This document shows, piece after piece, positions 1 to 64,000 of a DNA stretch of 64,000 nt (position 1 is the stretch's first letter; every line of letters begins with the position of its first letter). The notes under the pieces are model-generated. The model worked only from the letters and a program-made list of their open reading frames with translations. It was not told where the DNA came from and ran no database searches. The position numbers were made by a program, and so were the translations under genes. The stretch lies in contig CAVUKC010000002.1 of NCBI GenBank assembly GCA_963741965.1, positions 1,378,004-1,442,003 on the forward strand, written 5' to 3'. This DNA comes from an uncultured Chloroflexia bacterium. Its GTDB lineage: Bacteria > Chloroflexota > Chloroflexia > Thermomicrobiales > UBA6265.

Positions 1-1440
1 TACGCGCGAACGACCGGTCGCATCGGCACCTGCCTCGTCGTGCCGGGGCCGGGTCTCCTGAACGCCACAGCGGCGCTCTCGACCGCCTATGCGTGCAACA
101 GCCCGGTCCTCTGCGTCACCGGCCAGATCCAGTCGGACCTGATCGGCGTCGGCCGCGGCATGCTGCACGAGATTCCGAACCAGCTTGAGATGATCCGCTC
201 CGTGACCAAGCACGCCGAGCGCGCCGTGAAGCCGGAGGAAATCCCTGGCCTCGTGGACCGCGCGATCCGCTCGCTGTGGGACGGCCGGGTGCGCCCGGTG
301 GAGGTCGAAGTGCCGCCGGACACGCTGTTCGCGGAGGGCACCGTGGCGCTGATGGCTCCCGCCCCGGAGCGAGAGCGCCCCGAGGGCGACCCGGACACGT
401 TGGAGGAGGCGGCGAAGCTGCTCGGCAACGCCGAGCGCCCGCTCATCTTCTCGGGCGGCGGCGTGCTTGGCTCTGAGGCGTGGGGTGAGCTGCAGGCGCT
501 GGCGGAGATGCTGGAGGCGCCGGTGGTGATGTCCCCGAACGGCAAGGGCGCCCTCTCCGACCGTCACTACCTCGGCCACAGCTCGCTTTCGGCGATGACG
601 CTCATCGACAACGCCGACGTGATCTTCTGCGTCGGCACTCGGATGATCGAGCCGGCCACATACCCATGGGGCATGAAGCCGGGACGCACAGTCATTCAGA
701 TGGACATCGACGACGAAGAGGTCGGCCGCAACTACGACGTCACGGTCGGCATCGTCGCGGACGCCAAGGCCGGACTTACCGCCCTCGCCGAGCGTGTCGC
801 GAAGCACAACCGCACACGCGCGTCGCGTGAGGAGGAGCTGACCGCGCTGAAGCAGGCCGTCCGCGCCAGGCTGGATGCGATCCAGCCGCAGTCGGCTTAT
901 GCATGGGCGATCCGCAACGAGATGCCGGACGACGGCATCTTCGTGGGCGAGATGACGCAGATCGGTTACTGGAGCAACATCGGCTTCCCGGTGTACCAGC
1001 CGCGGACATACATCACGCCCGGCTACCAGGGCACGCTGGGCTGGGGCTTCCCGACGTCGCTCGGCGTCAAGGTCGGCAACCCGGACAAGGTGGTCGTCTC
1101 GGTGAACGGCGACGGCGGTTTCGGCTTCGCGCTCAATGAGCTCGCCACCATGGCGCTGCATCAGATCGGCACGGTCGCGATCGTGTTCAACGACAGCGCC
1201 TATGGCAATGTTCGCCGCATCCAGCAGGTCTCGTTCAATGGCCGCACCATCGCAAGCCACCTCGCAAATCCCGACTACGTCAAGCTGGCGGAGTCGTTCG
1301 GGGTGACCGGTCGACGCGCGAGCTCTCCGGAGGCGCTGCAGACGGAGCTGCGCGAGGCCATCAAGGCGGACGAGCCGACCTTGATCGAAGTCCCCGTCGA
1401 GCAGATGCCGGATCCCTGGCGGGCGCTCAAATTCCGGTAG
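1..1440 (+). CDS. Thiamine-pyrophosphate-dependent enzyme, acetolactate-synthase-like (5' end lies outside window)
   Basis: Frame-1 ORF is open to the window edge (YARTTGRIGTCLVVPGPGLLN...). It has the three-domain TPP-enzyme layout with a GDGGF...NDSAYG TPP-binding motif. A hairpin terminator follows. Confidence 0.85.
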   Translation, partial: YARTTGRIGTCLVVPGPGLLNATAALSTAYACNSPVLCVTGQIQSDLIGVGRGMLHEIPNQLEMIRSVTKHAERAVKPEEIPGLVDRAIRSLWDGRVRPVEVEVPPDTLFAEGTVALMAPAPERERPEGDPDTLEEAAKLLGNAERPLIFSGGGVLGSEAWGELQALAEMLEAPVVMSPNGKGALSDRHYLGHSSLSAMTLIDNADVIFCVGTRMIEPATYPWGMKPGRTVIQMDIDDEEVGRNYDVTVGIVADAKAGLTALAERVAKHNRTRASREEELTALKQAVRARLDAIQPQSAYAWAIRNEMPDDGIFVGEMTQIGYWSNIGFPVYQPRTYITPGYQGTLGWGFPTSLGVKVGNPDKVVVSVNGDGGFGFALNELATMALHQIGTVAIVFNDSAYGNVRRIQQVSFNGRTIASHLANPDYVKLAESFGVTGRRASSPEALQTELREAIKADEPTLIEVPVEQMPDPWRALKFR

Positions 1441-1460
1441 GGCCCAAATCCGGTTGACAC

Positions 1461-1497
1461 CATGACCCCGGCTCGTGCCTGGCGAGCCGGGGTCATG
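1461..1497. terminator. Hairpin between convergent genes (putative bidirectional terminator)
   Basis: CATGACCCCGGCTCG - 7 nt loop - CGAGCCGGGGTCATG forms a perfect 15-bp stem, followed by GTCGTTT on the + strand. Confidence 0.5.
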
Positions 1498-1554
1498 TCG
1501 TTTCCCCAGCACGGATCGACACGCGCATCCGGCGCCGATCAGGCGAGTGGGATG

Positions 1555-1815
1555 TTACTCACCCTCGCCGGCAGACAGGACGCCAGCGTCGAGGAGCTGC
1601 CTGGTGACGAAGGCGTTGTTGGCCTCGATCAGCTTGATCGCGTATGTCGCCGCCGCGCCGACAGCGTGGAAACCCGGGCTGTCCAGCTCCTGCTCAACCG
1701 ACTTGCCGCTCTGTTCGGCGGCCTCTGCCGCCTCCTCGTGCAACAGCTCGTCGAGGTAGGTGTACAGCTCGTTTTCGGTCATGCCGAGCGCGCGGTTGAT
1801 CTGGCCATCCGTCAT
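1555..1815 (-). CDS. Hypothetical small acidic protein (86 aa)
   Basis: ATG at 1815 has GAAAGGA about 8 nt upstream and GC3 is high. The longer 125-aa form in the ORF track has no RBS. I recognise no family. Confidence 0.55.
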   Translation of the reverse strand: MTDGQINRALGMTENELYTYLDELLHEEAAEAAEQSGKSVEQELDSPGFHAVGAAATYAIKLIEANNAFVTRQLLDAGVLSAGEGE

Positions 1816-1920
1816 CAATTCAATCCTTTCACGCGGCGTGTGTGCACGATGCACGAACCGCCGCCCGCCTTGCTGGTATGAGGTCGCCAAACGGTGCATG
1901 CTCTCGCCTCCACGCGACGA

Positions 1921-1948
1921 TTGCAGGGGCACATCACCTTGTTATACT
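1921..1948 (+). promoter_or_regulatory. Candidate sigma70-type promoter for the ferredoxin gene
   Basis: TTGCAG (1921-1926), a 16-nt spacer, then TATACT (1943-1948), about 105 nt upstream of the fdx ATG. This is a pattern match only. Confidence 0.35.
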
Positions 1949-2054
1949 CGGAGTGCCTGCAAGTTCGTCAGTGACGAGCGTTTTCCGGATGGCAGCGGGC
2001 CCAGACTTGTCCCATCACCTAAACCCATATCCCAGTTTGGGAAGGAGCTGAGCC

Positions 2055-2294
2055 ATGACGTATGTCATAGCGCAACCCTGCATCGGGACCAAGGATGCGT
2101 CCTGTGTGGAAGTCTGTCCGGTCGACTGCATTCACTCGGATGACGACGCCGAGCAGTACTACATCAACCCGGCGGAGTGCATCGACTGCGGTGTCTGCGC
2201 CGAGGTCTGCCCGGTCGAGGCGATCTTCTTCGAGGATGATCTGCCCGAGCAGTACGAGCAGTTCAAGCAGGTCAACGCGGCCTACTTCGAATAA
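2055..2294 (+). CDS. fdxA: 7Fe ferredoxin ([3Fe-4S][4Fe-4S])
   Basis: Cluster motifs CIGTKDASCVEVCP and CIDCGVCAEVCP are both present. The RBS is GGAAGGAG. The size (79 aa) is typical. Confidence 0.93.
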   Translation: MTYVIAQPCIGTKDASCVEVCPVDCIHSDDDAEQYYINPAECIDCGVCAEVCPVEAIFFEDDLPEQYEQFKQVNAAYFE

Positions 2295-2315
2295 CGGTCG
2301 CCCGTCGCACGATCA

Positions 2316-2351
2316 CCAAGCGCCCTCCCGGAGTTTCGGGAGGGCGCTTGG
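2316..2351. terminator. Bidirectional hairpin terminator
   Basis: CCAAGCGCCCTCCCG - GAGTTT - CGGGAGGGCGCTTGG forms a 15-bp perfect stem between convergent genes. Confidence 0.6.
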
Positions 2352-2357
2352 CGTCTG

Positions 2358-4703
2358 TCATGCCGCTGGCGTCTCCGGCTGTGGCGTCGGCGTGCCGGTA
2401 GCATCAACAGGGAGCTGGTATTGCGCCGTCCACACGGCGTCCTCGTTGACAAGGTAGAGCGTGCCGGAATCCTCGTCGACGGCAATGTCCTGCAACCCCT
2501 CGAACGGCGCCGCGACATCGGCCTCCGATGCCGAGAAGTCCGCCGGGATCTTCAGCTGCCAGGCGTCACCGGAACTACCATCGAAGACGACGATGGCGCC
2601 ATCATCTCCGTTCTTCACCGCGACGTAGAGGTACCGCGTCGCGGGACCGATCAGGAGCGAGGTTGGCTTGCTGTCACCAGCATAGGGCACCTCCACACGC
2701 TCCTTCAGGTCACCCTGGCTGTACGTCAACACCTCGTCCGGCGAGTCCTCGTTGTCCAGCAGCACGTAGATGTTGCGATCGATCGCCATGTCCACGGCGT
2801 TGACGAGATCCGGCCGCACCGACGGCAGCACCCAGTCGTGCGGCTCGGCGCTGCTCCCCGCCTCGGTTTCGAAACGGTAGATGTTGCGAAACTCGGTCTC
2901 CAGGATGTAGATGCTGCCACCGAACGCGCCAACCGGTCCGGGATCCCACCTCCCGAGATCGTTGATGTCCTTCAATGCCACTGGCTTCCAGTCGCCGTCC
3001 GGCTGCAGCGTGAACGCGTGCACGCCGTCGGTGACATGCAGGCCGGTCGCGTCCAGCGCGACACCGTAAAGCTTGCCGACCTCCACGTCTCCCGTCGTCT
3101 CACCCTGCTCGAGAATCGGGATCACCTGTCGCTCATCGGTCCGAATCTGATAAAGACCACCATTTACGAGGAAGAGGCCCGCGCCTGTCAGCTCAGCGTC
3201 CGTGCCGCCACCGTGGAGCCCTGTGGGCAGCGTACCGATGCGTGCGAGGTTGCTGACGCGGATGACGTTGTCGATCTGGTCCCGCGCGGCGGTGATGGCT
3301 GCCTGCCGTGGGGCGATCTCCTCAGCCTGCGCTCCCTCGTCCCTGGCGGTGTCGAGCGCCGACTGGGCGAGTTCGAGCGCCTGCTCCGTGTCCTCTCGGC
3401 TGGTTGAGTTCTCGGCGGCGAGGATGTTCTGATCCACCTGCTGCAGCGCCGTTACCGCGGCGCCAGTCTCGCTTCCGGTGTCGGGACGCAGCGACCAGAT
3501 GCCGTAGAACAGCGCGGCGATCATCGCCAGCACGATGAGGATCATGATGGGCGCCGCGACCGGTGTGCGGGGCAGCATCCCACGCCAGCTCGACTCGCCA
3601 CGGTCGACTGTGACACTCCGGTGCACCTGTACGCCATGGGTGCGTGGCAGGCCGTACTGCTTGGCCTGGCTGGGTGAGCTCCAGGTCTCGGCCGGGTTGT
3701 GGCGACGGAGCCGCGAACGAGCGCGGATCCAGCGCGACGGTTCCTGCTCGTTGCCGGCGATCTCCACGACCCGCTCGTCGGCAAGCTCGCCATCGGTATC
3801 CATCTCGTCCGCCACGCGTGGCACTGAGCGCGGTCTCGGCCGGCCCATCGACCGTACCCGCCGCGGCAGCAGGCTTCGGATTTGCGCGCGCGTGCGTCGC
3901 CGGCGCTCCCGCAGCCGCCAGCGGACATCGTCCAGCGTCACGACCCCAAACGAGCCCGGACGCGGGGGAAACCCGATCACCACCGCGGCGCCGTCCTCGA
4001 TGCGGTCAGCGATCAGCAGTCCCCTGTAAATGTCGAGCACTCGATCCGGCGAGCGTCCATGGTAGCCAGCAAGGTCCTGCACGCGCATGCCGGTCTCATC
4101 GAGATCGATCGCAAGTGCCTCGGCGAGCGACGCGGTGCAGATCATCACGACGTCGCCGTCCGAGAGCTCGGTCTGCGCGAGGATCGGCGCCGTCCAGGAC
4201 GTATACCCGAGCGGCTCCGGCGGCGTTGTTTGCTCATCCGGAACGTCATAGTCCGGCATCCACGAACCGAGGTCCGGGACGGCATAGGCCAGGGCGTCTT
4301 CGATCAGCAGGATCTGGCCCGGCGGGACATGACCGATCGTGCAGCGATGGCCATCAAGCAGCACCGCCGTGGCGCCAATCAGCACCTTGCGGTCGTAACC
4401 GCGTGTCGGGCTGGTCTGCCCCTCGTCGAAGAGCATGCCGTTGACGGCGGCGAAGGCACGCCCGATCGCCTCGTCAGGCGGCAGGTCGTCCATGGCCCGC
4501 AGCTCGGCGATGATCATCTCGCGGGCAAGACGTGCCACCTCGAGTGACTGACCGTCCGCCTCGACCGGCTCGGTCGCCACCACGATGCCCCGGGAGCGCT
4601 GGTCCACAAAGGCGTCGAGGTCGACACTGGCCCACGCGCCGGCGTTGATTGGTGTACCACCGGCGACGGCAAACCCGACGGCGAGTGGCGGTGGCAAGGT
4701 CAT
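2358..4703 (-). CDS. Membrane protein: N-terminal PP2C/PPM-like (probably degenerate) domain, one TM helix, coiled region, C-terminal beta-propeller-like domain
   Basis: This is a 781-aa ORF with high GC3. The N-terminal ~260 aa resemble a PPM fold (...GDVVMICTASLAEAL..., ...EDGAAVVIGF). A TM segment VAAPIMILIVLAMIAALFYGIW follows. The C-terminal part has repeated beta-strand-rich units. Confidence 0.75.
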   Translation of the reverse strand: MTLPPPLAVGFAVAGGTPINAGAWASVDLDAFVDQRSRGIVVATEPVEADGQSLEVARLAREMIIAELRAMDDLPPDEAIGRAFAAVNGMLFDEGQTSPTRGYDRKVLIGATAVLLDGHRCTIGHVPPGQILLIEDALAYAVPDLGSWMPDYDVPDEQTTPPEPLGYTSWTAPILAQTELSDGDVVMICTASLAEALAIDLDETGMRVQDLAGYHGRSPDRVLDIYRGLLIADRIEDGAAVVIGFPPRPGSFGVVTLDDVRWRLRERRRRTRAQIRSLLPRRVRSMGRPRPRSVPRVADEMDTDGELADERVVEIAGNEQEPSRWIRARSRLRRHNPAETWSSPSQAKQYGLPRTHGVQVHRSVTVDRGESSWRGMLPRTPVAAPIMILIVLAMIAALFYGIWSLRPDTGSETGAAVTALQQVDQNILAAENSTSREDTEQALELAQSALDTARDEGAQAEEIAPRQAAITAARDQIDNVIRVSNLARIGTLPTGLHGGGTDAELTGAGLFLVNGGLYQIRTDERQVIPILEQGETTGDVEVGKLYGVALDATGLHVTDGVHAFTLQPDGDWKPVALKDINDLGRWDPGPVGAFGGSIYILETEFRNIYRFETEAGSSAEPHDWVLPSVRPDLVNAVDMAIDRNIYVLLDNEDSPDEVLTYSQGDLKERVEVPYAGDSKPTSLLIGPATRYLYVAVKNGDDGAIVVFDGSSGDAWQLKIPADFSASEADVAAPFEGLQDIAVDEDSGTLYLVNEDAVWTAQYQLPVDATGTPTPQPETPAA

Positions 4704-4850
4704 GCAGGATGTTCCAGATCAAACGCGCAGCCGGACAACAGATCGAACACGGCGCGCGGGTGACATTCACAGTACGGCGATCGGGTACTCCCGCGATCGC
4801 ACGTTCGAGTGTAAACCGGCACATGGCAAGCGCGTCACTGCCGGACACGA

Positions 4851-4879
4851 CGACGCCCGGCCTCGATGGCCGGGCGTCG
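4851..4879 (-). terminator. Hairpin downstream of the TPR gene
   Basis: CGACGCCCGGCC - TCGAT - GGCCGGGCGTCG forms a 12-bp stem 23 nt beyond the stop at 4902. Confidence 0.5.
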
Positions 4880-4901
4880 AGAGCCGCATTGCCGCGTCAA
4901 C

Positions 4902-7034
4902 CTACCGATGCGCGGCCATTGAGCTGGTGTAGCCTTGCTCGGATCCGGCCGGGTAGCCTCCGTTCGGCTCGAATGACGGCGCCTCGGCCCGCTCCCGGGG
5001 CTGCCGGCGCGAGCGTGGCGCGGCCGGGGCGCTTCCCCGCTCGATATCGGCCAGCACCGCCTCACCGCGCGAGCGCAGGTGCGTTCCGCTGGCCCCGAGC
5101 TGGTCGGCAAGCGCCAGTGAGTGCTCCAGCACCTCTATCGCCTCCGCATCCTCGCCCAAACCATGCAGACGCGCCCCGATGTTCACGAGCATCATCGACT
5201 CGCCATACACGTCGTCGACCTCGCGGGCGAGCTCGAGGGCCGTCTCGTAGGTGTCGAGGGTCCCAGGGTGGTTGGCACTGTCCATCGCCACGGCAAGCCG
5301 CTGCAGCACAGTGTTGAGCAGCGCCGGATCGTCAAGCTCCTCAGCCAGGCCGGCGGCCTGCTCAAGAGCGTCGATGGCGGCGTCCAGCTCGCCGACCCGC
5401 TGTGCAACCTTGGCCATGCGCCCGTAGAGGCGAACCGCTGCCTCCTGATCGTCGCGCGCGTCGGCGAGATCGAGAGCCTGCTGGTAGTACCGCATCGCGG
5501 CGTCCGTCCTGCGCGCTTCGACCGCCATGGCACCGAGCGACGACAGCGCCGCAATCTGGCTCTCCACGTCTCCGAGTGCTTCGAACCGCTCAAGCGCTGT
5601 CTCGTAGGCGGCACGAGCCTCGGCATACTGGCGCTGATCGCCAAAGATGCCGCCGAGCAGGAGCAGGATCCCCGCCTCGATGCCGGGGTCACTTGCCTTG
5701 CGTGACGCCGAAATCCCCTCCTGGAGCGCCTTCGTGGCTTCGCGCGGCTGATCGTATCGCCAGAGGGCCTCGCCAATGGCGGCAAGCCACTGCGCCTCCC
5801 GACGGATGTCGTTTCGCGCCCGCGCCATATCGAGCGCGTCCGCAAGGTGATCGAGCGCTTGCGCCGGCCGGTCGAGCTGCGTGAGCGCGATCCCGACACC
5901 ACCGTGGGCGCGCTCCATCAGCTCCTCGTCAGCGTGCTGCTCGGCCATCTTCAGTGCCTGCTCGAAGACCTCTCGCGCTTCATCGGTGCGGTGCAGCTCC
6001 ATCAACTGGGTGCCATGCTCAATCGCGTCCCGCGCTGCCGACGGGGAGCCGCTCTGCGCCCCGATGCGAACACGGTCGGCGTCGCGCGTCACCGCTGCCT
6101 CCGTCCGACCGAGCTGTCGCTCCGCAACCGAGAGCATTTCGAGCGCCTGGTTCTCCATGGAAAGATCGCCGAGCTGTCGAGCGAGGCCGAGTGCCGCCTC
6201 GAGGTGCTCGACCGCCGCTCCGAGGTTGCCGCCACGCGCTTCCATCTCGGCGAGGTCGATCAACAGGTGCGCGCTGAGCGCGGAGTCGCCGTTGTCGTTG
6301 GCCGCTCGCAGGGCCCGCTGTTGCAAATCCACGAGCTGCTGATCGCTCACCCGACCACGGCTCAGGTCGATCTCGCGTACCAGTGCCTCCGCCTGACCCT
6401 TGACGTAGCCGAGCTTGTCCGCGGCTCCGGAGGCGCGCTGGAAGTGATCGAGCGCACCGTCCGTGTCACCATCGCGGTGCAGCAGATCGCCGAGCACGAT
6501 GGCGGAGTCGACTTCGTCCTCGGTGTCAGCGGTATCCGGGCCGAGGTCGAGCTGCTGCTGCAGGAGCACCCGAGCGCGCTCGGGCTCGCCAACCTGCGCG
6601 GCGCGCTGGCCGAGCCTCGCGAGCGCGCGGCGACCGCCCTGAACGTAGCCTGCCCGCTGTGCGGCGCGGTAGGCGTCGCGAAGAAGCTTTTCACGATCTC
6701 GGGCGGGGTCGTCCGCCGGCAGGAGCGCGTCCAGCAAAAGAGCCGCATCGACCGTCTCGCGGTCGAAACTCTTGGCGTGTGCGGCGGCATGGGTGAGGCG
6801 GGCGAGCACGGTGGCGAACTCGCGGTCGGATTTCACCCGCTCCTCGATGATCTCGCCGAGAATCGCGAACTCGTCGTCAGAGAGCGCGTCGAGCACCGCG
6901 GGGTGCCGGACCTCGCTGATCGCCCCCTGCAGCGAGCGCTTCCGTCCAACGACCTCGCGCGCGATCTGCACCAGGACGCCGTTGCCGCCCCGGCGTCCCT
7001 TGCCGGCAAATCGTTCGATCCAGGTGCTCACCAC
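4902..7034 (-). CDS. TPR-repeat protein
   Basis: Many tandem TPR-like A/L/E/R-rich helical repeats. The likely start is GTG at 7034 or 7031, inside GTGGTGA, which overlaps the stop of the upstream PLP enzyme. The track's 818-aa version would overlap that gene by 330 nt. Confidence 0.72.
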   Translation of the reverse strand: MVSTWIERFAGKGRRGGNGVLVQIAREVVGRKRSLQGAISEVRHPAVLDALSDDEFAILGEIIEERVKSDREFATVLARLTHAAAHAKSFDRETVDAALLLDALLPADDPARDREKLLRDAYRAAQRAGYVQGGRRALARLGQRAAQVGEPERARVLLQQQLDLGPDTADTEDEVDSAIVLGDLLHRDGDTDGALDHFQRASGAADKLGYVKGQAEALVREIDLSRGRVSDQQLVDLQQRALRAANDNGDSALSAHLLIDLAEMEARGGNLGAAVEHLEAALGLARQLGDLSMENQALEMLSVAERQLGRTEAAVTRDADRVRIGAQSGSPSAARDAIEHGTQLMELHRTDEAREVFEQALKMAEQHADEELMERAHGGVGIALTQLDRPAQALDHLADALDMARARNDIRREAQWLAAIGEALWRYDQPREATKALQEGISASRKASDPGIEAGILLLLGGIFGDQRQYAEARAAYETALERFEALGDVESQIAALSSLGAMAVEARRTDAAMRYYQQALDLADARDDQEAAVRLYGRMAKVAQRVGELDAAIDALEQAAGLAEELDDPALLNTVLQRLAVAMDSANHPGTLDTYETALELAREVDDVYGESMMLVNIGARLHGLGEDAEAIEVLEHSLALADQLGASGTHLRSRGEAVLADIERGSAPAAPRSRRQPRERAEAPSFEPNGGYPAGSEQGYTSSMAAHR

Positions 7035-8008
7035 GCTCGCTCCTTCGTCAGAGCCTCCTGCAGGCTCTCGAGTGTCAGGTTGCCGCCAGAGAGGATGATT
7101 CCCACCTTCTTGCCGGCGAAATCTCGTCTTCGGTGATAGAGCCCGGCAAGCGATGCCGCCCCGGCGCCCTCGGCCAGCATGGCCGTCGTTTCCAGTAATG
7201 TCAGAATGCTGCGCCGGAGGTCTGCGTCCGACACCAGCATGATCTCGTCGACCTTGTCCCACAGCATCGCCGCGGGCAGTGCGAACGCCTTGCGCGTCGC
7301 CACGCCCTCGGCGAAGGTGTCGGACCGGTCGAGCACCTTCAGCGCGCGATCCCGCCACGACTCGTAGACCGCCGGGGCGCCTTCGGACTGGACACCGACC
7401 ACCTGGATGGCCGGGTTGAGCGCCTTGCCCACCAGGGTCGCGCCGCAGAGCCCGCTGCCACCGCCGATCGGCACGAAGATCGCGTCGAGATCGGGTACCG
7501 CTTCCAGCATCTCAAGCGTGGCAGTGGCCACACCGGCGATCAGGTCCGGCTCGTCGGCCGAGTGGATGAAGTGCGCGCCCTCTCGCTCGGCGAACTCCCG
7601 CGCCGCGTCGAACGCAATGTCGAAGTCCGCGCCTTGCTTCACCACGGTCGCGCCGAGTCGCTCCATCGACGCGACCTTGAGCTCGTTGGCGACCTCTGGC
7701 ACGAAGATCGTCGCCTTCGCCCCGTAGGCTCGCGCGGCGTAGGCGATCGACTGGCCGTGGTTGCCAGTGGACGCGCCGACAACGCCTCGCGCACGCTCCT
7801 CGGCCGACAGGCGGCTCAGCAGATAGAGCCCGCCTCGAACCTTGAACGCGCCGATAGGCTGAAGATTCTCACATTTGACATAGGTTGTCACGCCCAACCG
7901 ATCGCTGAGCTTCTCCGCCTCGAGCAGCGGGGTCGGCGCCAGGTACGGCGCGATCGCACGGCGAGCGCGGAAGACGTCCCCGAGCGTCGGGATCGGCCCG
8001 GTCCACAT
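7028..8008 (-). CDS. PLP-dependent threonine/serine dehydratase family enzyme (no C-terminal regulatory domain)
   Basis: Contains the FKVRGG PLP-lysine motif, STGNHGQ and a GGGSG loop. ATG at 8008 gives an N-terminus (MWTGPIPTLGDVFRARRAIAPYL) of typical length. An alternative GTG at 8101 is the track's start. Confidence 0.85.
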   Translation of the reverse strand: MWTGPIPTLGDVFRARRAIAPYLAPTPLLEAEKLSDRLGVTTYVKCENLQPIGAFKVRGGLYLLSRLSAEERARGVVGASTGNHGQSIAYAARAYGAKATIFVPEVANELKVASMERLGATVVKQGADFDIAFDAAREFAEREGAHFIHSADEPDLIAGVATATLEMLEAVPDLDAIFVPIGGGSGLCGATLVGKALNPAIQVVGVQSEGAPAVYESWRDRALKVLDRSDTFAEGVATRKAFALPAAMLWDKVDEIMLVSDADLRRSILTLLETTAMLAEGAGAASLAGLYHRRRDFAGKKVGIILSGGNLTLESLQEALTKERAW

Positions 8009-8336
8009 GCCGGCGCCTGCCGATGGGTTCTCCTGGTGTTCTGTCGCCACATTCGCCTCCGCGCGTTGGCTGATCGCCCCGACGGCTCTGGGTACCGGCA
8101 CCCATGGTGCGTAGCCGCGTCCGCCGCCCGGCCACTCCGGAAAGATGCACGGTCTGGCACCCTGTCAGTAGTGTCCGTACACCCACTCTAGCACGACGAT
8201 TTTGGACGTAACAGGTGTTCCCCGTTGTCACACGGCGCCACGGGCTAACCTTATCCGGTCGATGGTAACGACATCGCGTTCCGTGCGTCCATATACTGTG
8301 GTGAGCGATCGTTTGCAGTCACAGTGCGAGGTGCCC

Positions 8337-9197
8337 ATGTCGAACTTCAGCCCGCCCGAGAGCGACCAGAGCTTCGGTGCTCGCCTGACCCGTCGCGCCG
8401 GGGAGGCGAACTCCCTGCTCTGCATCGGGCTCGACCCAGCGCGCGGCCGGATGCCGGCCGGTATCCCGGACACCGCCGACGGCGTGATCGAGTTCTGCGA
8501 GCGCCTCGTCGGCGCCACCTCCGATCTCGTGCTCGCCTACAAACCCAACCTCGCCTTCTTCCTCGCCTACGGTGCGGACGGGCTCGACGCGCTCTACACC
8601 GTGCGCGACATGGTCCCCTCGGACACCCCGGTGATCCTCGACTGCAAGATCGGCGACGTCGGCTCCACCGCCGATGCCTACGCGACCGCATGGTTCGACG
8701 AGCTCGACGTCGACGCCATCACCGTTCACCCCTACCTCGGCGAGGACAGCCTCGAACCGTTCCTGCAACGCGGCGACAAGGGCGTGATCGTGCTCGCGAA
8801 GACCAGCAACCCTGGCAGCGGCGATCTGCAGGACAAGCTGCTGGACGATGGCGAGCAGCCGCTCTACCACTATGTCGCCAGCCGCGCGGCGGAGTGGAAC
8901 GGCCGCTACCCGGCGACCGTCGGCCTCGTGGTCGGCGCCACGTACCCCGACCAGCTGCGCAAAATCCGGGAGGTCGCGCCCGAGCTGCCGATCCTGCTCC
9001 CTGGACTGGGCTCCCAGGGCGGCAACCTCGACGCTTCCCTTCACGCTGGCCTCTTTCCGGACGGTACCGGCGTGCTCTGCTCGTCATCACGTGGCATCAT
9101 GTATGCATCATCGGGCGATGACTTCGCCGACGCGGCCCGAGCCGCCGCGACCCGGCTCCGCGATGACATCAACGCGGTCCGCCAGGTCGTGCGGTAG
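8337..9197 (+). CDS. pyrF: Orotidine-5'-phosphate decarboxylase, type 2
   Basis: Contains LCIGLDP, AYKPNLAFF, ILDCKIGDVGST and a TSNPGS-type signature. ATG at 8337 follows GCGAGGTG. Confidence 0.9.
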   Translation: MSNFSPPESDQSFGARLTRRAGEANSLLCIGLDPARGRMPAGIPDTADGVIEFCERLVGATSDLVLAYKPNLAFFLAYGADGLDALYTVRDMVPSDTPVILDCKIGDVGSTADAYATAWFDELDVDAITVHPYLGEDSLEPFLQRGDKGVIVLAKTSNPGSGDLQDKLLDDGEQPLYHYVASRAAEWNGRYPATVGLVVGATYPDQLRKIREVAPELPILLPGLGSQGGNLDASLHAGLFPDGTGVLCSSSRGIMYASSGDDFADAARAAATRLRDDINAVRQVVR

Positions 9198-9315
9198 CAG
9201 ACGAATACCCGCCCGGTTCCCGTCCCGCAATCCGAATCCGTGCCGATCCCGTATGTCATGGTGACTGGGGAGTCGGACACCGTCGTGCCCGCCCTGGGGA
9301 AGGAGACTTTGGAGC

Positions 9316-10587
9316 ATGCGCCTGGCGTCCGTACCGATTTCGAGAGCGATGGCTCGTCTGACCATCACCCTGCTCACCCTGCTGATCGGAGCCGGCATCG
9401 CGCAGCCAGCCGCGCTCGCGAGCCGCTCCGATGGCACCGGCGGCCCCGGCCTGCACGAGTACGACATCGCTCCAGAGTTGCTGCCTCCGGACAGGGGACA
9501 GTCCGATCTGACGGTGGCGATCCCCGCGACCGGACATACGCTTCAGGGCACCATGCTGGACTACTGGCGCGTCAACGGCGGCGCGACGGTGTACGGCAAC
9601 CCCATCTCCGAGCCGTATCTCGCGCCGAACGGGTACTACAGCCAGGCGTTCGAGCGAGGCATCTTTCAGTTCCTGCCCGAGACGATCTGGACCGACGATC
9701 CGACCGTGCGCCTGCAACCAATTGGGTCCACGGTATACACCACCCAGCGTGATATCGTCCGCGCCGACGGTCGGCGCGTCGCCGGCGACCGTCGCATCGC
9801 CCGCGCGACACCCGCTTCCTGGAGCGAGGAGCGCCAGAACGAGGTATGGAATGAGGGCGGACGCCTCAGCAGCGAGACGGGATACAGCATCTCTGGTGAC
9901 TTCGGCGCGTGGTACGACAGCCACGAGGGCTGGTTCTACCTCGGCTCGCCCATCTCGGAGCCGTTCCGCCACCGTGGCGTGATGGTGCAGATCTACCAGA
10001 ACGGCATGCTCATGGCCCGCGACGGCGCGGTGATGCCGGCAGCATTGCCGCGCGAGAATCCGGAGAGATTCGGAATCGACACCACCGCGGCGGACACCAC
10101 CGGCCTGCCGGAATACTCCGAAAGCCTGTTCATCAGCGCGAACAATCCGTTTGGCGTCGACACGACGACTCTGCAAGGGCGACGCTCGATCGTTGTCGAC
10201 ATCAGCGAGCAGACGCTGACCGCCTACGAGGGTGACCAGATCGTCCTCCAGACGCTCGTCAGCACCGGCATCGAGCCCAACCACACCGAGGTCGGCGCCT
10301 TCCATGTCCGCATGAAGTTCCCCGAGCAGGACATGACCGGATTCACGAGCTCGACTGGCGAGGTGCTGTCGGTCGGGACGACGGAAGGCAGTGGCGTCCC
10401 CTACGACGTCGAGGACGTACCGAACGTCATGTACATCAACTACGACGCGGAGGCGCTCCACGGGGCGTACTGGCACAACAACTTCGGCCAGCGGATGAGC
10501 CACGGCTGTGTCAACCTGCCGCTCGACGTCGCCGCCTTCCTCTACCAGTGGGCCCCCATCGGCACCGCGGTGACCGTGGTCAAGTAA
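9316..10587 (+). CDS. Secreted L,D-transpeptidase (YkuD domain) with two N-terminal ~45-aa repeats
   Basis: Signal peptide ...GIAQPAALA. The catalytic motif is SHGCVNL. Repeats are ...YGNPISEPY... and ...LGSPISEPF.... The RBS is GGAAGGAGA. Confidence 0.88.
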   Translation: MRLASVPISRAMARLTITLLTLLIGAGIAQPAALASRSDGTGGPGLHEYDIAPELLPPDRGQSDLTVAIPATGHTLQGTMLDYWRVNGGATVYGNPISEPYLAPNGYYSQAFERGIFQFLPETIWTDDPTVRLQPIGSTVYTTQRDIVRADGRRVAGDRRIARATPASWSEERQNEVWNEGGRLSSETGYSISGDFGAWYDSHEGWFYLGSPISEPFRHRGVMVQIYQNGMLMARDGAVMPAALPRENPERFGIDTTAADTTGLPEYSESLFISANNPFGVDTTTLQGRRSIVVDISEQTLTAYEGDQIVLQTLVSTGIEPNHTEVGAFHVRMKFPEQDMTGFTSSTGEVLSVGTTEGSGVPYDVEDVPNVMYINYDAEALHGAYWHNNFGQRMSHGCVNLPLDVAAFLYQWAPIGTAVTVVK

Positions 10588-10738
10588 TCCATGGAGAGGA
10601 ACGTGGAACTGGCTCTCCCGACCTATTGACCCACAGCCGCGCGAGGGATAGGCTGACGGCATCAGGACAAGGCAGTCGACAACAGAATATGGCTCGCGTG
10701 CGATGTTCGTCCGTCGCCTGCAGAAGGAGACCAGCCCA

Positions 10739-12121
10739 ATGCCATCCGGTCCACGTGATCCCGTTCCACCGATCGACAAGGATGATCCAGAGGGGAGTAG
10801 TGACGCATTCCGCCTGAACCGCCGCAACCTCGTCCAGTGGAGCGGTGCCGCGGCTCTCGGAGCCGCAAGCATGCGCCCCGCATCGGCGCAGGAAGCGACT
10901 CCGGAGGCGACGCCAGCGGATGCTGCCGCTCCCACCCCTGAGCCACCGGAACCCGCCACCACCGCCCCGTGGACGCGCGAAGGGGTGCAGGGGCCGGCGC
11001 TGCCGCCGGATGTGCCACCGTGGATGCAGAACTGGGGTCCGCTGCCGTCCGAGTACGGCGAACGCTCGCCCTACGAAAACGGTGTGGTTCGAAGCCCGGG
11101 CTCGACCTCGAGCCGCTCGCCTCTCGCGGATCTCCACGGCACCATGACGCCCAACAGCCTCTTCTTCGAGCGGCTCCACTCCGGCACTCCGGAAATCGAT
11201 CCGACGCGTCACCGATTGATGGTCCACGGCATGGTCGACACGCCGACCATCTACACGATGGACGACCTCAAGCGGTTCCCCGCGGTCTCCATGATCCACT
11301 TCCATGAGTGCTCGGGCAATTCGGGCAGCGAGTGGACCGAGGATTCCATCGCCCCTAACGTCCAGGAGGGCTTTGGGCTCGTCAGCCAGACAGAGTGGAC
11401 CGGCGTACCGGTGAAGACGGTTCTGCAGGAGGTCGGCCTCCAGGCGGATGCTACCTGGGTGCTGGCCGAAGGAGCGGACGCCGCAGGCATGGACCGCAGC
11501 ATTCCCATCGAGAAGGCGCTGGACGACGCACTCCTCGCCTATGCGATGAACGGCGAGGCACTCCGGCCCGCCAACGGCTACCCGCTCCGCCTGGTCCTGC
11601 CAGGCTGGGAGGGCAACTCGAACATCAAGTGGCTGCGACGCCTGAAGGCCGGCGATGGACCGTGGGAAACACGCGAGGAAACCTCCAAGTACACGGATCT
11701 GATGCCCGACGGCACAGCGCGGCAGTTCACGTTCGTGATGGAGGCCAAGTCAGTGATCACGAACCCCTCGGGCGGACAAACGATCTCCAGCAGGGGGTTC
11801 CACGAGATCACGGGTATTGCATGGTCAGGTCGCGGCAAGATCACCAGAGTCGAGATTTCAACGGACGGTGGAGAGACGTGGGAGGACGCCACGCTGCAGG
11901 AGCCGGTTCGCTCCATCGCGCTCACCCGCTTCCGCTATCCATGGATGTGGGACGGCCAAGCGGCACGCCTCCAGAGCCGGGCGACAGATGAGACCGGCTA
12001 TGTCCAGCCCACGATGCAGCAGCTTGTCGACGTTCGCGGCACCAATTCCACCTACCACATGAACGGCATCAAGTCGTGGGCCGTGAGTGAGAATGGGGAG
12101 GTCACCAGTGCTTGGGGATAA
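10739..12121 (+). CDS. Molybdopterin sulfite dehydrogenase/oxidase family, SoxC/SorA-like, Tat-exported
   Basis: Twin-arginine motif NRRNLVQW plus ...ASA cleavage site. Contains FFERLHSGTPEIDPTRHRLMVHGMVD and HFHECSGNSG (Mo-ligand Cys). RBS GAAGGAGA precedes ATG 10739. Confidence 0.85.
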   Translation: MPSGPRDPVPPIDKDDPEGSSDAFRLNRRNLVQWSGAAALGAASMRPASAQEATPEATPADAAAPTPEPPEPATTAPWTREGVQGPALPPDVPPWMQNWGPLPSEYGERSPYENGVVRSPGSTSSRSPLADLHGTMTPNSLFFERLHSGTPEIDPTRHRLMVHGMVDTPTIYTMDDLKRFPAVSMIHFHECSGNSGSEWTEDSIAPNVQEGFGLVSQTEWTGVPVKTVLQEVGLQADATWVLAEGADAAGMDRSIPIEKALDDALLAYAMNGEALRPANGYPLRLVLPGWEGNSNIKWLRRLKAGDGPWETREETSKYTDLMPDGTARQFTFVMEAKSVITNPSGGQTISSRGFHEITGIAWSGRGKITRVEISTDGGETWEDATLQEPVRSIALTRFRYPWMWDGQAARLQSRATDETGYVQPTMQQLVDVRGTNSTYHMNGIKSWAVSENGEVTSAWG

Positions 12122-12608
12122 CACAACGCAGTTTGGCTTCGGCGAGCCCGCGTCGGAAGAGCAGATCGCTGGCTGGGACATCGACGTGAAGCCCGATGGC
12201 ACAGGCCTGCCGCAAGGTAGCGGCACTGTCGCGGATGGCAAGAAGCTCTTCCAACAATACGGCGCCGCCTGGCACGGCGCGGAGGGCGAAGGCACCGACT
12301 ATGCCCCACGGCTGGTGGGCGGTATCGGATCGCTGGACACTGACTCGCCAGTGAAGACGGTCGGCAGCTACTGGCCCTATGCAACATCGGTGTTCGACTT
12401 CATCCGTCGCGCCATGCCCGCAAGCGCGCCGCAGACCCTGACCGACGATGAGTACTATGCCCTGACGGCATGGTTGCTCTGGGCGAACGGCATCATCTCG
12501 GAGGACGAGGTGATGGATCAGGACACGCTGCCCAAGGTCGTGATGCCGAACCGGGATGGTTTCACGAGCCCGGACCCACGCCCCGACACGGAGAACGCCT
12601 CCAGCTAG
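12108..12608 (+). CDS. SoxD/SorB-like cytochrome-c-fold subunit with degenerate haem-binding site (GAAWH instead of CXXCH)
   Basis: GTG 12108 has GGGGAGG 7 nt upstream and overlaps the end of the upstream gene. Family blocks seen: AGWDIDVKPDGTGLPQGSG, TVGSYWPYATSVFDFIRRAMP. There is no signal peptide. Confidence 0.7.
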   Translation: MLGDNTTQFGFGEPASEEQIAGWDIDVKPDGTGLPQGSGTVADGKKLFQQYGAAWHGAEGEGTDYAPRLVGGIGSLDTDSPVKTVGSYWPYATSVFDFIRRAMPASAPQTLTDDEYYALTAWLLWANGIISEDEVMDQDTLPKVVMPNRDGFTSPDPRPDTENASS

Positions 12609-12862
12609 ATCCGTGATCCACGGCGGTTCATGCTCACCTCACGTGTCCGGATGCATCCAGCGCGGATACCCTTCGGCAGCCCCGCAGGTGCGCTGCCCGA
12701 GCGTCCCTATCGGCGAGACACATGCACGGACAGGGGAAGCATGGGACCAGTGGGACGTGCTAGGATTCGGCAACGAACGAGCGTCACCGCCCGGTTCGTT
12801 GCCGACCGCACGCCACCAGCGGGTCGCGCTCCGCTGGTGTAGCTCTCCACGACAGGCCAGCC

Positions 12863-13696
12863 TTGACCTTTGACACGATCAACGCCACGACTGCAGACGA
12901 GGACACGCGCGAAAGCAAACGTCCCGGGCGCGTTGTGGCGTTCGTCAATCAGAAGGGCGGCGTCGGAAAGACCACCAGCACGGTCAATATCGCCGCGGCG
13001 CTCGCCGAGCGCGGCGACCACGTGCTCGTGGTGGACATCGACCCGCAGGGCAACGCCACATCGTCGCTCGGCGTCGACAGGAACGCGCTCGAGGCAACCC
13101 TTTACGACGCCATGACCGGCGACGCGGATACCGACGAGGCGATCATCCCCGGGGCGCGGGAACGGATTGACCTGCTCCCCGCCACGCCAGAACTCGCAGC
13201 CGCCGAGATCGAGCTTGTCGATCAGCCTCGTCGCGAGCACCGCCTCGCCGACACGCTCCACGACGCGAAGCGCCGGTACGACGTCATTCTCATCGACAGC
13301 CCGCCGTCGCTCGGCCTGCTCACCGTCAACGCCCTCACCGCCTCGGACGCCGTCGTCATCCCGGTGCAGTGTGAATATCTCGCGCTGGAGGGGGTGAGTC
13401 AGGTGCTCGGGACCATCGACCTCATCCGTCGCAGCCTCAACCCGGACCTGCAGCTGCTCGGCGTCCTGATGACCATGTACGATGGTCGCACCAGGCTCTC
13501 CGGCCACGTCGTCGATGAAGTCCGCCGTTTCTTTCCCGACCACCTGTTTTCTGCCGTTATCCCGCGTTCGGTCCGACTTGCCGAGGCTCCGAGCTTCGGC
13601 CAGGTCATCGCCGAATACGACCCGTCATCACGGGGGGCCGCGGCATACGCCGACGTCGCCCGGGAGCTCCGTGACCGACTCACCACCAGCAGCTGA
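12863..13696 (+). CDS. parA: ParA/Soj-type partition ATPase (no adjacent ParB)
   Basis: Deviant Walker A NQKGGVGKTT, plus VVDIDPQGNAT and the full ParA layout. The start is uncertain (TTG 12863 is the first in-frame start). Confidence 0.88.
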   Translation: MTFDTINATTADEDTRESKRPGRVVAFVNQKGGVGKTTSTVNIAAALAERGDHVLVVDIDPQGNATSSLGVDRNALEATLYDAMTGDADTDEAIIPGARERIDLLPATPELAAAEIELVDQPRREHRLADTLHDAKRRYDVILIDSPPSLGLLTVNALTASDAVVIPVQCEYLALEGVSQVLGTIDLIRRSLNPDLQLLGVLMTMYDGRTRLSGHVVDEVRRFFPDHLFSAVIPRSVRLAEAPSFGQVIAEYDPSSRGAAAYADVARELRDRLTTSS

Positions 13697-13723
13697 TCGC
13701 GCCGTCACCGCACACAGGAGTAG

Positions 13724-15280
<1,557 letters not shown>

Positions 15281-15311
15281 TTCGCACGTTTGGAACAAAG
15301 GGGGATAGGGT

Positions 15312-15737
15312 ATGCCTCTCATCGACACGTCGACCGAGTTCGGCACGCGCGTCCAGCGTCGCCTCGACGAGGAAATCGTGATCTGGCTGACGACGCAGGG
15401 ATCCGACGGCACGCCGCAGCCGAGCCCGGTCTGGTTCCTTGCCGAGCCGGACGGCCACGTGCTGATCTACTCCCAGCGCGACAAGCCGAAGGTTCGCAAC
15501 ATCGAGGCGCGGCCGGCGGTGGCGCTGTCGTTCAACACCACGCCCTCCGGCGGAGACGTGGTGATCTTCGCCGGCGAGGCGCGCATCGATCGCGACGCGC
15601 CAACGGCGAGCGACAACCCGGCCTACGTTGAGAAGTACCGCGAGTCGATCGAGCGGCTCGGCTACACGCCGCAGCAGTTCGCCGACGAGTACGCCGTGCC
15701 GATCCGGATCAGGCTGACGAAGCTGCGAGGCTTCTGA
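15312..15737 (+). CDS. PPOX-class (pyridoxamine-5'-phosphate-oxidase-like), probable F420-dependent enzyme
   Basis: 141 aa. The pattern ...IVIWLTTQGSDGTPQPSPVWF...IYS...KVRNIEARPAVALSF is typical of the split-barrel PPOX/F420 family. Confidence 0.78.
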   Translation: MPLIDTSTEFGTRVQRRLDEEIVIWLTTQGSDGTPQPSPVWFLAEPDGHVLIYSQRDKPKVRNIEARPAVALSFNTTPSGGDVVIFAGEARIDRDAPTASDNPAYVEKYRESIERLGYTPQQFADEYAVPIRIRLTKLRGF

Positions 15738-16573
15738 TGGAGCGGCGCGATCTCCTCACCCCACCGACGGACGAGGGCGAGCCCTCGCTGCCGAGGCTCC
15801 GCGACCTGCCGCGACTGGTGCTGTTTGGGGCGGGGCAGATCGTGCTATTCCTGATCTTGTTCCAGCTCTACAAGGTGGTCCGCCGGATCTATATCCCGCG
15901 CGCCGAGAGCGTCGCGTTCGACAATGCGGAGCGAATCCTGGATTTTCAGGGCAGCCTGCACGCGAACTTCGAGGTCCACCTGCAGCACTGGGTGATCGAG
16001 CGCGGCGACCTGATCATGGTGTTCAACTACTTCTACGCATGGTTCATGTGGATCTTCTACGCGACAGCGATGATCCTGCTCTTCTTCGCTCCACAGCGCT
16101 ACTTCTACCTGCGGCGCGTGTTCTTTCTCAGCATGTTGCTGGCGCTCCCGTGGTACCTCATCTTCCCGCTCGCACCGCCGCGCTTCATGCAGGACTACGG
16201 CTTTGACTTCGTCGACACGCTTGTGGTGTACGGGCCAAACTACTTCTCGGAGTCGGGTCTCGTCACCGCGAACCGCTATGCCGCGATGCCGAGCATGCAC
16301 GTCGGCTGGACCACCATCGGCGCGATGATGCTGTGGGTTGCGTTCCCCGGACGGTTCCGCATCGTCGGCCGTGTGCTCGCGGTCCTGCTCGTGGCGATGA
16401 TCGTGACGACCGTGATGGTCACCGGCAACCACTATTGGTCGGATGCTGTCGGCGGCTGGATCATCATCGGCACAGCGCTGCTGATCAACCGCGCGCTGCC
16501 GTGGCCGTTGCCGATGCCGTGGCGCGAGCCGTCGCCGCGGGCCGAGCCGGAGCCCCAGGCGGGCGCCGCCTGA
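15737..16573 (+). CDS. PAP2-superfamily membrane protein (PAP2_3 / inositolphosphotransferase-like)
   Basis: Multi-TM protein with motifs AMPSMHVGW and GNHYWSDAVGG. ATGA start/stop overlap with the upstream gene. Confidence 0.75.
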   Translation: MERRDLLTPPTDEGEPSLPRLRDLPRLVLFGAGQIVLFLILFQLYKVVRRIYIPRAESVAFDNAERILDFQGSLHANFEVHLQHWVIERGDLIMVFNYFYAWFMWIFYATAMILLFFAPQRYFYLRRVFFLSMLLALPWYLIFPLAPPRFMQDYGFDFVDTLVVYGPNYFSESGLVTANRYAAMPSMHVGWTTIGAMMLWVAFPGRFRIVGRVLAVLLVAMIVTTVMVTGNHYWSDAVGGWIIIGTALLINRALPWPLPMPWREPSPRAEPEPQAGAA

Positions 16574-16655
16574 GGACAGTAGCTGCTACCCTTGTCGGTG
16601 GGGCCAGACTCCCCCGCTCGATCCCGACCATTCCGCACGAAACGGCGAACCCGCA

Positions 16656-17459
16656 ATGGCTCGAATCATCGCGTTCTTCAACCAGAAGGGTGGCACCGCC
16701 AAGACCACCAGCACCCTCAATGTCGCCGCGGCGCTCGCCGAGCGCGGGCAGCGCGTGCTGGTGGTCGATCTCGACCCGCAAGCGAGCCTGACGATGGCGC
16801 TCGGTGTTGACATTGCCGCGCTCGAGATGTCGGTGTACGACCTCTTGCTCGATGAGACGGTCGGCATCGTTGACGTGGTCCAGCCGACCACGATCGAGAA
16901 CATCTCGATCGCGCCGTCGCACCCGGACCTCGCCGCCGCCGAGATGGAGCTGCTCAACGTGCTCGAGCGCGAGCGCCAGCTCGACAATCGGTTGCGGCAA
17001 GCGGAGCTGGGTGCCTACGACTTCGTGCTGATCGACTCGCCGCCGGCGCTCAACATCATCTCGATCAACATCCTCGTGGCCATCCGCGAGCTCATCATCC
17101 CGATCGAGCCGCACCCACTCTCGGTGATGGTGCTGCAGCGGCTCTTCGACACCCTGCGCCGCATCCGCCGGCTCAACCCGGAGCTTGAGATCCTGGGCTT
17201 CCTGCCGACCAAGGTGCACCACTCGTCGCGCCTCGCCATCGACATGCTGGCGACTCTGGAGTCGCAATTCCCGGAGCTGCACCTGCTGCCGTCCATCCCG
17301 CTCTCGGTCCGCGGTGCGGAGTCGACCGCCGAGATGACCAGTGTGCTGCACTACATGCCTCGCTCCGGCGTCGCCGCGGCGTACCGAGACGTCGGCGCGT
17401 GGCTGCTGGGCGAGCGAGGCAACGCCATTGCTACCCAGGGGGGAGCGCGCCATGCCTGA
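16656..17459 (+). CDS. parA: ParA-family ATPase (second copy), paired with ParB-like gene
   Basis: Walker A variant NQKGGTAKTT, plus VVDLDPQASLT. The 3' end overlaps the ParB-like start by 8 nt. Confidence 0.88.
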   Translation: MARIIAFFNQKGGTAKTTSTLNVAAALAERGQRVLVVDLDPQASLTMALGVDIAALEMSVYDLLLDETVGIVDVVQPTTIENISIAPSHPDLAAAEMELLNVLERERQLDNRLRQAELGAYDFVLIDSPPALNIISINILVAIRELIIPIEPHPLSVMVLQRLFDTLRRIRRLNPELEILGFLPTKVHHSSRLAIDMLATLESQFPELHLLPSIPLSVRGAESTAEMTSVLHYMPRSGVAAAYRDVGAWLLGERGNAIATQGGARHA

Positions 17460-18594
17460 CCGCTCTTCCCCCGACGAGTTCGAGGACATCCTCACCGGCC
17501 GCAAGAGCCGCCGATCGACAAGCCAGCGCCAACCTGCGCCTGCTGCCGATGAGAAGCCGGCCCGGCCCGGTCGCTCCCGCCGAAAGTTCACCGTGGACGC
17601 GCTGTTCAGCGACACACGCCCGCAGGCGGTCGGTGTGCAGGACCTCGCCGAGGCCAAGGAGATTGCGCTGGAGCGCATCGAGGCGGACCCCGAGCAACCG
17701 CGCAAGCACTTCGACGAGGAACGGCTCGAGGAGCTGACCGCCAGCATCCGCAAGGAAGGCGTGTTGCAGCCGATCGTGGTGCGGTACGACGCCGAGCGCG
17801 ACCGGTACATCATCGTCCACGGCGAGCGCCGCTACCGCGCATCGACGCTGGCAAAGCGCACGACCATTCCAGCGCTCGTACGCAACGTCCCGGAGAGCCG
17901 TCGCCTCGTCCAGCAGCTGATGGAGAACATCGTCCGCGACGACCTCAACGCCGTCGATCGCGCCCGGGCGCTCCGGATCCTCAAGGACCAGATGGACGAC
18001 GCGCCGTGGGAAGATGTCGCCGCGGAGGTGGGTATCCGTCGCTCGCGGCTGTTTCAGCTGCTCGACACCAGCAAGCTGCCAGGTCAGGCGCAGGATCACA
18101 TTCGCGCGGGAGCACTCTCCGAGAAGCAGTCACGCGCGCTGCAGGGTTTGCCGCCGGCCTACCAGCAGGAGCTCGCCGACGCGATCGTCGAACGGGCAGT
18201 TCCCTCGCAGGTCGCGACGCGCGTCGGACGCGCGCTGCGCACGTCGCCTCGCCTCGCAACGTCGAAGCCGGAGGCGCGGCAGCACATCGCCGAGCTGCTC
18301 GACCTCGCCATCAACGCGGATGACGACGCACGCGCGATCCAGATCGACCGCCTGCTCGGCTCCCTGAGAGACGTGGCGGAGGGTCACGAGCATGACCGGG
18401 CGGCGCTCGAGGAGATCGCGATCACGCTGGGCGCCCCGAGCTACGCAGCCAGCCGCGTCACGAAGTCAGTCGGCGATCTGGCGCAGGCGCTGAGCCACGC
18501 CGATCGAACCAGGATCGCCAGGGATCGCGAGGTACGTGATCGGCTCCGCTCGCTGGCCGAGGTCATCACCGCGCTCACCGACGAGGACGCATAG
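17452..18594 (+). CDS. parB: ParB/Spo0J-like protein with basic N-terminal extension and divergent C-terminal third
   Basis: ATG 17452 follows GGGGGGAG. The ParB N-domain is present (PEQPRKHFDEERLEELTASIRKEGVLQPIVVR...HGERRYRAS), followed by an HTH region. Confidence 0.85.
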   Translation: MPDRSSPDEFEDILTGRKSRRSTSQRQPAPAADEKPARPGRSRRKFTVDALFSDTRPQAVGVQDLAEAKEIALERIEADPEQPRKHFDEERLEELTASIRKEGVLQPIVVRYDAERDRYIIVHGERRYRASTLAKRTTIPALVRNVPESRRLVQQLMENIVRDDLNAVDRARALRILKDQMDDAPWEDVAAEVGIRRSRLFQLLDTSKLPGQAQDHIRAGALSEKQSRALQGLPPAYQQELADAIVERAVPSQVATRVGRALRTSPRLATSKPEARQHIAELLDLAINADDDARAIQIDRLLGSLRDVAEGHEHDRAALEEIAITLGAPSYAASRVTKSVGDLAQALSHADRTRIARDREVRDRLRSLAEVITALTDEDA

Positions 18595-18641
18595 GGGCCG
18601 ACTATTCGGGCGGTGCCATCCGGCGAAAGATCAACATGACA

Positions 18642-18670
18642 ACACCCGGGCGAGTCGCTCGCCCGGGTGT
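18642..18670. terminator. Bidirectional hairpin terminator
   Basis: ACACCCGGGCGAG - TCG - CTCGCCCGGGTGT forms a 13-bp stem between the ParB-like gene (+) and the small-ORF operon (-). Confidence 0.55.
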
Positions 18671-18698
18671 CCCACGTGCATTGTCTGCGGGTGTCAAC

Positions 18699-18812
18699 CT
18701 ACCACCAGGCTCCCGCCTGACGGTCGAATCGCCGCGAATCCGCTCCGAATCGAAGCGCGAGTACATCCAGCACAACGAACGCGCCGACTACGAGCAAGAA
18801 ACCTGTCATCAT
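18699..18812 (-). CDS. Small membrane peptide (37 aa), paralogue of 18918-19019
   Basis: Sequence MMTGFLLVVGAFVVLDVLALRFGADSRRFDRQAGAWW. RBS GGAAGGGAG lies just upstream. It shares the FGAD(S/T)R...WW motif with its neighbour. Confidence 0.5.
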   Translation of the reverse strand: MMTGFLLVVGAFVVLDVLALRFGADSRRFDRQAGAWW

Positions 18813-18917
18813 TGACTCCCTTCCGGGCGGCGCCGTTGCCGCCTCACTTGTCACTTTCCATTGTAAAGCAATGAACGCTGAAACGATACGGCAGCAGCGA
18901 CTCAATGCGGTCTCGCA

Positions 18918-19019
18918 CTACCACCAGTTGCGACCGGAGAGGTGCCGCGTGTCCGCGCCAAAGTGGTTTGCGAGCACACCTACGATGATCAACACAACCC
19001 AGAACAGCAGCAGCTCCAT
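18918..19019 (-). CDS. Small membrane peptide (33 aa), not in supplied ORF track
   Basis: Hand translation gives MELLLFWVVLIIVGVLANHFGADTRHLSGRNWW*. GAGGTG lies 5 nt upstream of the ATG. High GC3. It starts 15 nt after the stop of the 69-aa ORF. Confidence 0.5.
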   Translation of the reverse strand: MELLLFWVVLIIVGVLANHFGADTRHLSGRNWW

Positions 19020-19034
19020 GGTGTCACCTCGATA

Positions 19035-19244
19035 CTAGACGCCGCCGATGGTGTACCAGCGGATCTCGGCTTCGGCTCGCCTCCGTTCGGCGGCCCGACG
19101 GATGGACGCCTCATGCATGGCCCGCTCCGCGATCGTGAGAGGCTGCTTCGGAGCCTCCCGGCGCTGTGAGGGATGAATCACGCGCACACGCAGGCCAGCT
19201 TCCACGCCCCATCCGCCGATCATCAGACGTCGAATTGCGATCAT
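19035..19244 (-). CDS. Hypothetical 69-aa basic protein, first gene of small-ORF operon
   Basis: ATG 19244 has AAGGAG 9 nt upstream. The C-terminal half is a predicted basic helix (AERAMHEASIRRAAERRRAEAEI). I recognise no family. Confidence 0.45.
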   Translation of the reverse strand: MIAIRRLMIGGWGVEAGLRVRVIHPSQRREAPKQPLTIAERAMHEASIRRAAERRRAEAEIRWYTIGGV

Positions 19245-19404
19245 TGCGCCTCACTCCTTGCGCGTGCGACAGGAACCGATCTCCAGCCGCCTCGTAACAA
19301 AACGACGCGCGACCTCGCCGTCCGTGAGATGTCGCTCGCCGTCCGGTCTGCTAGGCTCAGGATTGACAGGAGAAAGGGTTGCGCAACCGCATGAGCACTG
19401 CCCC

Positions 19405-20220
19405 ATGAGCACGTTCATCTTCCCGCCACGGTGGCGTCTGGTTCTGCTCGGTGTCGCCATCGCCCTCGTACTCGGCGGATGCAGCTACGACAGCACGCTC
19501 GAGCCGAAACCGACGGCGACCGCAACGGCGATCGCGTTCGGTCCGACCGATATCGCGGTGGGCTCGCTCCTGAGCGATGCCAGCGCCGCGTGGGATGGCG
19601 TCGAGGCGTGGACCGTAGAGACGAGGACGGAGACATCGAGCGACGGGTCCTCCGCCACGACCAGCGTCGCCAGGGAGACGGTCCTGCTTCCCAACGACCG
19701 CCATGTCGTCACCACGAACGGTGACACCGTCGTGGCCGAGGAAATCGCGACCGGCGGCACGATCTACATGCGGGGAACGCTGGTTACATCGTCGATCTAC
19801 CCGGAGGTGGACGCGGACACCTGGATCAGCTTCACCCCGGACCAGGCGCCGGCCGACACCGCGCTGGCGGAGCGCGTTGCGTACCTCACCACGCCTCCCG
19901 CGTTCCCGTTCGCCACCTTCTCCGCGGAGACACGGGCGCTGCCAGCGAAGCCTGCCGGCGAGATCGAGGTGGACGATCGCGTGTGCCTTGTCTACCACTT
20001 CACGACGACGTCTCCGGAAAGAGAAGGGATCGACTACCGCATCGCATTCGACAAGGACGACCACCCGTGTCAGATCGTGCGCGAGGCGGGCGGTGTGGTG
20101 GAAACGACGGTGTGGCACTACCCTGACTCGCCCGAGCCAATCGCGGCGCCAAAGGATGTGGTCGTGGTGGACGAATTCCCGGGCGCTCCCCAAGGCAGTG
20201 GAATGAATGTTGCGAGCTGA
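19405..20220 (+). CDS. Lipoprotein, function unknown
   Basis: ATG 19405. The signal is MSTFIFPPRWRLVLLGVAIALVLGGCS, with lipobox L-G-G-C. Confidence 0.75.
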   Translation: MSTFIFPPRWRLVLLGVAIALVLGGCSYDSTLEPKPTATATAIAFGPTDIAVGSLLSDASAAWDGVEAWTVETRTETSSDGSSATTSVARETVLLPNDRHVVTTNGDTVVAEEIATGGTIYMRGTLVTSSIYPEVDADTWISFTPDQAPADTALAERVAYLTTPPAFPFATFSAETRALPAKPAGEIEVDDRVCLVYHFTTTSPEREGIDYRIAFDKDDHPCQIVREAGGVVETTVWHYPDSPEPIAAPKDVVVVDEFPGAPQGSGMNVAS

Positions 20221-20288
20221 GGCGCTGTGGGATGGAGTTCGTCACACGTGTTTCGCGGGCCACATGACCCTATTGTGGAGGAATCCCC

Positions 20289-21407
20289 ATGCACCAACGT
20301 CGTTCGCACCTCTTTCTAGTCCAGGCACTCCTGATGGCCGTGCTCGGGCTCTTCGCCGCCATACCTGCCGCGGCGGCACAGTCCACCGCATCGCCCCCGA
20401 CCGTCGGGGACGAGATGACGCCCGTGCAGGTCGTCGATCACGTCGCTCCAGCTGTCGTCACCGTTATCAACGAGCAGACCGTGAGCAACAGTCTCGGTCA
20501 AAATCAGGTTGTTCCTGCCGGCGCCGGCACCGGCTTCATCATCGATGACCAGGGACACATCGTGACCAACTGGCATGTGGTCACACAGGGTACGAGCTTC
20601 AAGGTCATTCTCTACGATGGCACCCAGATCGATGCCCAGCTCGTCGGGCAGGATCCGCGCGATGACCTCGCGGTCGTCCAGATCGACGCCTCAAAGGTTC
20701 CGGGCACCGTTTCGCTCGGCGATTCCAGCCAGCTCAAGCCGGGACAGTCGGTCCTCGCAATGGGCTCACCGCTCGGCGAGTTCGGCAATACGGTAACGGC
20801 CGGAATCGTCAGCGCGCTCAATCGCAACCAGCTCGGCCAGGAAGGGCTCTGCCAGAACTACACCGACCTGATCCAGCACGACGCCGCGATCAACCCGGGC
20901 AACTCCGGTGGCCCCCTGTTCAACCTCAAGGGAGAGGTCATCGGCGTGAACACCCTCGGCATTCCGAGCCAGCAAGGACAGCCGGTGCAGGGGCTCTTCT
21001 TCGCCGTCCCGTCCAACACGGTTAAGGTCGTGGTGGACCAAATGGTCCAGACCGGCGGCATCAGCGCGCCGTACCTGGGCATCACCTTCACCGCGCTCAA
21101 CCCGCAGATCGCCTCGGCCAACAGCCTCTCCGTTGACCACGGTCTGTACGTCCAGGATGTGGAGAGCGGCGGACCGGCCGAACAGGCCGGCATCCAGGCG
21201 GACGACATCATCCTCCAGATCGAGGGCGATGACATCACACCGAGCTCAACGCTGTCGTCGCATCTGCTCGACTACAAGCCGGGTGACACCGTCAACCTGA
21301 CCGTGCTCCGCGATGGCCAGGAGACCCAGGTCCAGCTGACCTTCGGTGAGGCGCCACAGAGCCTGTTCGAGCAGTGCACGCTGCAAGGCCAGGGCGGCCA
21401 GCCGTAA
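20289..21407 (+). CDS. htrA: HtrA/DegP-family serine protease with PDZ domain
   Basis: Signal peptide present. Catalytic-triad contexts are TNWHVV, DDLAVV and GNSGGPLFN. A C-terminal PDZ domain is present. The RBS is GGAGGAA. Confidence 0.93.
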   Translation: MHQRRSHLFLVQALLMAVLGLFAAIPAAAAQSTASPPTVGDEMTPVQVVDHVAPAVVTVINEQTVSNSLGQNQVVPAGAGTGFIIDDQGHIVTNWHVVTQGTSFKVILYDGTQIDAQLVGQDPRDDLAVVQIDASKVPGTVSLGDSSQLKPGQSVLAMGSPLGEFGNTVTAGIVSALNRNQLGQEGLCQNYTDLIQHDAAINPGNSGGPLFNLKGEVIGVNTLGIPSQQGQPVQGLFFAVPSNTVKVVVDQMVQTGGISAPYLGITFTALNPQIASANSLSVDHGLYVQDVESGGPAEQAGIQADDIILQIEGDDITPSSTLSSHLLDYKPGDTVNLTVLRDGQETQVQLTFGEAPQSLFEQCTLQGQGGQP

Positions 21408-21439
21408 TCGACCTCGCGAGATACAACAGTCGGAGCGAA

Positions 21440-21473
21440 GCAAGGGGGCGGTCGAATTCGACCGCCCCCTTGC
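21440..21473. terminator. Bidirectional hairpin terminator
   Basis: Perfect 34-nt palindrome GCAAGGGGGCGGTCGAATTCGACCGCCCCCTTGC between convergent genes. Confidence 0.6.
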
Positions 21474-21498
21474 CACTGATCGATGTCAGCTCATCGCT

Positions 21499-22416
21499 TC
21501 AATCGGCCGCGTCGAGCGGGTAGTTGTGGTCCTTGCGCCCCTCGGCGCCGTCGTAGGCGTGGGAGGACTTGAACGGCTCGAACCGGCCCTGCTCCCCCAG
21601 CGGCCGGGCACGCTCCAGCAGCGCGTCGATCTCGTGCTCGCCGTATGGTGTGAAGTCGTCGGCGACCGCCATGTTCTTGCGCAGCACCTCCAGAGAATCC
21701 ATGCCGGAGACCACGACCGACACCGGCAGCCCGAGCGAGTACCGCAGCCCCTCCTCCGGCAGGATGTCCGAGCCGCTCTTCTGGATGTGCCCGCCGGCGT
21801 TGCTCTTCATCCCGATCACGCCGATCCCCTGCTCCAGGCACATCGGCAGGATCTTGTGCTGGAAGCTCGAGAAGTGCGCGTCGAAGACATTGATCGGCAT
21901 CTGGACCGTGTCCCACGGCACGCCGCTCTCGAGCAGCTGGCGGTGCAAGTGGGGCGACTTGTGACCCGTGAAGCCGATGAAGCGGACCTTTCCCTGCTCC
22001 TTCGCCTTCACCAGCGCCTCCAGCGAGCCCCCGGGCGCGAGGATCCGCTCTGGATCGTCATCCCACACCACCTCGTGGATCTGCCAGAGGTCGAGGTGAT
22101 CGGTCTGGAGCTGGCGCAGACTCTCCTCCAGCTTCTGCATGGAGTGCTCGGCATTGCGATCGTGGGCGCAGTCCTTGGTCATCAGGAAGGCGCGATCACG
22201 ATAGCCGCCCTGCGCCAGCGCCTTGCCCATTCGGCGCTCGGACTCGCCGTCACCGTATTCCCAGGCGTTGTCCATGAACGTCACGCCACCGTCGATCGCC
22301 TCATGGACGATGCGGATCGCCTCCTGCTCCTCCGGCTTGGAGAGATGCGCGCCTCCGACTCCGAGAATTGAAACGTCAACACCGGTCTTGCCCAGTGCGC
22401 GAACAGGTATGGTCAT
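21499..22416 (-). CDS. Aldo/keto reductase
   Basis: Contains LGKTGVDVSILGVGG, DNAWEYGDGESE and GFTGH. ATG 22416 has GGGAGGG 6 nt upstream. Confidence 0.9.
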   Translation of the reverse strand: MTIPVRALGKTGVDVSILGVGGAHLSKPEEQEAIRIVHEAIDGGVTFMDNAWEYGDGESERRMGKALAQGGYRDRAFLMTKDCAHDRNAEHSMQKLEESLRQLQTDHLDLWQIHEVVWDDDPERILAPGGSLEALVKAKEQGKVRFIGFTGHKSPHLHRQLLESGVPWDTVQMPINVFDAHFSSFQHKILPMCLEQGIGVIGMKSNAGGHIQKSGSDILPEEGLRYSLGLPVSVVVSGMDSLEVLRKNMAVADDFTPYGEHEIDALLERARPLGEQGRFEPFKSSHAYDGAEGRKDHNYPLDAAD

Positions 22417-22626
22417 CGATAGCCCTCCCGGCATCCTCCATAAATCGTCCGTTTACCCTATCGCACTATCCGCGCCCGCGCACCGGGCAGCGCCGGTCTG
22501 GCTGCATGCGATTCCGCCGGTTCCACGGTTGCCAATTGCGGTCACCCGGTGCAGGATACGGCAAGGCCGCGGGGGCACATCCCTCGCGGCCGATCCGCAA
22601 TCCGCCGATGCAGCCGGGAGCCCATC

Positions 22627-23373
22627 GTGTCCCTCGCCTACCGCACCTACCTCCGCCGCGTCTACGATATCGTGGAAGAAATCCTCCAGACCCAGGGCCG
22701 CCAGATCGACACCGCCGCCGCCTGGATGGCCGACGCGATCGAGCGGCGCAACATCGTCCACCTGTTCGGCAGCGGGCATTCGCACATGGTCGCCGAGGAG
22801 GTATTCCATCGGGCCGGCAGCCTGCTCCCGCTTAACCCCATGCTCGATGCGAATCTGACGTTCTTCGGGATGGTCAACGCGACCCTCCTCGAGCGCACAC
22901 CAGGCTACGGCAAGGTGGTGGTCGGCTCGCACGACATCGAACAGGGTGACGTGGTGATCGTTGTCAGCAATTCCGGTGTCAATCCAGTGCCCATTGAGGT
23001 CGCGCTCGAGAGCCAGACACGGGGAGCGAAGACGATTTCCATCACCTCGGACGAGGCCTACCTCGAGGCACCGTCACGGCATGAGAGCGGCAGGCGTCTC
23101 GCTGACGTCACCGACCTCACAATCGACTCGCGCGTGCCGGCGGGCGACGCGCTCGTGTCGATACCGGGCGTGGAGACCCGTGCCGGCGGGGCATCGACCG
23201 TGGTCGGCGTCACGCTCATCAACGCGATCGTGGTTGAGACGGCGGCAGTGCTCCAGCAGCGCGGGGTGCGCCCGCCGCTGATCCCGACCATGAACCTTCC
23301 CGGCGGCGACGCCGAGATGGAAGCGCTCATCGCCGAGTGGGGTGCCCGCCTTCCGTTGCTGCGGCACGCCTGA
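22627..23373 (+). CDS. SIS (sugar isomerase) domain protein, UPF0309-like
   Basis: Contains FGSGHSHMVAEE and VVSNSGVNPVPIE. The GTG 22627 start gives a family-typical N-terminus. Start choice is uncertain (the track ORF begins at 22549). Confidence 0.78.
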   Translation: MSLAYRTYLRRVYDIVEEILQTQGRQIDTAAAWMADAIERRNIVHLFGSGHSHMVAEEVFHRAGSLLPLNPMLDANLTFFGMVNATLLERTPGYGKVVVGSHDIEQGDVVIVVSNSGVNPVPIEVALESQTRGAKTISITSDEAYLEAPSRHESGRRLADVTDLTIDSRVPAGDALVSIPGVETRAGGASTVVGVTLINAIVVETAAVLQQRGVRPPLIPTMNLPGGDAEMEALIAEWGARLPLLRHA

Positions 23374-23483
23374 CATCGGGACACCCGGCACCGCTCTTGC
23401 GACGCTTCAAACGCGGCGTGGGCCGCCGCACGTCGGGCATCCGCTCGACGTGCTTCTCTGATGCGTATGTTCTGGACACGGAG

Positions 23484-24647
23484 ATGCCGAGCACAACGAA
23501 CACGGTGCCACCAGGTGGCTCAGCTGGCCGATCGGCACGCGCGACCGGCCGCGAGGCAAGCGGTAACGACCCCATCACCGTCGGCCTCGTGCCGAGTCCC
23601 GGGCTTGCGGAAGACATCGCCAACGACATCAGCCAAAACCTCGCCGATGACCTCAGCCAGCAGATTGACGTCAGCGCCCCCTGGGACGTCCATGTGAGAA
23701 CGAATCCGCTCTCCGGCACGGATACCGACTCGCCCGATCTCTTCGAGGCGCTGGGCAGCGTGGACGACGCGAACGCGTGGGACTATGCGATTGCGATCAC
23801 CGACATCCCGTTCAGGCGGGACGGCCAGATCGTGATCGCCTCCAGCAGTAACGAGCGGTGCGCGGCCTGGATCTCGATTCCGGCGCTCGGACCGTTCGCG
23901 CTCCGCCGACGCACGCGCGAGCTGGTCATCCAGCTGGTACATGATCTCTGCGCTCCACAAGAGAACGACGACTCCGGGCGGGCGATAGATCCAGGGGTCG
24001 CCAGGCGCGCGGCCACCACCAGCGAGGGCAATCGCTATGTCGCGCCGGGTATCCTCGGACAGGCTCGGCTGGTGGGCGGAATGGTGTATGCCAACAAGCC
24101 CTGGAACACGTTCCCGAGTTTCAAGAAAACCGGCGTGACCGCGGTCGCCACCGGGTCATACGGCCTCATCTTCACGTCGCTGTGGGAGCTGGGAGCGGCC
24201 TACACCGTATGGAGGCTCACCGGCCTGATGCTGCTGGCGATGACCATCCTCGCGACCTGGATCATCACGACGCACCGACTATGGCAACACCCCGCGCCAG
24301 CAATGTCGGGATACCTGACGACGCTGTACAACGTGACCACGATCGTGACGATCGCATCGGGCGTGATCTTCGCCTACGTGCTGATTTACATCATGCTGCT
24401 GATCGAATCGGCGGTGTTCATGCCGCCGTCGCTGCTCGAGTCGAAGATCCAGCAGCCGGTCGGGCCGCTCAATTACGCCGCCGCCGCATGGGTGACGGCG
24501 TCGGTCGCGACCCTGGCGGGCGCGCTCGGAGCCAGCCTGGAAGACACCGCGGCGGTGCGCCGGGCGACCTTTGGCTGGCGCCAGCGCCAGCGGCTGGAAT
24601 CCTACGAGCGAGCGGTGAGCGATGATAAGGGGCAGCGTCAATCGTAG
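23484..24647 (+). CDS. Hypothetical membrane protein (soluble acidic N-domain plus about 4 C-terminal TM helices)
   Basis: Long ORF with high GC3 and clear TM segments in the C-terminal half. I recognise no family, and start placement is uncertain. Confidence 0.62.
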   Translation: MPSTTNTVPPGGSAGRSARATGREASGNDPITVGLVPSPGLAEDIANDISQNLADDLSQQIDVSAPWDVHVRTNPLSGTDTDSPDLFEALGSVDDANAWDYAIAITDIPFRRDGQIVIASSSNERCAAWISIPALGPFALRRRTRELVIQLVHDLCAPQENDDSGRAIDPGVARRAATTSEGNRYVAPGILGQARLVGGMVYANKPWNTFPSFKKTGVTAVATGSYGLIFTSLWELGAAYTVWRLTGLMLLAMTILATWIITTHRLWQHPAPAMSGYLTTLYNVTTIVTIASGVIFAYVLIYIMLLIESAVFMPPSLLESKIQQPVGPLNYAAAAWVTASVATLAGALGASLEDTAAVRRATFGWRQRQRLESYERAVSDDKGQRQS

Positions 24648-24751
24648 GCCGATCCGCCGGCTCCCATGCCGATGAAGGCGATGAATGCTGGATGCGTGGA
24701 CACTCCCGAAAGCGCGTCCGCGCAACACCTCGTTCGAACGCGCCGTTGGCG

Positions 24752-26416
24752 TCAGTAGATGCCGCCGATGCGCATCCAGCGAAACCCGTAGCCGCTGATG
24801 CGCATGCGCCCCTTCTTCTCGACCAGCGGGTCATACGCGCGGTCCGTGAGCAGGTCCGTCGTTCTGGCCCACTCCTCCTCCGGGATGTCGAGCGCGATCG
24901 AGCGCGGCTCGGGCGAGAGATTATTGACCACCACCACGGAGCTGTCGTCATCTTCGAACCGGATTGCGAAGATTGCGTCATCGCCGGTCTTCACAAGCGA
25001 CCACGGGCCGGTTCCGATTTCGCCACATTCCTTCCGCACCCGGATCAGCGACGCAAGCCAGTTAAGTAGTGAGCCCTGATCGCCTCGCTGGTGGCTCACG
25101 CTGGTTTGCTGGTAGCCATACTCGCCCTCGGTGAGGATCGGACGCTCCAGCTGGTCGAGCGGCGCGTCGGAGAAACCGCCCTCGCCATACGAGGTCCACT
25201 GCATCGGCGACCGGACCGCCATCCGTCCGTCGAGCTCCAGCTGCTCGCCCATGCCGATCTCCTCGCCGTAGAACAGCATCGGCGCGCCGGGCAGGCTGAA
25301 CAGCACGCTGTACGCAAGCCGCAGGTGCGCGACGTCGCCGTCGAGCATCGGCGCGAGGCGGCGACGAAGCCCGCGATTGAAGACCTGGTACTTCGGGTCG
25401 GAACCGAATGCCTCAAAGATCGTCTGACGCTGTTCCTTCGTGATCCGGGCAAGGTTGAGCTCGTCGTGGTGGCGCAGGAAGTTGACCCACTGCCCCTTGC
25501 CGGGGATGGTCGGGATTTGCGCCAGGCCGAAGTTAATGGGATCCGCACTGTTCTCGGCCAACCCGAGGAAGGTGAAGCGGTTCATCGGGAAGTTGAACAG
25601 CGCCTGCAGCTCATTGCCACCCCCGAAGTAGTCGGAGATGGTGCTCAGCCCCTCATCCACCTCACCGAGCAGGATCGCGTTGCCCTTGCGGATGGTCGCG
25701 AAGTCCTGCAGCTCTTCGAGGAACACATGCGCCATGTCCATGTCCAGCACGCCATGGTCGATGCCCTGAAGATTGATCAGGAACGGCGCCGCGTCGATCC
25801 GGAACCCGCTCACACCAAGCTCAAGCCAGAAGCCCATGATCTTCTTGAACTCATCACGCACGGCGGGATTCGCAAAGTTGAGGTCCGGCTGGTGCCAGTA
25901 GAAATTGTGGAGGTACCACGCGCCCACGGCATCGTCGTAGGTCCAGATGCCCTTCTGCTCGCCGGGGAAGACGACCTTGTCGCTGGTGTCACCGGGATCG
26001 TCCTCGCGCCAAACGTAGTAGTCGCGATACTTCGAGTCCGGGTCGGCCCGGGCGGCCTGAAACCACGGATGATCGATGGAGGTGTGGTTGGGCACGAGGT
26101 CGATGATCACCCGGATGCCGCGCTCCCCCGCCTCAACCATGAACTGGGTGAAGTCCGAGACCGATCCGAAGCGAGGGTCAACCGCGTCGTACTGCATCAC
26201 GTCGTAGCCGTCATCGCGGTTCGGGGTCGGGTAGAACGGCATCAGCCAGATGCAGGTGACGCCAAGACCGGCGAGGTAGTCCAGACGCTGCGTAAGTCCA
26301 GCGAAGTCGCCGATCCCGTCACCATCCGAGTCGGCGAAGGTCTCGACATCGAGGCAGTAGATGATGGCGTTCTTGTACCACTGGTCACGCAGCCCAAGCT
26401 GCGGATGTTTTCCCAT
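24752..26416 (-). CDS. GH13 alpha-amylase-family enzyme, trehalose-synthase-like
   Basis: Contains WYKNAIIYCLDVETFADSDGDGIGDFAGLTQRLDYL, DLVPNHTS, GFRIDAA and the conserved GH13 regions. The RBS is TGGAGA. Confidence 0.86.
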   Translation of the reverse strand: MGKHPQLGLRDQWYKNAIIYCLDVETFADSDGDGIGDFAGLTQRLDYLAGLGVTCIWLMPFYPTPNRDDGYDVMQYDAVDPRFGSVSDFTQFMVEAGERGIRVIIDLVPNHTSIDHPWFQAARADPDSKYRDYYVWREDDPGDTSDKVVFPGEQKGIWTYDDAVGAWYLHNFYWHQPDLNFANPAVRDEFKKIMGFWLELGVSGFRIDAAPFLINLQGIDHGVLDMDMAHVFLEELQDFATIRKGNAILLGEVDEGLSTISDYFGGGNELQALFNFPMNRFTFLGLAENSADPINFGLAQIPTIPGKGQWVNFLRHHDELNLARITKEQRQTIFEAFGSDPKYQVFNRGLRRRLAPMLDGDVAHLRLAYSVLFSLPGAPMLFYGEEIGMGEQLELDGRMAVRSPMQWTSYGEGGFSDAPLDQLERPILTEGEYGYQQTSVSHQRGDQGSLLNWLASLIRVRKECGEIGTGPWSLVKTGDDAIFAIRFEDDDSSVVVVNNLSPEPRSIALDIPEEEWARTTDLLTDRAYDPLVEKKGRMRISGYGFRWMRIGGIY

Positions 26417-26500
26417 GCGAGCATCTCCAGCGAAGGGTTTCCGGGAATCGCGAATCGACTCTGTCGCTCGCGGCGTCGCAGATGATGTGCCGCCAGCCGA

Positions 26501-29500
26501 TCAACCGGCCTGATCGAGGAGGATATCGCTGCCGGAGACCTCATAGATCGTGACACCGTCGACGTCGTAGACCTTCTCGAGCTGGCCCTCCCGTGCCGCC
26601 GCATCGAACTTCGCCAGCGAGGTCGATGGGTAGAGCGCGCGCTCGAGCGGCCCGACGTAGATCAGACGCACGTTGTAGCGGGAGAGCAGCGGTCGGATGT
26701 GGTCGAAGCCGCGCGGGCTGCCATAGATCTCCGAGACATCCCCGACGCGCTCGTTGACCTCGTTCCAGTATCCCGGCCGCTGCTGGATCTCGTGCCAGGT
26801 CCAGCCGAGCACTGTTGGCAGGCCGGTCAGGCTGCTGATCCGTCCACCCCAGCGATACGCGGGCAGCTGCGCCTCGAGCACCACCGGCGAGCCCTGCACG
26901 TTCGCCCGCAGCCACTCGACCGCGGACAGGTCGGGAGCCAGCGGGAACGTGTGGGCGATCCCCGACTGGTCGACCTCGGTCCAGGAACCGACCTGCATGT
27001 AGGCGTACCCGTCCAGCGACGGCTCCAGAGGAGCGAAGCGATCACGCAGGCGCGGTCCGGTGGCGAGCGCTGGGTAGCTCAGCCCACCGATCACGAGTAT
27101 CGCCATTGCCGCGAGCCAGAGCCGCCCCGCCGCCAGCCCTGCGAGCGGTCTCCAGGGTGGGTGGGGCAAGCTCCAGCGGGCGCCGCCGGCAAGCCGCCGC
27201 ATGTCACCGATTGCGAGCGCCATCGCGACCGCGGCGCTCACACCGAGGAGCTGCCACGCATACAGATAGAGCTTGAAGACGAGGTTCATGCGCCCGACAT
27301 CGTTGCCCAGCCGCACGAGCTCGGCGACCAGCCCGACCCCAAGTGCCAGCCCGATCATGCCGAGCGTCGTGAGATGTGCAGGGTCCCGATACCGGGCGAC
27401 CGCGCAGATCGCCACCACGGCAAGGCCCCCCAACAGGAAGAGCGATGTCACGCCGGTGCTCGTGGCGATGACGAACATCGCCAGTAACGCGAATACGACC
27501 GCCCATGCGATCGTGCGGCCACGGCGCCATGCGGCGACCATGCCGAGCGCGCGCGCCAGCTCAGCCACGAGCCACGCCACCACCGCGAGGAGCATCACGC
27601 CGTTGATCGTCAGGTAGTCGCCCAGCGCGGTGGTCTCGATGCCTGGCAGCACCTGCGCCGAAATCGATCCATAGTGGCGGAGGAATGGCAGGAACAGAAG
27701 TCGCCCGCTGGCAATGACCACGAGCAGCACCAGCGCCGCATCCCGGAAGGCAACCCACGGCGCCGATAGCCCGCGCGCGGCGAGCGCCCGCGCGGTGACG
27801 GCGATGCCGAGCAGCGCGAGCACGGGCGGATAGTCCCAGGTGTTGGTTGCGAGCAGCACGCCGGGGAGGAACCCGGCGAGTATCGCCACAGGCAGCGCGC
27901 GCTTCCAGCCGCCGAAGGTATCCAGCAGGCGCGGCCCCGGCAAGCCCTCTGCGCAGCCAGTGGCGATGCCGATCGCTACCACCGTCGCGGCGGACGTAAC
28001 CGGCATGGCCAGCATGTGCGCGTGGACATCCCCGAACAGGAACGTGAAGTACGGAAACTCGTTGATCGTCGACGGGATCACCCTGCTCGGTGCCCAGTAC
28101 GCGTCGACCGGCAGGTCGCGCTGCTCCAGAAGCGCATCCCGGATGCCCCAGATCACCGTGCCGACGTCGCCGAGCGGCGCGAGCCACGCCGGCATCGCGG
28201 TATAGCCCCACTCGCCCCTGCCGAGACGCCGAACGAAGTCCAGGTTGCCGAGCGCGAGCACCAGCACCGGAGCAGGCAACGCCAGCAGGATCGGCCGCCA
28301 CCCCGCGACACTGCTCCCCATCCGGCGAGCGTGCGAGATCAGCGCCGCCGCGGCGCTCCAGACCGCGACGGCGAGCATCGCGGCGATGGACGGGATGATG
28401 AGATTGAACGCCGTCTCCGGCACGATGCCCGTGGCGCGGCTGACCGCCGCCCACGGCACGTAGCCGAAGTAGTAGTAGTGGAGCGTGCCGCCGGCGAACC
28501 ACGGGTCGTACGGCGGGAACCACGGGCTGCGGAGGATCGCGTTGAACATCGCGAGCTCCATGGGCTTCTCGCCGCCCCTGGCCGGGTGCCAGAGATCGGG
28601 GTTTTGCATGCGGATCAGCACCATCGCGCCGAACACGATCAGGAAGATCGCTTCGGTGGCAACGACCCAACGCCAGCGGGCACGCATGTCCGCGAGGAAG
28701 GCGAGATGCCTTCGCCACAGGCACGCACCGGCCAGCACCAGCGCGAAGAGCATCGCGATCAGGACGCCGGGCACACCGAACCGGATGACGCGGGTGCTCG
28801 CCAGCAACCAGACGATCCAGCCGATGCCGTAGAGCCCGATCGCCCGCGCGATGGCATAGCCACGGTCGGGGAGGTTCGGGAACAGCCGCCACAGCAGCGG
28901 CACCGCCGGCAGCGAAACCAGCAGCAGCGCAAGGTACCAGACGAGGATCGGCATGGCGTTGGCCAGATCGGCCGGATCGAACATGTCCGACCAGGTCCCA
29001 GACGAGGCATAGACGTCACGATCGTGCTCGCTGAGCGTCATCTGCGCCTCGGTTGGGTCGATCGTCCGGCGGTTCACGCCGCCATCGCCGAGCGCGTCAT
29101 GCAGCAAATACCATGCGTCGTTGGTCGACCACCGGTCAGTCTTCTCGAAGATGCGGACGTACGGATGATCGTAAACGGAGAACGATTCCTCAGCGCCGCG
29201 GTCGTCCAGCTCGATCCCGAACAGCTCCGGCGGTGACGAGAAGCTCGCCACAAGATCGAAGCCGAGATCGCCGGCGACGAGCGCGTCGTAGTACGCAGTC
29301 GCCATTGGGTAGCGGTCCGGCAGGCGCGGGATCGTGCCGACGAGCCGATCGCTCGAGAGCACGATGTAGTCCGCGCGGTGGAGCTGGCCGATGATCCGGC
29401 TCAGCTTGGCCTCGTCGTCGCCGTCGTACCACGTCAGCTGCGCGCCCTGGTACGCGCCGACCGGGTAGCCGGGCAGCGAGAGGGGAAGCGCGTCGTCCCA

Positions 29501-30884
29501 GTGTTCGTTGGCGATCACGCTGCCGGGCGGGACATGGTCGTAGATCCACTCGGATGCCTGCACGCGCGTTTCGGGCCGCGAGTAGATGGTGGTGAACGCC
29601 AGACCGGAGAAGGCGGTACCTGCGATCGCCAGCACCGCCAGCACCACGCCGATCTTGCGCAGTATCGCCGCACGCCGTGACGCCCCGATAGCAGCGGCCC
29701 GGGCGAGGGGCAATGGCCGAGGCAGCGACCGCCCAGCGTTCACCAGCGAGTCCAGCTGCACCGCGGCGAGCACGATCAGGAACGGGTACGCGGGAAGCAG
29801 GTATCGCTGCGCCTTGACGAAGCCCGTCCCGAAGAAGACGAGGTGCCACGCCACCCAGACAACCATCGCCAGGATCCACCACGACGGCCACCGTCGAGCC
29901 AGCAGCAGGCGGATCGCCGATCGCGACGAGGCTGCCCAACGCGACCAGTCCGAGCGCCGGGCCCATGCCCCACCGCACCAGGTTGTCGAGAACGAAGAGC
30001 ATCGGCGCGCGGTCGGCCCACTGCACGCTCGGCGGCATGTCGATGTACCCGGCCTGCACGTCGCGCCAGTAGCGGAGCGTATCGGTCCAGATCGGCTCCA
30101 GCCGGACGTCCCAGATGTTCGGGCCGACGAACGAGTACGGCTGGGCCACGCGGAACGCGAGCGCGCTCACCATGCCCGCGAGAAGGACGGCGGGAACGAT
30201 CGGCACGCCGCGCCGCCGACGCCAGCGCGGGTTGAGCGCCGGCACGCCATGGAGGCGCACGGTTTCCAGCACCGGAACGGCGAGGAACCCGGCGGCAATG
30301 AGCAGGTTCGGCTTGCTGGAGACGGCCATGCCGACGCAGAGCCCCGCGAGGGCGTACCACCGCCACGAGCGCCGCGACCACGCCTGCAGGACCGCCGCGT
30401 AGGACGCGACGGCGAAGAATGCCGAGATCGCGTCGGTGGTGGTGAAGTGGGACGCCTGGATGTGGAGCGGCGTGAAGGCCAGCAAGGTCGCGGCGATCAG
30501 CCCGGCCATCGGTGTCGCGAGCCGCCGCGCGATCCAGTACACGAGCGTCACCGTGCCGAGGTCGGCTGTCGCGGAGAGCCACCGGCCCGGCAGGTGAGCA
30601 TCGCCATACGAGACATGATTGGTGAGGTTGCCGAGCAGCTTGGTCAGGAAGAGCGGCAGCGTGCCGTAGAGGTAGCCACCGTACCCGTTGTTGGCGGGGT
30701 TAAGCGGCGAGTGAGCCGTATCGAAATATGCGGCGATGCCATTGGGCCAGGAGATGCCGGTGAGCACCATCGTGATGAAGCGCTCGTCGGGATGCTGGTA
30801 GTGATTCGCGCCCCAGCCAATGCCGGCGAAGCGCACCGCGGCGGCGGCAAGGAGGATCAGAGCCAGCAGCAAGCGGTGCGACAC
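26501..30884 (-). pseudogene. Giant membrane protein, reading frame interrupted as sequenced: GT39/PMT_2-like GT-C N-terminal module fused to a YYY-domain (DUF2298, Chlor_Arch_YYY) region
   Basis: The N-part is in one frame (about 30884 to 29912; HPDERF loop motif, many TM helices). The C-part is in another frame (about 29925 to 26501; LHYYYFGY motif). The frames join cleanly (..SLVAI|RLLLARRWPSWWILAMVVW..) if the 7-nt direct duplication at 29911-29924 is removed. The upstream frame otherwise runs 240 Arg-rich codons to 29190. Confidence 0.7.
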
Positions 30885-31226
30885 GGACAAGCCGCCGATG
30901 CGGAGCGCTGAGCGATCGGCAGCCCGCCGCGCACGTGCGGCACGAACAGGCAGGACCCTGGCACCGGACCGGCGCGGAGTGCACCCATGCCTGACCGTAC
31001 GACGCACCACGCAACCGTCTCTCTACTCGCCACGCCCTCAGCGCAACCGGCCAGCGAGATATCCATCGGCAGATGCGAAGATCGTACCACCGGTTCCGAT
31101 CTCCGACGACGATCTCGCGAACGCTTGAAACTAGCACTTCTCCGCATGGGACGCCTTCAATCTCCGGAGTGACTGATATCATGCAGAAATCGACGCCTTG
31201 TCGATGGCGATATTGGGGGTGGCGCG

Positions 31227-32088
31227 ATGGAACGGTCGTCCTCTGGATACCGGTCATGGTTCCTGGTCGCTGGCTGGCTGATGCTTGTCATGATCGTGCC
31301 CCTTCCCTTGCGGGTCTCCGCGGCCCAGGTGACGGCGACCGTCGACCCGTGCATCACACCGACCGTCACGGCAACGGCGAGAGCCACGGACGCGCCCACC
31401 GGCACGGCAACGGAAGCGCCAAGCAGCACGCCCTCCGACACCCCGACCGACACGCCCACGAATACGGCGACCAACACCCCGACGGGGACTGCAACCGAGA
31501 CGCCGACTGGCACGGTGACTGGGACAGCGACCGACACGCCGACGAACACTCCCACCAGCACGGCGACCGACACCCCAACCAACACACCGACGAACACCGC
31601 GACAAGCACGGCGACCGATACGCCCACGAACACGCCGACGAACACGCCACCGATACGCCGACTAATACACCCACGAACACCGCCACGAGCACGGCCGACC
31701 AGATACGCCCACGAACACCCCGACCGATACCCCGGTGCCTCCTACGGACACACCAACCAACACGCCGACGGATACGCCGGTGCCGCCGACCGATACCGCC
31801 ACCAATACACCGACGGACGTGCCGCTCGCCTTCTCGGCACCGAATCAGGAGCGCGCATTCGCCCAGGCTGGCGAGGACATATGTGTCACGCCGACGATCG
31901 AGCCCACCCAGGCAACCACTTCGCCGACTGTCGATCCAACGCCCACGGCGCAGCCGGTAAGCGTGCTGCCTGCTACCGGCCAGGGCGCTTCCTCGAGCGA
32001 TACCGGCCCGCGCATGGCGCTCCTGCTCGCCTCCCTCGCGGTGCTGTTGCTCGCCGCGTTTGCCTCGGCCCGAAAACGCGCTCGCTAG
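31227..32088 (+). pseudogene. Thr/Pro-repeat surface protein with signal peptide and C-terminal LPATG-TM-basic sorting signal (two frame breaks as sequenced)
   Basis: Signal peptide in frame 0 (MERSSSGYRSWFLVAGWLMLVMIVPLPLRVSAAQV). The TP repeats continue in frame 2 from about 31646 and in frame 1 from about 31700. Frame 1 ends ...VLPATGQGASSSDTGPRMALLLASLAVLLLAAFASARKRAR*. Confidence 0.6.
31335..31825 (+). repeat. Imperfect short tandem coding repeats (ACNCCNACN... encoding T-P-T-N/D-T)
   Basis: Directly visible: (ACG CCG ACG AAC/GAT ACN)n degenerate periodicity. Confidence 0.8.
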
Positions 32089-32140
32089 ACTACACTGGAG
32101 CCTCTGTCAATCGGTCACCTCCAGTGATGGGAGTCAACGG

Positions 32141-33121
32141 ATGCGAATACTGGTCACCGGAGGGGCCGGGTTCATCGGCAGTCATCTCGTCGATCGCCTG
32201 CTGGAGCAGGAGCATGAGGTGACGGTCGCCGACAACTTCCTCACCGGGCACCGCGCCAATCTCGAGCACATCGCCGAGCACTCCCGGCTACAGATCGTGC
32301 AGCAGGATATCTCGATGCCGCTTCGAGGCGAGCTGGCAACCACGCGATTCGAGCGGGTGTATAACCTCGCCAGCCCCGCGAGCCCACGCGGCTACAGCAA
32401 GTATCCGCTGGAGACGATGCGGGTGAACTCGCAGGGCACATGGAACGCGCTCGATCTCGCGGCAGCACACGGCGCCCGGTTCCTGCAGGCGTCGACCTCG
32501 GAGGTCTACGGTGACCCGATGGTGCACCCGCAGGTGGAGCACTACTGGGGCAATGTCAACCCGGTCGGCCCGCGCGCCTGCTACGACGAGGGAAAGCGCT
32601 TCGCCGAGGGTCTCGTGATGGAGCACGTGCGGCAGCGTGGCATCGACGCCCGCATCGCGCGGATCTTCAACACCTATGGTCCCCGTTCCCACCCCGCAGA
32701 TGGCCGCCTCGTACCGAACTTCTGCGTCCAGGCCCTGCAGGGCGAGCCAATCACGGTGTACGGCACCGGCGAACAGACGCGATCGTTCTGCTATGTGAGC
32801 GATCTCGTTGATGGCCTGATGCAGCTTATGGAAACGGATGGAGTCGCCGGGGAGATCGTCAATCTCGGAAACCCCGAAGAGCACACGATCCTCGAGTTCG
32901 CGACCCGCATCACCACGCTCGTTGGCTCGGAGGCCGGCATCACGCATCTCCCGCTGCCGGGGGACGACCCCAAGCGCCGCCAACCCGACATCACGAAGGC
33001 GACTCGTCTGCTGGGCTGGATGCCGACGGTGCCGCTGGAAGACGGTCTCGCCGCCACACTCGACTTCTTTCGCGAGCGGATCACCCATCCCGACGTCGCC
33101 GCGGAAGCGCCTGCGCGGTAG
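32141..33121 (+). CDS. UDP-glucuronate decarboxylase (UDP-xylose synthase), SDR family
   Basis: Contains MRILVTGGAGFIGSHLVDRL, STSEVYGDP, HPQVEHYWGNVNPVGPRACYDEGKRFAE and RIFNTYGPR. GGGAG lies 7 nt before the ATG. Confidence 0.9.
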   Translation: MRILVTGGAGFIGSHLVDRLLEQEHEVTVADNFLTGHRANLEHIAEHSRLQIVQQDISMPLRGELATTRFERVYNLASPASPRGYSKYPLETMRVNSQGTWNALDLAAAHGARFLQASTSEVYGDPMVHPQVEHYWGNVNPVGPRACYDEGKRFAEGLVMEHVRQRGIDARIARIFNTYGPRSHPADGRLVPNFCVQALQGEPITVYGTGEQTRSFCYVSDLVDGLMQLMETDGVAGEIVNLGNPEEHTILEFATRITTLVGSEAGITHLPLPGDDPKRRQPDITKATRLLGWMPTVPLEDGLAATLDFFRERITHPDVAAEAPAR

Positions 33122-33143
33122 CAGGCTGGAGTCTCGCCGCGGC

Positions 33144-34028
33144 TCAGTCGTCCCGGCGTTCCTGCTCGGCGGCGAGAATTTGCGTCTTCTGGTACGCCGC
33201 ATAGACCGACTTGCTCAGCACGGTTCGCAAGCCGCCCTTCTCCATCTGGTAGATCGCCTCGGCGGACGTCCCTCCCGGCGAGGTAACCATGTTTCGCAGC
33301 TCCGCCATGTGCCTGCCCGAGCTTCGTGCGAACGCCACCGATCCGGAGACGGTCTGCAACACGATCTCCTCGGCGAGATGGCGAGGGAACCCCATGTGGA
33401 CGCCCGCGTCGATCAGCGCCTCCATCATCAGGAAGACGTAGGTTGGACCGGTGCCCGAGAGCGCCGTCGCCATGTCCACGTACTTCTCGGTCTCGACCTC
33501 GATCTCCTCGCCCAGCGCGCCGAGCACGGCACGCACGTCGTCCCGCTGCGTTTCGGAGACCTCGTCCGTCGCGCACCAGACGGACATTCCCTCGCTGATC
33601 TGGGCAGGCGTGTTCGGCATCACTCGCACGACGGCGTCATGTCCGAGGCCGCGACGCAGGCTGCTCAGGTTGGCGCCCGCGATGATCGAGATCACCACCT
33701 GGCGAGGGCTGAGCTGCCCGTGCAGCTGGGACATCACCTGGCGGAGCACCTGAGGCTTGATCGTGAGCAGCACCAGGTCCGCGCCATCGGCAGCCTCGCG
33801 ATTGGACGCCGTCGTCCGGATGCCGTAGCGCTCTTCGAGCCGGCGCCGGCGATCCTCACGAGGATGGCTCGCGACAATGTTTCCAGCCGGGAGCATCCCC
33901 TTGGCGAGCAGACCCGCGAAGATGGATTCAGCCATCACGCCGGCACCCACGAACGCCAGCCGCGTCGATTCCAGCCCGAGAGACTCCTCGCCCGCGCCCG
34001 ACCTCTTCTTCCCGTCTTTCTTTGCCAC
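33144..34028 (-). CDS. proC: Pyrroline-5-carboxylate reductase
   Basis: Contains FVGAGVMAESI, VRVMPNTPA and MVTSPGGTS. GTG 34028 has GGGGAGGAA about 5 nt upstream. Confidence 0.9.
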   Translation of the reverse strand: MAKKDGKKRSGAGEESLGLESTRLAFVGAGVMAESIFAGLLAKGMLPAGNIVASHPREDRRRRLEERYGIRTTASNREAADGADLVLLTIKPQVLRQVMSQLHGQLSPRQVVISIIAGANLSSLRRGLGHDAVVRVMPNTPAQISEGMSVWCATDEVSETQRDDVRAVLGALGEEIEVETEKYVDMATALSGTGPTYVFLMMEALIDAGVHMGFPRHLAEEIVLQTVSGSVAFARSSGRHMAELRNMVTSPGGTSAEAIYQMEKGGLRTVLSKSVYAAYQKTQILAAEQERRDD

Positions 34029-34147
34029 CGGTTCCTCCCCGCACCTACGAAACGATGGTTCGCATGACACGAGCATACGGCATGCAGCTGCCTGCCCTGC
34101 TCGAATCGAGCAGGGCAGGCATTCTCGCGACGAGTGGAATGAGCCGT

Positions 34148-35077
34148 CTAGTCAGCGGGACGCGGGAGGGGTTGCTGCGCGACAATCGGCCGCGCCTCCC
34201 GATGCCGACCGACAAGCCAGAACACCAGCGCGCCGGCGCCGCCGAGCCCGGCCAGCACCGCGATCACGGGCCCGAGCCCGGGAATGAGCCCAACAAGCTG
34301 CAGTATCAGGACACCGACCAGAGCCGTGAGCCATCGCTGCTGTGTCGCTTCACCGCCCCTGAACGCCCGCATGATCGCCTCGCCGAGCAGCGACCCGCTC
34401 ACGAGGTAGCCGAGGAACCAGAGCGCCGGCATCACCACGAGGAAGATCGCAATGCCGAGCGGGATGCCGATGACGGTAATGAATGCCAGCACAGCGATGA
34501 TGGGCAACCCGATCCAGAGCGCGAGAGCCGTCACGATCGACATGCCAACCTGATGCCGCAGGGTTTCGCCGGCGGCGGCGAGCTGACGGCCACCGTACAC
34601 AGCGAAGACCACCGTCGCGATCAGCAGCGCCAGCGTCACGCCACCCCACATGAGCAGGGTGAAAACCGCCGCGCCCCAACCGAGACTCACATAGTTGTCC
34701 TCCTCGTCGATGTTGCCGGTAACGGTCGCACCGTCCGCGCGGTCGAGCGTGCTGCTGACCAACGTCACGTTCTTGACTGTCGCGTCCTGTGCAAGCGAGA
34801 GCGTGCCGTCGACCACGATCGCGTCACCACCAACGGTTCCTTCGATGGTGGCGTCACCGCCGATCACGATCACGGTATCCGTCACCTCGCCACGGACGAT
34901 CGCATCGCCGTTGGCAACGATGATGGTCCCAATGACTTCGTCGGGTGCGACGGTGACATCGCCGTTCGCGCGGAAGATGAACCCCTCGTCAGGGTCCGTG
35001 GGAGTCTGCGCGGAGGCGAGCGCCGGCATGAGCATGAACGAGAGAACGATTCCAACTGCAAGGATCCATCGCTTCAT
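34148..35077 (-). CDS. Secreted/membrane protein with bactofilin-like (polymer-forming) beta-helix repeats and C-terminal multi-TM region
   Basis: ATG 35077 follows AAAGGAG. Signal peptide present. Repeated G-D/T-V/I-x-V units (VIGTIIVANGDAIVRGEVTDTVIVIGGDATIEGTVGGDAIVV). Four to six TM helices. Confidence 0.72.
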   Translation of the reverse strand: MKRWILAVGIVLSFMLMPALASAQTPTDPDEGFIFRANGDVTVAPDEVIGTIIVANGDAIVRGEVTDTVIVIGGDATIEGTVGGDAIVVDGTLSLAQDATVKNVTLVSSTLDRADGATVTGNIDEEDNYVSLGWGAAVFTLLMWGGVTLALLIATVVFAVYGGRQLAAAGETLRHQVGMSIVTALALWIGLPIIAVLAFITVIGIPLGIAIFLVVMPALWFLGYLVSGSLLGEAIMRAFRGGEATQQRWLTALVGVLILQLVGLIPGLGPVIAVLAGLGGAGALVFWLVGRHREARPIVAQQPLPRPAD

Positions 35078-35402
35078 GGTGTGCTCCTTTAGGAGAGTGG
35101 AAGCGACGGGCGAAGGCGAAGCCTTGAGCCCGTCCCGCACCTGGAGCCTACCCACGCTCCCGTTACAGCCGCGACGTCAGCGGGCGCACACGCGTTGCAG
35201 GTGTGTGACAAACACCGTCAGCATGCGTACTGTCATGCGGTTGTAACGCCTGGATGCGAGAGTCGGTCGTGCCTGCCACACCTCGGGCGATACGCTGGAG
35301 TGAGGCAGGGTGGCGCCCTGAGCGAAGGCGCCACCACGAGCCAGTAGTCGGATCGTCACACCCGTTCCCGGCACAACCTGGCCCCACCGTGGAGCTTCCA
35401 TC

Positions 35403-35909
35403 ATGAACATCCTCATCGCCTACGCCAGCAGGCACGGCAGCACCAGGGACATCGCCGACGCAATCGCCGACCAGCTGCGAACCGAGGGGCACCACGTGGC
35501 CGCGACTCGCGCCGACCTGATCGAGAACCTGCTCGATCTCGATGCCGTGATTATCGGCAGCGGCATCTACATGGGTCACTGGCTTGCCGAGGCACGGGCA
35601 TTCATCGACCGATTCCAGGCGGATCTATCCGATCTTCCCGTCTGGCTGTTCAGTAGTGGACCGCTCGGAGGACAGCTGGCATCCGCGCCAGCTGATATCG
35701 AGGCGTTCTCGCTGCTGATGGACGTCCAGGACCACACCGTCTTCCACGGCCGCCTCGATCCCGGCGCGCTCGGTCTGGCCGAGCGCATGATCGTTCGGCT
35801 CATTCGCGCGCCATGCGGCGACTTTCGCGACTGGAACGAGATTCGGGGATGGTCGTTCCTCATCAACCATGAGCTCAGGCATCGAAATTTGCATCCAGCC
35901 TCGGGTTGA
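35403..35909 (+). CDS. Flavodoxin-like protein (Flavodoxin_5 / HemG-like)
   Basis: Contains MNILIAYASRHGSTRDIA..., AVIIGSGIYMGHW and FSSGPLG. Confidence 0.8.
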   Translation: MNILIAYASRHGSTRDIADAIADQLRTEGHHVAATRADLIENLLDLDAVIIGSGIYMGHWLAEARAFIDRFQADLSDLPVWLFSSGPLGGQLASAPADIEAFSLLMDVQDHTVFHGRLDPGALGLAERMIVRLIRAPCGDFRDWNEIRGWSFLINHELRHRNLHPASG

Positions 35910-36086
35910 GCCGAGCCGTCGGACGCGACAGCATCTTCACGACGTTCTGTAACGATTTCGACATGCGATGCGGGAGGCATTGATACGGCTGTCATGCCCG
36001 AGCGATCACAATGCGTCCATTGATTGCAGAACACCGGACACGGCGGGTGCCACAGCCCCAGCTGCCGGCACCTCGAGGAGGCGGCG

Positions 36087-36578
36087 ATGTACAAGCGAAT
36101 CGTTGTTCCACTGGACGGATCCGATCTGGCGGAGCAGGCCATTGACACGGCGGAGGGGATGGCCAGGATCACGGGAGCAACAATCCACCTGATCCGCGTG
36201 GTCGAGTTTCCGGCGTCATCATTCACCTACGTCTACGGCGCGATGATGGAAAGCGAGGCGATGACCGAACAACTCGACGACGAGCGTGTTCAGGCACGCG
36301 CCTATCTCGGGGAGGTCGCCCGCTCGCTCGAGGAGCGTGGCATCGTCGCGACCACCGAGGTGCGCCACGGAGTCGCAATCCAGGAGCTCGTCGATGCGAT
36401 GCGACCAGGCGACCTGTATGTGCTCGCCTCGCACGGACGCAGCGGCATGGCGCGCTGGTTCCTCGGCAGTGTGGCCGAGGAAATCACGCGTCGCGCCACC
36501 GTTCCGGTGCTCCTGGTGCGGACGCGGACAGCCAGCATCAAGCGGCATCCATCGGGAAACGCGGCCCTCACCGCATGA
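36087..36578 (+). CDS. Universal stress protein (UspA family)
   Basis: Contains MYKRIVVPLDGS and ...SHGRSGMARWFLGSVAEEITRRATVPVLLV. The RBS is GAGGAGG. Confidence 0.88.
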   Translation: MYKRIVVPLDGSDLAEQAIDTAEGMARITGATIHLIRVVEFPASSFTYVYGAMMESEAMTEQLDDERVQARAYLGEVARSLEERGIVATTEVRHGVAIQELVDAMRPGDLYVLASHGRSGMARWFLGSVAEEITRRATVPVLLVRTRTASIKRHPSGNAALTA

Positions 36579-36661
36579 GACACCGTGCCATTCCGGTCAC
36601 AATGGTATGCTGGGGCCATTCTCGTGGCCCCTTTTCCATCTAAAGACAACGGAGCCGCCGG

Positions 36662-38287
36662 TTGGATGACATGCAGCACGCCATACAGACGAGTCCCGGC
36701 ACGCCGCGCATCATGGCCGCCTACCAGGCTGCGCTCGCGATCGCGTCCGAGCTTCACCCGGATAGCGTCCTGCAAAGCATCACCGACTCCGCCCGCAAGG
36801 TGGTGCCGGCAAGATACGCGGCGCTCGGTGTAGCCGACGAGCACGGCAGGGTTCACACGTTCATCACCTCCGGCATTTCGCACCGGGAGCGCATCGCGAT
36901 TGGCGATATCCCCCAGGGGCACGGACTGATCGGCGCACTCATCACGGACGGCACGCCACTGATGGTGGAAGACATCGCCGCCGACCCGCGCTCGGTTGGC
37001 TTTCCGCCGAACCATCCGCCGATGAACAAGCTCCTCGGCGTGCCGATCAAGCTTGGCAGCCAGGTGCTCGGCGATCTCTACCTGACCGAGCCGACCGAAA
37101 GCGACCAGTTTACGGACGAGGATCTCGCAGCACTCACCATCCTCGCGGTGCACGCCGCCCAGGCAATCGATCGGGCGCGCCTCTTCGCATCCGCCTGGGA
37201 GAATCAGCGTCGCGCCGAGGAGCAGCGGGACCACCTCGAAGTCATCCTCAACAGCATGAGCTCCGCCGTGCTCATCCAGAGCTCGCTGGAGGGGTATGTC
37301 GAGACGGTCAACAACGCGGCGCGCGCCTTGCTGCTGGACTCCCGCGAGTTCGAACTGCGGTCCACCCAGGCCGGACGCGACTACCACGTGTTGAACACCA
37401 ACGGCTCGGCGCTACCGAAGGAGCAGTGGCCCGGCGCGCGTGCCTGGCGCGGCGAGATGGTCCGCAACATGCCATGTACCTTTGTTACCGCCAAGGGACG
37501 CGCGGTCCCCATGCTCGCGCAGGCCGCTCCGCTGCGCGACAGTGAAGGCGCCATCACCCGGGTCGTCATCGTCTTCCAGGACATTACCCGCATCCGCGAG
37601 GCCGAGCAGCTCAAGGACGACTTCCTCTCGCTCGTCTCCCACGAGCTGCGCACGCCGCTGACAGCGATCCACGGCGGCGCGTATCTGCTCGCGAACCAGG
37701 GCGACAGCGTTGACGCCGAGACGAGGCAGGACATCCTCGGCGATCTCGTCCGGGAGAGCGAGCGACTCGACCGAACCCTCTCCAACATGCTGACGCTCAC
37801 CGCGATCGAGGCTGGCCAGATGGATCCGGAGACGGAGCCAATCCTCGTCAGGAAGCTCGTCACGCGCAAGGAGAGCGAGGCAGCGGCGCGGCTACCTGGA
37901 TTCACCTTCACCCATGATTTCCCGCCGGAAGTGGCGCTGGCGGAGGGAAACCCGGAGCTCCTCGGCCACGTGATCACCAACCTGTACGAAAACGCCGCGA
38001 AGTACTCGTCCGCGGGGACGACCATCCATACGGCGATCCACGCGGACGGCGGCGCCGTGCACATCTCCGTCTCCGATCAGGGCGTTGGTATCGCCCCGGA
38101 GAATCTGGATCGGGTCTTCGAGCGATTCCGTCGCCCGGGCGCGGACCCCGCCATACGCGGAATGGGTCTCGGGCTTTACCTGAGCCGGCATCTGATCCGG
38201 GCGCAGGGCGGCACAATCGCGGCCACGTCACCGGGCGTCGGCAAGGGCTCGACCTTCACGATCATCCTGCCCCTCGCGGAGGGGTGA
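36662..38287 (+). CDS. Sensor histidine kinase (GAF - PAS - HisKA - HATPase_c), cytoplasmic
   Basis: GAF block (GLIGALI...GVPI...LGDLYL), H-box FLSLVSHELRTPLTAI, and the N, G1 and G2 boxes. No TM helices. TTG 36662 follows GGAG; an alternative ATG is at 36671. Confidence 0.9.
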   Translation: MDDMQHAIQTSPGTPRIMAAYQAALAIASELHPDSVLQSITDSARKVVPARYAALGVADEHGRVHTFITSGISHRERIAIGDIPQGHGLIGALITDGTPLMVEDIAADPRSVGFPPNHPPMNKLLGVPIKLGSQVLGDLYLTEPTESDQFTDEDLAALTILAVHAAQAIDRARLFASAWENQRRAEEQRDHLEVILNSMSSAVLIQSSLEGYVETVNNAARALLLDSREFELRSTQAGRDYHVLNTNGSALPKEQWPGARAWRGEMVRNMPCTFVTAKGRAVPMLAQAAPLRDSEGAITRVVIVFQDITRIREAEQLKDDFLSLVSHELRTPLTAIHGGAYLLANQGDSVDAETRQDILGDLVRESERLDRTLSNMLTLTAIEAGQMDPETEPILVRKLVTRKESEAAARLPGFTFTHDFPPEVALAEGNPELLGHVITNLYENAAKYSSAGTTIHTAIHADGGAVHISVSDQGVGIAPENLDRVFERFRRPGADPAIRGMGLGLYLSRHLIRAQGGTIAATSPGVGKGSTFTIILPLAEG

Positions 38288-38322
38288 CGCGGGCGTTGTC
38301 CCAGGGAGCAACAGGAAAACCC

Positions 38323-39033
38323 ATGCGAAAACGTCTGATACTTGTCGTCGATGACGAGCCGGCCATCGTTCGCCTGACCCGCGCAAAGCTGCAGGCGGAT
38401 GGGTATGGCGTGATAACCGCCGAGAGCGGCGCCAGCGCGCTCGAGCTGATCGACTCGGAGCGTCCCGACCTGATGATTCTCGATCTCATGATGCCCGAGA
38501 TGGACGGGTTCGAGACGCTGCGCCGGCTCCGGCGGTACACGACGATGCCCGTCATCATGTTGACCGCGCGAGGCAGCGACAACGACAAGCTGCGCGGCTT
38601 TGAGAGCGGGGTGGACGACTACATCACCAAGCCGTTCAACCCCGACGAGCTATCCGCCAGGGTCGCTGCCGTGCTGCGTCGAACCGAAGGGGCGGCGTCC
38701 GCACCCGCGCAGTCGGTACTCACCTACCCTTCGGTGGTCATCGACCTCGAGCGCCGCGTCGTCACGGTCAAGGGGCAGGAGGTGCGGCTCTCCCGCACGG
38801 AGTGGGAGCTGCTCTCCCAGCTCGGCGCGAACGTAGGCAAGGTGATGATGCACGGGGAGCTGCTGAGTCGCATCTGGGGCCCCGAGTTCCGGGACGAGGT
38901 GCATTACCTGCGCACGTGGGTGAGCCGCATCCGGGCCAAGCTGGAGCCGGACGGCGAGGGTGATGGCGGCACGCTCATCCAGACGTTCCCCGGGATCGGC
39001 TACCGCCTCGAGCCGCCTCCCGACCCGTCCTGA
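38323..39033 (+). CDS. OmpR/KdpE-type response regulator
   Basis: Receiver domain (VVDDE...DLMILDLMMPEMDG...KPF) plus a winged-helix domain (HYLRTWVSRIRAKLE...GIGYRL). Confidence 0.92.
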   Translation: MRKRLILVVDDEPAIVRLTRAKLQADGYGVITAESGASALELIDSERPDLMILDLMMPEMDGFETLRRLRRYTTMPVIMLTARGSDNDKLRGFESGVDDYITKPFNPDELSARVAAVLRRTEGAASAPAQSVLTYPSVVIDLERRVVTVKGQEVRLSRTEWELLSQLGANVGKVMMHGELLSRIWGPEFRDEVHYLRTWVSRIRAKLEPDGEGDGGTLIQTFPGIGYRLEPPPDPS

Positions 39034-39039
39034 GCCTCG

Positions 39040-39435
39040 ACGCAGCCAGGCGGGGTATCGAGGAGGCGGGCGGCAGTGTCGTTGCCAGCCAGGGGGACAT
39101 CAGCGAACCGGGCGACAGCGGAGAGCCTCATCAACCTCGACGGGCCCATGTTCACGAGCCGACGGACGGCACACCACATGCTGGACAACGGTGGTGGGGC
39201 CATCGTCAATATCGCCTCGACCGCGGGCAGATCGCGTTGCCGAGACGATGCCACCCGAGCGGCTCGAGCCCGCGGGCGCGGCGCGTGCCGGGGAGTACGC
39301 GGCCCTCATCCCGAGCTTCATTCAGCCCGACAGCCCGAGGACATCGCATCGCTCGCGCTCTTCCTCGCGTCCGACGCAGCGCAGAACATCAACGGCGCAA
39401 TCATCCCGGCCGATGCCGGCTGGACGTCCGCCTGA
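39040..39435 (+). pseudogene. Decayed short-chain dehydrogenase/reductase remnant
   Basis: Only fragments remain: ...VVASQGDISEPGD (one frame), LINLDGPMFTSRRTAHHMLDNGGGAIVNIASTAG, and the C-terminal PEDIASLALFLASDAAQNINGAIIPADAGWTSA*. The TGxxxGxG N-terminus and the YxxxK segment are missing. Confidence 0.6.
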
Positions 39436-39493
39436 TCGCACACCGCTGGAGCGCGTTCGCCCGCTCCGAAGCCTGCGCCTGAAGAGACACCGA

Positions 39494-39521
39494 ACGCCCA
39501 CGATCTCATGATCGCGGGCGT
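39494..39521. terminator. Hairpin between convergent SDR remnant and SDR gene
   Basis: ACGCCCACGATC - TCAT - GATCGCGGGCGT forms a 12-bp stem with one mismatch. Confidence 0.4.
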
Positions 39522-39552
39522 CGTACATCTGGTGAAGCCGATCGTCTCGTGA

Positions 39553-40314
39553 TTATCGGGCGACCCAGCCGCCATCGACCGCGATCGCCTGACCGGTCAC
39601 GAACGATGCGCTGTCCGAGCCGAGCCAGAGTACCGCATCGGCGATCTCTTCCGCCCGCCCCAGCCGGCCAACTGGCTCCAACGCCGCGAATTGTGCCCTC
39701 GCCTGCTCCTGCCCGTGCGTCGCGCGCTCGACCATCGGCGTGTCGATCACACCAGGGCAGACGGCGTTGACGCGAATACCCTGCGTGGCGTAGTCCAGCG
39801 CGGCGGCCTTCGTCAGACCGACCACGCCATGCTTGCTGGCGACATACGCCGCGGAACCGGCGAGGCCCACGAGCCCGGCGATTGACGAGCAGTTCACGAT
39901 CGCACCGCCGCCGTGCTCCAGCATTCTCGGAATCTCGGCTTTCATGCAGAACCACGTTCCCGTGAGATTGATGTCGAGGACCTGCTTCCACGCCGCTTCC
40001 GTTGCGTCGGCCGTGGCAGCAGCGACCCCCTCGGTACCGGCGTTGTTGAACGCGATGTCGAGCCGTCCGTAACGGTCGACGGTGGTGGTCACCATGTCTT
40101 CTACATCTGTCCAGCGGGAGACGTCAGCGCGGACACAACTGGCAGTACCGCCGGCCCCCGTGATCATGCGCGTCGTCTCCTTCGCGCCCACAGGGTCGAT
40201 GTCGGCCACGACCACGCTGGCGCCGTGTCGAGCGAGCGCGATCGCCGTCGCCCGGCCGATGCCAGACCCGGCCCCCGTGACGAGGGCAACCTTTCCTTCG
40301 AACATGCCGTTCAT
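39553..40314 (-). CDS. Short-chain dehydrogenase/reductase (classical SDR)
   Basis: Contains TGAGSGIGRA, NNAG, S...YVASK and PGVIDTP. ATG 40314 has TGGAGG 6 nt upstream. Confidence 0.9.
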   Translation of the reverse strand: MNGMFEGKVALVTGAGSGIGRATAIALARHGASVVVADIDPVGAKETTRMITGAGGTASCVRADVSRWTDVEDMVTTTVDRYGRLDIAFNNAGTEGVAAATADATEAAWKQVLDINLTGTWFCMKAEIPRMLEHGGGAIVNCSSIAGLVGLAGSAAYVASKHGVVGLTKAAALDYATQGIRVNAVCPGVIDTPMVERATHGQEQARAQFAALEPVGRLGRAEEIADAVLWLGSDSASFVTGQAIAVDGGWVAR

Positions 40315-40782
40315 GGCGAGCCTCCAGTTGCACAGCGGGGCATCTGCCCCGATCACCCACACGGTAGCGAAGGACGCGTCACAGGCGCGAGACACCACTG
40401 CGCCAGTCATTACAGGTGCGTGTCATCCTTCCCGGCAGGTCGTGCCAGGCCCGTGACGGCGTCCGTCGCGCACCGCAGGACCGGCGGATCGCCTGTCATT
40501 CACTGGTGTTTCGGCTCCCCACCATCTCCACTCGATGGTCACGGCAAGTTGTCATGGTTTTGTGATGGAAGCGATGCCGCGTTTACGTGTCTGACATTGG
40601 GTACCCGGTAATGTTTCCAGTGTCAGGGCAGCCCCCGACACCCCGGGCACGAACCGAACGGCCCGGAGGAGATGTCCCCCAGGGGACACGGGCGGAACAC
40701 CTGCCACGGACGAGCTTCAATGGGACGCTCCGAACGATGAGGAGCGTCAGCGGTCGCCGGGAAGGCGACTGGGAGGTGCGTG

Positions 40783-41637
40783 ATGCGCATTACTCGAAAC
40801 GCGACCTACGCCATGACCGCAATCGCGGTGGCGTTGTTCGTACTCCTCACCTGGGTCTTCGATAGCCTGACGCGATTCGATCTCAGCGGTCCCTGGTTCT
40901 CGCAGGCAAACGAGCGTGGCGAGACGTCCTTCATCGACGGGGTCTTCTATACCTATCTGTTCCTCGCCCTGATCATCGCCGCCGGTGTCTGGCAGGCGAT
41001 GCGCACCCCGGAAGAGGGCATCGAGGTTCACCTCGGGCGCGACCCCGAAACCCCTGGCCAAATCCAGGATCCGTCCTTCTGGCGCCTCATTCTCGGCAAC
41101 ACCTACCTGTCGCTCCTCTGGCTGCCGCTGCGGTTCTACGTCGGTCGTGAGTGGCTGGCCGCTGGTCACCACAAGCTCCAGTCAGACGCCTGGATGAGTG
41201 GTGGCACGGGTCTCAAGGGGTTCTGGACCGGAGCGCTCACCGGCGGGCCCGAAGGGTCGAGCAAGGCTGCGTACGGCTGGTACCACGACTTCCTGCAGTT
41301 CATGCTGGACCACGAGTGGTACACCTGGTTCGCCAAGCTGATCGCGGTCGGCGAGTTCATGGTCGGGGTCGGTCTGATCTTCGGTGCCCTCGTCGGTATC
41401 GCCGCCTTCTTCGGATCGCTGATGAACATCAGCTTCGTGCTCGCTGGCACCATCAGCTCGAACCCGGTGATGTTCGCCCTGACGGTCTTCCTGGTCCTCG
41501 GTTGGAAGGTTGCTGGCTGGTTCGGTCTCGACCGCTACATCCTCCCGGCACTCGGCACTCCGTGGTCCCGCGGTGAGCTCCTCGGCGGAAAGCCCCAGAC
41601 GGTTGATATCACCGGCGGACACAAGCACTACGCGTAA
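40783..41637 (+). CDS. DoxX/DoxD-like membrane protein
   Basis: Multi-TM protein. The C-terminal 170 aa have a DoxX-like pattern (LRFYVGREWLAAGHHKL..., IAVGEFMVGVGLIFG). The RBS is GGGAGGTG. Confidence 0.72.
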   Translation: MRITRNATYAMTAIAVALFVLLTWVFDSLTRFDLSGPWFSQANERGETSFIDGVFYTYLFLALIIAAGVWQAMRTPEEGIEVHLGRDPETPGQIQDPSFWRLILGNTYLSLLWLPLRFYVGREWLAAGHHKLQSDAWMSGGTGLKGFWTGALTGGPEGSSKAAYGWYHDFLQFMLDHEWYTWFAKLIAVGEFMVGVGLIFGALVGIAAFFGSLMNISFVLAGTISSNPVMFALTVFLVLGWKVAGWFGLDRYILPALGTPWSRGELLGGKPQTVDITGGHKHYA

Positions 41638-41663
41638 GACGCTCGCTCCACGCGAGCAGACAC

Positions 41664-41693
41664 AGCGGGGCCCGGCAGAAGCCGGGCCCCGCT
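41664..41693 (+). terminator. Hairpin terminator after DoxX-like gene
   Basis: AGCGGGGCCCGGC - AGAA - GCCGGGCCCCGCT forms a 13-bp stem followed by a T. Confidence 0.6.
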
Positions 41694-41826
41694 TCGCGTC
41701 CGCTGATCACACCGCACGTCCACAACGGAGAAGCGTGGCACGCCCTCTGCGTTCGCCCGGCGCATGACACCGACTCGAAGGTGTCACCGACGAGGCGCAA
41801 ATGCGCCGCAGCGGAGGGTCATCATC

Positions 41827-42603
41827 ATGGATAGCGATCTCACCCAGTTCCGGCCCCGCAAGGGTATGGATGTCTACGGCGCCGACAACGACAAGATCGG
41901 CGAGATCGACGCCGTCGAACAGGACCACTTCGTCGTCCGCAAGGGATTTTTCTTCCCCGAGGACCATTACATCCCGGTCAGCGCCGTTGCCACGTTCGAC
42001 GACGGAGCGGTGTATCTCAACGTGACGAAGGATCAGGCGCTCGAGCAGCAGTGGAACACACCACCGGCCACCACCACGCTGGCAGGGACAGAAGCCGAAA
42101 CCCGTGCAGCTGACCTCAACCAGGTGAACACGACAGCCCAGCCGGGCGCTGGCGGAGGCTACGACCTCGAGGACGTGCCGTCGGACGATGACACCGTTGC
42201 CACCACTGAGAGCACGCTGGAGGACCGGGACAACGTGAGCATCCCGGTACACGAAGAGGATCTGGTCGTCGGGCGCCGCGAAGTCGATCGCGGCTCGGTC
42301 CAGGTCAACAAGAACGTGATCGAGGAAGAGGAGTCGGTTGATGTGCCCCTGACAGAGGAGCGTGTCGACGTGAGCCACCGGCAAGTCGATCGCGACGCCG
42401 CGCCGGGCGAGGACGTCTTCCAGGAGGAGTCGATTGAGGTGCCGGTTCACGGCGAGGAGGTCGACGTGGAGAAGCGCACCCGCGTCACGGGCGAAGTCGA
42501 CATCGACAAGGTTGCTGAGGAGCACACCGAGCGGGTGTCGGATACCGTGCGCCGTGAGGAAGTGACGGTAGACGGCGAGACGGTCGACAGGGACCGTGCC
42601 TGA
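41827..42603 (+). CDS. Stress-protein-like: PRC-barrel/DUF2171-like N-domain plus YsnF/AvaK (DUF2382) C-domain
   Basis: N-domain MDVYGADNDKIGEIDAVEQDHFVVRKG...HYIPVSAV. C-terminal acidic repeats IPVHEEDLVVGRREVDRGSVQV...VPLTEERVDV. GGAGGG lies 8 nt before the ATG. Confidence 0.8.
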   Translation: MDSDLTQFRPRKGMDVYGADNDKIGEIDAVEQDHFVVRKGFFFPEDHYIPVSAVATFDDGAVYLNVTKDQALEQQWNTPPATTTLAGTEAETRAADLNQVNTTAQPGAGGGYDLEDVPSDDDTVATTESTLEDRDNVSIPVHEEDLVVGRREVDRGSVQVNKNVIEEEESVDVPLTEERVDVSHRQVDRDAAPGEDVFQEESIEVPVHGEEVDVEKRTRVTGEVDIDKVAEEHTERVSDTVRREEVTVDGETVDRDRA

Positions 42604-42629
42604 TCACCACGTTCACAGCGGACAGTCAG

Positions 42630-42663
42630 GAGCGGCGGCACCGGGAGTCCGGTGCCGCCGCTC
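42630..42663. terminator. Bidirectional hairpin terminator
   Basis: GAGCGGCGGCACCGG - GAGT - CCGGTGCCGCCGCTC forms a 15-bp perfect stem between the convergent DUF2382 genes. Confidence 0.6.
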
Positions 42664-42684
42664 TCCGTGTCGAAGCCCCGACCG

Positions 42685-43368
42685 CTAGTCGGTCTCCCCC
42701 TGGTTCGGTTCCTCCGCCGTGACGTCAACCACCTCCCGACGCAGCTCCTCATGCACCGTGGTCTGGTTCCGTGCCTGCCGGCGCGTGATGCGCACCTCCT
42801 CAACCAGACGCAGGCGCTTCTCGATCACCAGCACCTCCTCAACGACCGGCACGATGGTCGTTGTCCCCTCCTCCCGGATGCGCGGTGCCTCGTCGATCTC
42901 CTGATCCATCGGGACACGCTGAACGTCGACCTCGTCGTGCACGAGCTCGACCGGCTCATCATGGGTGAAGGTTTCAACCCGCTTGGTGACCACAACGCGA
43001 CCTCGCATCAAGTCCCGTTTGCGCACGTCCAGCTCTTCCTGGACCAGCGGAATCGTGCGATGATGTCCGGTATCGGCTGGAACGATGTCTGGTGACACGT
43101 TTTCGACCTTCTGTTGCCTTCGTTCGGCATGGTCCGGCGCGTACGACGCTGCCAGTGATCTGCCCGGGACCAACGCGATAATCTCCTCGTTGTTCGTCTT
43201 CCCGACGTCGATCTGGCTGACGGGAATCCGAACGAGCCGGTCATCGCTGTCGAGCCGCACCACCAGGGACGCTGGCTCGGTGGCCTCATCGATGTCCACA
43301 AGCGATCCGATGGCAACTCCATCGGCGCCTGTCACACGCGCCTGGGTCCTGAAACGGAATCCGTCCAT
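42685..43368 (-). CDS. YsnF/AvaK (DUF2382) domain protein
   Basis: Contains IPLVQEELDVRKRDLMRGRVVVTKRVE...VELVHDEVDVQRVP...VPVVEEVLVIEKR. ATG 43368 follows GGGAG. Confidence 0.8.
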   Translation of the reverse strand: MDGFRFRTQARVTGADGVAIGSLVDIDEATEPASLVVRLDSDDRLVRIPVSQIDVGKTNNEEIIALVPGRSLAASYAPDHAERRQQKVENVSPDIVPADTGHHRTIPLVQEELDVRKRDLMRGRVVVTKRVETFTHDEPVELVHDEVDVQRVPMDQEIDEAPRIREEGTTTIVPVVEEVLVIEKRLRLVEEVRITRRQARNQTTVHEELRREVVDVTAEEPNQGETD

Positions 43369-43529
43369 ATCGATGCTCCCGATAGTGTGCCCTCCAAACC
43401 GAGTTCCAGCGCACGGTGCAATGCACATGCCAATGGAATCGATCGTGCTGCACACCATTCGGGAATTGCACGACGCCCGGGAGCAAATGACTATAACCAG
43501 CGCTCCCCACCCCGGGAAGGAAGCACACC

Positions 43530-45622
<2,093 letters not shown>

Positions 45623-45629
<7 letters not shown>

Positions 45630-46198
45630 AACGCCAGGAACGCGATCACGACCACCGCGGCGAGTAGCAGCGCGCTCAACAGGAGCACCATCGGCGCACC
45701 CTGCCACCATGGCGACGGTTCCCGCAGGTATCCCTGCGTCACTTGCCCCACTCGCTCCATCGGTGCTGCGGCGCGCGGCGGCGCGATCACCGTCGGGGCG
45801 CGCGGCACGAAGCGACTAGCCGGCTGACTGGCGCTGCGAGGTGCAGTCGTGTGGGTCGGCACACTCGTCGCTTCCCCATTCTCGCCGGTCGCCTCGTCAA
45901 GCCGCGCCTCCACCTCAACGGCGTCATCGTCGCCAGGCAGCTCGCGACGGGTGCGCAGGCCACGGCCCATGTTGCGCAGCCACAGGGGCAGGTCGTCGTC
46001 GATGAGGAATGTGCGGGGATCGATGACCGAGGTATCCGGCTCCGGAAGGCGATCGGCGACGGCAGGCCTGGTCTGGACCACGTCTGCGTCCTCGAGCGTC
46101 CGCCACGCGGGTGGTCGCCGAAGCCAATCCGGCATCGACTCCGACAGCCCGCCGTCCGGGATCGGCGGCATCTTCGCCTCATCGCGCGGGTCGGGCAT
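45623..46198 (-). CDS. Hypothetical tail-anchored membrane protein (Pro/Asp/Arg-rich, C-terminal TM)
   Basis: ATG 46198 has CAGGAGGAA 7 nt upstream, inside the 3' end of dtd. C-terminal TM segment [23 protein letters not shown] recognise no family. Confidence 0.6.
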
Positions 46199-46691
46199 GG
46201 CGCGATTCCTCCTGTGCCTTGCGGGGCCGCTTCATGTCGTCCGAGTCGAGCCAAAGCGTGACAGGGCCATCGTTCGTCAGCGTCACCTGCATCTCGGCGC
46301 CGAACACTCCGGCGCCAACATCGAACCCGGCGTCGCGGAACCAGGCCGCGCAGGCATCGACCATGGGTGAGGCGGTGTCCGGCGCGGCGGCGTGGCTGTA
46401 GCTCGGCCGGCGGCCCTTCCGAAGGTCACCATAGAGCGTGAACTGTGACACCACCAGCATACCCGGTCGCTGCCCGGCGCTCAGGGCATCCAGCGCCGAG
46501 CGGTTCATGCGTCCATTCGCATCGTCCAGGATGCGCAGATTGGCGACCTTCTCGCACATCGCCGGAACGATGTCGGGCGTGTCCCCTTCCCCGATCCCGA
46601 CGAGCAGCGCCATGCCCGGCCCGATCTTCCCGACCGTGCGACCCTCGACCGTAACGCTGGCGCGCGTCACACGCTGGATCAGGATGCGCAT
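46179..46691 (-). CDS. dtd: D-aminoacyl-tRNA deacylase
   Basis: Contains MRILIQRV and SQFTLYGD...KGRRPSY...GVFGAEMQV.L.NDGPVT. It has a short basic C-terminal extension. Confidence 0.9.
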   Translation of the reverse strand: MRILIQRVTRASVTVEGRTVGKIGPGMALLVGIGEGDTPDIVPAMCEKVANLRILDDANGRMNRSALDALSAGQRPGMLVVSQFTLYGDLRKGRRPSYSHAAAPDTASPMVDACAAWFRDAGFDVGAGVFGAEMQVTLTNDGPVTLWLDSDDMKRPRKAQEESRHARPAR

Positions 46692-46698
46692 CGGTCCC

Positions 46699-47199
46699 CT
46701 ACCCCTCGACCGTCGCGGCAATGGTCGCGACCGCGATGGCGGCGACGCCTTCCTCTCGACCGACGAACCCCATCCGCTCGTTCGTCGTCGCCTTCACGCT
46801 GATCTCAGCGGCAGGCAGACCGACACAGGCGCCGATGGATGCCTGCATCCGCTCGAGATGCGGATTGATACGCGGGGCCTCGGCGATCACGGTGACGTCG
46901 ACGTGGATCGGCTCCATGCTCACCTCACCGAGCAGCTCGACGGACCGCTCGACGATCTGCCTGCTGTCCATGTCCTTCCAGCGTGGGTCGGATGGCGGGA
47001 AGTGCCGACCAATATCGCCGAGCGCGGCCGCGCCCAGCAGCGCGTCGGCGATGGCGTGCAACACCACGTCGGCGTCAGAGTGGCCCAGCAGCCCGCGCTC
47101 GTGCGGGATCTCGACCCCACCGAGAATGCAGGGCCGCCCCTCGGCGAACCGATGTACGTCGTAGCCGATACCGGTGCGCGGGATGTCAGGTCGGTACAT
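46699..47199 (-). CDS. ispF: 2-C-methyl-D-erythritol 2,4-cyclodiphosphate synthase
   Basis: Contains GIGYDVHRF, GHSDADVVLHAI and GDIGRHFP. 166 aa. The start lies inside the end of ispD. Confidence 0.93.
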   Translation of the reverse strand: MYRPDIPRTGIGYDVHRFAEGRPCILGGVEIPHERGLLGHSDADVVLHAIADALLGAAALGDIGRHFPPSDPRWKDMDSRQIVERSVELLGEVSMEPIHVDVTVIAEAPRINPHLERMQASIGACVGLPAAEISVKATTNERMGFVGREEGVAAIAVATIAATVEG

Positions 47200-47894
47200 G
47201 GGCGTCTCCTCGTGCCTCGCGCGCGCGCAACAGGGCATCCACCAGCACGAGATCCTCCGGAACCGTGACCTTGATATTGGCATGGTCACCGGGCCGGACG
47301 ACGACCGGCACGCTGGCCGCCTCGAGCAAGCCGGCCTCATCGGTAAAGGCGGTATCGGCCCGGTCCATCTCGCGCAGCAGCAGGTCGATACGATATGCCT
47401 GCGGCGTCTGCGCGGCGCGAAGCACATCACGCGGCACGGTTCCGACGATGCGGTCGCCGTCGACCTCCTTGATCGTGTCGGTGACGGGCACCGCCGCGAT
47501 GGCCGCGCCGTGCTCACGAGCCGCCAGCGCGAGATCGTCGAACATGGCGGCCGTTGCGAGCGGGCGGGCGGCATCGTGAATCACCGCGACTTCGAGACTC
47601 GGCGTCCAGGCGGTCCAGCCCGTTGCGTACGGAGTCCTGCCGGTGGATACCTCCGAGGCAGGTCCGCACCGGCATGCGATCGCGATATTCCGCGGCGAGT
47701 GCCTCGATCGCTGGCCGCGTGTGCTCGCCGCAGACGACGACGATCTCGGAAATCGTCTCACTGCGGCACACCGCATCGAGGCTCCAGGCCAGCAGTGGCC
47801 GTCCCGCCGCAAGGGCGAGCACCTTGCCGGTATCGCCGAACCGCTCGCCGCGGCCGGCGGCGACGATCACGGCGCCAGCAAACCGCTCGTTCAC
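47186..47894 (-). pseudogene. ispD: 2-C-methyl-D-erythritol 4-phosphate cytidylyltransferase, reading frame interrupted as sequenced
   Basis: The N-part (47894 to about 47600) reads AVIVAAGRGERFG...GGIHRQDSVRNGLDRLDAE. The C-part is in the +1 frame (about 47600 to 47186) and reads LEVAVIHDAARP...VPVTDTIK...QTPQ. The break is at GAGTCTCGAAG (47590-47600). Confidence 0.85.
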
Positions 47895-48766
47895 AGCCGA
47901 GCCCCAGCATCGCGGAGGCGCTCGAATACCTCCATTGGCACAGGCGCGGTGCCGAGCTCGCGCCCCTCGCGGAAATTCGGTCCGTGATAGTCCGATCCGC
48001 CGGTCGCAATCAGGCTGCGTGACGCGGCGATATCGCCCAGCACCGCTCGCTGATCAGGGTCGTACTCGCCGTAGTAGACCTCCATACCCTTGAGGCCGAG
48101 CGGGATCAGCCGGTCGAGCACGGCATGGATGTCGCCGGTGGAGTACGGGTGAGCCAGCACAGGCACCGCGTCGTGCTCGACCAGCAGGCGCACGGCTTGC
48201 TCTGCCGTGAACGGCTCTCGCGGCACGAACCCGGGTCGGCCCGGCTTGAGCAATCGCTCGAACGCCTCGTCGACCGACGCCACGACGCCAAGATCCATCA
48301 GCGCGCGTCCAACGTGCGGCCGTCCGATCGAGCCCTCGTCGGCCTGCGCGAGAATCGCGTCGCCATCGATGGGATAACCGGCGTCATGCAGCTTCTCGAT
48401 CATCTTCTGGACGCGCCGGAAGCGGGCCGCGGCAAGAGCATCGAGCTCTGCACGCAGTGATACGCTGGTCGGATCGACACCGTACCCAAGCACGTGGATC
48501 TCTGCGCCGCGCTCGGTTGTCGACAATTCAACGCCGGGCACGATCAGGACGCCCGCCTCGGCAGCATGCCGCGACGCCGCGTCGATTGCGTCGACGGTGT
48601 CGTGATCGGTAATGGCGAGCACGCGCAGGCTACGCTTTGCGGCGAGGTCCACAAGATCGGCCGGCGCGACGGTGCCATCGGAGGCGGTGGTGTGGGCATG
48701 CAGATCAACCGGCCAGAACGCTGCCTCGTCCTGCCGGTTGTGCTGCGCAGAAGCTGGTTCGGTCAT
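47891..48766 (-). CDS. PHP-domain metal-dependent phosphoesterase (TrpH/YciV-like)
   Basis: Contains DLHAHTTASDG, ITDHDT and GGSDYHG. GTGA stop/start overlap with ispD. Confidence 0.88.
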   Translation of the reverse strand: MTEPASAQHNRQDEAAFWPVDLHAHTTASDGTVAPADLVDLAAKRSLRVLAITDHDTVDAIDAASRHAAEAGVLIVPGVELSTTERGAEIHVLGYGVDPTSVSLRAELDALAAARFRRVQKMIEKLHDAGYPIDGDAILAQADEGSIGRPHVGRALMDLGVVASVDEAFERLLKPGRPGFVPREPFTAEQAVRLLVEHDAVPVLAHPYSTGDIHAVLDRLIPLGLKGMEVYYGEYDPDQRAVLGDIAASRSLIATGGSDYHGPNFREGRELGTAPVPMEVFERLRDAGARL

Positions 48767-48783
48767 GGGAGTCCTGCCGGGCG

Positions 48784-49338
48784 CTACCGCGGCTCGATCA
48801 CCAGCCGCATCGCCGTGCGATCCTCGTTCTCGATGGTGACATCGATGAACGCAGGCAGGCAGACGGCATCGATGCCCGTTTCGAGGAGGTAGTCGCGTGC
48901 GATTGCGGCCGCCTTGACGGCCTGGTTCGTGGCGCCGGCGCCGATCGCCTGCACCTCCGCGCGTCCGTACTCGCGCACAACGCCAGCGATCGCGCCGGCG
49001 ACCGCGCTCGGCCGTGACCGGGCCGAGACCTTGAGCACCTCGTCGCCCTGCTCATGGGCATAGGTCCTGGTGACGGCCTCCACCGGGGCATGCCCGTTCT
49101 CGGATACAGGTGCGGGTGCCTCGACGACCGCATGGCCATTCTGAGCTGCCGGTGCCAGAGGCTCTTCGTTCGCTGCCGTCTCCGGCTCGAGAGCAACACG
49201 GTCCTCGTGCGCCGACGCATCGCTGGCGGCTGCCTCGACCTCGGCGGCCTCGACTTCGTCGCCGTCCGGCGGGTAGTGCGACTCTCGCGGGTCGATCTTG
49301 ATGTCGCGAAGGTCGAGCTTGCTGAAGAAACGATTCAT
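48784..49338 (-). CDS. spoVS: SpoVS-like protein with ~98-aa acidic N-terminal extension
   Basis: The C-terminal 86 aa align by eye to SpoVS (LKVSARSRPSAVAGAIAGVVREYGRAEVQAIGAGATNQAVKAAAIAR...PAFIDV...RTAMRLVIEPR). ATG 49338 has GGGGAGGG 9 nt upstream. An alternative internal GTG would give a canonical-length protein. Confidence 0.8.
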   Translation of the reverse strand: MNRFFSKLDLRDIKIDPRESHYPPDGDEVEAAEVEAAASDASAHEDRVALEPETAANEEPLAPAAQNGHAVVEAPAPVSENGHAPVEAVTRTYAHEQGDEVLKVSARSRPSAVAGAIAGVVREYGRAEVQAIGAGATNQAVKAAAIARDYLLETGIDAVCLPAFIDVTIENEDRTAMRLVIEPR

Positions 49339-49849
49339 GAGTGAGGCCCTCCCCAAAGTGTCCTCACGAACCCGATTTTCGGGTGCAGGTATGTCGCCGG
49401 TACCGTCTTCCCCTGTGTGCGCTGCGGGCGGTCCGTTCACCGGACACGCCTGTAGACACCCCTCGGTACCGTGGCGAGAAGCGTTGACGATTGTGCCAAC
49501 AATTCCCTCTGAAATGAGAGTTTACGATGTTATCCCCATCATTACACGTCAAGTGCGAACGCGCCACAAACCCCGCCACGAACGGCAAGTGTCATGTAGT
49601 GATGTTCATGCCGGCGGAATGCGCCTGTCTGCCGGCAGGTGCGCGGGAAAGAGCTGACAGGAATTCCCCAGCGCGCACACCTGCGAACCACGTGCAAACG
49701 ACGACCAGCACCGTGGCTCGCTGGATGCCTTTTCCAAAACAAGCCGAGGTTATTCCCCAAAAGAGTCGCTGTTTTCGAGCGCAGGCAGCACGGTTGTGCT
49801 CCCTGCGCCTGTCGCCTCGACCATGCGTGCATCGGACTCGCGGCAACGG

Positions 49850-52612
49850 TCAAGCCTCGCGTAGCGCGTAGAAGATACCTCCACTACTCCCCGCGAACAC
49901 CGTACCGTCGACGACGATCGGCGAGGCATAGAGAGCGGCATCCGTCGTGAACCGCCACATCTCCTCACCGCTTTGCGCATCCAGCGCGTAGATTGCTCCA
50001 TCGAGGCTGCTGATGTACACGACCCCATCCGCGACCGTCGGAGATGCGTACACAGCGTCACCGGCCGTGAACGTCCAGCGCTCCTCTCCGCTCGCAGCAT
50101 CGATTGCGTACAAAGATCCCCCGTCATTGCCTGCGAACACGGTGTCGTCTACGACCGCGACGGCGGATGCGATGAGGTCGCCCGTCTGGAATACCCACCG
50201 CTCCTCGCCGGAGGTTGCATCCAGGGCGTGCACGGCTCCGGCGCCATCGCCGATGAAGACAACGCCACCCGTGACCGAAGCCGATGCAATGAGATTATCG
50301 CCAAGGTCCACTTGCCACAGGAGCTCGCCGGTGCCCTCGTCAACGGCTGAGAAGCGGCCATCCACGGCGCCGATGTAGACCCTGCCGTCAGCGACCGCCG
50401 GAGATGCATACACCTCCGCGCCGGTCGCGAACCGCCAGCGCTCGCTGCCCGACTCGGCGTCAACGGCATAGAGGTAGCCGTCCCAGCTTCCAACGTAAAC
50501 GACATCGCCTGCAACAATGGGGGACGAGAACACCGCTGCACCAGTGGAGAACCGCCAGAGCTCAGCTCCGGTCTCGGGGTCCAGCGCAAACAGGTCGCCG
50601 GTATCACTGCCGACGTAGAGCCGGCCGCCTCCAAACGCTGGCGACGACGATGTGGTTGTGCCGATGCTGACCCGCCACCGCTCGACGCCCGAGTCCTTGT
50701 CGAGTGCAGTAACCGAGCCGTCAAGCGTGCTGAAGTACACACTTCCGTCCACCACGGCGGCGGTGGATCCGACGTCACCTGTCGAAGCTGACCACGCCGT
50801 CTCGGGCGCGGTGACTGGACCCGGGCCAGGCTGCTCGCCGGTGTGCGCTGGGTTACCTCCCAGCATTGTGGACGGTACTGCGGTAGGGGTCGGGACGACC
50901 GTTGGGGTCGGAACCAGTGTGGCGGTCGGCGGCGGAGTCAGTTCGGCCGTCGGCACGGACGTCGAGGTATTGGTCGGTTCTGGTGTTGGCGTGTTGCTGG
51001 GTACAGGAGTATTCGTCGCTGTATTCGTTGGCAAAGGTGTGTTGGTGGCGGTTGGCGTCGGTACCGGCGTCTCGGTCGGTTCCGGGGTATCTGTCGGCTC
51101 GGGGGTCGGCGTGTTCGTCGGTACAGGCGTAATCGTCGGCTCCGGGGTCGTCGTGGCGGTCGCTTCCGGCGTTGGCGTCGTGGTCGGGCTGGGCGTCGGG
51201 GTGACCGTTGGCGGCAGAGGTGTATCGGTGGGTGCCGGGGTACTGCTTGCTGTGGGCTCGGGAGTGCTCGTCAACGTCGGTGCAGGCGTCAGCGTCTCCG
51301 TTGGCTCGGGGGTGCTGGTCGCGGTGGGCTCGGGGATATCGGTGGCGGTCGGCTGGGGTGTCGGCAACGTTGTTGGGATCGGCGTTGCCATGTCCGACTC
51401 CGTCGCAGGCGAGGCGATTGGCACATTCGGTTGTACGGTCGGCGTTGCCATTACCGCCGGCGGCGAGGACTCGGTCCTCGAGGAGCCACCCAGCGCGTAG
51501 ACATAGCCATCCCGACTCCCGAAGAACACGACTCCATCAGCAACGGCGGGCGATGACGCAATATCGCCTCCGGTCTCGTACGTCCAGAGTATTTCCCCAT
51601 CGGTTGTCGAAAGCGCGTAGAGACGACCATCCCCGCTGCCGACGACGAGCATGTCGTCGGCAACACTGGGCGACGAGCCGATCGGCTCACCGGTTTCAGT
51701 GCTCCATGTCGCACTCGGGGCATATCGCTTGACGGCGGTGATCCTACCGGCCCGATCGGTCACATAGATGAAATCGCCGCTGACGGCTAGGGACGATGTG
51801 ATCTGCTCGTTCGCTGAGAATCGCGACAGGCTACTGCCCGTGCCAGCGTCCATGACGAAGATTTGCCCGCCAAAGCTCGCAATATGAACAAGGCCGCTCA
51901 CAATGGCCGGCGATCCATAGACGGGACTGCCGGCGTTGAACCGCCACAGTACCGTTCCGGACGCCACGTCTATCGCGAAGAGCGTGCCGTCCGCGTCAGC
52001 GATATACGCGACTCCGTCTGCCAGCGATGGAGACGAGTACAGCCGCCCTCCGGTCGCCAGGCGCCATCGCTGGGTTCCCGCCCCGGCGTCGAGCGCGTAG
52101 AGCGCGCCGTCACCGCCGCCGACAAGGACCGTGTCGCCCACGACAACCGGTGACGACAAGACCGCGCCGCCCGTATCGAATCGCCAGCGCTCGCTTCCAT
52201 CTCCAGCGTCGAGCGCGTAGAGGTTGCCGTCGAAGCTCCCGACGTATACGACGCCCTCGCTGACTGCAGGCGACGAAGCAACGTCTCCTTCAGTTCCGAA
52301 TGTCCAGACAACGGATCCATCTCTGGCGTCGATAGCGTACAGGCTGTCGTCGTTGCTCCCCACGAAGACAGTCCCGTCCACGACCGCCGGGGAAGATATC
52401 ACGCCACCCCCAGTCTGAACGCGCCAGCGCAACACTGGCTCGCCGACAGGGGCTGGGCCCGGCTGCTCTCCGGTTCTTGCCGGATTCCCGCGGAAGACCT
52501 GTGCGGAGGCAGCCTGCATCACACCAGCATCGAGTCGCAGCGCTCCGCCGAGATCAAGTGGCGCGAGCGCGACAAGCAGGGCGAGCAGGGCGAGCACCCG
52601 CGGATGGATCAT
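49850..52612 (-). CDS. Secreted protein with two PQQ-like 8-bladed beta-propeller modules joined by a ~200-aa Thr/Pro-rich linker
   Basis: Signal peptide from ATG 52612. The blade signature SSPAV.DG.VYVGS.DG.LYA.DA..G...W is repeated about 8 times in each half. Both halves begin GNPA(R/H)TGEQPGP. Confidence 0.85.
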   Translation of the reverse strand: MIHPRVLALLALLVALAPLDLGGALRLDAGVMQAASAQVFRGNPARTGEQPGPAPVGEPVLRWRVQTGGGVISSPAVVDGTVFVGSNDDSLYAIDARDGSVVWTFGTEGDVASSPAVSEGVVYVGSFDGNLYALDAGDGSERWRFDTGGAVLSSPVVVGDTVLVGGGDGALYALDAGAGTQRWRLATGGRLYSSPSLADGVAYIADADGTLFAIDVASGTVLWRFNAGSPVYGSPAIVSGLVHIASFGGQIFVMDAGTGSSLSRFSANEQITSSLAVSGDFIYVTDRAGRITAVKRYAPSATWSTETGEPIGSSPSVADDMLVVGSGDGRLYALSTTDGEILWTYETGGDIASSPAVADGVVFFGSRDGYVYALGGSSRTESSPPAVMATPTVQPNVPIASPATESDMATPIPTTLPTPQPTATDIPEPTATSTPEPTETLTPAPTLTSTPEPTASSTPAPTDTPLPPTVTPTPSPTTTPTPEATATTTPEPTITPVPTNTPTPEPTDTPEPTETPVPTPTATNTPLPTNTATNTPVPSNTPTPEPTNTSTSVPTAELTPPPTATLVPTPTVVPTPTAVPSTMLGGNPAHTGEQPGPGPVTAPETAWSASTGDVGSTAAVVDGSVYFSTLDGSVTALDKDSGVERWRVSIGTTTSSSPAFGGGRLYVGSDTGDLFALDPETGAELWRFSTGAAVFSSPIVAGDVVYVGSWDGYLYAVDAESGSERWRFATGAEVYASPAVADGRVYIGAVDGRFSAVDEGTGELLWQVDLGDNLIASASVTGGVVFIGDGAGAVHALDATSGEERWVFQTGDLIASAVAVVDDTVFAGNDGGSLYAIDAASGEERWTFTAGDAVYASPTVADGVVYISSLDGAIYALDAQSGEEMWRFTTDAALYASPIVVDGTVFAGSSGGIFYALREA
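50870..51481 (-). repeat. Low-complexity Thr/Pro/Glu coding repeats (linker)
   Basis: Degenerate ACN-CCN periodicity encoding TPEPT/TPTPT/TNTPV units. Confidence 0.7.
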
Positions 52613-52865
52613 GGCAGGCAACGCTCGGTGGAGATGATCACGGCGACATGGCGGCAATGGCACTGCACCGGTGACCTCCCACGCAGTTGCGATCGGGGGC
52701 TATGCACATCGATATTTATGTTAGATTGTAGGGTACATCTTCGTGCCAGTCTACAGTTGTCGGACGGCACGCGAACATGAGCGGCAAGACAGTTGCCACT
52801 GCGTTACGGGGCGCTCCCCGAACACAGCGGGCAAACGCTATGCACTCGTCATCAGGGAGGTCACC

Positions 52866-53501
52866 ATGAGGGCTTACAGAATCATCCCGACCACAATCCT
52901 GTTGTTGGCAGCACTTCCCGTCGCCCTGTTGTTCACCTCAGCCAGCGCCCAGGAGACGGGGGCGAGCCTCACGGTGGAGCTACAGGAGTATCAGGGCTCG
53001 GGCGTTTCCGGAAACGCCGTCCTGACCGAGACCGACTCCGGCGGCGTTCATGTCTCGATGACCCTCACCGGGCAGGAGCTGGCCGGCAACCATCCGACAC
53101 ATATCCATACCGGAACATGCGACAACTTCGATCCAAACCCGCTCTACCCGTTGCAGACGTTTGACCTGAGCCCGGTGAACGACCAGGGGGTGAGTGAGAC
53201 GGACGTCGCGGAGGTCTCCCTGGAGACGCTTCGAACGGGCGACTATGTCATCCTGGTTCACCAGTCTGCCGAAGAGCTTACCCACTATCTCGTCTGCGGC
53301 GAGATCAGCGGCGGCACCCTCGGCACCGCATCTGTTGCGACGCAACCCGATCAGGCAACCGCCATGCATCAGATGCCGTCAGCCGGAGTCGGCACCGCCA
53401 CATCCACCGATTGGCTCATCTCTCCTCTCGCGCTCACGCTCCTGGCGCTCGCCGCCCTGTCGATGGTGATCGCTGGCACCCTCCGGATCTCCCGAAGGTA
53501 A
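52866..53501 (+). CDS. Secreted beta-sandwich protein, tentatively CHRD-like, with C-terminal MPSAG-TM-basic tail
   Basis: ATG 52866 follows AGGGAGG. Signal peptide ...FTSASAQE. Blocks GNAVLTE...HPTHIHTGTC and GDYVILVHQS...CGEI. The tail is QMPSAGVGTATSTDWLISPLALTLLALAALSMVIAGTLRISRR*. The family call is uncertain. Confidence 0.62.
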   Translation: MRAYRIIPTTILLLAALPVALLFTSASAQETGASLTVELQEYQGSGVSGNAVLTETDSGGVHVSMTLTGQELAGNHPTHIHTGTCDNFDPNPLYPLQTFDLSPVNDQGVSETDVAEVSLETLRTGDYVILVHQSAEELTHYLVCGEISGGTLGTASVATQPDQATAMHQMPSAGVGTATSTDWLISPLALTLLALAALSMVIAGTLRISRR

Positions 53502-53560
53502 CCACCTGAAGCGCCGTCCACAGCGTTGCGGCGCCGTGGTGGAGAACTGGACCGCAGACG

Positions 53561-53600
53561 CACAAGGGCGGGTTGGAATGGTTTCCAACCCGCCCTTGTG
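53561..53600. terminator. Bidirectional hairpin terminator
   Basis: CACAAGGGCGGGTTGGAA - TGGT - TTCCAACCCGCCCTTGTG forms an 18-bp perfect stem between convergent genes. Confidence 0.7.
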
Positions 53601-53630
53601 CCACAGGTACTGGTGAGCCTGCGCCGTCGT

Positions 53631-55196
53631 CTAGCGTGCGTAATCCACAGCACGCGTCTCCCGGATCACCGTGACCTTGATCTGGCCCGGGTACTCCAGG
53701 GTCTCCTCAATCTTCTTCACGACATCCTTGGCCAGCCGGTTGGCGCCAAGGTCATCGACCGAGTTCGGCCGCACCAGGATCCGGACCTCACGCCCGGCCT
53801 GAATCGCGAACGACTTCTCCACTCCCTCGAAGGAGTTGGCCACGCCTTCCAGCGCTTCGAGACGCTTGATGTACGTCTCCACCATCTCGCGCCGAGCACC
53901 CGGCCGGGCGCCACTGATGGCGTCTGCCGTGGCAACGATGAACGCCTCGACCGTCTTGGGCTCTTCTTCCGCGTGGTGCGCCGCGATGGCGTGCACAATG
54001 CGGTTGGAGCGCCCGAGCCGCTTGGCGATATCCGCGCCGATGAGCGCGTGCGGGCCCTCGACCTCGTGGTCGACCGCCTTGCCGATATCGTGCAGCAGAC
54101 CCGCGGTCCGGCTGACATTGACGTCGGCGCCGAGCTCGGCCGCCAGGTTGGCGGCGATCATCGACACCTCGAGCGAGTGCGCCAGCACGTTCTGCCCATA
54201 GCTGGTTCGGAACTTGAGCCGCCCCAGCAGCTTGATCAGATCCGGGTGGAGGCCCGGCACGTTCGCCTCGTAGGCAACGCGCTCGCCTTCCTCGCGCATG
54301 ATCTGCTCGAGCTCCATCTGGGTCTTGCTGACGATCTCCTCAATGCGTGCTGGATGGATCCGACCGTCCTGCAGCAGCTTGGTGAGCGCCCGCCGGGCCA
54401 CCTCGCGGCGCACCGGGTCGAACCCGGACACCGTGACGGACTCCGGCGTGTCATCAACGATGAGGTCGACACCCGTCGCCTGTTCCAGCGCGCGAATGTT
54501 GCGTCCCTCACGGCCGATGATGCGGCCCTTCATATCGTCGCTGGGCAGCGGCACCGCGGAGACCGTCGACTCGGCGACATAATCCGACGCAATCCGCTGG
54601 ATCGCTGTCGCCAGGATCATCCGCGAGCGACGGTCGGCTTCTTCTCGTGTCTCGCGCTCAACCTCGTGGAGCCGGCGGGCCGCCATGTTGCGCGCCTCCG
54701 TCTCGACCTCACGCACGAGCTCCTGCTTCGCGTCATCGCTGGTCAACCCGGCGATCCGCTCGAGCTCGGTCACGCGCTTCGCGCGCTCCTCATCCAGCTC
54801 TCGCTGCTGCCGGGCACGCTCCTGATCCCAGGTCTCGCGCGACTGGGACATCTGTTCCTCAGCCTTGCGCACCGCTTTCTCCCGGCTTTCAAGACCAGAA
54901 ACCTTCTTGTCTACGTTCTCTTCTTTCGATTCGATCCGTCGTTCGATACGCTCGACCTCTTTCCGGCGCTGCGTCAGCTCCCGGTCGAGATCGCCTCGAA
55001 GACGAATCGCCTCATCCTTTGCCGCGAGAACTGTGTCTCTACGCCTGGATTCCGCCTCTTCCACAATGCGATCAGCTTCTGACTGCGCCATGTGCACACG
55101 AGAGTTCGCGCGCCGGTCCAGCCAGAAATAGGTCACGAAAAAGGTAAGTCCAGCCACGAGCACAGCCCCGATGGAAAAGTACAACAAGCCATCCAT
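53631..55196 (-). CDS. rny: Ribonuclease Y
   Basis: N-terminal TM helix, a coiled-coil region, a KH domain and an HD domain ([12 protein letters not shown]). 521 aa. The RBS is TAGGAGC. Confidence 0.95.
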
Positions 55197-55414
55197 CGAC
55201 GTCGCTCCTAGCTCTATTTCCCCGACCTGCTCGGGGATTCAGTTGTTAACGTGTTCGGTGCCGCGCCGGCTGGCGTGTCACACACCCGCGTACCCGACCG
55301 CATTGTCAGGGGGCAGCATCCTTACATAGCAAATGATACGGCCTGACGAATACCCCGGCAAGCATGCCAGTCACACCCATGACTTACAAATCCGCGTACG
55401 TACGCGGTACATCA

Positions 55415-56368
55415 CTATCGAAGCGGATCGCTGTCGGTCTCGTTCCAGATCGCATCGTAGGCTGACTCATTCGTGACTCCCTCGAACTCATCCACGCCGA
55501 AGATGCGGGCTGCGTTTCCGTAGAAGATGCGATCGCGCTCCTCCAGCGTGAGCCGCATGAGGTCGAGGATCGCTGCCCAATCGGCAATCTCGTTGCCCAT
55601 CTTCTCCATGCCGCAGTCGGAGGCAAACAGCACCTTCATGGGCGAGACCTCCTGGCCGATCAGCCGGCGCTCGAAGATGTGCCGTCGCACGAGCTCACCG
55701 CCGGACATGTCCCAAAAGATGTTTCGACGCCACCGCGCGATGTGACAGGCGTAGTCGTACTGCCCGACGCCCATGTGCGCCCCGATGATGCGCAGTCGCG
55801 GGAAGGTGAATGCGAGCGTGTCGAGCAGGATCGGGTCCATGTGCGAGGACGAGAAGCCCTGGCCGCGCAGGCGCTTCTCGAAATAGCGCGACCGCTTGAC
55901 CACCTCAGGGTGGAACGGATCGGTATCCCGGAAATCGACACCGCCGCCGACCACCCCCGTGTGGAACAGCGTCACCATGCCCAGTTCCTCGGCCTTCTCG
56001 TACACAGGCCAGTAGGAGCGATCGTCGTAGGGCTTGAGCGCGTGGATGATCTTGAGTCCACGGAAGCCCCGGTCGTGGGCGTCCTGGATCGACTCCGGTG
56101 TGTCTTCACCCAGCTCGACGCCGTACATGCCGATGAACAGGTCCGGGTAGCGCTCGATGGCGCGGCAGACCCGGTCGTTGTAGTCGCCCCATCGGCTGCC
56201 GAGCAGCGCGATGTGGACGATGTTCAGCTGCTCCGCGAGCTCGGCCAGCTCATCTGTGGTGGCGTCGACGTCCCGGTCGGTTCCCCATGGGAAATGGACA
56301 TGTGTATCGAACACGCGGGGCGGCACCTGAGGATCGCGCTCTCGGATCGTCACCGGCAACTCGGTCAT
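55415..56368 (-). CDS. Amidohydrolase-family metal hydrolase (Amidohydro_2-like)
   Basis: Contains FDTHVHFPWG, ...LFHTG... and ...ASDCG.... ATG 56368 follows GAAAGGA. Confidence 0.82.
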   Translation of the reverse strand: MTELPVTIRERDPQVPPRVFDTHVHFPWGTDRDVDATTDELAELAEQLNIVHIALLGSRWGDYNDRVCRAIERYPDLFIGMYGVELGEDTPESIQDAHDRGFRGLKIIHALKPYDDRSYWPVYEKAEELGMVTLFHTGVVGGGVDFRDTDPFHPEVVKRSRYFEKRLRGQGFSSSHMDPILLDTLAFTFPRLRIIGAHMGVGQYDYACHIARWRRNIFWDMSGGELVRRHIFERRLIGQEVSPMKVLFASDCGMEKMGNEIADWAAILDLMRLTLEERDRIFYGNAARIFGVDEFEGVTNESAYDAIWNETDSDPLR

Positions 56369-56480
56369 GGAGGGAATGTCCTTTCGATGAATACAACGCT
56401 GCATCGCGAAATAGGCTCGCGTACTGTACCCTCGTACCAGATACAACCGGCACGAACGGTTGGTTGAGGGAGGAATACGG

Positions 56481-57719
56481 GTGTCCGCACAGCAGTCACA
56501 CGGCAACGCATCGTCGACATCGAGCCAGTCTTCGGACGATGGCGATGTCGCATTGCTCATCGACTATGAAAACCTGCAGGTGAGCCTGAAGCGCCACTTC
56601 GACCTGACCACACCCAAGATGAGCCTGATCATCCAGGAGGCGCAGGACCACGGGCGTCTGGTGCTCGCACGCGCATACGCGCCGTGGACCTCCTCAGACC
56701 TCAGTATCGACGCCGAAAACCTGTACCGACAGGGCATTGACCTCGTCTACGTGCCGACGCGCAAGAACAGCGCTGACGTGCGCCTGGCTGTCGACGCTGT
56801 CGAGACGTGCGGCCGCTCCTCCAACATCAGAACCTACGTCATTGTCACCGGAGACGGCGACCTTATCCACCCGCTCAACTACCTGCGCCAGCAGGGCCGC
56901 AAGGTGGTGGTGATCGGCGTGGATGCGGCCATGAGCCGGATGCTCTCCGCCGCGGCTGACTCTGTGCTGCTGTACGAGCGCGACCTCGACCCCTCGGTGC
57001 ACCGCCGGGCGCAGACGCGAGCCGCGCAGAAATCGACAAGCCCGCAGCCAGACGACCAAAAGACCGTGCTGACTCCGACGGCGAAGGAGTACCCGCCGGC
57101 CGAGGAAGCATACCGGCTCGTGCAGGACGCGCTCGCGCGGCACGGCAACGGTGAGCCGGTTCTTTTCCAGGAGCTGGGCCACTGGCTCAGCCAGGATCAC
57201 AACCTCAAGCCGCGCGTGTGGTACGGCGTTCCGTTCAGCACCTTCCTGGATGCGGCGCAGCAGCACGGCAACGTCGCCATCACCACCTCCGGCGGAAACA
57301 GCTATGCAACGCTGCCGTCCACCGTCGCCGCTGACGACGCGCTGCTCGACGACGATATCTCGGAGGATAGCTCGGAGGACAGCACCGACGACGGCTCGAC
57401 GGTTCGACTCGAGTCGTTGCGCCAGGAGGAGCGACGAGACCTCCTCAATGCGCTGCGTGAGCTGCAGGAGAGCAAGAAGAAGGGCTACCTGTCCTTCCGG
57501 CTGATCCTCAACCACCTCGTATCGAAAAGCATCCTTCCCCGCCTGAGCGAGTGGCAGGTGCGTCGGTTGCTGAACGACCTCGCCGACCGCACCCCGCCGA
57601 TCCTGACGCGCGGCCAGAAGACCGGCAAGACAGCCGGCGGGCGCTCCTACACCTTCTCGACCTTCTCCCTCACCGACGACAAGGATCTCCTGAAGCAGGC
57701 TGAGGAAGACGAGGGATAA
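56481..57719 (+). CDS. NYN-domain (LabA/DUF88-like) protein with C-terminal OST-HTH/LOTUS-like region(s)
   Basis: GTG 56481 has GAGGGAGGAA 5 nt upstream. NYN blocks are VALLIDYENL, KNSADVRLAVDA and VIVTGDGDLIHPLNYLRQQGRKVVVIG. Confidence 0.82.
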   Translation: MSAQQSHGNASSTSSQSSDDGDVALLIDYENLQVSLKRHFDLTTPKMSLIIQEAQDHGRLVLARAYAPWTSSDLSIDAENLYRQGIDLVYVPTRKNSADVRLAVDAVETCGRSSNIRTYVIVTGDGDLIHPLNYLRQQGRKVVVIGVDAAMSRMLSAAADSVLLYERDLDPSVHRRAQTRAAQKSTSPQPDDQKTVLTPTAKEYPPAEEAYRLVQDALARHGNGEPVLFQELGHWLSQDHNLKPRVWYGVPFSTFLDAAQQHGNVAITTSGGNSYATLPSTVAADDALLDDDISEDSSEDSTDDGSTVRLESLRQEERRDLLNALRELQESKKKGYLSFRLILNHLVSKSILPRLSEWQVRRLLNDLADRTPPILTRGQKTGKTAGGRSYTFSTFSLTDDKDLLKQAEEDEG

Positions 57720-58045
57720 CTGCCCAGGCACAACGTGGAGCACCGCGCTCGGACGCACAGGTTCGCGCACGGGAAGCAACGGCAGGCGGTTTCGGCGCCG
57801 CCAGTGAGTAGGCTCTCGCTACCTGGGACAGGCTCGTCCTGGGCCCGCCCACGAAGACAGGTGATGCCCATTCTGGGGCGATCGTCCGCCGATGACGCGC
57901 GCAGCATCGTAGCAGCTGGGCGCTGTCCCAGCTCGGTGGCTGCTGCGCGGCCACAATCTCCGGCCTATGCATCACCCGTGCGAACGGACGGGCCCAGCAC
58001 GATTGCCGTACCACCGATCGGTCTCGCCTGACAGTTACAGCATGC

Positions 58046-59323
58046 TCAGGGCTGTGAATCCCCAATCACCGATATGCCCGGCACCGTTTCGGATGGGTAA
58101 CCGCTCACCACCCACCGGTCCGGCTCGCCGCCGAGGAACAGCGCCAACTCCCCGATCGCGCTCGATACCGCCCGAAGCATGCCCTCGGTCGGCCGCACGC
58201 GTGGCTCCCAGTGGAACGCCTTGACCGTGAGAAGACGTGACTTGCGATCGAACGACGGGTCCAGCCGACCAACGAGCCGGCCCCGGTGGAGGATCGGCAG
58301 GGAGTAGTAGCCGTATACCCGCTTCGGTGCCGGGGTATAGCACTCCAACCGGTAGTAGAAACTCCACAGCTGCTCGTCACGGGAGCGATTCCAGACCAGG
58401 TTGTCGAACGGTGACAGCAACGTGGTCCGGGTCGGCCAGCCTCGCCGCGTGCGGAGCTGTTCCAGTCGCGGAATTGCATCCGCGCTCAGCCAGGCGGGCT
58501 CGTCGATACCCTCGATCCGCACCGGAACCATCGCCCCCTGCTCGACCAGCGCGGCGACCGTGCGCTTCGCCTCTGCCCGCGGCATGTGGTAGCGGCCGCC
58601 CGTGCGAAAGTAGTCCATGAACCAGCCGATCGTGGTCACTCCGAGAGCGCGCGCTGCCTTGCCGCCGAGGATGAGATCGCGTTCATCCCGGCACACCTGC
58701 CGCTCCCAGAGATCCGGTACGAGCCGCTCCGTCACGTCGAACACCCGCTGGAAGCTCTCCCGACGCCGCATCACCAGCGATCCTTCGGACCACAGATCGG
58801 AGAGCGCCTCCCGCTCGGGCTTGACGCCGTACCAGTCCCACGCCTTCGCGGTGGCTCCCTCCGGCGCCTCAAAGTGCCGCGAGGCCTTCGGACCCTCCTC
58901 GCGGATCCGGGCGAGCACCGCCTCGCGGATTGGCTGCTGGTGTTCGTACTTTGTCGCAAGCACCTGCCGGAACCGCTCCATCTCCGGGCGGTACAGATGC
59001 AGCTCGTCCATGGGGACGATGGCGGCGGCGTGCGCCCAGTACTCGGTGATGGCGTGCTCCGGCTCGTAGAGCGTCTCCCAGAGGCCGACGTCGTATGGCC
59101 CCAGCCGACTGAAGGCGACTGTCTCGTGGGAGCGCGAGATGACGCTGATCGTGTCGAGCTGGACACAGCCGAGGTCGTGCACGAGCTGCCGCAGGTCGGC
59201 GAGCCGGATGCGGCGTCGCGGCGGTGGCGCGGCCAGCCCTTGCGCGGCCACGGCAATCGCCTGCGCCTCCCGGCGCGTCAACGCCTCCTCCGGTCGATCC
59301 TGCACGCCCATCGCTACGCTCAT
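58046..59323 (-). CDS. Winged-helix DNA-binding protein, YcaQ/DUF1006-like (putative crosslink-repair DNA glycosylase family)
   Basis: Contains LGCVQLDTISVISRSHETVAFSRLG, EYWAHAAAIVP and YYSLPILHRGRLVGRLDP. ATG 59323 follows AGGGGGAA. Confidence 0.8.
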   Translation of the reverse strand: MSVAMGVQDRPEEALTRREAQAIAVAAQGLAAPPPRRRIRLADLRQLVHDLGCVQLDTISVISRSHETVAFSRLGPYDVGLWETLYEPEHAITEYWAHAAAIVPMDELHLYRPEMERFRQVLATKYEHQQPIREAVLARIREEGPKASRHFEAPEGATAKAWDWYGVKPEREALSDLWSEGSLVMRRRESFQRVFDVTERLVPDLWERQVCRDERDLILGGKAARALGVTTIGWFMDYFRTGGRYHMPRAEAKRTVAALVEQGAMVPVRIEGIDEPAWLSADAIPRLEQLRTRRGWPTRTTLLSPFDNLVWNRSRDEQLWSFYYRLECYTPAPKRVYGYYSLPILHRGRLVGRLDPSFDRKSRLLTVKAFHWEPRVRPTEGMLRAVSSAIGELALFLGGEPDRWVVSGYPSETVPGISVIGDSQP

Positions 59324-59362
59324 ACGCGGATTCCCCCTGCATTCGTATACTTGCTGCGGGTG

Positions 59363-60511
59363 ATGACACCCATCCGGCGACACTCACGGGAGCCACCATT
59401 GCGCATCGCCCTCGTCCACGACTACCTCACCCAGTATGGCGGTGCCGAGCGGGTTCTCGACGTGTTGTACGCCACATATGCGGACAGTCCGCGGCACGTT
59501 TACACCTCGTTCTACGTCCCGGAGCAACTGCCACCACCGATGCGCCTCTGGCCGGTGACCACCAGCTCCCTCTCACGCATCCCGCTCGCTGCCCGGACGC
59601 ACCGCGCCTGGCTGCCTCTCTACCCCAGGATGTTCCGGCGATTGGGGAGATCGATCGACGCCGATGTGGTGATTGCCGACACAAGCGCGTGGGCGCACCA
59701 CGCGGCACCGCCACCGGGCATACCCTTCATCGTCTACTGCCACTCCCCTGCCCGCTTCCTCTATGGAGACGAGCACTATCTCGAAGCCGCCGACATGCCC
59801 GCGCCGCTCGGCTGGCTCTCGACCCATCTCTTCGCCTGGCTGCGGCGGCAGGACGTCGCCGCAGCGCAGGTGCCCGACAGGATCATCGCGAACTCGGCGG
59901 CGGTGCAGCGACGCATCCGGGAGGTGTGGCATCGGGACGCCGAGATCGTTCACCCGCCCATCGACACCCGGCAGTTCCGGCCAACAATGGAGAAGCCCGT
60001 CCAGCCGTGGTTTCTCGTCGTATCGCGCCTGGTGCCGCACAAGTGGATCGACCGCGCGATCCTGGCGAGCAACCGAACCGGCCAGCCGTTGCGGATCATC
60101 GGAACCGGACGCGCGGAGCGTTCACTCAAGCGCATCGCCGGCCCGCAGGTCGAGTTCATGGGGCCGCTGGCAGACCAGTTCGTGGTGGATGCGATGCAGC
60201 AGTGCCAGGCGCTGCTGCTGCCAGGTGTCGAGGACTTCGGCATGACCGCCGTGGAGGTGCAGGCCGCGGGGAGACCGGTCATCGCGGCGGCCGGCGGCGG
60301 CGCGCTGGAGACCGTGGTTGACGGTGAGACCGGGATTCTCGTGCCTGTCGGGGACATCGACGCCCTCGCGGATGCGATGCAACGCGTGTCCGAGCGATCG
60401 TGGGACACGAAGGCAATCCAGCAGCACGCGGATCGCTTCGACGTCCGTCACTTTCAGGCGCGAATCCGTGGGATTATCGATGAGGTGATCGCCGAACGCG
60501 GCTGCAGGTAA
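59363..60511 (+). CDS. Glycosyltransferase, GT4 (GT-B) family
   Basis: Contains RIALVHDYLTQYGGAERV and EDFGMTAVEVQAAGRPVIA...GGALETV. Start is ATG 59363 or TTG 59399 (GGGAG RBS). The upstream 259 codons of the track ORF are antisense to the YcaQ-like gene. Confidence 0.86.
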   Translation: MTPIRRHSREPPLRIALVHDYLTQYGGAERVLDVLYATYADSPRHVYTSFYVPEQLPPPMRLWPVTTSSLSRIPLAARTHRAWLPLYPRMFRRLGRSIDADVVIADTSAWAHHAAPPPGIPFIVYCHSPARFLYGDEHYLEAADMPAPLGWLSTHLFAWLRRQDVAAAQVPDRIIANSAAVQRRIREVWHRDAEIVHPPIDTRQFRPTMEKPVQPWFLVVSRLVPHKWIDRAILASNRTGQPLRIIGTGRAERSLKRIAGPQVEFMGPLADQFVVDAMQQCQALLLPGVEDFGMTAVEVQAAGRPVIAAAGGGALETVVDGETGILVPVGDIDALADAMQRVSERSWDTKAIQQHADRFDVRHFQARIRGIIDEVIAERGCR

Positions 60512-60514
60512 GGA

Positions 60515-61267
60515 TCAGCGCCCGAACCGGAACGCCCACACCCGCAACGCCGCCTCGAGCACGACCCGTCGGGAGAGCTTGGACTTTCCGGCGACGCGGT
60601 CATGAAACAGGATCGGAACCTGAGCGACGCGCGCGCCGTGGCGCACCGCTCGGTACGTCGTCTCGATCTGGAAGCTGTAGCCGTCCGAGGTGATGCTCTC
60701 CAGATCGATCGATCGGAGCAGCTCACGCCGCCACACCTTGAAGCCGCCGGTGAGGTCGCGAATCGGCACGCCGAGCACCACGCCCGCATACCATCCTCCC
60801 GCGCGGCTGATCATCCGGCGGTGCCACGGCCAGCCCTCGGTGGCGCCACCGGCGATGTAGCGGCTGCCGAGCACGAGATCGACATCGTCAGTCATCGCCT
60901 CCACCATCGTCTTGAGGTCCTCGGGGCGATGCGAAAGATCGGCGTCCATCTGCGCGATGACCGGCACATCCGTGGCGAGCGCGCGCTCGAACCCGGCGAT
61001 GTAGGCCCGGCCGAGTCCCTGCTTGCGTGCGCGATGCAGCACATCCACACGACCGCAGGATCGTTCGGCGAGATCGTCCGCGACGGCGCCCGTGCCGTCC
61101 GGCGAGGTGTCATCGACCACGAGCACGCGAAAGCGATCGTCGAGCGCGAGCAGCTGCCGGACGATCTCGGGGAGGTTCTCTCGCTCGTTGTAGGTTGGAA
61201 TGACCACCAGGACGGGTGCGGAAGATGTGGTGTCCGATGGTGACGCAGCCGAAGGCCGCGACGTCAC
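60515..61267 (-). CDS. Polyprenol-phosphate mannose/glucose synthase (GT2, Dpm1/Ppm1-like)
   Basis: Contains VVIPTYNERENL, VVDDTSPDGT, QMDADLSH and a C-terminal basic amphipathic end. GTGA overlap with the upstream gene. Confidence 0.9.
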   Translation of the reverse strand: MTSRPSAASPSDTTSSAPVLVVIPTYNERENLPEIVRQLLALDDRFRVLVVDDTSPDGTGAVADDLAERSCGRVDVLHRARKQGLGRAYIAGFERALATDVPVIAQMDADLSHRPEDLKTMVEAMTDDVDLVLGSRYIAGGATEGWPWHRRMISRAGGWYAGVVLGVPIRDLTGGFKVWRRELLRSIDLESITSDGYSFQIETTYRAVRHGARVAQVPILFHDRVAGKSKLSRRVVLEAALRVWAFRFGR

Positions 61268-61647
61268 GACTGGTCGTCCCCCCGCTCTCGCGACAGCAGG
61301 AACTGCACCTGAACCAGGAGGGCATCGACGTCGAACGGCTTCGCCAGCAGGGCGTCGGCCTCGAGCTCGGGGGTGCGGTCACGAAGAGTACGGCTCGCCG
61401 ACATCGCAATAATGGGAAGATCGCGGGTTTCAGCTTCCTTGCGGAGGCGGGAGATCAGCTTGCCGCCGTCGACACCGGGGAGCATGATGTCCATCAGGAT
61501 CAGGTCCGGCTTCCAGTCGCGAGCGAGCATGAGGCCCTGGGCACCGTCGCGCGCGATCGCGACCGTATACCCCTCGTTCTTCAGAACGATGTCGATCAGC
61601 TGGGCGACATCTTCCTGGTCTTCAACAATGAGAATGCGGGATGACAC
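61264..61647 (-). CDS. Stand-alone response-regulator receiver (CheY-like)
   Basis: Contains ILIVEDQED, DLILMDIMLPGVDG and LAKPF. 127 aa. GTG start. Confidence 0.9.
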   Translation of the reverse strand: MSSRILIVEDQEDVAQLIDIVLKNEGYTVAIARDGAQGLMLARDWKPDLILMDIMLPGVDGGKLISRLRKEAETRDLPIIAMSASRTLRDRTPELEADALLAKPFDVDALLVQVQFLLSRERGDDQS

Positions 61648-61798
61648 TCGGGCACGTCCCCTGTCTCGCCGGAGCCTGCCGGCCGCCAGTATCTCCCACT
61701 ATCATCCCACGGCACCCTCGTACGTACAAGGCGACAGACCGTACGCAGTTGACGTGCGATACCATCGTGAGGGCAGCCAGCGGGGCCGTCGCTTCGGA

Positions 61799-63133
61799 CT
61801 ACATCTGCGGATCGGTGTCCTCGACGTCCGCGCCGAGCGAGTTCAGCTTGGCCACGAAGTTCTCGTAGCCGCGGTCGATGTGATAGACCTCCTCGAGCTC
61901 GGTCTCCCCATCGGCGACCAGCCCGGCGAGCACCATGCAGACCGCCGCGCGGATGTCGATCGCCGCGACGCGCGCACCGCGAAGTCTGGTCGGCCCGTGG
62001 ATCTCCGCCGAGGTCGCGAACAGCTCGCCGGTCGAGCCGATACGCTCGACCCGGATGTCCGCACCCATCTTCAGCAGCTCTGTGGTGTAGCGGAGACGGT
62101 CCTCGTACACGCGCTCATGCACGCGCGAGGTGCCCTCGGCCTGTGTCAGCATCGCGGTGAAGGGCGCCTGCAGGTCCGTGGGAAAGCCGGGGAACGGCAG
62201 CGTCTGAATGTCGACGCCCTTGAGCCGCCGGCCGGCGCGGATGAGCATCAGCTCGTTGCTGTGCCACACCTCGGCACCCATCTCGAGCAGCTTTTCCGTG
62301 AGGGGCAGCATGTGCGACTCGCGCACGTCCCGCAGCGTCACCTCACCACCGGTCATGATCGCGCCGATCGCGAACGAGCCGGCCTCGAGCCGATCCGGCG
62401 GGATGTAGTCGGAGACGCCCCGTAACCGCTCGACACCGTCGATGGTCAGGATCGGCGATCCAAGCCCGCTGATGCGGGCCCCCATGCGGTTGAGGAGCTG
62501 ACCCAGCCAGACGACCTCGGGCTCCGCCGACGCGTTGACGATCACCGTCTTGCCCGTCGCCAGGGTCGCCGCCATCAGCAGGTTCTCGGTGCCGGTGTGG
62601 CTCGGGTAATCCATGTAGATGCGCGAGCCACGCAACTTGCCGCCCTGCGCGATGATCTCGTCGCCACGGTGCTCGATCTTCGCGCCGAGGCGTTGAAACC
62701 CACGCAGGTGAACGTCGATCGGCCGGCGGCCGATCTGGTCACCACCGGGCATGAAGAACGAGACCTCGCCGCAGCGGGCAAGCATGGGGCCAGCCGCCAC
62801 CACCGAGGCACGGGTCGGGCGAAAAAGGCTCGGCGGTGCCGAGGTGCGCGTGATCTCGCGCGCGCGAACAACGACACGGCCGGAGTCACGCTCGACCTCG
62901 ACTTCGGCGCCGAACGCCCGAAGCAGGTCCGCCATCGAGAGCACGTCGGCCAGCATCGGCACATTGTTGAGCACAACCTCCTCGGAGGTGAGTAGCGTGG
63001 CGGCCATGGCCTTGAGTGCGGCATTCTTGGCGCCGCTGATGGTGATCTCGCCGCGGAGCGGGTGGCCGCCCCGGATCTTGAGAAGGCGCTCGTCAGTGTC
63101 GGGTTGCGTGGTGGAGAGCACGGCTCTTCCCAT
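61799..63133 (-). CDS. murA: UDP-N-acetylglucosamine 1-carboxyvinyltransferase (Asp at the fosfomycin-target position)
   Basis: Contains ISGAKNAALK, PGGDQIGRRPID and full-length MurA collinearity. AAGGAG lies 7 nt before ATG 63133. Confidence 0.95.
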   Translation of the reverse strand: MGRAVLSTTQPDTDERLLKIRGGHPLRGEITISGAKNAALKAMAATLLTSEEVVLNNVPMLADVLSMADLLRAFGAEVEVERDSGRVVVRAREITRTSAPPSLFRPTRASVVAAGPMLARCGEVSFFMPGGDQIGRRPIDVHLRGFQRLGAKIEHRGDEIIAQGGKLRGSRIYMDYPSHTGTENLLMAATLATGKTVIVNASAEPEVVWLGQLLNRMGARISGLGSPILTIDGVERLRGVSDYIPPDRLEAGSFAIGAIMTGGEVTLRDVRESHMLPLTEKLLEMGAEVWHSNELMLIRAGRRLKGVDIQTLPFPGFPTDLQAPFTAMLTQAEGTSRVHERVYEDRLRYTTELLKMGADIRVERIGSTGELFATSAEIHGPTRLRGARVAAIDIRAAVCMVLAGLVADGETELEEVYHIDRGYENFVAKLNSLGADVEDTDPQM

Positions 63134-63317
63134 TGGGGACTCCTTGAAGCGATGGGAGGTGGAGCCGGTGATGCGACATGCATCAGTGGTGCCCGGCATC
63201 GCTTCGGAAAGTATACGCTCTGCCAGGAGAAGACATGAACGGACACAACGACACCCCAGCCGATGCGTGACCGGCTGGGGCGTGCAGCATTCTGCAGTTC
63301 GTGCGTGAGCGCAGCGC

Positions 63318-63752
63318 TTACCCTTGCTGACGGTTCCTGGCGTACTCGCGCCCGCCCCGCGCCAGGCGCAGCCGGACGATCGCGCGCCGGAGCGCAGCTT
63401 CGGCCTCGGCGATGTCCTCGCGGTCCTTCGTATTGCGGAGCGTCTCCTCCGCGCGGGCGCGTGCCGCCTCAGCACGCTCGATGTCGATATCCGAGGTCCG
63501 CTCCGCCGTGTCGGCGAGAACGACCACGCGGTTGTGGACGATCTCCAGGAAACCGCCATGCACCGCGAGGGAGTCCTCGTCGCCGCCGGACTTGATGCGG
63601 AGCTCGCCCTCCTTGAGCAGGGTCACGAGTGGCGCGTGGTTGGGCAGGATGCCCAGCGTGCCCTCGAAGCCGGGGGCGACGACCATGCTGGCGTCATCGT
63701 TCTCGTAGACGACGCGCTCGCCGGTCACGACCTCCACCGAGAGATTCGCCAT
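63318..63752 (-). CDS. atpC: F1 ATP synthase epsilon subunit
   Basis: Contains VVTGERVVYE, GILPNHAPL and a C-terminal helical hairpin. The RBS is AAGGAGG. Confidence 0.93.
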   Translation of the reverse strand: MANLSVEVVTGERVVYENDDASMVVAPGFEGTLGILPNHAPLVTLLKEGELRIKSGGDEDSLAVHGGFLEIVHNRVVVLADTAERTSDIDIERAEAARARAEETLRNTKDREDIAEAEAALRRAIVRLRLARGGREYARNRQQG

Positions 63753-63774
63753 GTTCAGCCTCCTTGGGCAAACC

Positions 63775-63807
63775 GACCGGCGTCACGATGCGATCGTGAC
63801 GCCGGTC
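63775..63807 (-). promoter_or_regulatory. Perfect intercistronic stem-loop between atpD and atpC
   Basis: GACCGGCGTCACGAT - GCG - ATCGTGACGCCGGTC forms a 15-bp perfect stem inside the 62-nt spacer. Confidence 0.4.
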
Positions 63808-63814
63808 AGCGCGA

Positions 63815-64000
63815 CTAGCGATTCTCGGCTTCCATCCGCTCGGCGGCTTCCACGACCTCGTCGATGCCGCCCTTGTACATGAACGCGGCTTCCGGCTTGT
63901 CGTCGTGCTTGCCCTCGAGGATCTCCTTGAAGGAACGCACACTCTCCGCCAGCGGGACGAAACGACCCGGCGTTCCGGTGAACTGCTCGGCGGTGAAGTA
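63815..64000 (-). CDS. atpD: F1 ATP synthase beta subunit, C-terminal 61 codons (rest outside window)
   Basis: Hand translation gives [61 protein letters not shown], a typical AtpD C-terminus. Confidence 0.93.

Follow-up and report, generated by a model that had tools for sequence, protein, structure and literature searches.

Three neighbouring genes, all described by the first-pass annotation of this DNA and all found again on re-examination, occupy positions 26501 to 33121 of the window (the whole 64-kb stretch of DNA analysed here). They encode a YYY-family membrane protein, a divergently transcribed surface protein with threonine/proline (T/P) repeats and an LPATG tail, and a UDP-glucuronate decarboxylase (UDP-xylose synthase, UXS).

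The YYY gene (26501..31010, minus strand) was delimited using open reading frames (ORFs), Pfam and NCBIfam matches, and homologue alignments. In the ORF list it appears as two overlapping ORFs (29190-31010 and 26501-29866), which give 1,502 codons once a single frame break is repaired. The reconstructed protein matches, in each case above the cut-off of the model, Pfam PMT (E 1.8e-15, 57.6 bits versus 22.7, aa 98-243), PMT_2 (E 4.5e-14) and DUF2298 (E 7e-99, 332 bits, aa 729-1255), as well as NCBIfam TIGR03662 Chlor_Arch_YYY (516.7 bits versus 300.25, aa 686-1491). The two papers that mention the DUF2298 family assign no function to it.

The start of the T/P-repeat gene (31227..32088, plus strand) is separated from that of the YYY gene by a divergent intergenic region of 216 nt (31011..31226), in which no sigma-70-like consensus was found. 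Three-frame translations, the tandem repeats and the LPATG tail define a product in which a signal peptide is followed by (T-P-T-N/D-T/A)n and a short spacer with Cys, and then by LPATG, a hydrophobic helix and KRAR. The repeat extends over about 200 aa of the T-P-T-N/D type, with DNA periods of 12, 36, 48 and 84. The sortase-type sorting motif LPATG (31966..31980, plus strand), followed by the hydrophobic helix and basic tail, belongs to the sole LPXTG-type tail of the 64-kb window, and no sortase-like (TLxTC) ORF was found there. The window encodes a second T/P-rich protein at 49853-52699, and T/P linkers are common in general.

The UXS gene (32141..33121, plus strand) begins 52 nt past the end of the T/P gene and is read in the same direction; the stretch between them contains no terminator-like site. 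It proved to be a bona fide UDP-glucuronate decarboxylase gene, as had been proposed, since its product matches human UXS1 over its full length (4gll/2b69, E 3.5e-115); it also matches Pfam Epimerase and GDP_Man_Dehyd. The locus itself contains no sortase, flippase or lipid-sugar synthase. The polyprenol-phosphate-sugar synthase previously assigned to the window corresponds to a real DPM1-like GT2 gene (60518..61267, minus strand; Pfam Glycos_transf_2, 7e-34), the sole candidate for this role; however, its best NCBIfam matches (AglJ, PpgS and DolP-hexose transferase, i.e. polyprenyl-/dolichyl-phosphate sugar synthases) all fall below the cut-off, and it lies 27 kb away, outside the locus.

Architecture of the YYY protein

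The YYY protein was aligned with 17 homologues and, separately, with 62 full-length homologues. Its N-terminal module 1 contains a transmembrane GT-C domain (about aa 45-470; 29600..30878, minus strand), recognised by AF2 modelling, Foldseek and the Pfam PMT/PMT_2 matches. The GT-C fold suggested earlier for this module was borne out by structure prediction (pLDDT 92.9, pTM 0.92): the best 42 PDB matches of the model in Foldseek are GT-C enzymes throughout, among them STT3/AglB (7.5e-10), ArnT (1.5e-7) and Pmt4 (3e-7), and also PglB, Emb and AftA. The ranking did not uphold a PMT-type specificity, since Pmt4 is placed below STT3/AglB, ALG9/12 and ArnT. The acidic D-E pair noted previously in the HPDERF motif (aa 73-78; 30777..30794, minus strand) is a candidate catalytic pair, which the model places immediately behind its first predicted helix; residues H73, P74, D75 and E76 do not vary among the smaller set of homologues (18/18), and their conservation is 90% or higher in the alignment of 63. 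The adjoining alpha/beta domain (about aa 480-690; 28940..29572, minus strand), identified by its strand/helix pattern (pLDDT >90), contains many residues that are invariant in the homologue alignment, and presumably lies outside the membrane.

A second GT-C-like module, overlooked in the first-pass annotation, is predicted within the YYY domain. This module 2 (YYY/DUF2298, aa 686-1491; 26537..28954, minus strand), delimited by TIGR03662, DUF2298, AF2 and Foldseek, consists of a GT-C-like transmembrane part and a C-terminal alpha/beta domain (pLDDT 93.1, pTM 0.94). Its significant PDB matches are solely GT-C enzymes. The Foldseek matches include AftA (5e-6, target-normalised TM-score 0.53), DPY19 (2e-5) and ArnT (1.4e-2); the similarity to GT-C enzymes is modest, with query-normalised TM-scores of 0.28-0.39 and just three matches below E 1e-3. 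Four loop motifs, LPDRGY (28856-28873), NPDLW (28589-28603), FPPYDPW (28499-28519) and HYYYFG (28463-28480), form invariant or near-invariant alignment columns (span 28463..28873, minus strand). A weak hhalign match (E 1.3e-3) was obtained between positions 321-591 of the N-module (about aa 356-626, comprising the last helices of module 1 and its alpha/beta domain) and positions 541-844 of the YYY module. Judging from the models, the uncharacterised YYY domain is probably a divergent GT-C-like module as well. With a GT-C fold in module 1 and a GT-C-like module 2, the YYY protein resembles a tandem GT-C enzyme.

Frame breaks in the YYY and T/P genes

The first-pass annotation reported frame breaks in both the putative enzyme gene and the putative substrate gene, which we confirmed (one in the YYY gene, three in the T/P gene). 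The YYY break (29915..29918, minus strand), located from the sequence and the homologues, falls near aa 365, in one of the predicted helices of module 1. One junction residue restores the register with the 17 homologues, which indicates a net +1 nt in ATCGGCGATCC. The break site is outside any homopolymer or repeat, and a GC3 frame scan revealed that this junction is the only stop-free open-frame overlap in the 64-kb window. Alignment of the T/P repeat copies located three single-base indels within 31640..31705 (plus strand), at ~31645 (-1), ~31695 (+1) and ~31701 (+1); in this repeat, TRF periods of 35 and 83 replace 36 and 84. The T/P gene passes from the frame of 31227 to that of 31073 and then to that of 31735 (stop at 32086-32088), and the start codon and LPATG tail are left in separate frames. 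The four indels span 1.8 kb, and no others were detected across the 64 kb. As sequenced, barring assembly errors, the locus is non-functional.

We give somewhat less than an even chance to the explanation that the breaks are sequencing or assembly errors and that the organism carries an intact, working locus. Of the four indels, three fall inside the 12/36/84-nt tandem repeat, a type of site prone to consensus errors, although the YYY break does not. The frames flanking every break remain similar to homologues over their full length, without stops or other decay, and in a related strain (91% identity in the adjoining treS-like gene) a continuous YYY ORF of at least 1,346 aa runs across the break site. 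The breaks observed here are therefore either strain-specific lesions or sequence errors. On the other hand, the GC3 scan of the rest of the window turned up no further unexplained frame switch on the same strand; indels are therefore not a general problem of this assembly. Nor does it look like chance that all four indels fall in two adjacent genes that may be related.

Neighbourhoods of related YYY genes

The comparison covered about 85 related YYY loci, with partner genes counted in 84 of them and T/P-rich ORFs in 83. The partners, in most cases encoded on the same strand as YYY, include an extra YYY paralogue (37 loci), a GT4 (26), a PMT_2-like protein of about 680 aa (24), a TIGR03663/Agl23-family GT-C with NHL repeats (21; 270.7 bits versus a cut-off of 126), a TIGR00374 flippase-like protein (19), an SDR (18), a methyltransferase (17) and a DPM1-like GT2 homologous to that at 60518-61267 (4). 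No Agl23-like, flippase-like, methyltransferase or second YYY gene was found in the 64-kb window. The YYY gene analysed here thus stands apart from the canonical cluster, beside a T/P protein.

The survey largely refuted a recurrent co-localisation of YYY and T/P genes. A T/P-rich ORF lies within 2.5 kb of the YYY gene in 5/83 loci; six of the 11 T/P-rich ORFs in the flanks were found at this distance, versus 39% expected from flank space (binomial p = 0.23), which is no enrichment over the flanks beyond chance. All three closest orthologous loci (57-58% identity) lack a T/P-rich gene within 10 kb. The pure T/P stalk genes (in the window, L001 and L036) are all placed no more than 1 kb from either a YYY gene or the UXS gene next to it (3/3), which hints at some substrate linkage. 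The YYY and UXS-like genes of L001 are followed by a convergent gene for a TPTN/LPNTG protein, repeating the trio of the window, the stalk gene of L036 is placed 98 nt upstream of YYY, and PT-linker cellulases are encoded directly upstream of the YYY gene of L080.

A recurrent linkage of YYY with UXS was upheld, in Thermomicrobiales-like lineages only (7/13 loci). UXS-family genes adjoin YYY in L001, L003, L006, L007, L081-L083 and the window, in three distinct arrangements; the persistence of the linkage through these rearrangements favours selection over inertia. No YYY gene was present at 80 unrelated UXS loci. From the earlier picture of enzyme, substrate and sugar supply clustered at one site, the UXS linkage in Thermomicrobiales is supported; a T/P association and a nearby lipid-sugar synthase are not.

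Proposed role in envelope-glycan assembly

We consider it fairly probable that YYY is a two-headed GT-C glycosyltransferase within an envelope-glycan assembly set, the T/P neighbour being at most one of many substrates. One head would be the PMT_2/ArnT/STT3-like module 1 with its HPDE residues and the other the DUF2298/YYY module 2, each followed by an alpha/beta domain. The analyses show the domain families, folds, conserved motifs, gene neighbourhoods and frame breaks; the kind of donor, the topology in the membrane, the acceptor and the use of a pentose are inferred. The mechanism is modelled on characterised GT-C enzymes: a cytoplasmic GT2 would load a sugar onto polyprenyl phosphate, the lipid-linked sugar would be flipped over the membrane, and an acceptor on the outer membrane face would receive sugar from each head. 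In Chloroflexota the conserved, operon-like set would comprise further GT-C enzymes (the Agl23 family among them), a GT4, a methyltransferase, SDR enzymes for sugar nucleotides, a flippase-like protein and, at some loci, a DPM1-like GT2. The recurrence of GT-C, GT4, methyltransferase, SDR and flippase-like partners points to general glycan assembly and not to a dedicated enzyme-substrate pair.

GT-C enzymes use lipid-phosphate sugars as donors, and therefore UXS cannot supply the YYY enzyme directly; to our knowledge, UDP-xylose is not a direct GT-C donor, and no lipid-phospho-xylose donor was described in the literature searched. The UXS linkage in Thermomicrobiales makes it probable that the product incorporates a pentose derived from UDP-xylose. 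As to the acceptor, we rate a general envelope glycopolymer or lipoglycan slightly above Thr/Pro-rich surface proteins that would be O-glycosylated in general. In both cases, we judge the adjacent LPATG protein to be one of many substrates at most and no dedicated partner.

It seems unlikely that the three genes form a dedicated O-glycosylation module, in which the GT39-like head would use a polyprenyl-phosphate sugar to glycosylate the T/P threonines, the glycan would be extended by the second head, UXS would provide xylose, and the enzyme and substrate genes would have decayed jointly after loss of the system. The Pfam PMT match and the GT-C fold with its acidic pair would suit such a module, but STT3 and ArnT are structurally at least as near to the N-module as PMT is. 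The short gaps between the genes, the arrangements in L001, L036 and L080, and the confinement of all indels to the YYY and T/P genes argue for it; the chance-level T/P association, the closest orthologous loci, the commonness of T/P linkers, the missing sortase, flippase and lipid-sugar synthase, and the unsuitability of UDP-xylose as a donor argue against it. Plausible, though short of probable, is the alternative that the adjacency is meaningless: YYY would build a non-protein envelope polymer (a wall polysaccharide or lipoglycan, cf. mycobacterial LM/LAM and arabinogalactan), with the T/P and UXS genes as bystanders by local synteny. The lack of T/P enrichment and the absence of YYY from unrelated UXS loci are consistent with this, whereas the UXS linkage kept through three gene orders and the above-cut-off match of the N-module to a protein-mannosyltransferase Pfam model are not readily reconciled with it.

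Known systems provide parallels for both acceptor types. The structure that best matches the YYY domain is that of AftA, which adds arabinose to a glycan acceptor during the synthesis of cell-wall arabinan (context in PMC11127046, PMC12041299), and the YYY partners (cytoplasmic GT4, methyltransferase, several GT-C enzymes and a flippase-like protein) follow a logic similar to that of PIM/LM/LAM-type pathways; both points favour a non-protein polymer. Against it, the partner Agl23 is experimentally tied to lipid-linked sugar use in archaeal glycosylation, and takes part in glycosylating the proteins of haloarchaea (PMC11182771). The precedent for a dedicated module is Caldicellulosiruptor bescii, in which a GT39 enzyme is encoded near the Pro/Thr-linker enzymes that it glycosylates (PMC6151902); in the window, a GT39-like YYY gene is similarly placed beside a T/P-repeat LPATG gene.

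The YYY protein and its predicted GT-C modules

The arrangement described in the first-pass annotation was confirmed, as the YYY gene, the divergent Thr/Pro-rich LPATG gene (T/P gene) and the adjacent UDP-xylose synthase (UXS) gene are all present; its interpretation as a dedicated O-glycosylation cluster was partly supported. ORF calling recovered the YYY gene (26501-31010, minus strand) as two overlapping ORFs, 29190-31010 and 26501-29866. Joining of the frames (31010 down to 29918, then 29914 down to 26501) gave a protein of 1,502 residues, with which 17 full-length homologues align gap-free when a single unknown residue is placed at the junction. The lesion is therefore a net gain of 1 nt in ...GCGATCGGCGATCC...

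The reconstructed protein matches the Pfam models PMT (residues 98-243; E 1.8e-15, 57.6 bits, cut-off 22.7) and PMT_2 (E 4.5e-14, 53.4 bits, cut-off 26.1), the latter being a broad model which also matches the Agl23-family GT-C and a 680-aa membrane protein adjoining YYY genes. DUF2298 is matched at residues 729-1255 (E 7e-99, 332.4 bits, cut-off 27.8) and NCBIfam TIGR03662 (Chlor_Arch_YYY) with 516.7 bits (cut-off 300.25), and the YYYxG motif of the latter is present as HYYYFG (residues 844-849). The score of the N-terminal module (N-module, or module 1) against TIGR03663 (Agl23 family) is only 32.9 bits (cut-off 126). This combination of PMT_2 and YYY domains is common to more than 100 homologues of approximately 1,400-1,600 aa from Thermomicrobiales, Chloroflexia, Anaerolineae and Dehalococcoidia, some of which are already labelled by NCBI as “glycosyltransferase family 39 protein”. 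Of the candidates scored, 454 qualified as homologues of DUF2298/TIGR03662 (E <= 1e-10), and the metagenome scan returned no relatives of the N-terminal part. The searchable literature yielded no functional study of DUF2298/TIGR03662/PF10060 and none of any archaeal YYY protein; matches for “YYY domain” concern the unrelated Y_Y_Y domain.

The acidic D-E pair noted in the first-pass annotation lies in HPDERF (residues 73-78), directly after the first predicted helix of the module 1 model. The residues H, P, D and E of this motif do not vary among 18 homologues, and in a set of 63 they reach at least 90% conservation. Module 2 (the YYY domain) carries an invariant Asp in the sequence LPDRG, located between early helices. 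We infer that each of these loops is the first on the extracytoplasmic side of its module. A separate class of paralogues (P0076, P0082 and P0091) retains the HPDE of module 1 and has degenerate motifs in module 2 (YYY replaced by HFPYW, HDTYL or HDFTF; NPDLW lost), which suggests, from sequence, that the second head is catalytically dead. The YYY paralogues located by a true UXS gene (loci L003, L006 and L007) resemble this class, their module 1 reading HPDEL rather than HPDER.

The GT-C fold proposed for the N-module was confirmed at the level of structure prediction. An AlphaFold2 model of residues 36-642, comprising this module and the following alpha/beta domain, was obtained with pLDDT 92.9 and pTM 0.92, and its top 42 Foldseek matches in PDB were all GT-C glycosyltransferases. 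These include STT3/AglB (E 7.5e-10), ArnT (1.5e-7) and Pmt4 (3e-7), as well as ALG9/ALG12, PglB, EmbA/B/C and AftA. The assignment of this module to the GT39 (PMT) type holds for the profile matches (PMT and PMT_2, both above their cut-offs) but not for the ranking of structures: the highest-placed Pmt4 match is at rank 21, and Pmt1/Pmt2 occupy 28-30, below STT3/AglB, ALG9/12 and ArnT. The closest structural kin of the modelled module are thus not specifically GT39 PMTs.

The model of the YYY region (852 residues, pLDDT 93.1, pTM 0.94) fits a GT-C fold more weakly than that of module 1. Its sole significant matches were GT-C enzymes, namely AftA (E 5e-6; target-normalised TM-score 0.53), DPY19, which is a C-mannosyltransferase (2e-5), and ArnT (1.4e-2). 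A profile search among PDB sequences gave only a weak match to ArnT (E 0.011). A transporter function was considered and rejected, since the Foldseek matches to transporters had probabilities below 0.35 and TM-scores of about 0.1. Moreover, hhalign revealed weak profile similarity between the two halves of the protein (E 1.3e-3), covering the last helices and the following alpha/beta domain. Taken with the GT-C matches of both halves, this similarity means that the YYY protein is best described as tandem GT-C modules, of which the DUF2298/YYY domain is probably a divergent representative.

Frame breaks in the YYY and T/P genes

The T/P gene (31227-32088, plus strand) starts 216 nt from the start of the YYY gene. 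Its translation in three frames revealed, in order, a signal peptide, T-P-T-N/D-type repeats over approximately 200 residues (with periods of 12, 36, 48 and 84 in the DNA), a short spacer, LPATG (31966-31980, plus strand), a hydrophobic helix and KRAR. Every element of a sortase-anchored LPXTG layout is therefore present, but not in one reading frame. The 64 kb window contains no detectable sortase gene.

It had been claimed that the putative enzyme and the putative substrate genes both carry frame breaks, and this was borne out, with one indel in the former and three in the latter. A frame scan based on GC3 and run over the entire window identified the YYY break as the only same-strand frame switch without an intervening stop. 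The composition of the T/P gene defeats such a scan, and its indels were found instead by alignment of the repeat copies (a 1-nt deletion at ~31645 and 1-nt insertions at ~31695 and ~31701); in the sequence as it stands, the sorting signal is not in frame with the start codon. All four detected indels fall within 1.8 kb (29915-31705), in two adjacent divergent genes.

A 5,841-bp contig of JGI sample 3300043331 carries a gene 91% identical to the treS-like gene of the window, together with a PMT_2+DUF2298 ORF of at least 1,346 aa that is free of interruptions and ends 85 nt before that gene, a spacing also found in the window. The YYY break is therefore a sequence error or else a recent change peculiar to this strain. 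No further decay is visible in either half of the YYY gene, and either co-pseudogenisation or a local assembly error may explain the breaks in the two genes. Programmed frameshifting or phase variation was set aside, as the breaks lack homopolymer or slippery tracts and the orthologues are intact. Since both genes are frame-broken, this locus is a poor experimental starting point.

The treS-like gene itself (24752-26416, minus strand), an alpha-amylase-family gene downstream of the YYY gene, scores 538.7 bits against TIGR02456, below the cut-off of 678, and its name is therefore only approximate. The locus is flanked by two ORFs with no Pfam or NCBIfam match: 23484-24647 (plus strand), with a C-terminal multi-helix membrane region, and 34148-35155 (minus strand), with a signal-peptide-like N-terminus, a repetitive Asp/Gly/Val/Thr-rich segment and several hydrophobic helices.

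Genes linked to YYY genes

The identity of the UXS gene (32141-33121, plus strand), which begins 52 nt past the T/P stop codon, was upheld by a full-length match to human UXS1, a UDP-glucuronate decarboxylase (E 3.5e-115, 388 bits, residues 1-315), compared with only 2.4e-40 for the next family (GalE). Of the 13 Thermomicrobiales-like loci, 7 have a UXS-family gene accompanying a YYY gene, and the gene order takes three forms. In L001 and in the three loci of the closest intact orthologues (L081-L083) they directly follow the YYY gene on its own strand (47-48% identity to the UXS of the window; E 6e-82 to human UXS1), and in L003, L006 and L007 two genes upstream and divergent (69-73% identity). 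This distribution suggests, as far as sequence comparison goes, that the link has been maintained within the Thermomicrobiales-like lineage. It is absent from the other Chloroflexota loci surveyed. A metagenome scan with UXS, used as a negative control, retrieved nothing but UXS genes of unrelated organisms (50-70% identity), and none of these 80 metagenomic loci (640 kb) contained a YYY or PMT_2 homologue. The UXS link is thus lineage-specific but robust, and its robustness suggests a pentose-containing product.

The neighbourhood survey gave a different answer for the putative substrate. It covered 80 loci from species-representative genomes, none of them the source genome, and the three loci of the closest intact orthologues (57-58% identity), and T/P-rich ORFs (11 in total) were present in the flanks of 10 of these 83 loci. 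Of these ORFs, six are no more than 2.5 kb away from a YYY gene, against 39% expected from the flank space (binomial p = 0.23), which corresponds to 5 of the 83 loci, and the flanks of the three closest orthologous loci contain no T/P-rich gene. The claimed co-localisation of enzyme and substrate therefore failed, as T/P-rich genes are not enriched near YYY genes, whereas the UXS linkage stood as a feature of one lineage.

Individual loci nevertheless resemble the window. L001 has a YYY gene, a UXS-like gene and then a convergent gene whose TPTN-repeat product has LPNTG, a hydrophobic helix and RR at its end, and in L036 a pure T/P stalk of 203 aa (signal peptide, C-terminal helix) is encoded 98 nt upstream of the YYY gene. 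In L080, from an Anaerolineae MAG, two secreted glycoside hydrolases/cellulases with PT linkers (125-3764) lie directly upstream of the YYY gene; they contain repeated carbohydrate-binding-like modules (domain identities read by eye from the sequence), and the layout recalls that of C. bescii, where a GT39 gene lies beside cellulase genes. Within the window, a 949-aa PQQ/beta-propeller repeat protein with T/P-rich linkers (49853-52699, minus strand; Beta-prop_ACSF4 2e-135, PQQ_2 7e-109) is a second candidate O-glycosylation target. Its linkers also show that this genome commonly carries T/P tracts, and linkers of this kind are frequent in these organisms.

Clustering of all flank ORFs of 84 loci revealed the family-wide partners of YYY genes. 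The most frequent are further YYY paralogues (37 loci), GT4 (26), a PMT_2-like membrane protein of ~680 aa (24), a TIGR03663/Agl23-family GT-C with NHL repeats (21; 270.7 bits against a cut-off of 126) and a TIGR00374 flippase-like/LPG_synthase_TM protein (19). They are followed by SDR epimerase/dehydratases (18), a SAM-dependent methyltransferase (17), an unassigned membrane protein of ~600 aa with sub-threshold similarity to Agl23 (14) and a DPM1-like GT2 (4). Most share the strand of the YYY gene and are closely spaced. A same-strand set recurs across Chloroflexota (L011-L069 and others, e.g. L017 at 3-24 kb, L040, L047, L055 and L067), with the TIGR00374 protein, SDR, GT4, methyltransferase, 680-aa PMT_2-like protein, YYY protein, 600-aa membrane protein and TIGR03663 protein with NHL as members. 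Judged by its gene content, this set looks like an undescribed envelope-glycan assembly operon.

Of the family-wide partners, the 64 kb window has just a GT4-like and a GT2 gene at 59-61 kb; no TIGR03663-like gene was found in it. The DPM1-like GT2 (60518-61267, minus strand) does resemble polyprenyl-phosphate sugar synthases, as proposed in the first-pass annotation, but it scores below the family cut-offs and lies 27 kb away. It is abutted by the GT4-like ORF (plus strand; weak matches at 59789-60388), and the two (59200-61267) may form a small separate glycosylation gene pair.

Possible function and comparison with known systems

GT-C enzymes use lipid-linked donors. In the best-supported reading, the YYY protein would be a two-headed extracytoplasmic glycosylation machine, presumably dependent on lipid-phosphate sugars, working within a multi-GT-C assembly line. 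In Thermomicrobiales, a pentose derived from UDP-xylose probably contributes to the product; given the lipid-linked donors of GT-C enzymes, it would first have to be transferred to polyprenyl-phosphate, or else be used at a cytoplasmic step. The logic of such an assembly line would be analogous to that of synthase/flippase/GT-C systems (PMC11127046) and of the mycobacterial PIM/LM/LAM and arabinan pathways.

The acceptor might be Thr/Pro-rich protein regions. Such O-glycosylation is plausible in view of the PMT profile match, the precedent of the C. bescii GT39 enzyme (PMC6151902), the link with Agl23 and the three adjacent T/P stalk genes, although a dedicated pairing of the YYY gene with its T/P neighbour lacks statistical support. 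Alternatively, the acceptor might be a polysaccharide or lipoglycan, which is at least as likely; this possibility is supported by the AftA-like second head and by the presence of GT4 and methyltransferase genes in the conserved cluster. We regard as improbable the far-reaching proposal that YYY/DUF2298 proteins are O-glycosyltransferases of Thr-rich stalks in Chloroflexota, and by extension in archaea with TIGR03662 and Agl23, with one head priming and the other extending. If it were true, the priming of Thr would use a lipid-phosphate sugar, and the paired decay observed here would represent a natural co-loss of enzyme and substrate. No archaeal S-layer glycoprotein O-glycosyltransferase is named in the searchable literature.

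Chloroflexota envelope glycans are poorly known, and a literature search on the wall chemistry of Thermomicrobium yielded nothing of use. In these bacteria the YYY domain is fused to a PMT_2-type GT-C and set among Agl23-like, GT4, methyltransferase and flippase-like genes, and a probable GT-C domain turns the large membrane family DUF2298/TIGR03662 into a concrete biochemical hypothesis. New in this study are the predicted GT-C-like fold of this family and the recognition of the “additional N-terminal region” of TIGR03662 as a GT-C module of PMT_2 type that has an alpha/beta domain of its own. What the analysis adds is a probable second GT-C module, in the form of the YYY domain, and a defined set of genes conserved around it in Chloroflexota.

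Known bacterial GT39/PMT enzymes glycosylate Thr/Pro-rich regions of secreted proteins, and the C. bescii gene (Cbes1864) lies near those of its PT-linker substrates (PMC6151902, PMC11727336). The YYY protein resembles these enzymes (Mycobacterium/Streptomyces Pmt; Cbes1864) in its PMT/PMT_2 matches above the cut-offs, its predicted GT-C fold and the acidic pair just after the first predicted helix. It differs in its size (~1,500 aa, with a fused second GT-C-like module), in an N-module no nearer to Pmt1/2/4 than to STT3, ALG9/12 and ArnT, and in its conserved partners (among them GT4, a methyltransferase and several more GT-C proteins), which are missing from simple PMT systems. From other TIGR03662/DUF2298 proteins the copy in the window differs in being frame-broken.

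Haloarchaeal Agl23 has been shown to move lipid-linked glycans across the membrane of reconstituted liposomes, and a role in utilising Dol-P-hexose for both N- and O-glycans on the Haloarcula S-layer glycoprotein is implicated (PMC11182771). The resemblance to the Agl22/Agl23 system lies in the Agl23-family genes that adjoin a YYY gene in 21 of the 84 loci from Chloroflexota, whereas the window contains no such gene.

Compared with three-component synthase/flippase/GT-C systems, YYY proteins have two GT-C heads per polypeptide and several additional GT-C genes per cluster; in the window, the synthase gene is 27 kb distant and a flippase-like gene is absent. The same logic as in ArnC/ArnEF/ArnT, Gtr, GT136 pentofuranose and mycobacterial Aft/Emb systems is nevertheless found in the related loci, with a DPM1-like GT2, a TIGR00374 flippase-like protein and GT-C enzymes. 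Moreover, an SDR/UXS-type decarboxylase gene adjoining a PMT_2-type GT-C gene recalls ArnA beside ArnT, and the likeness to mycobacterial Aft enzymes extends to predicted structure, with AftA as the best match of the YYY domain (PMC11127046).
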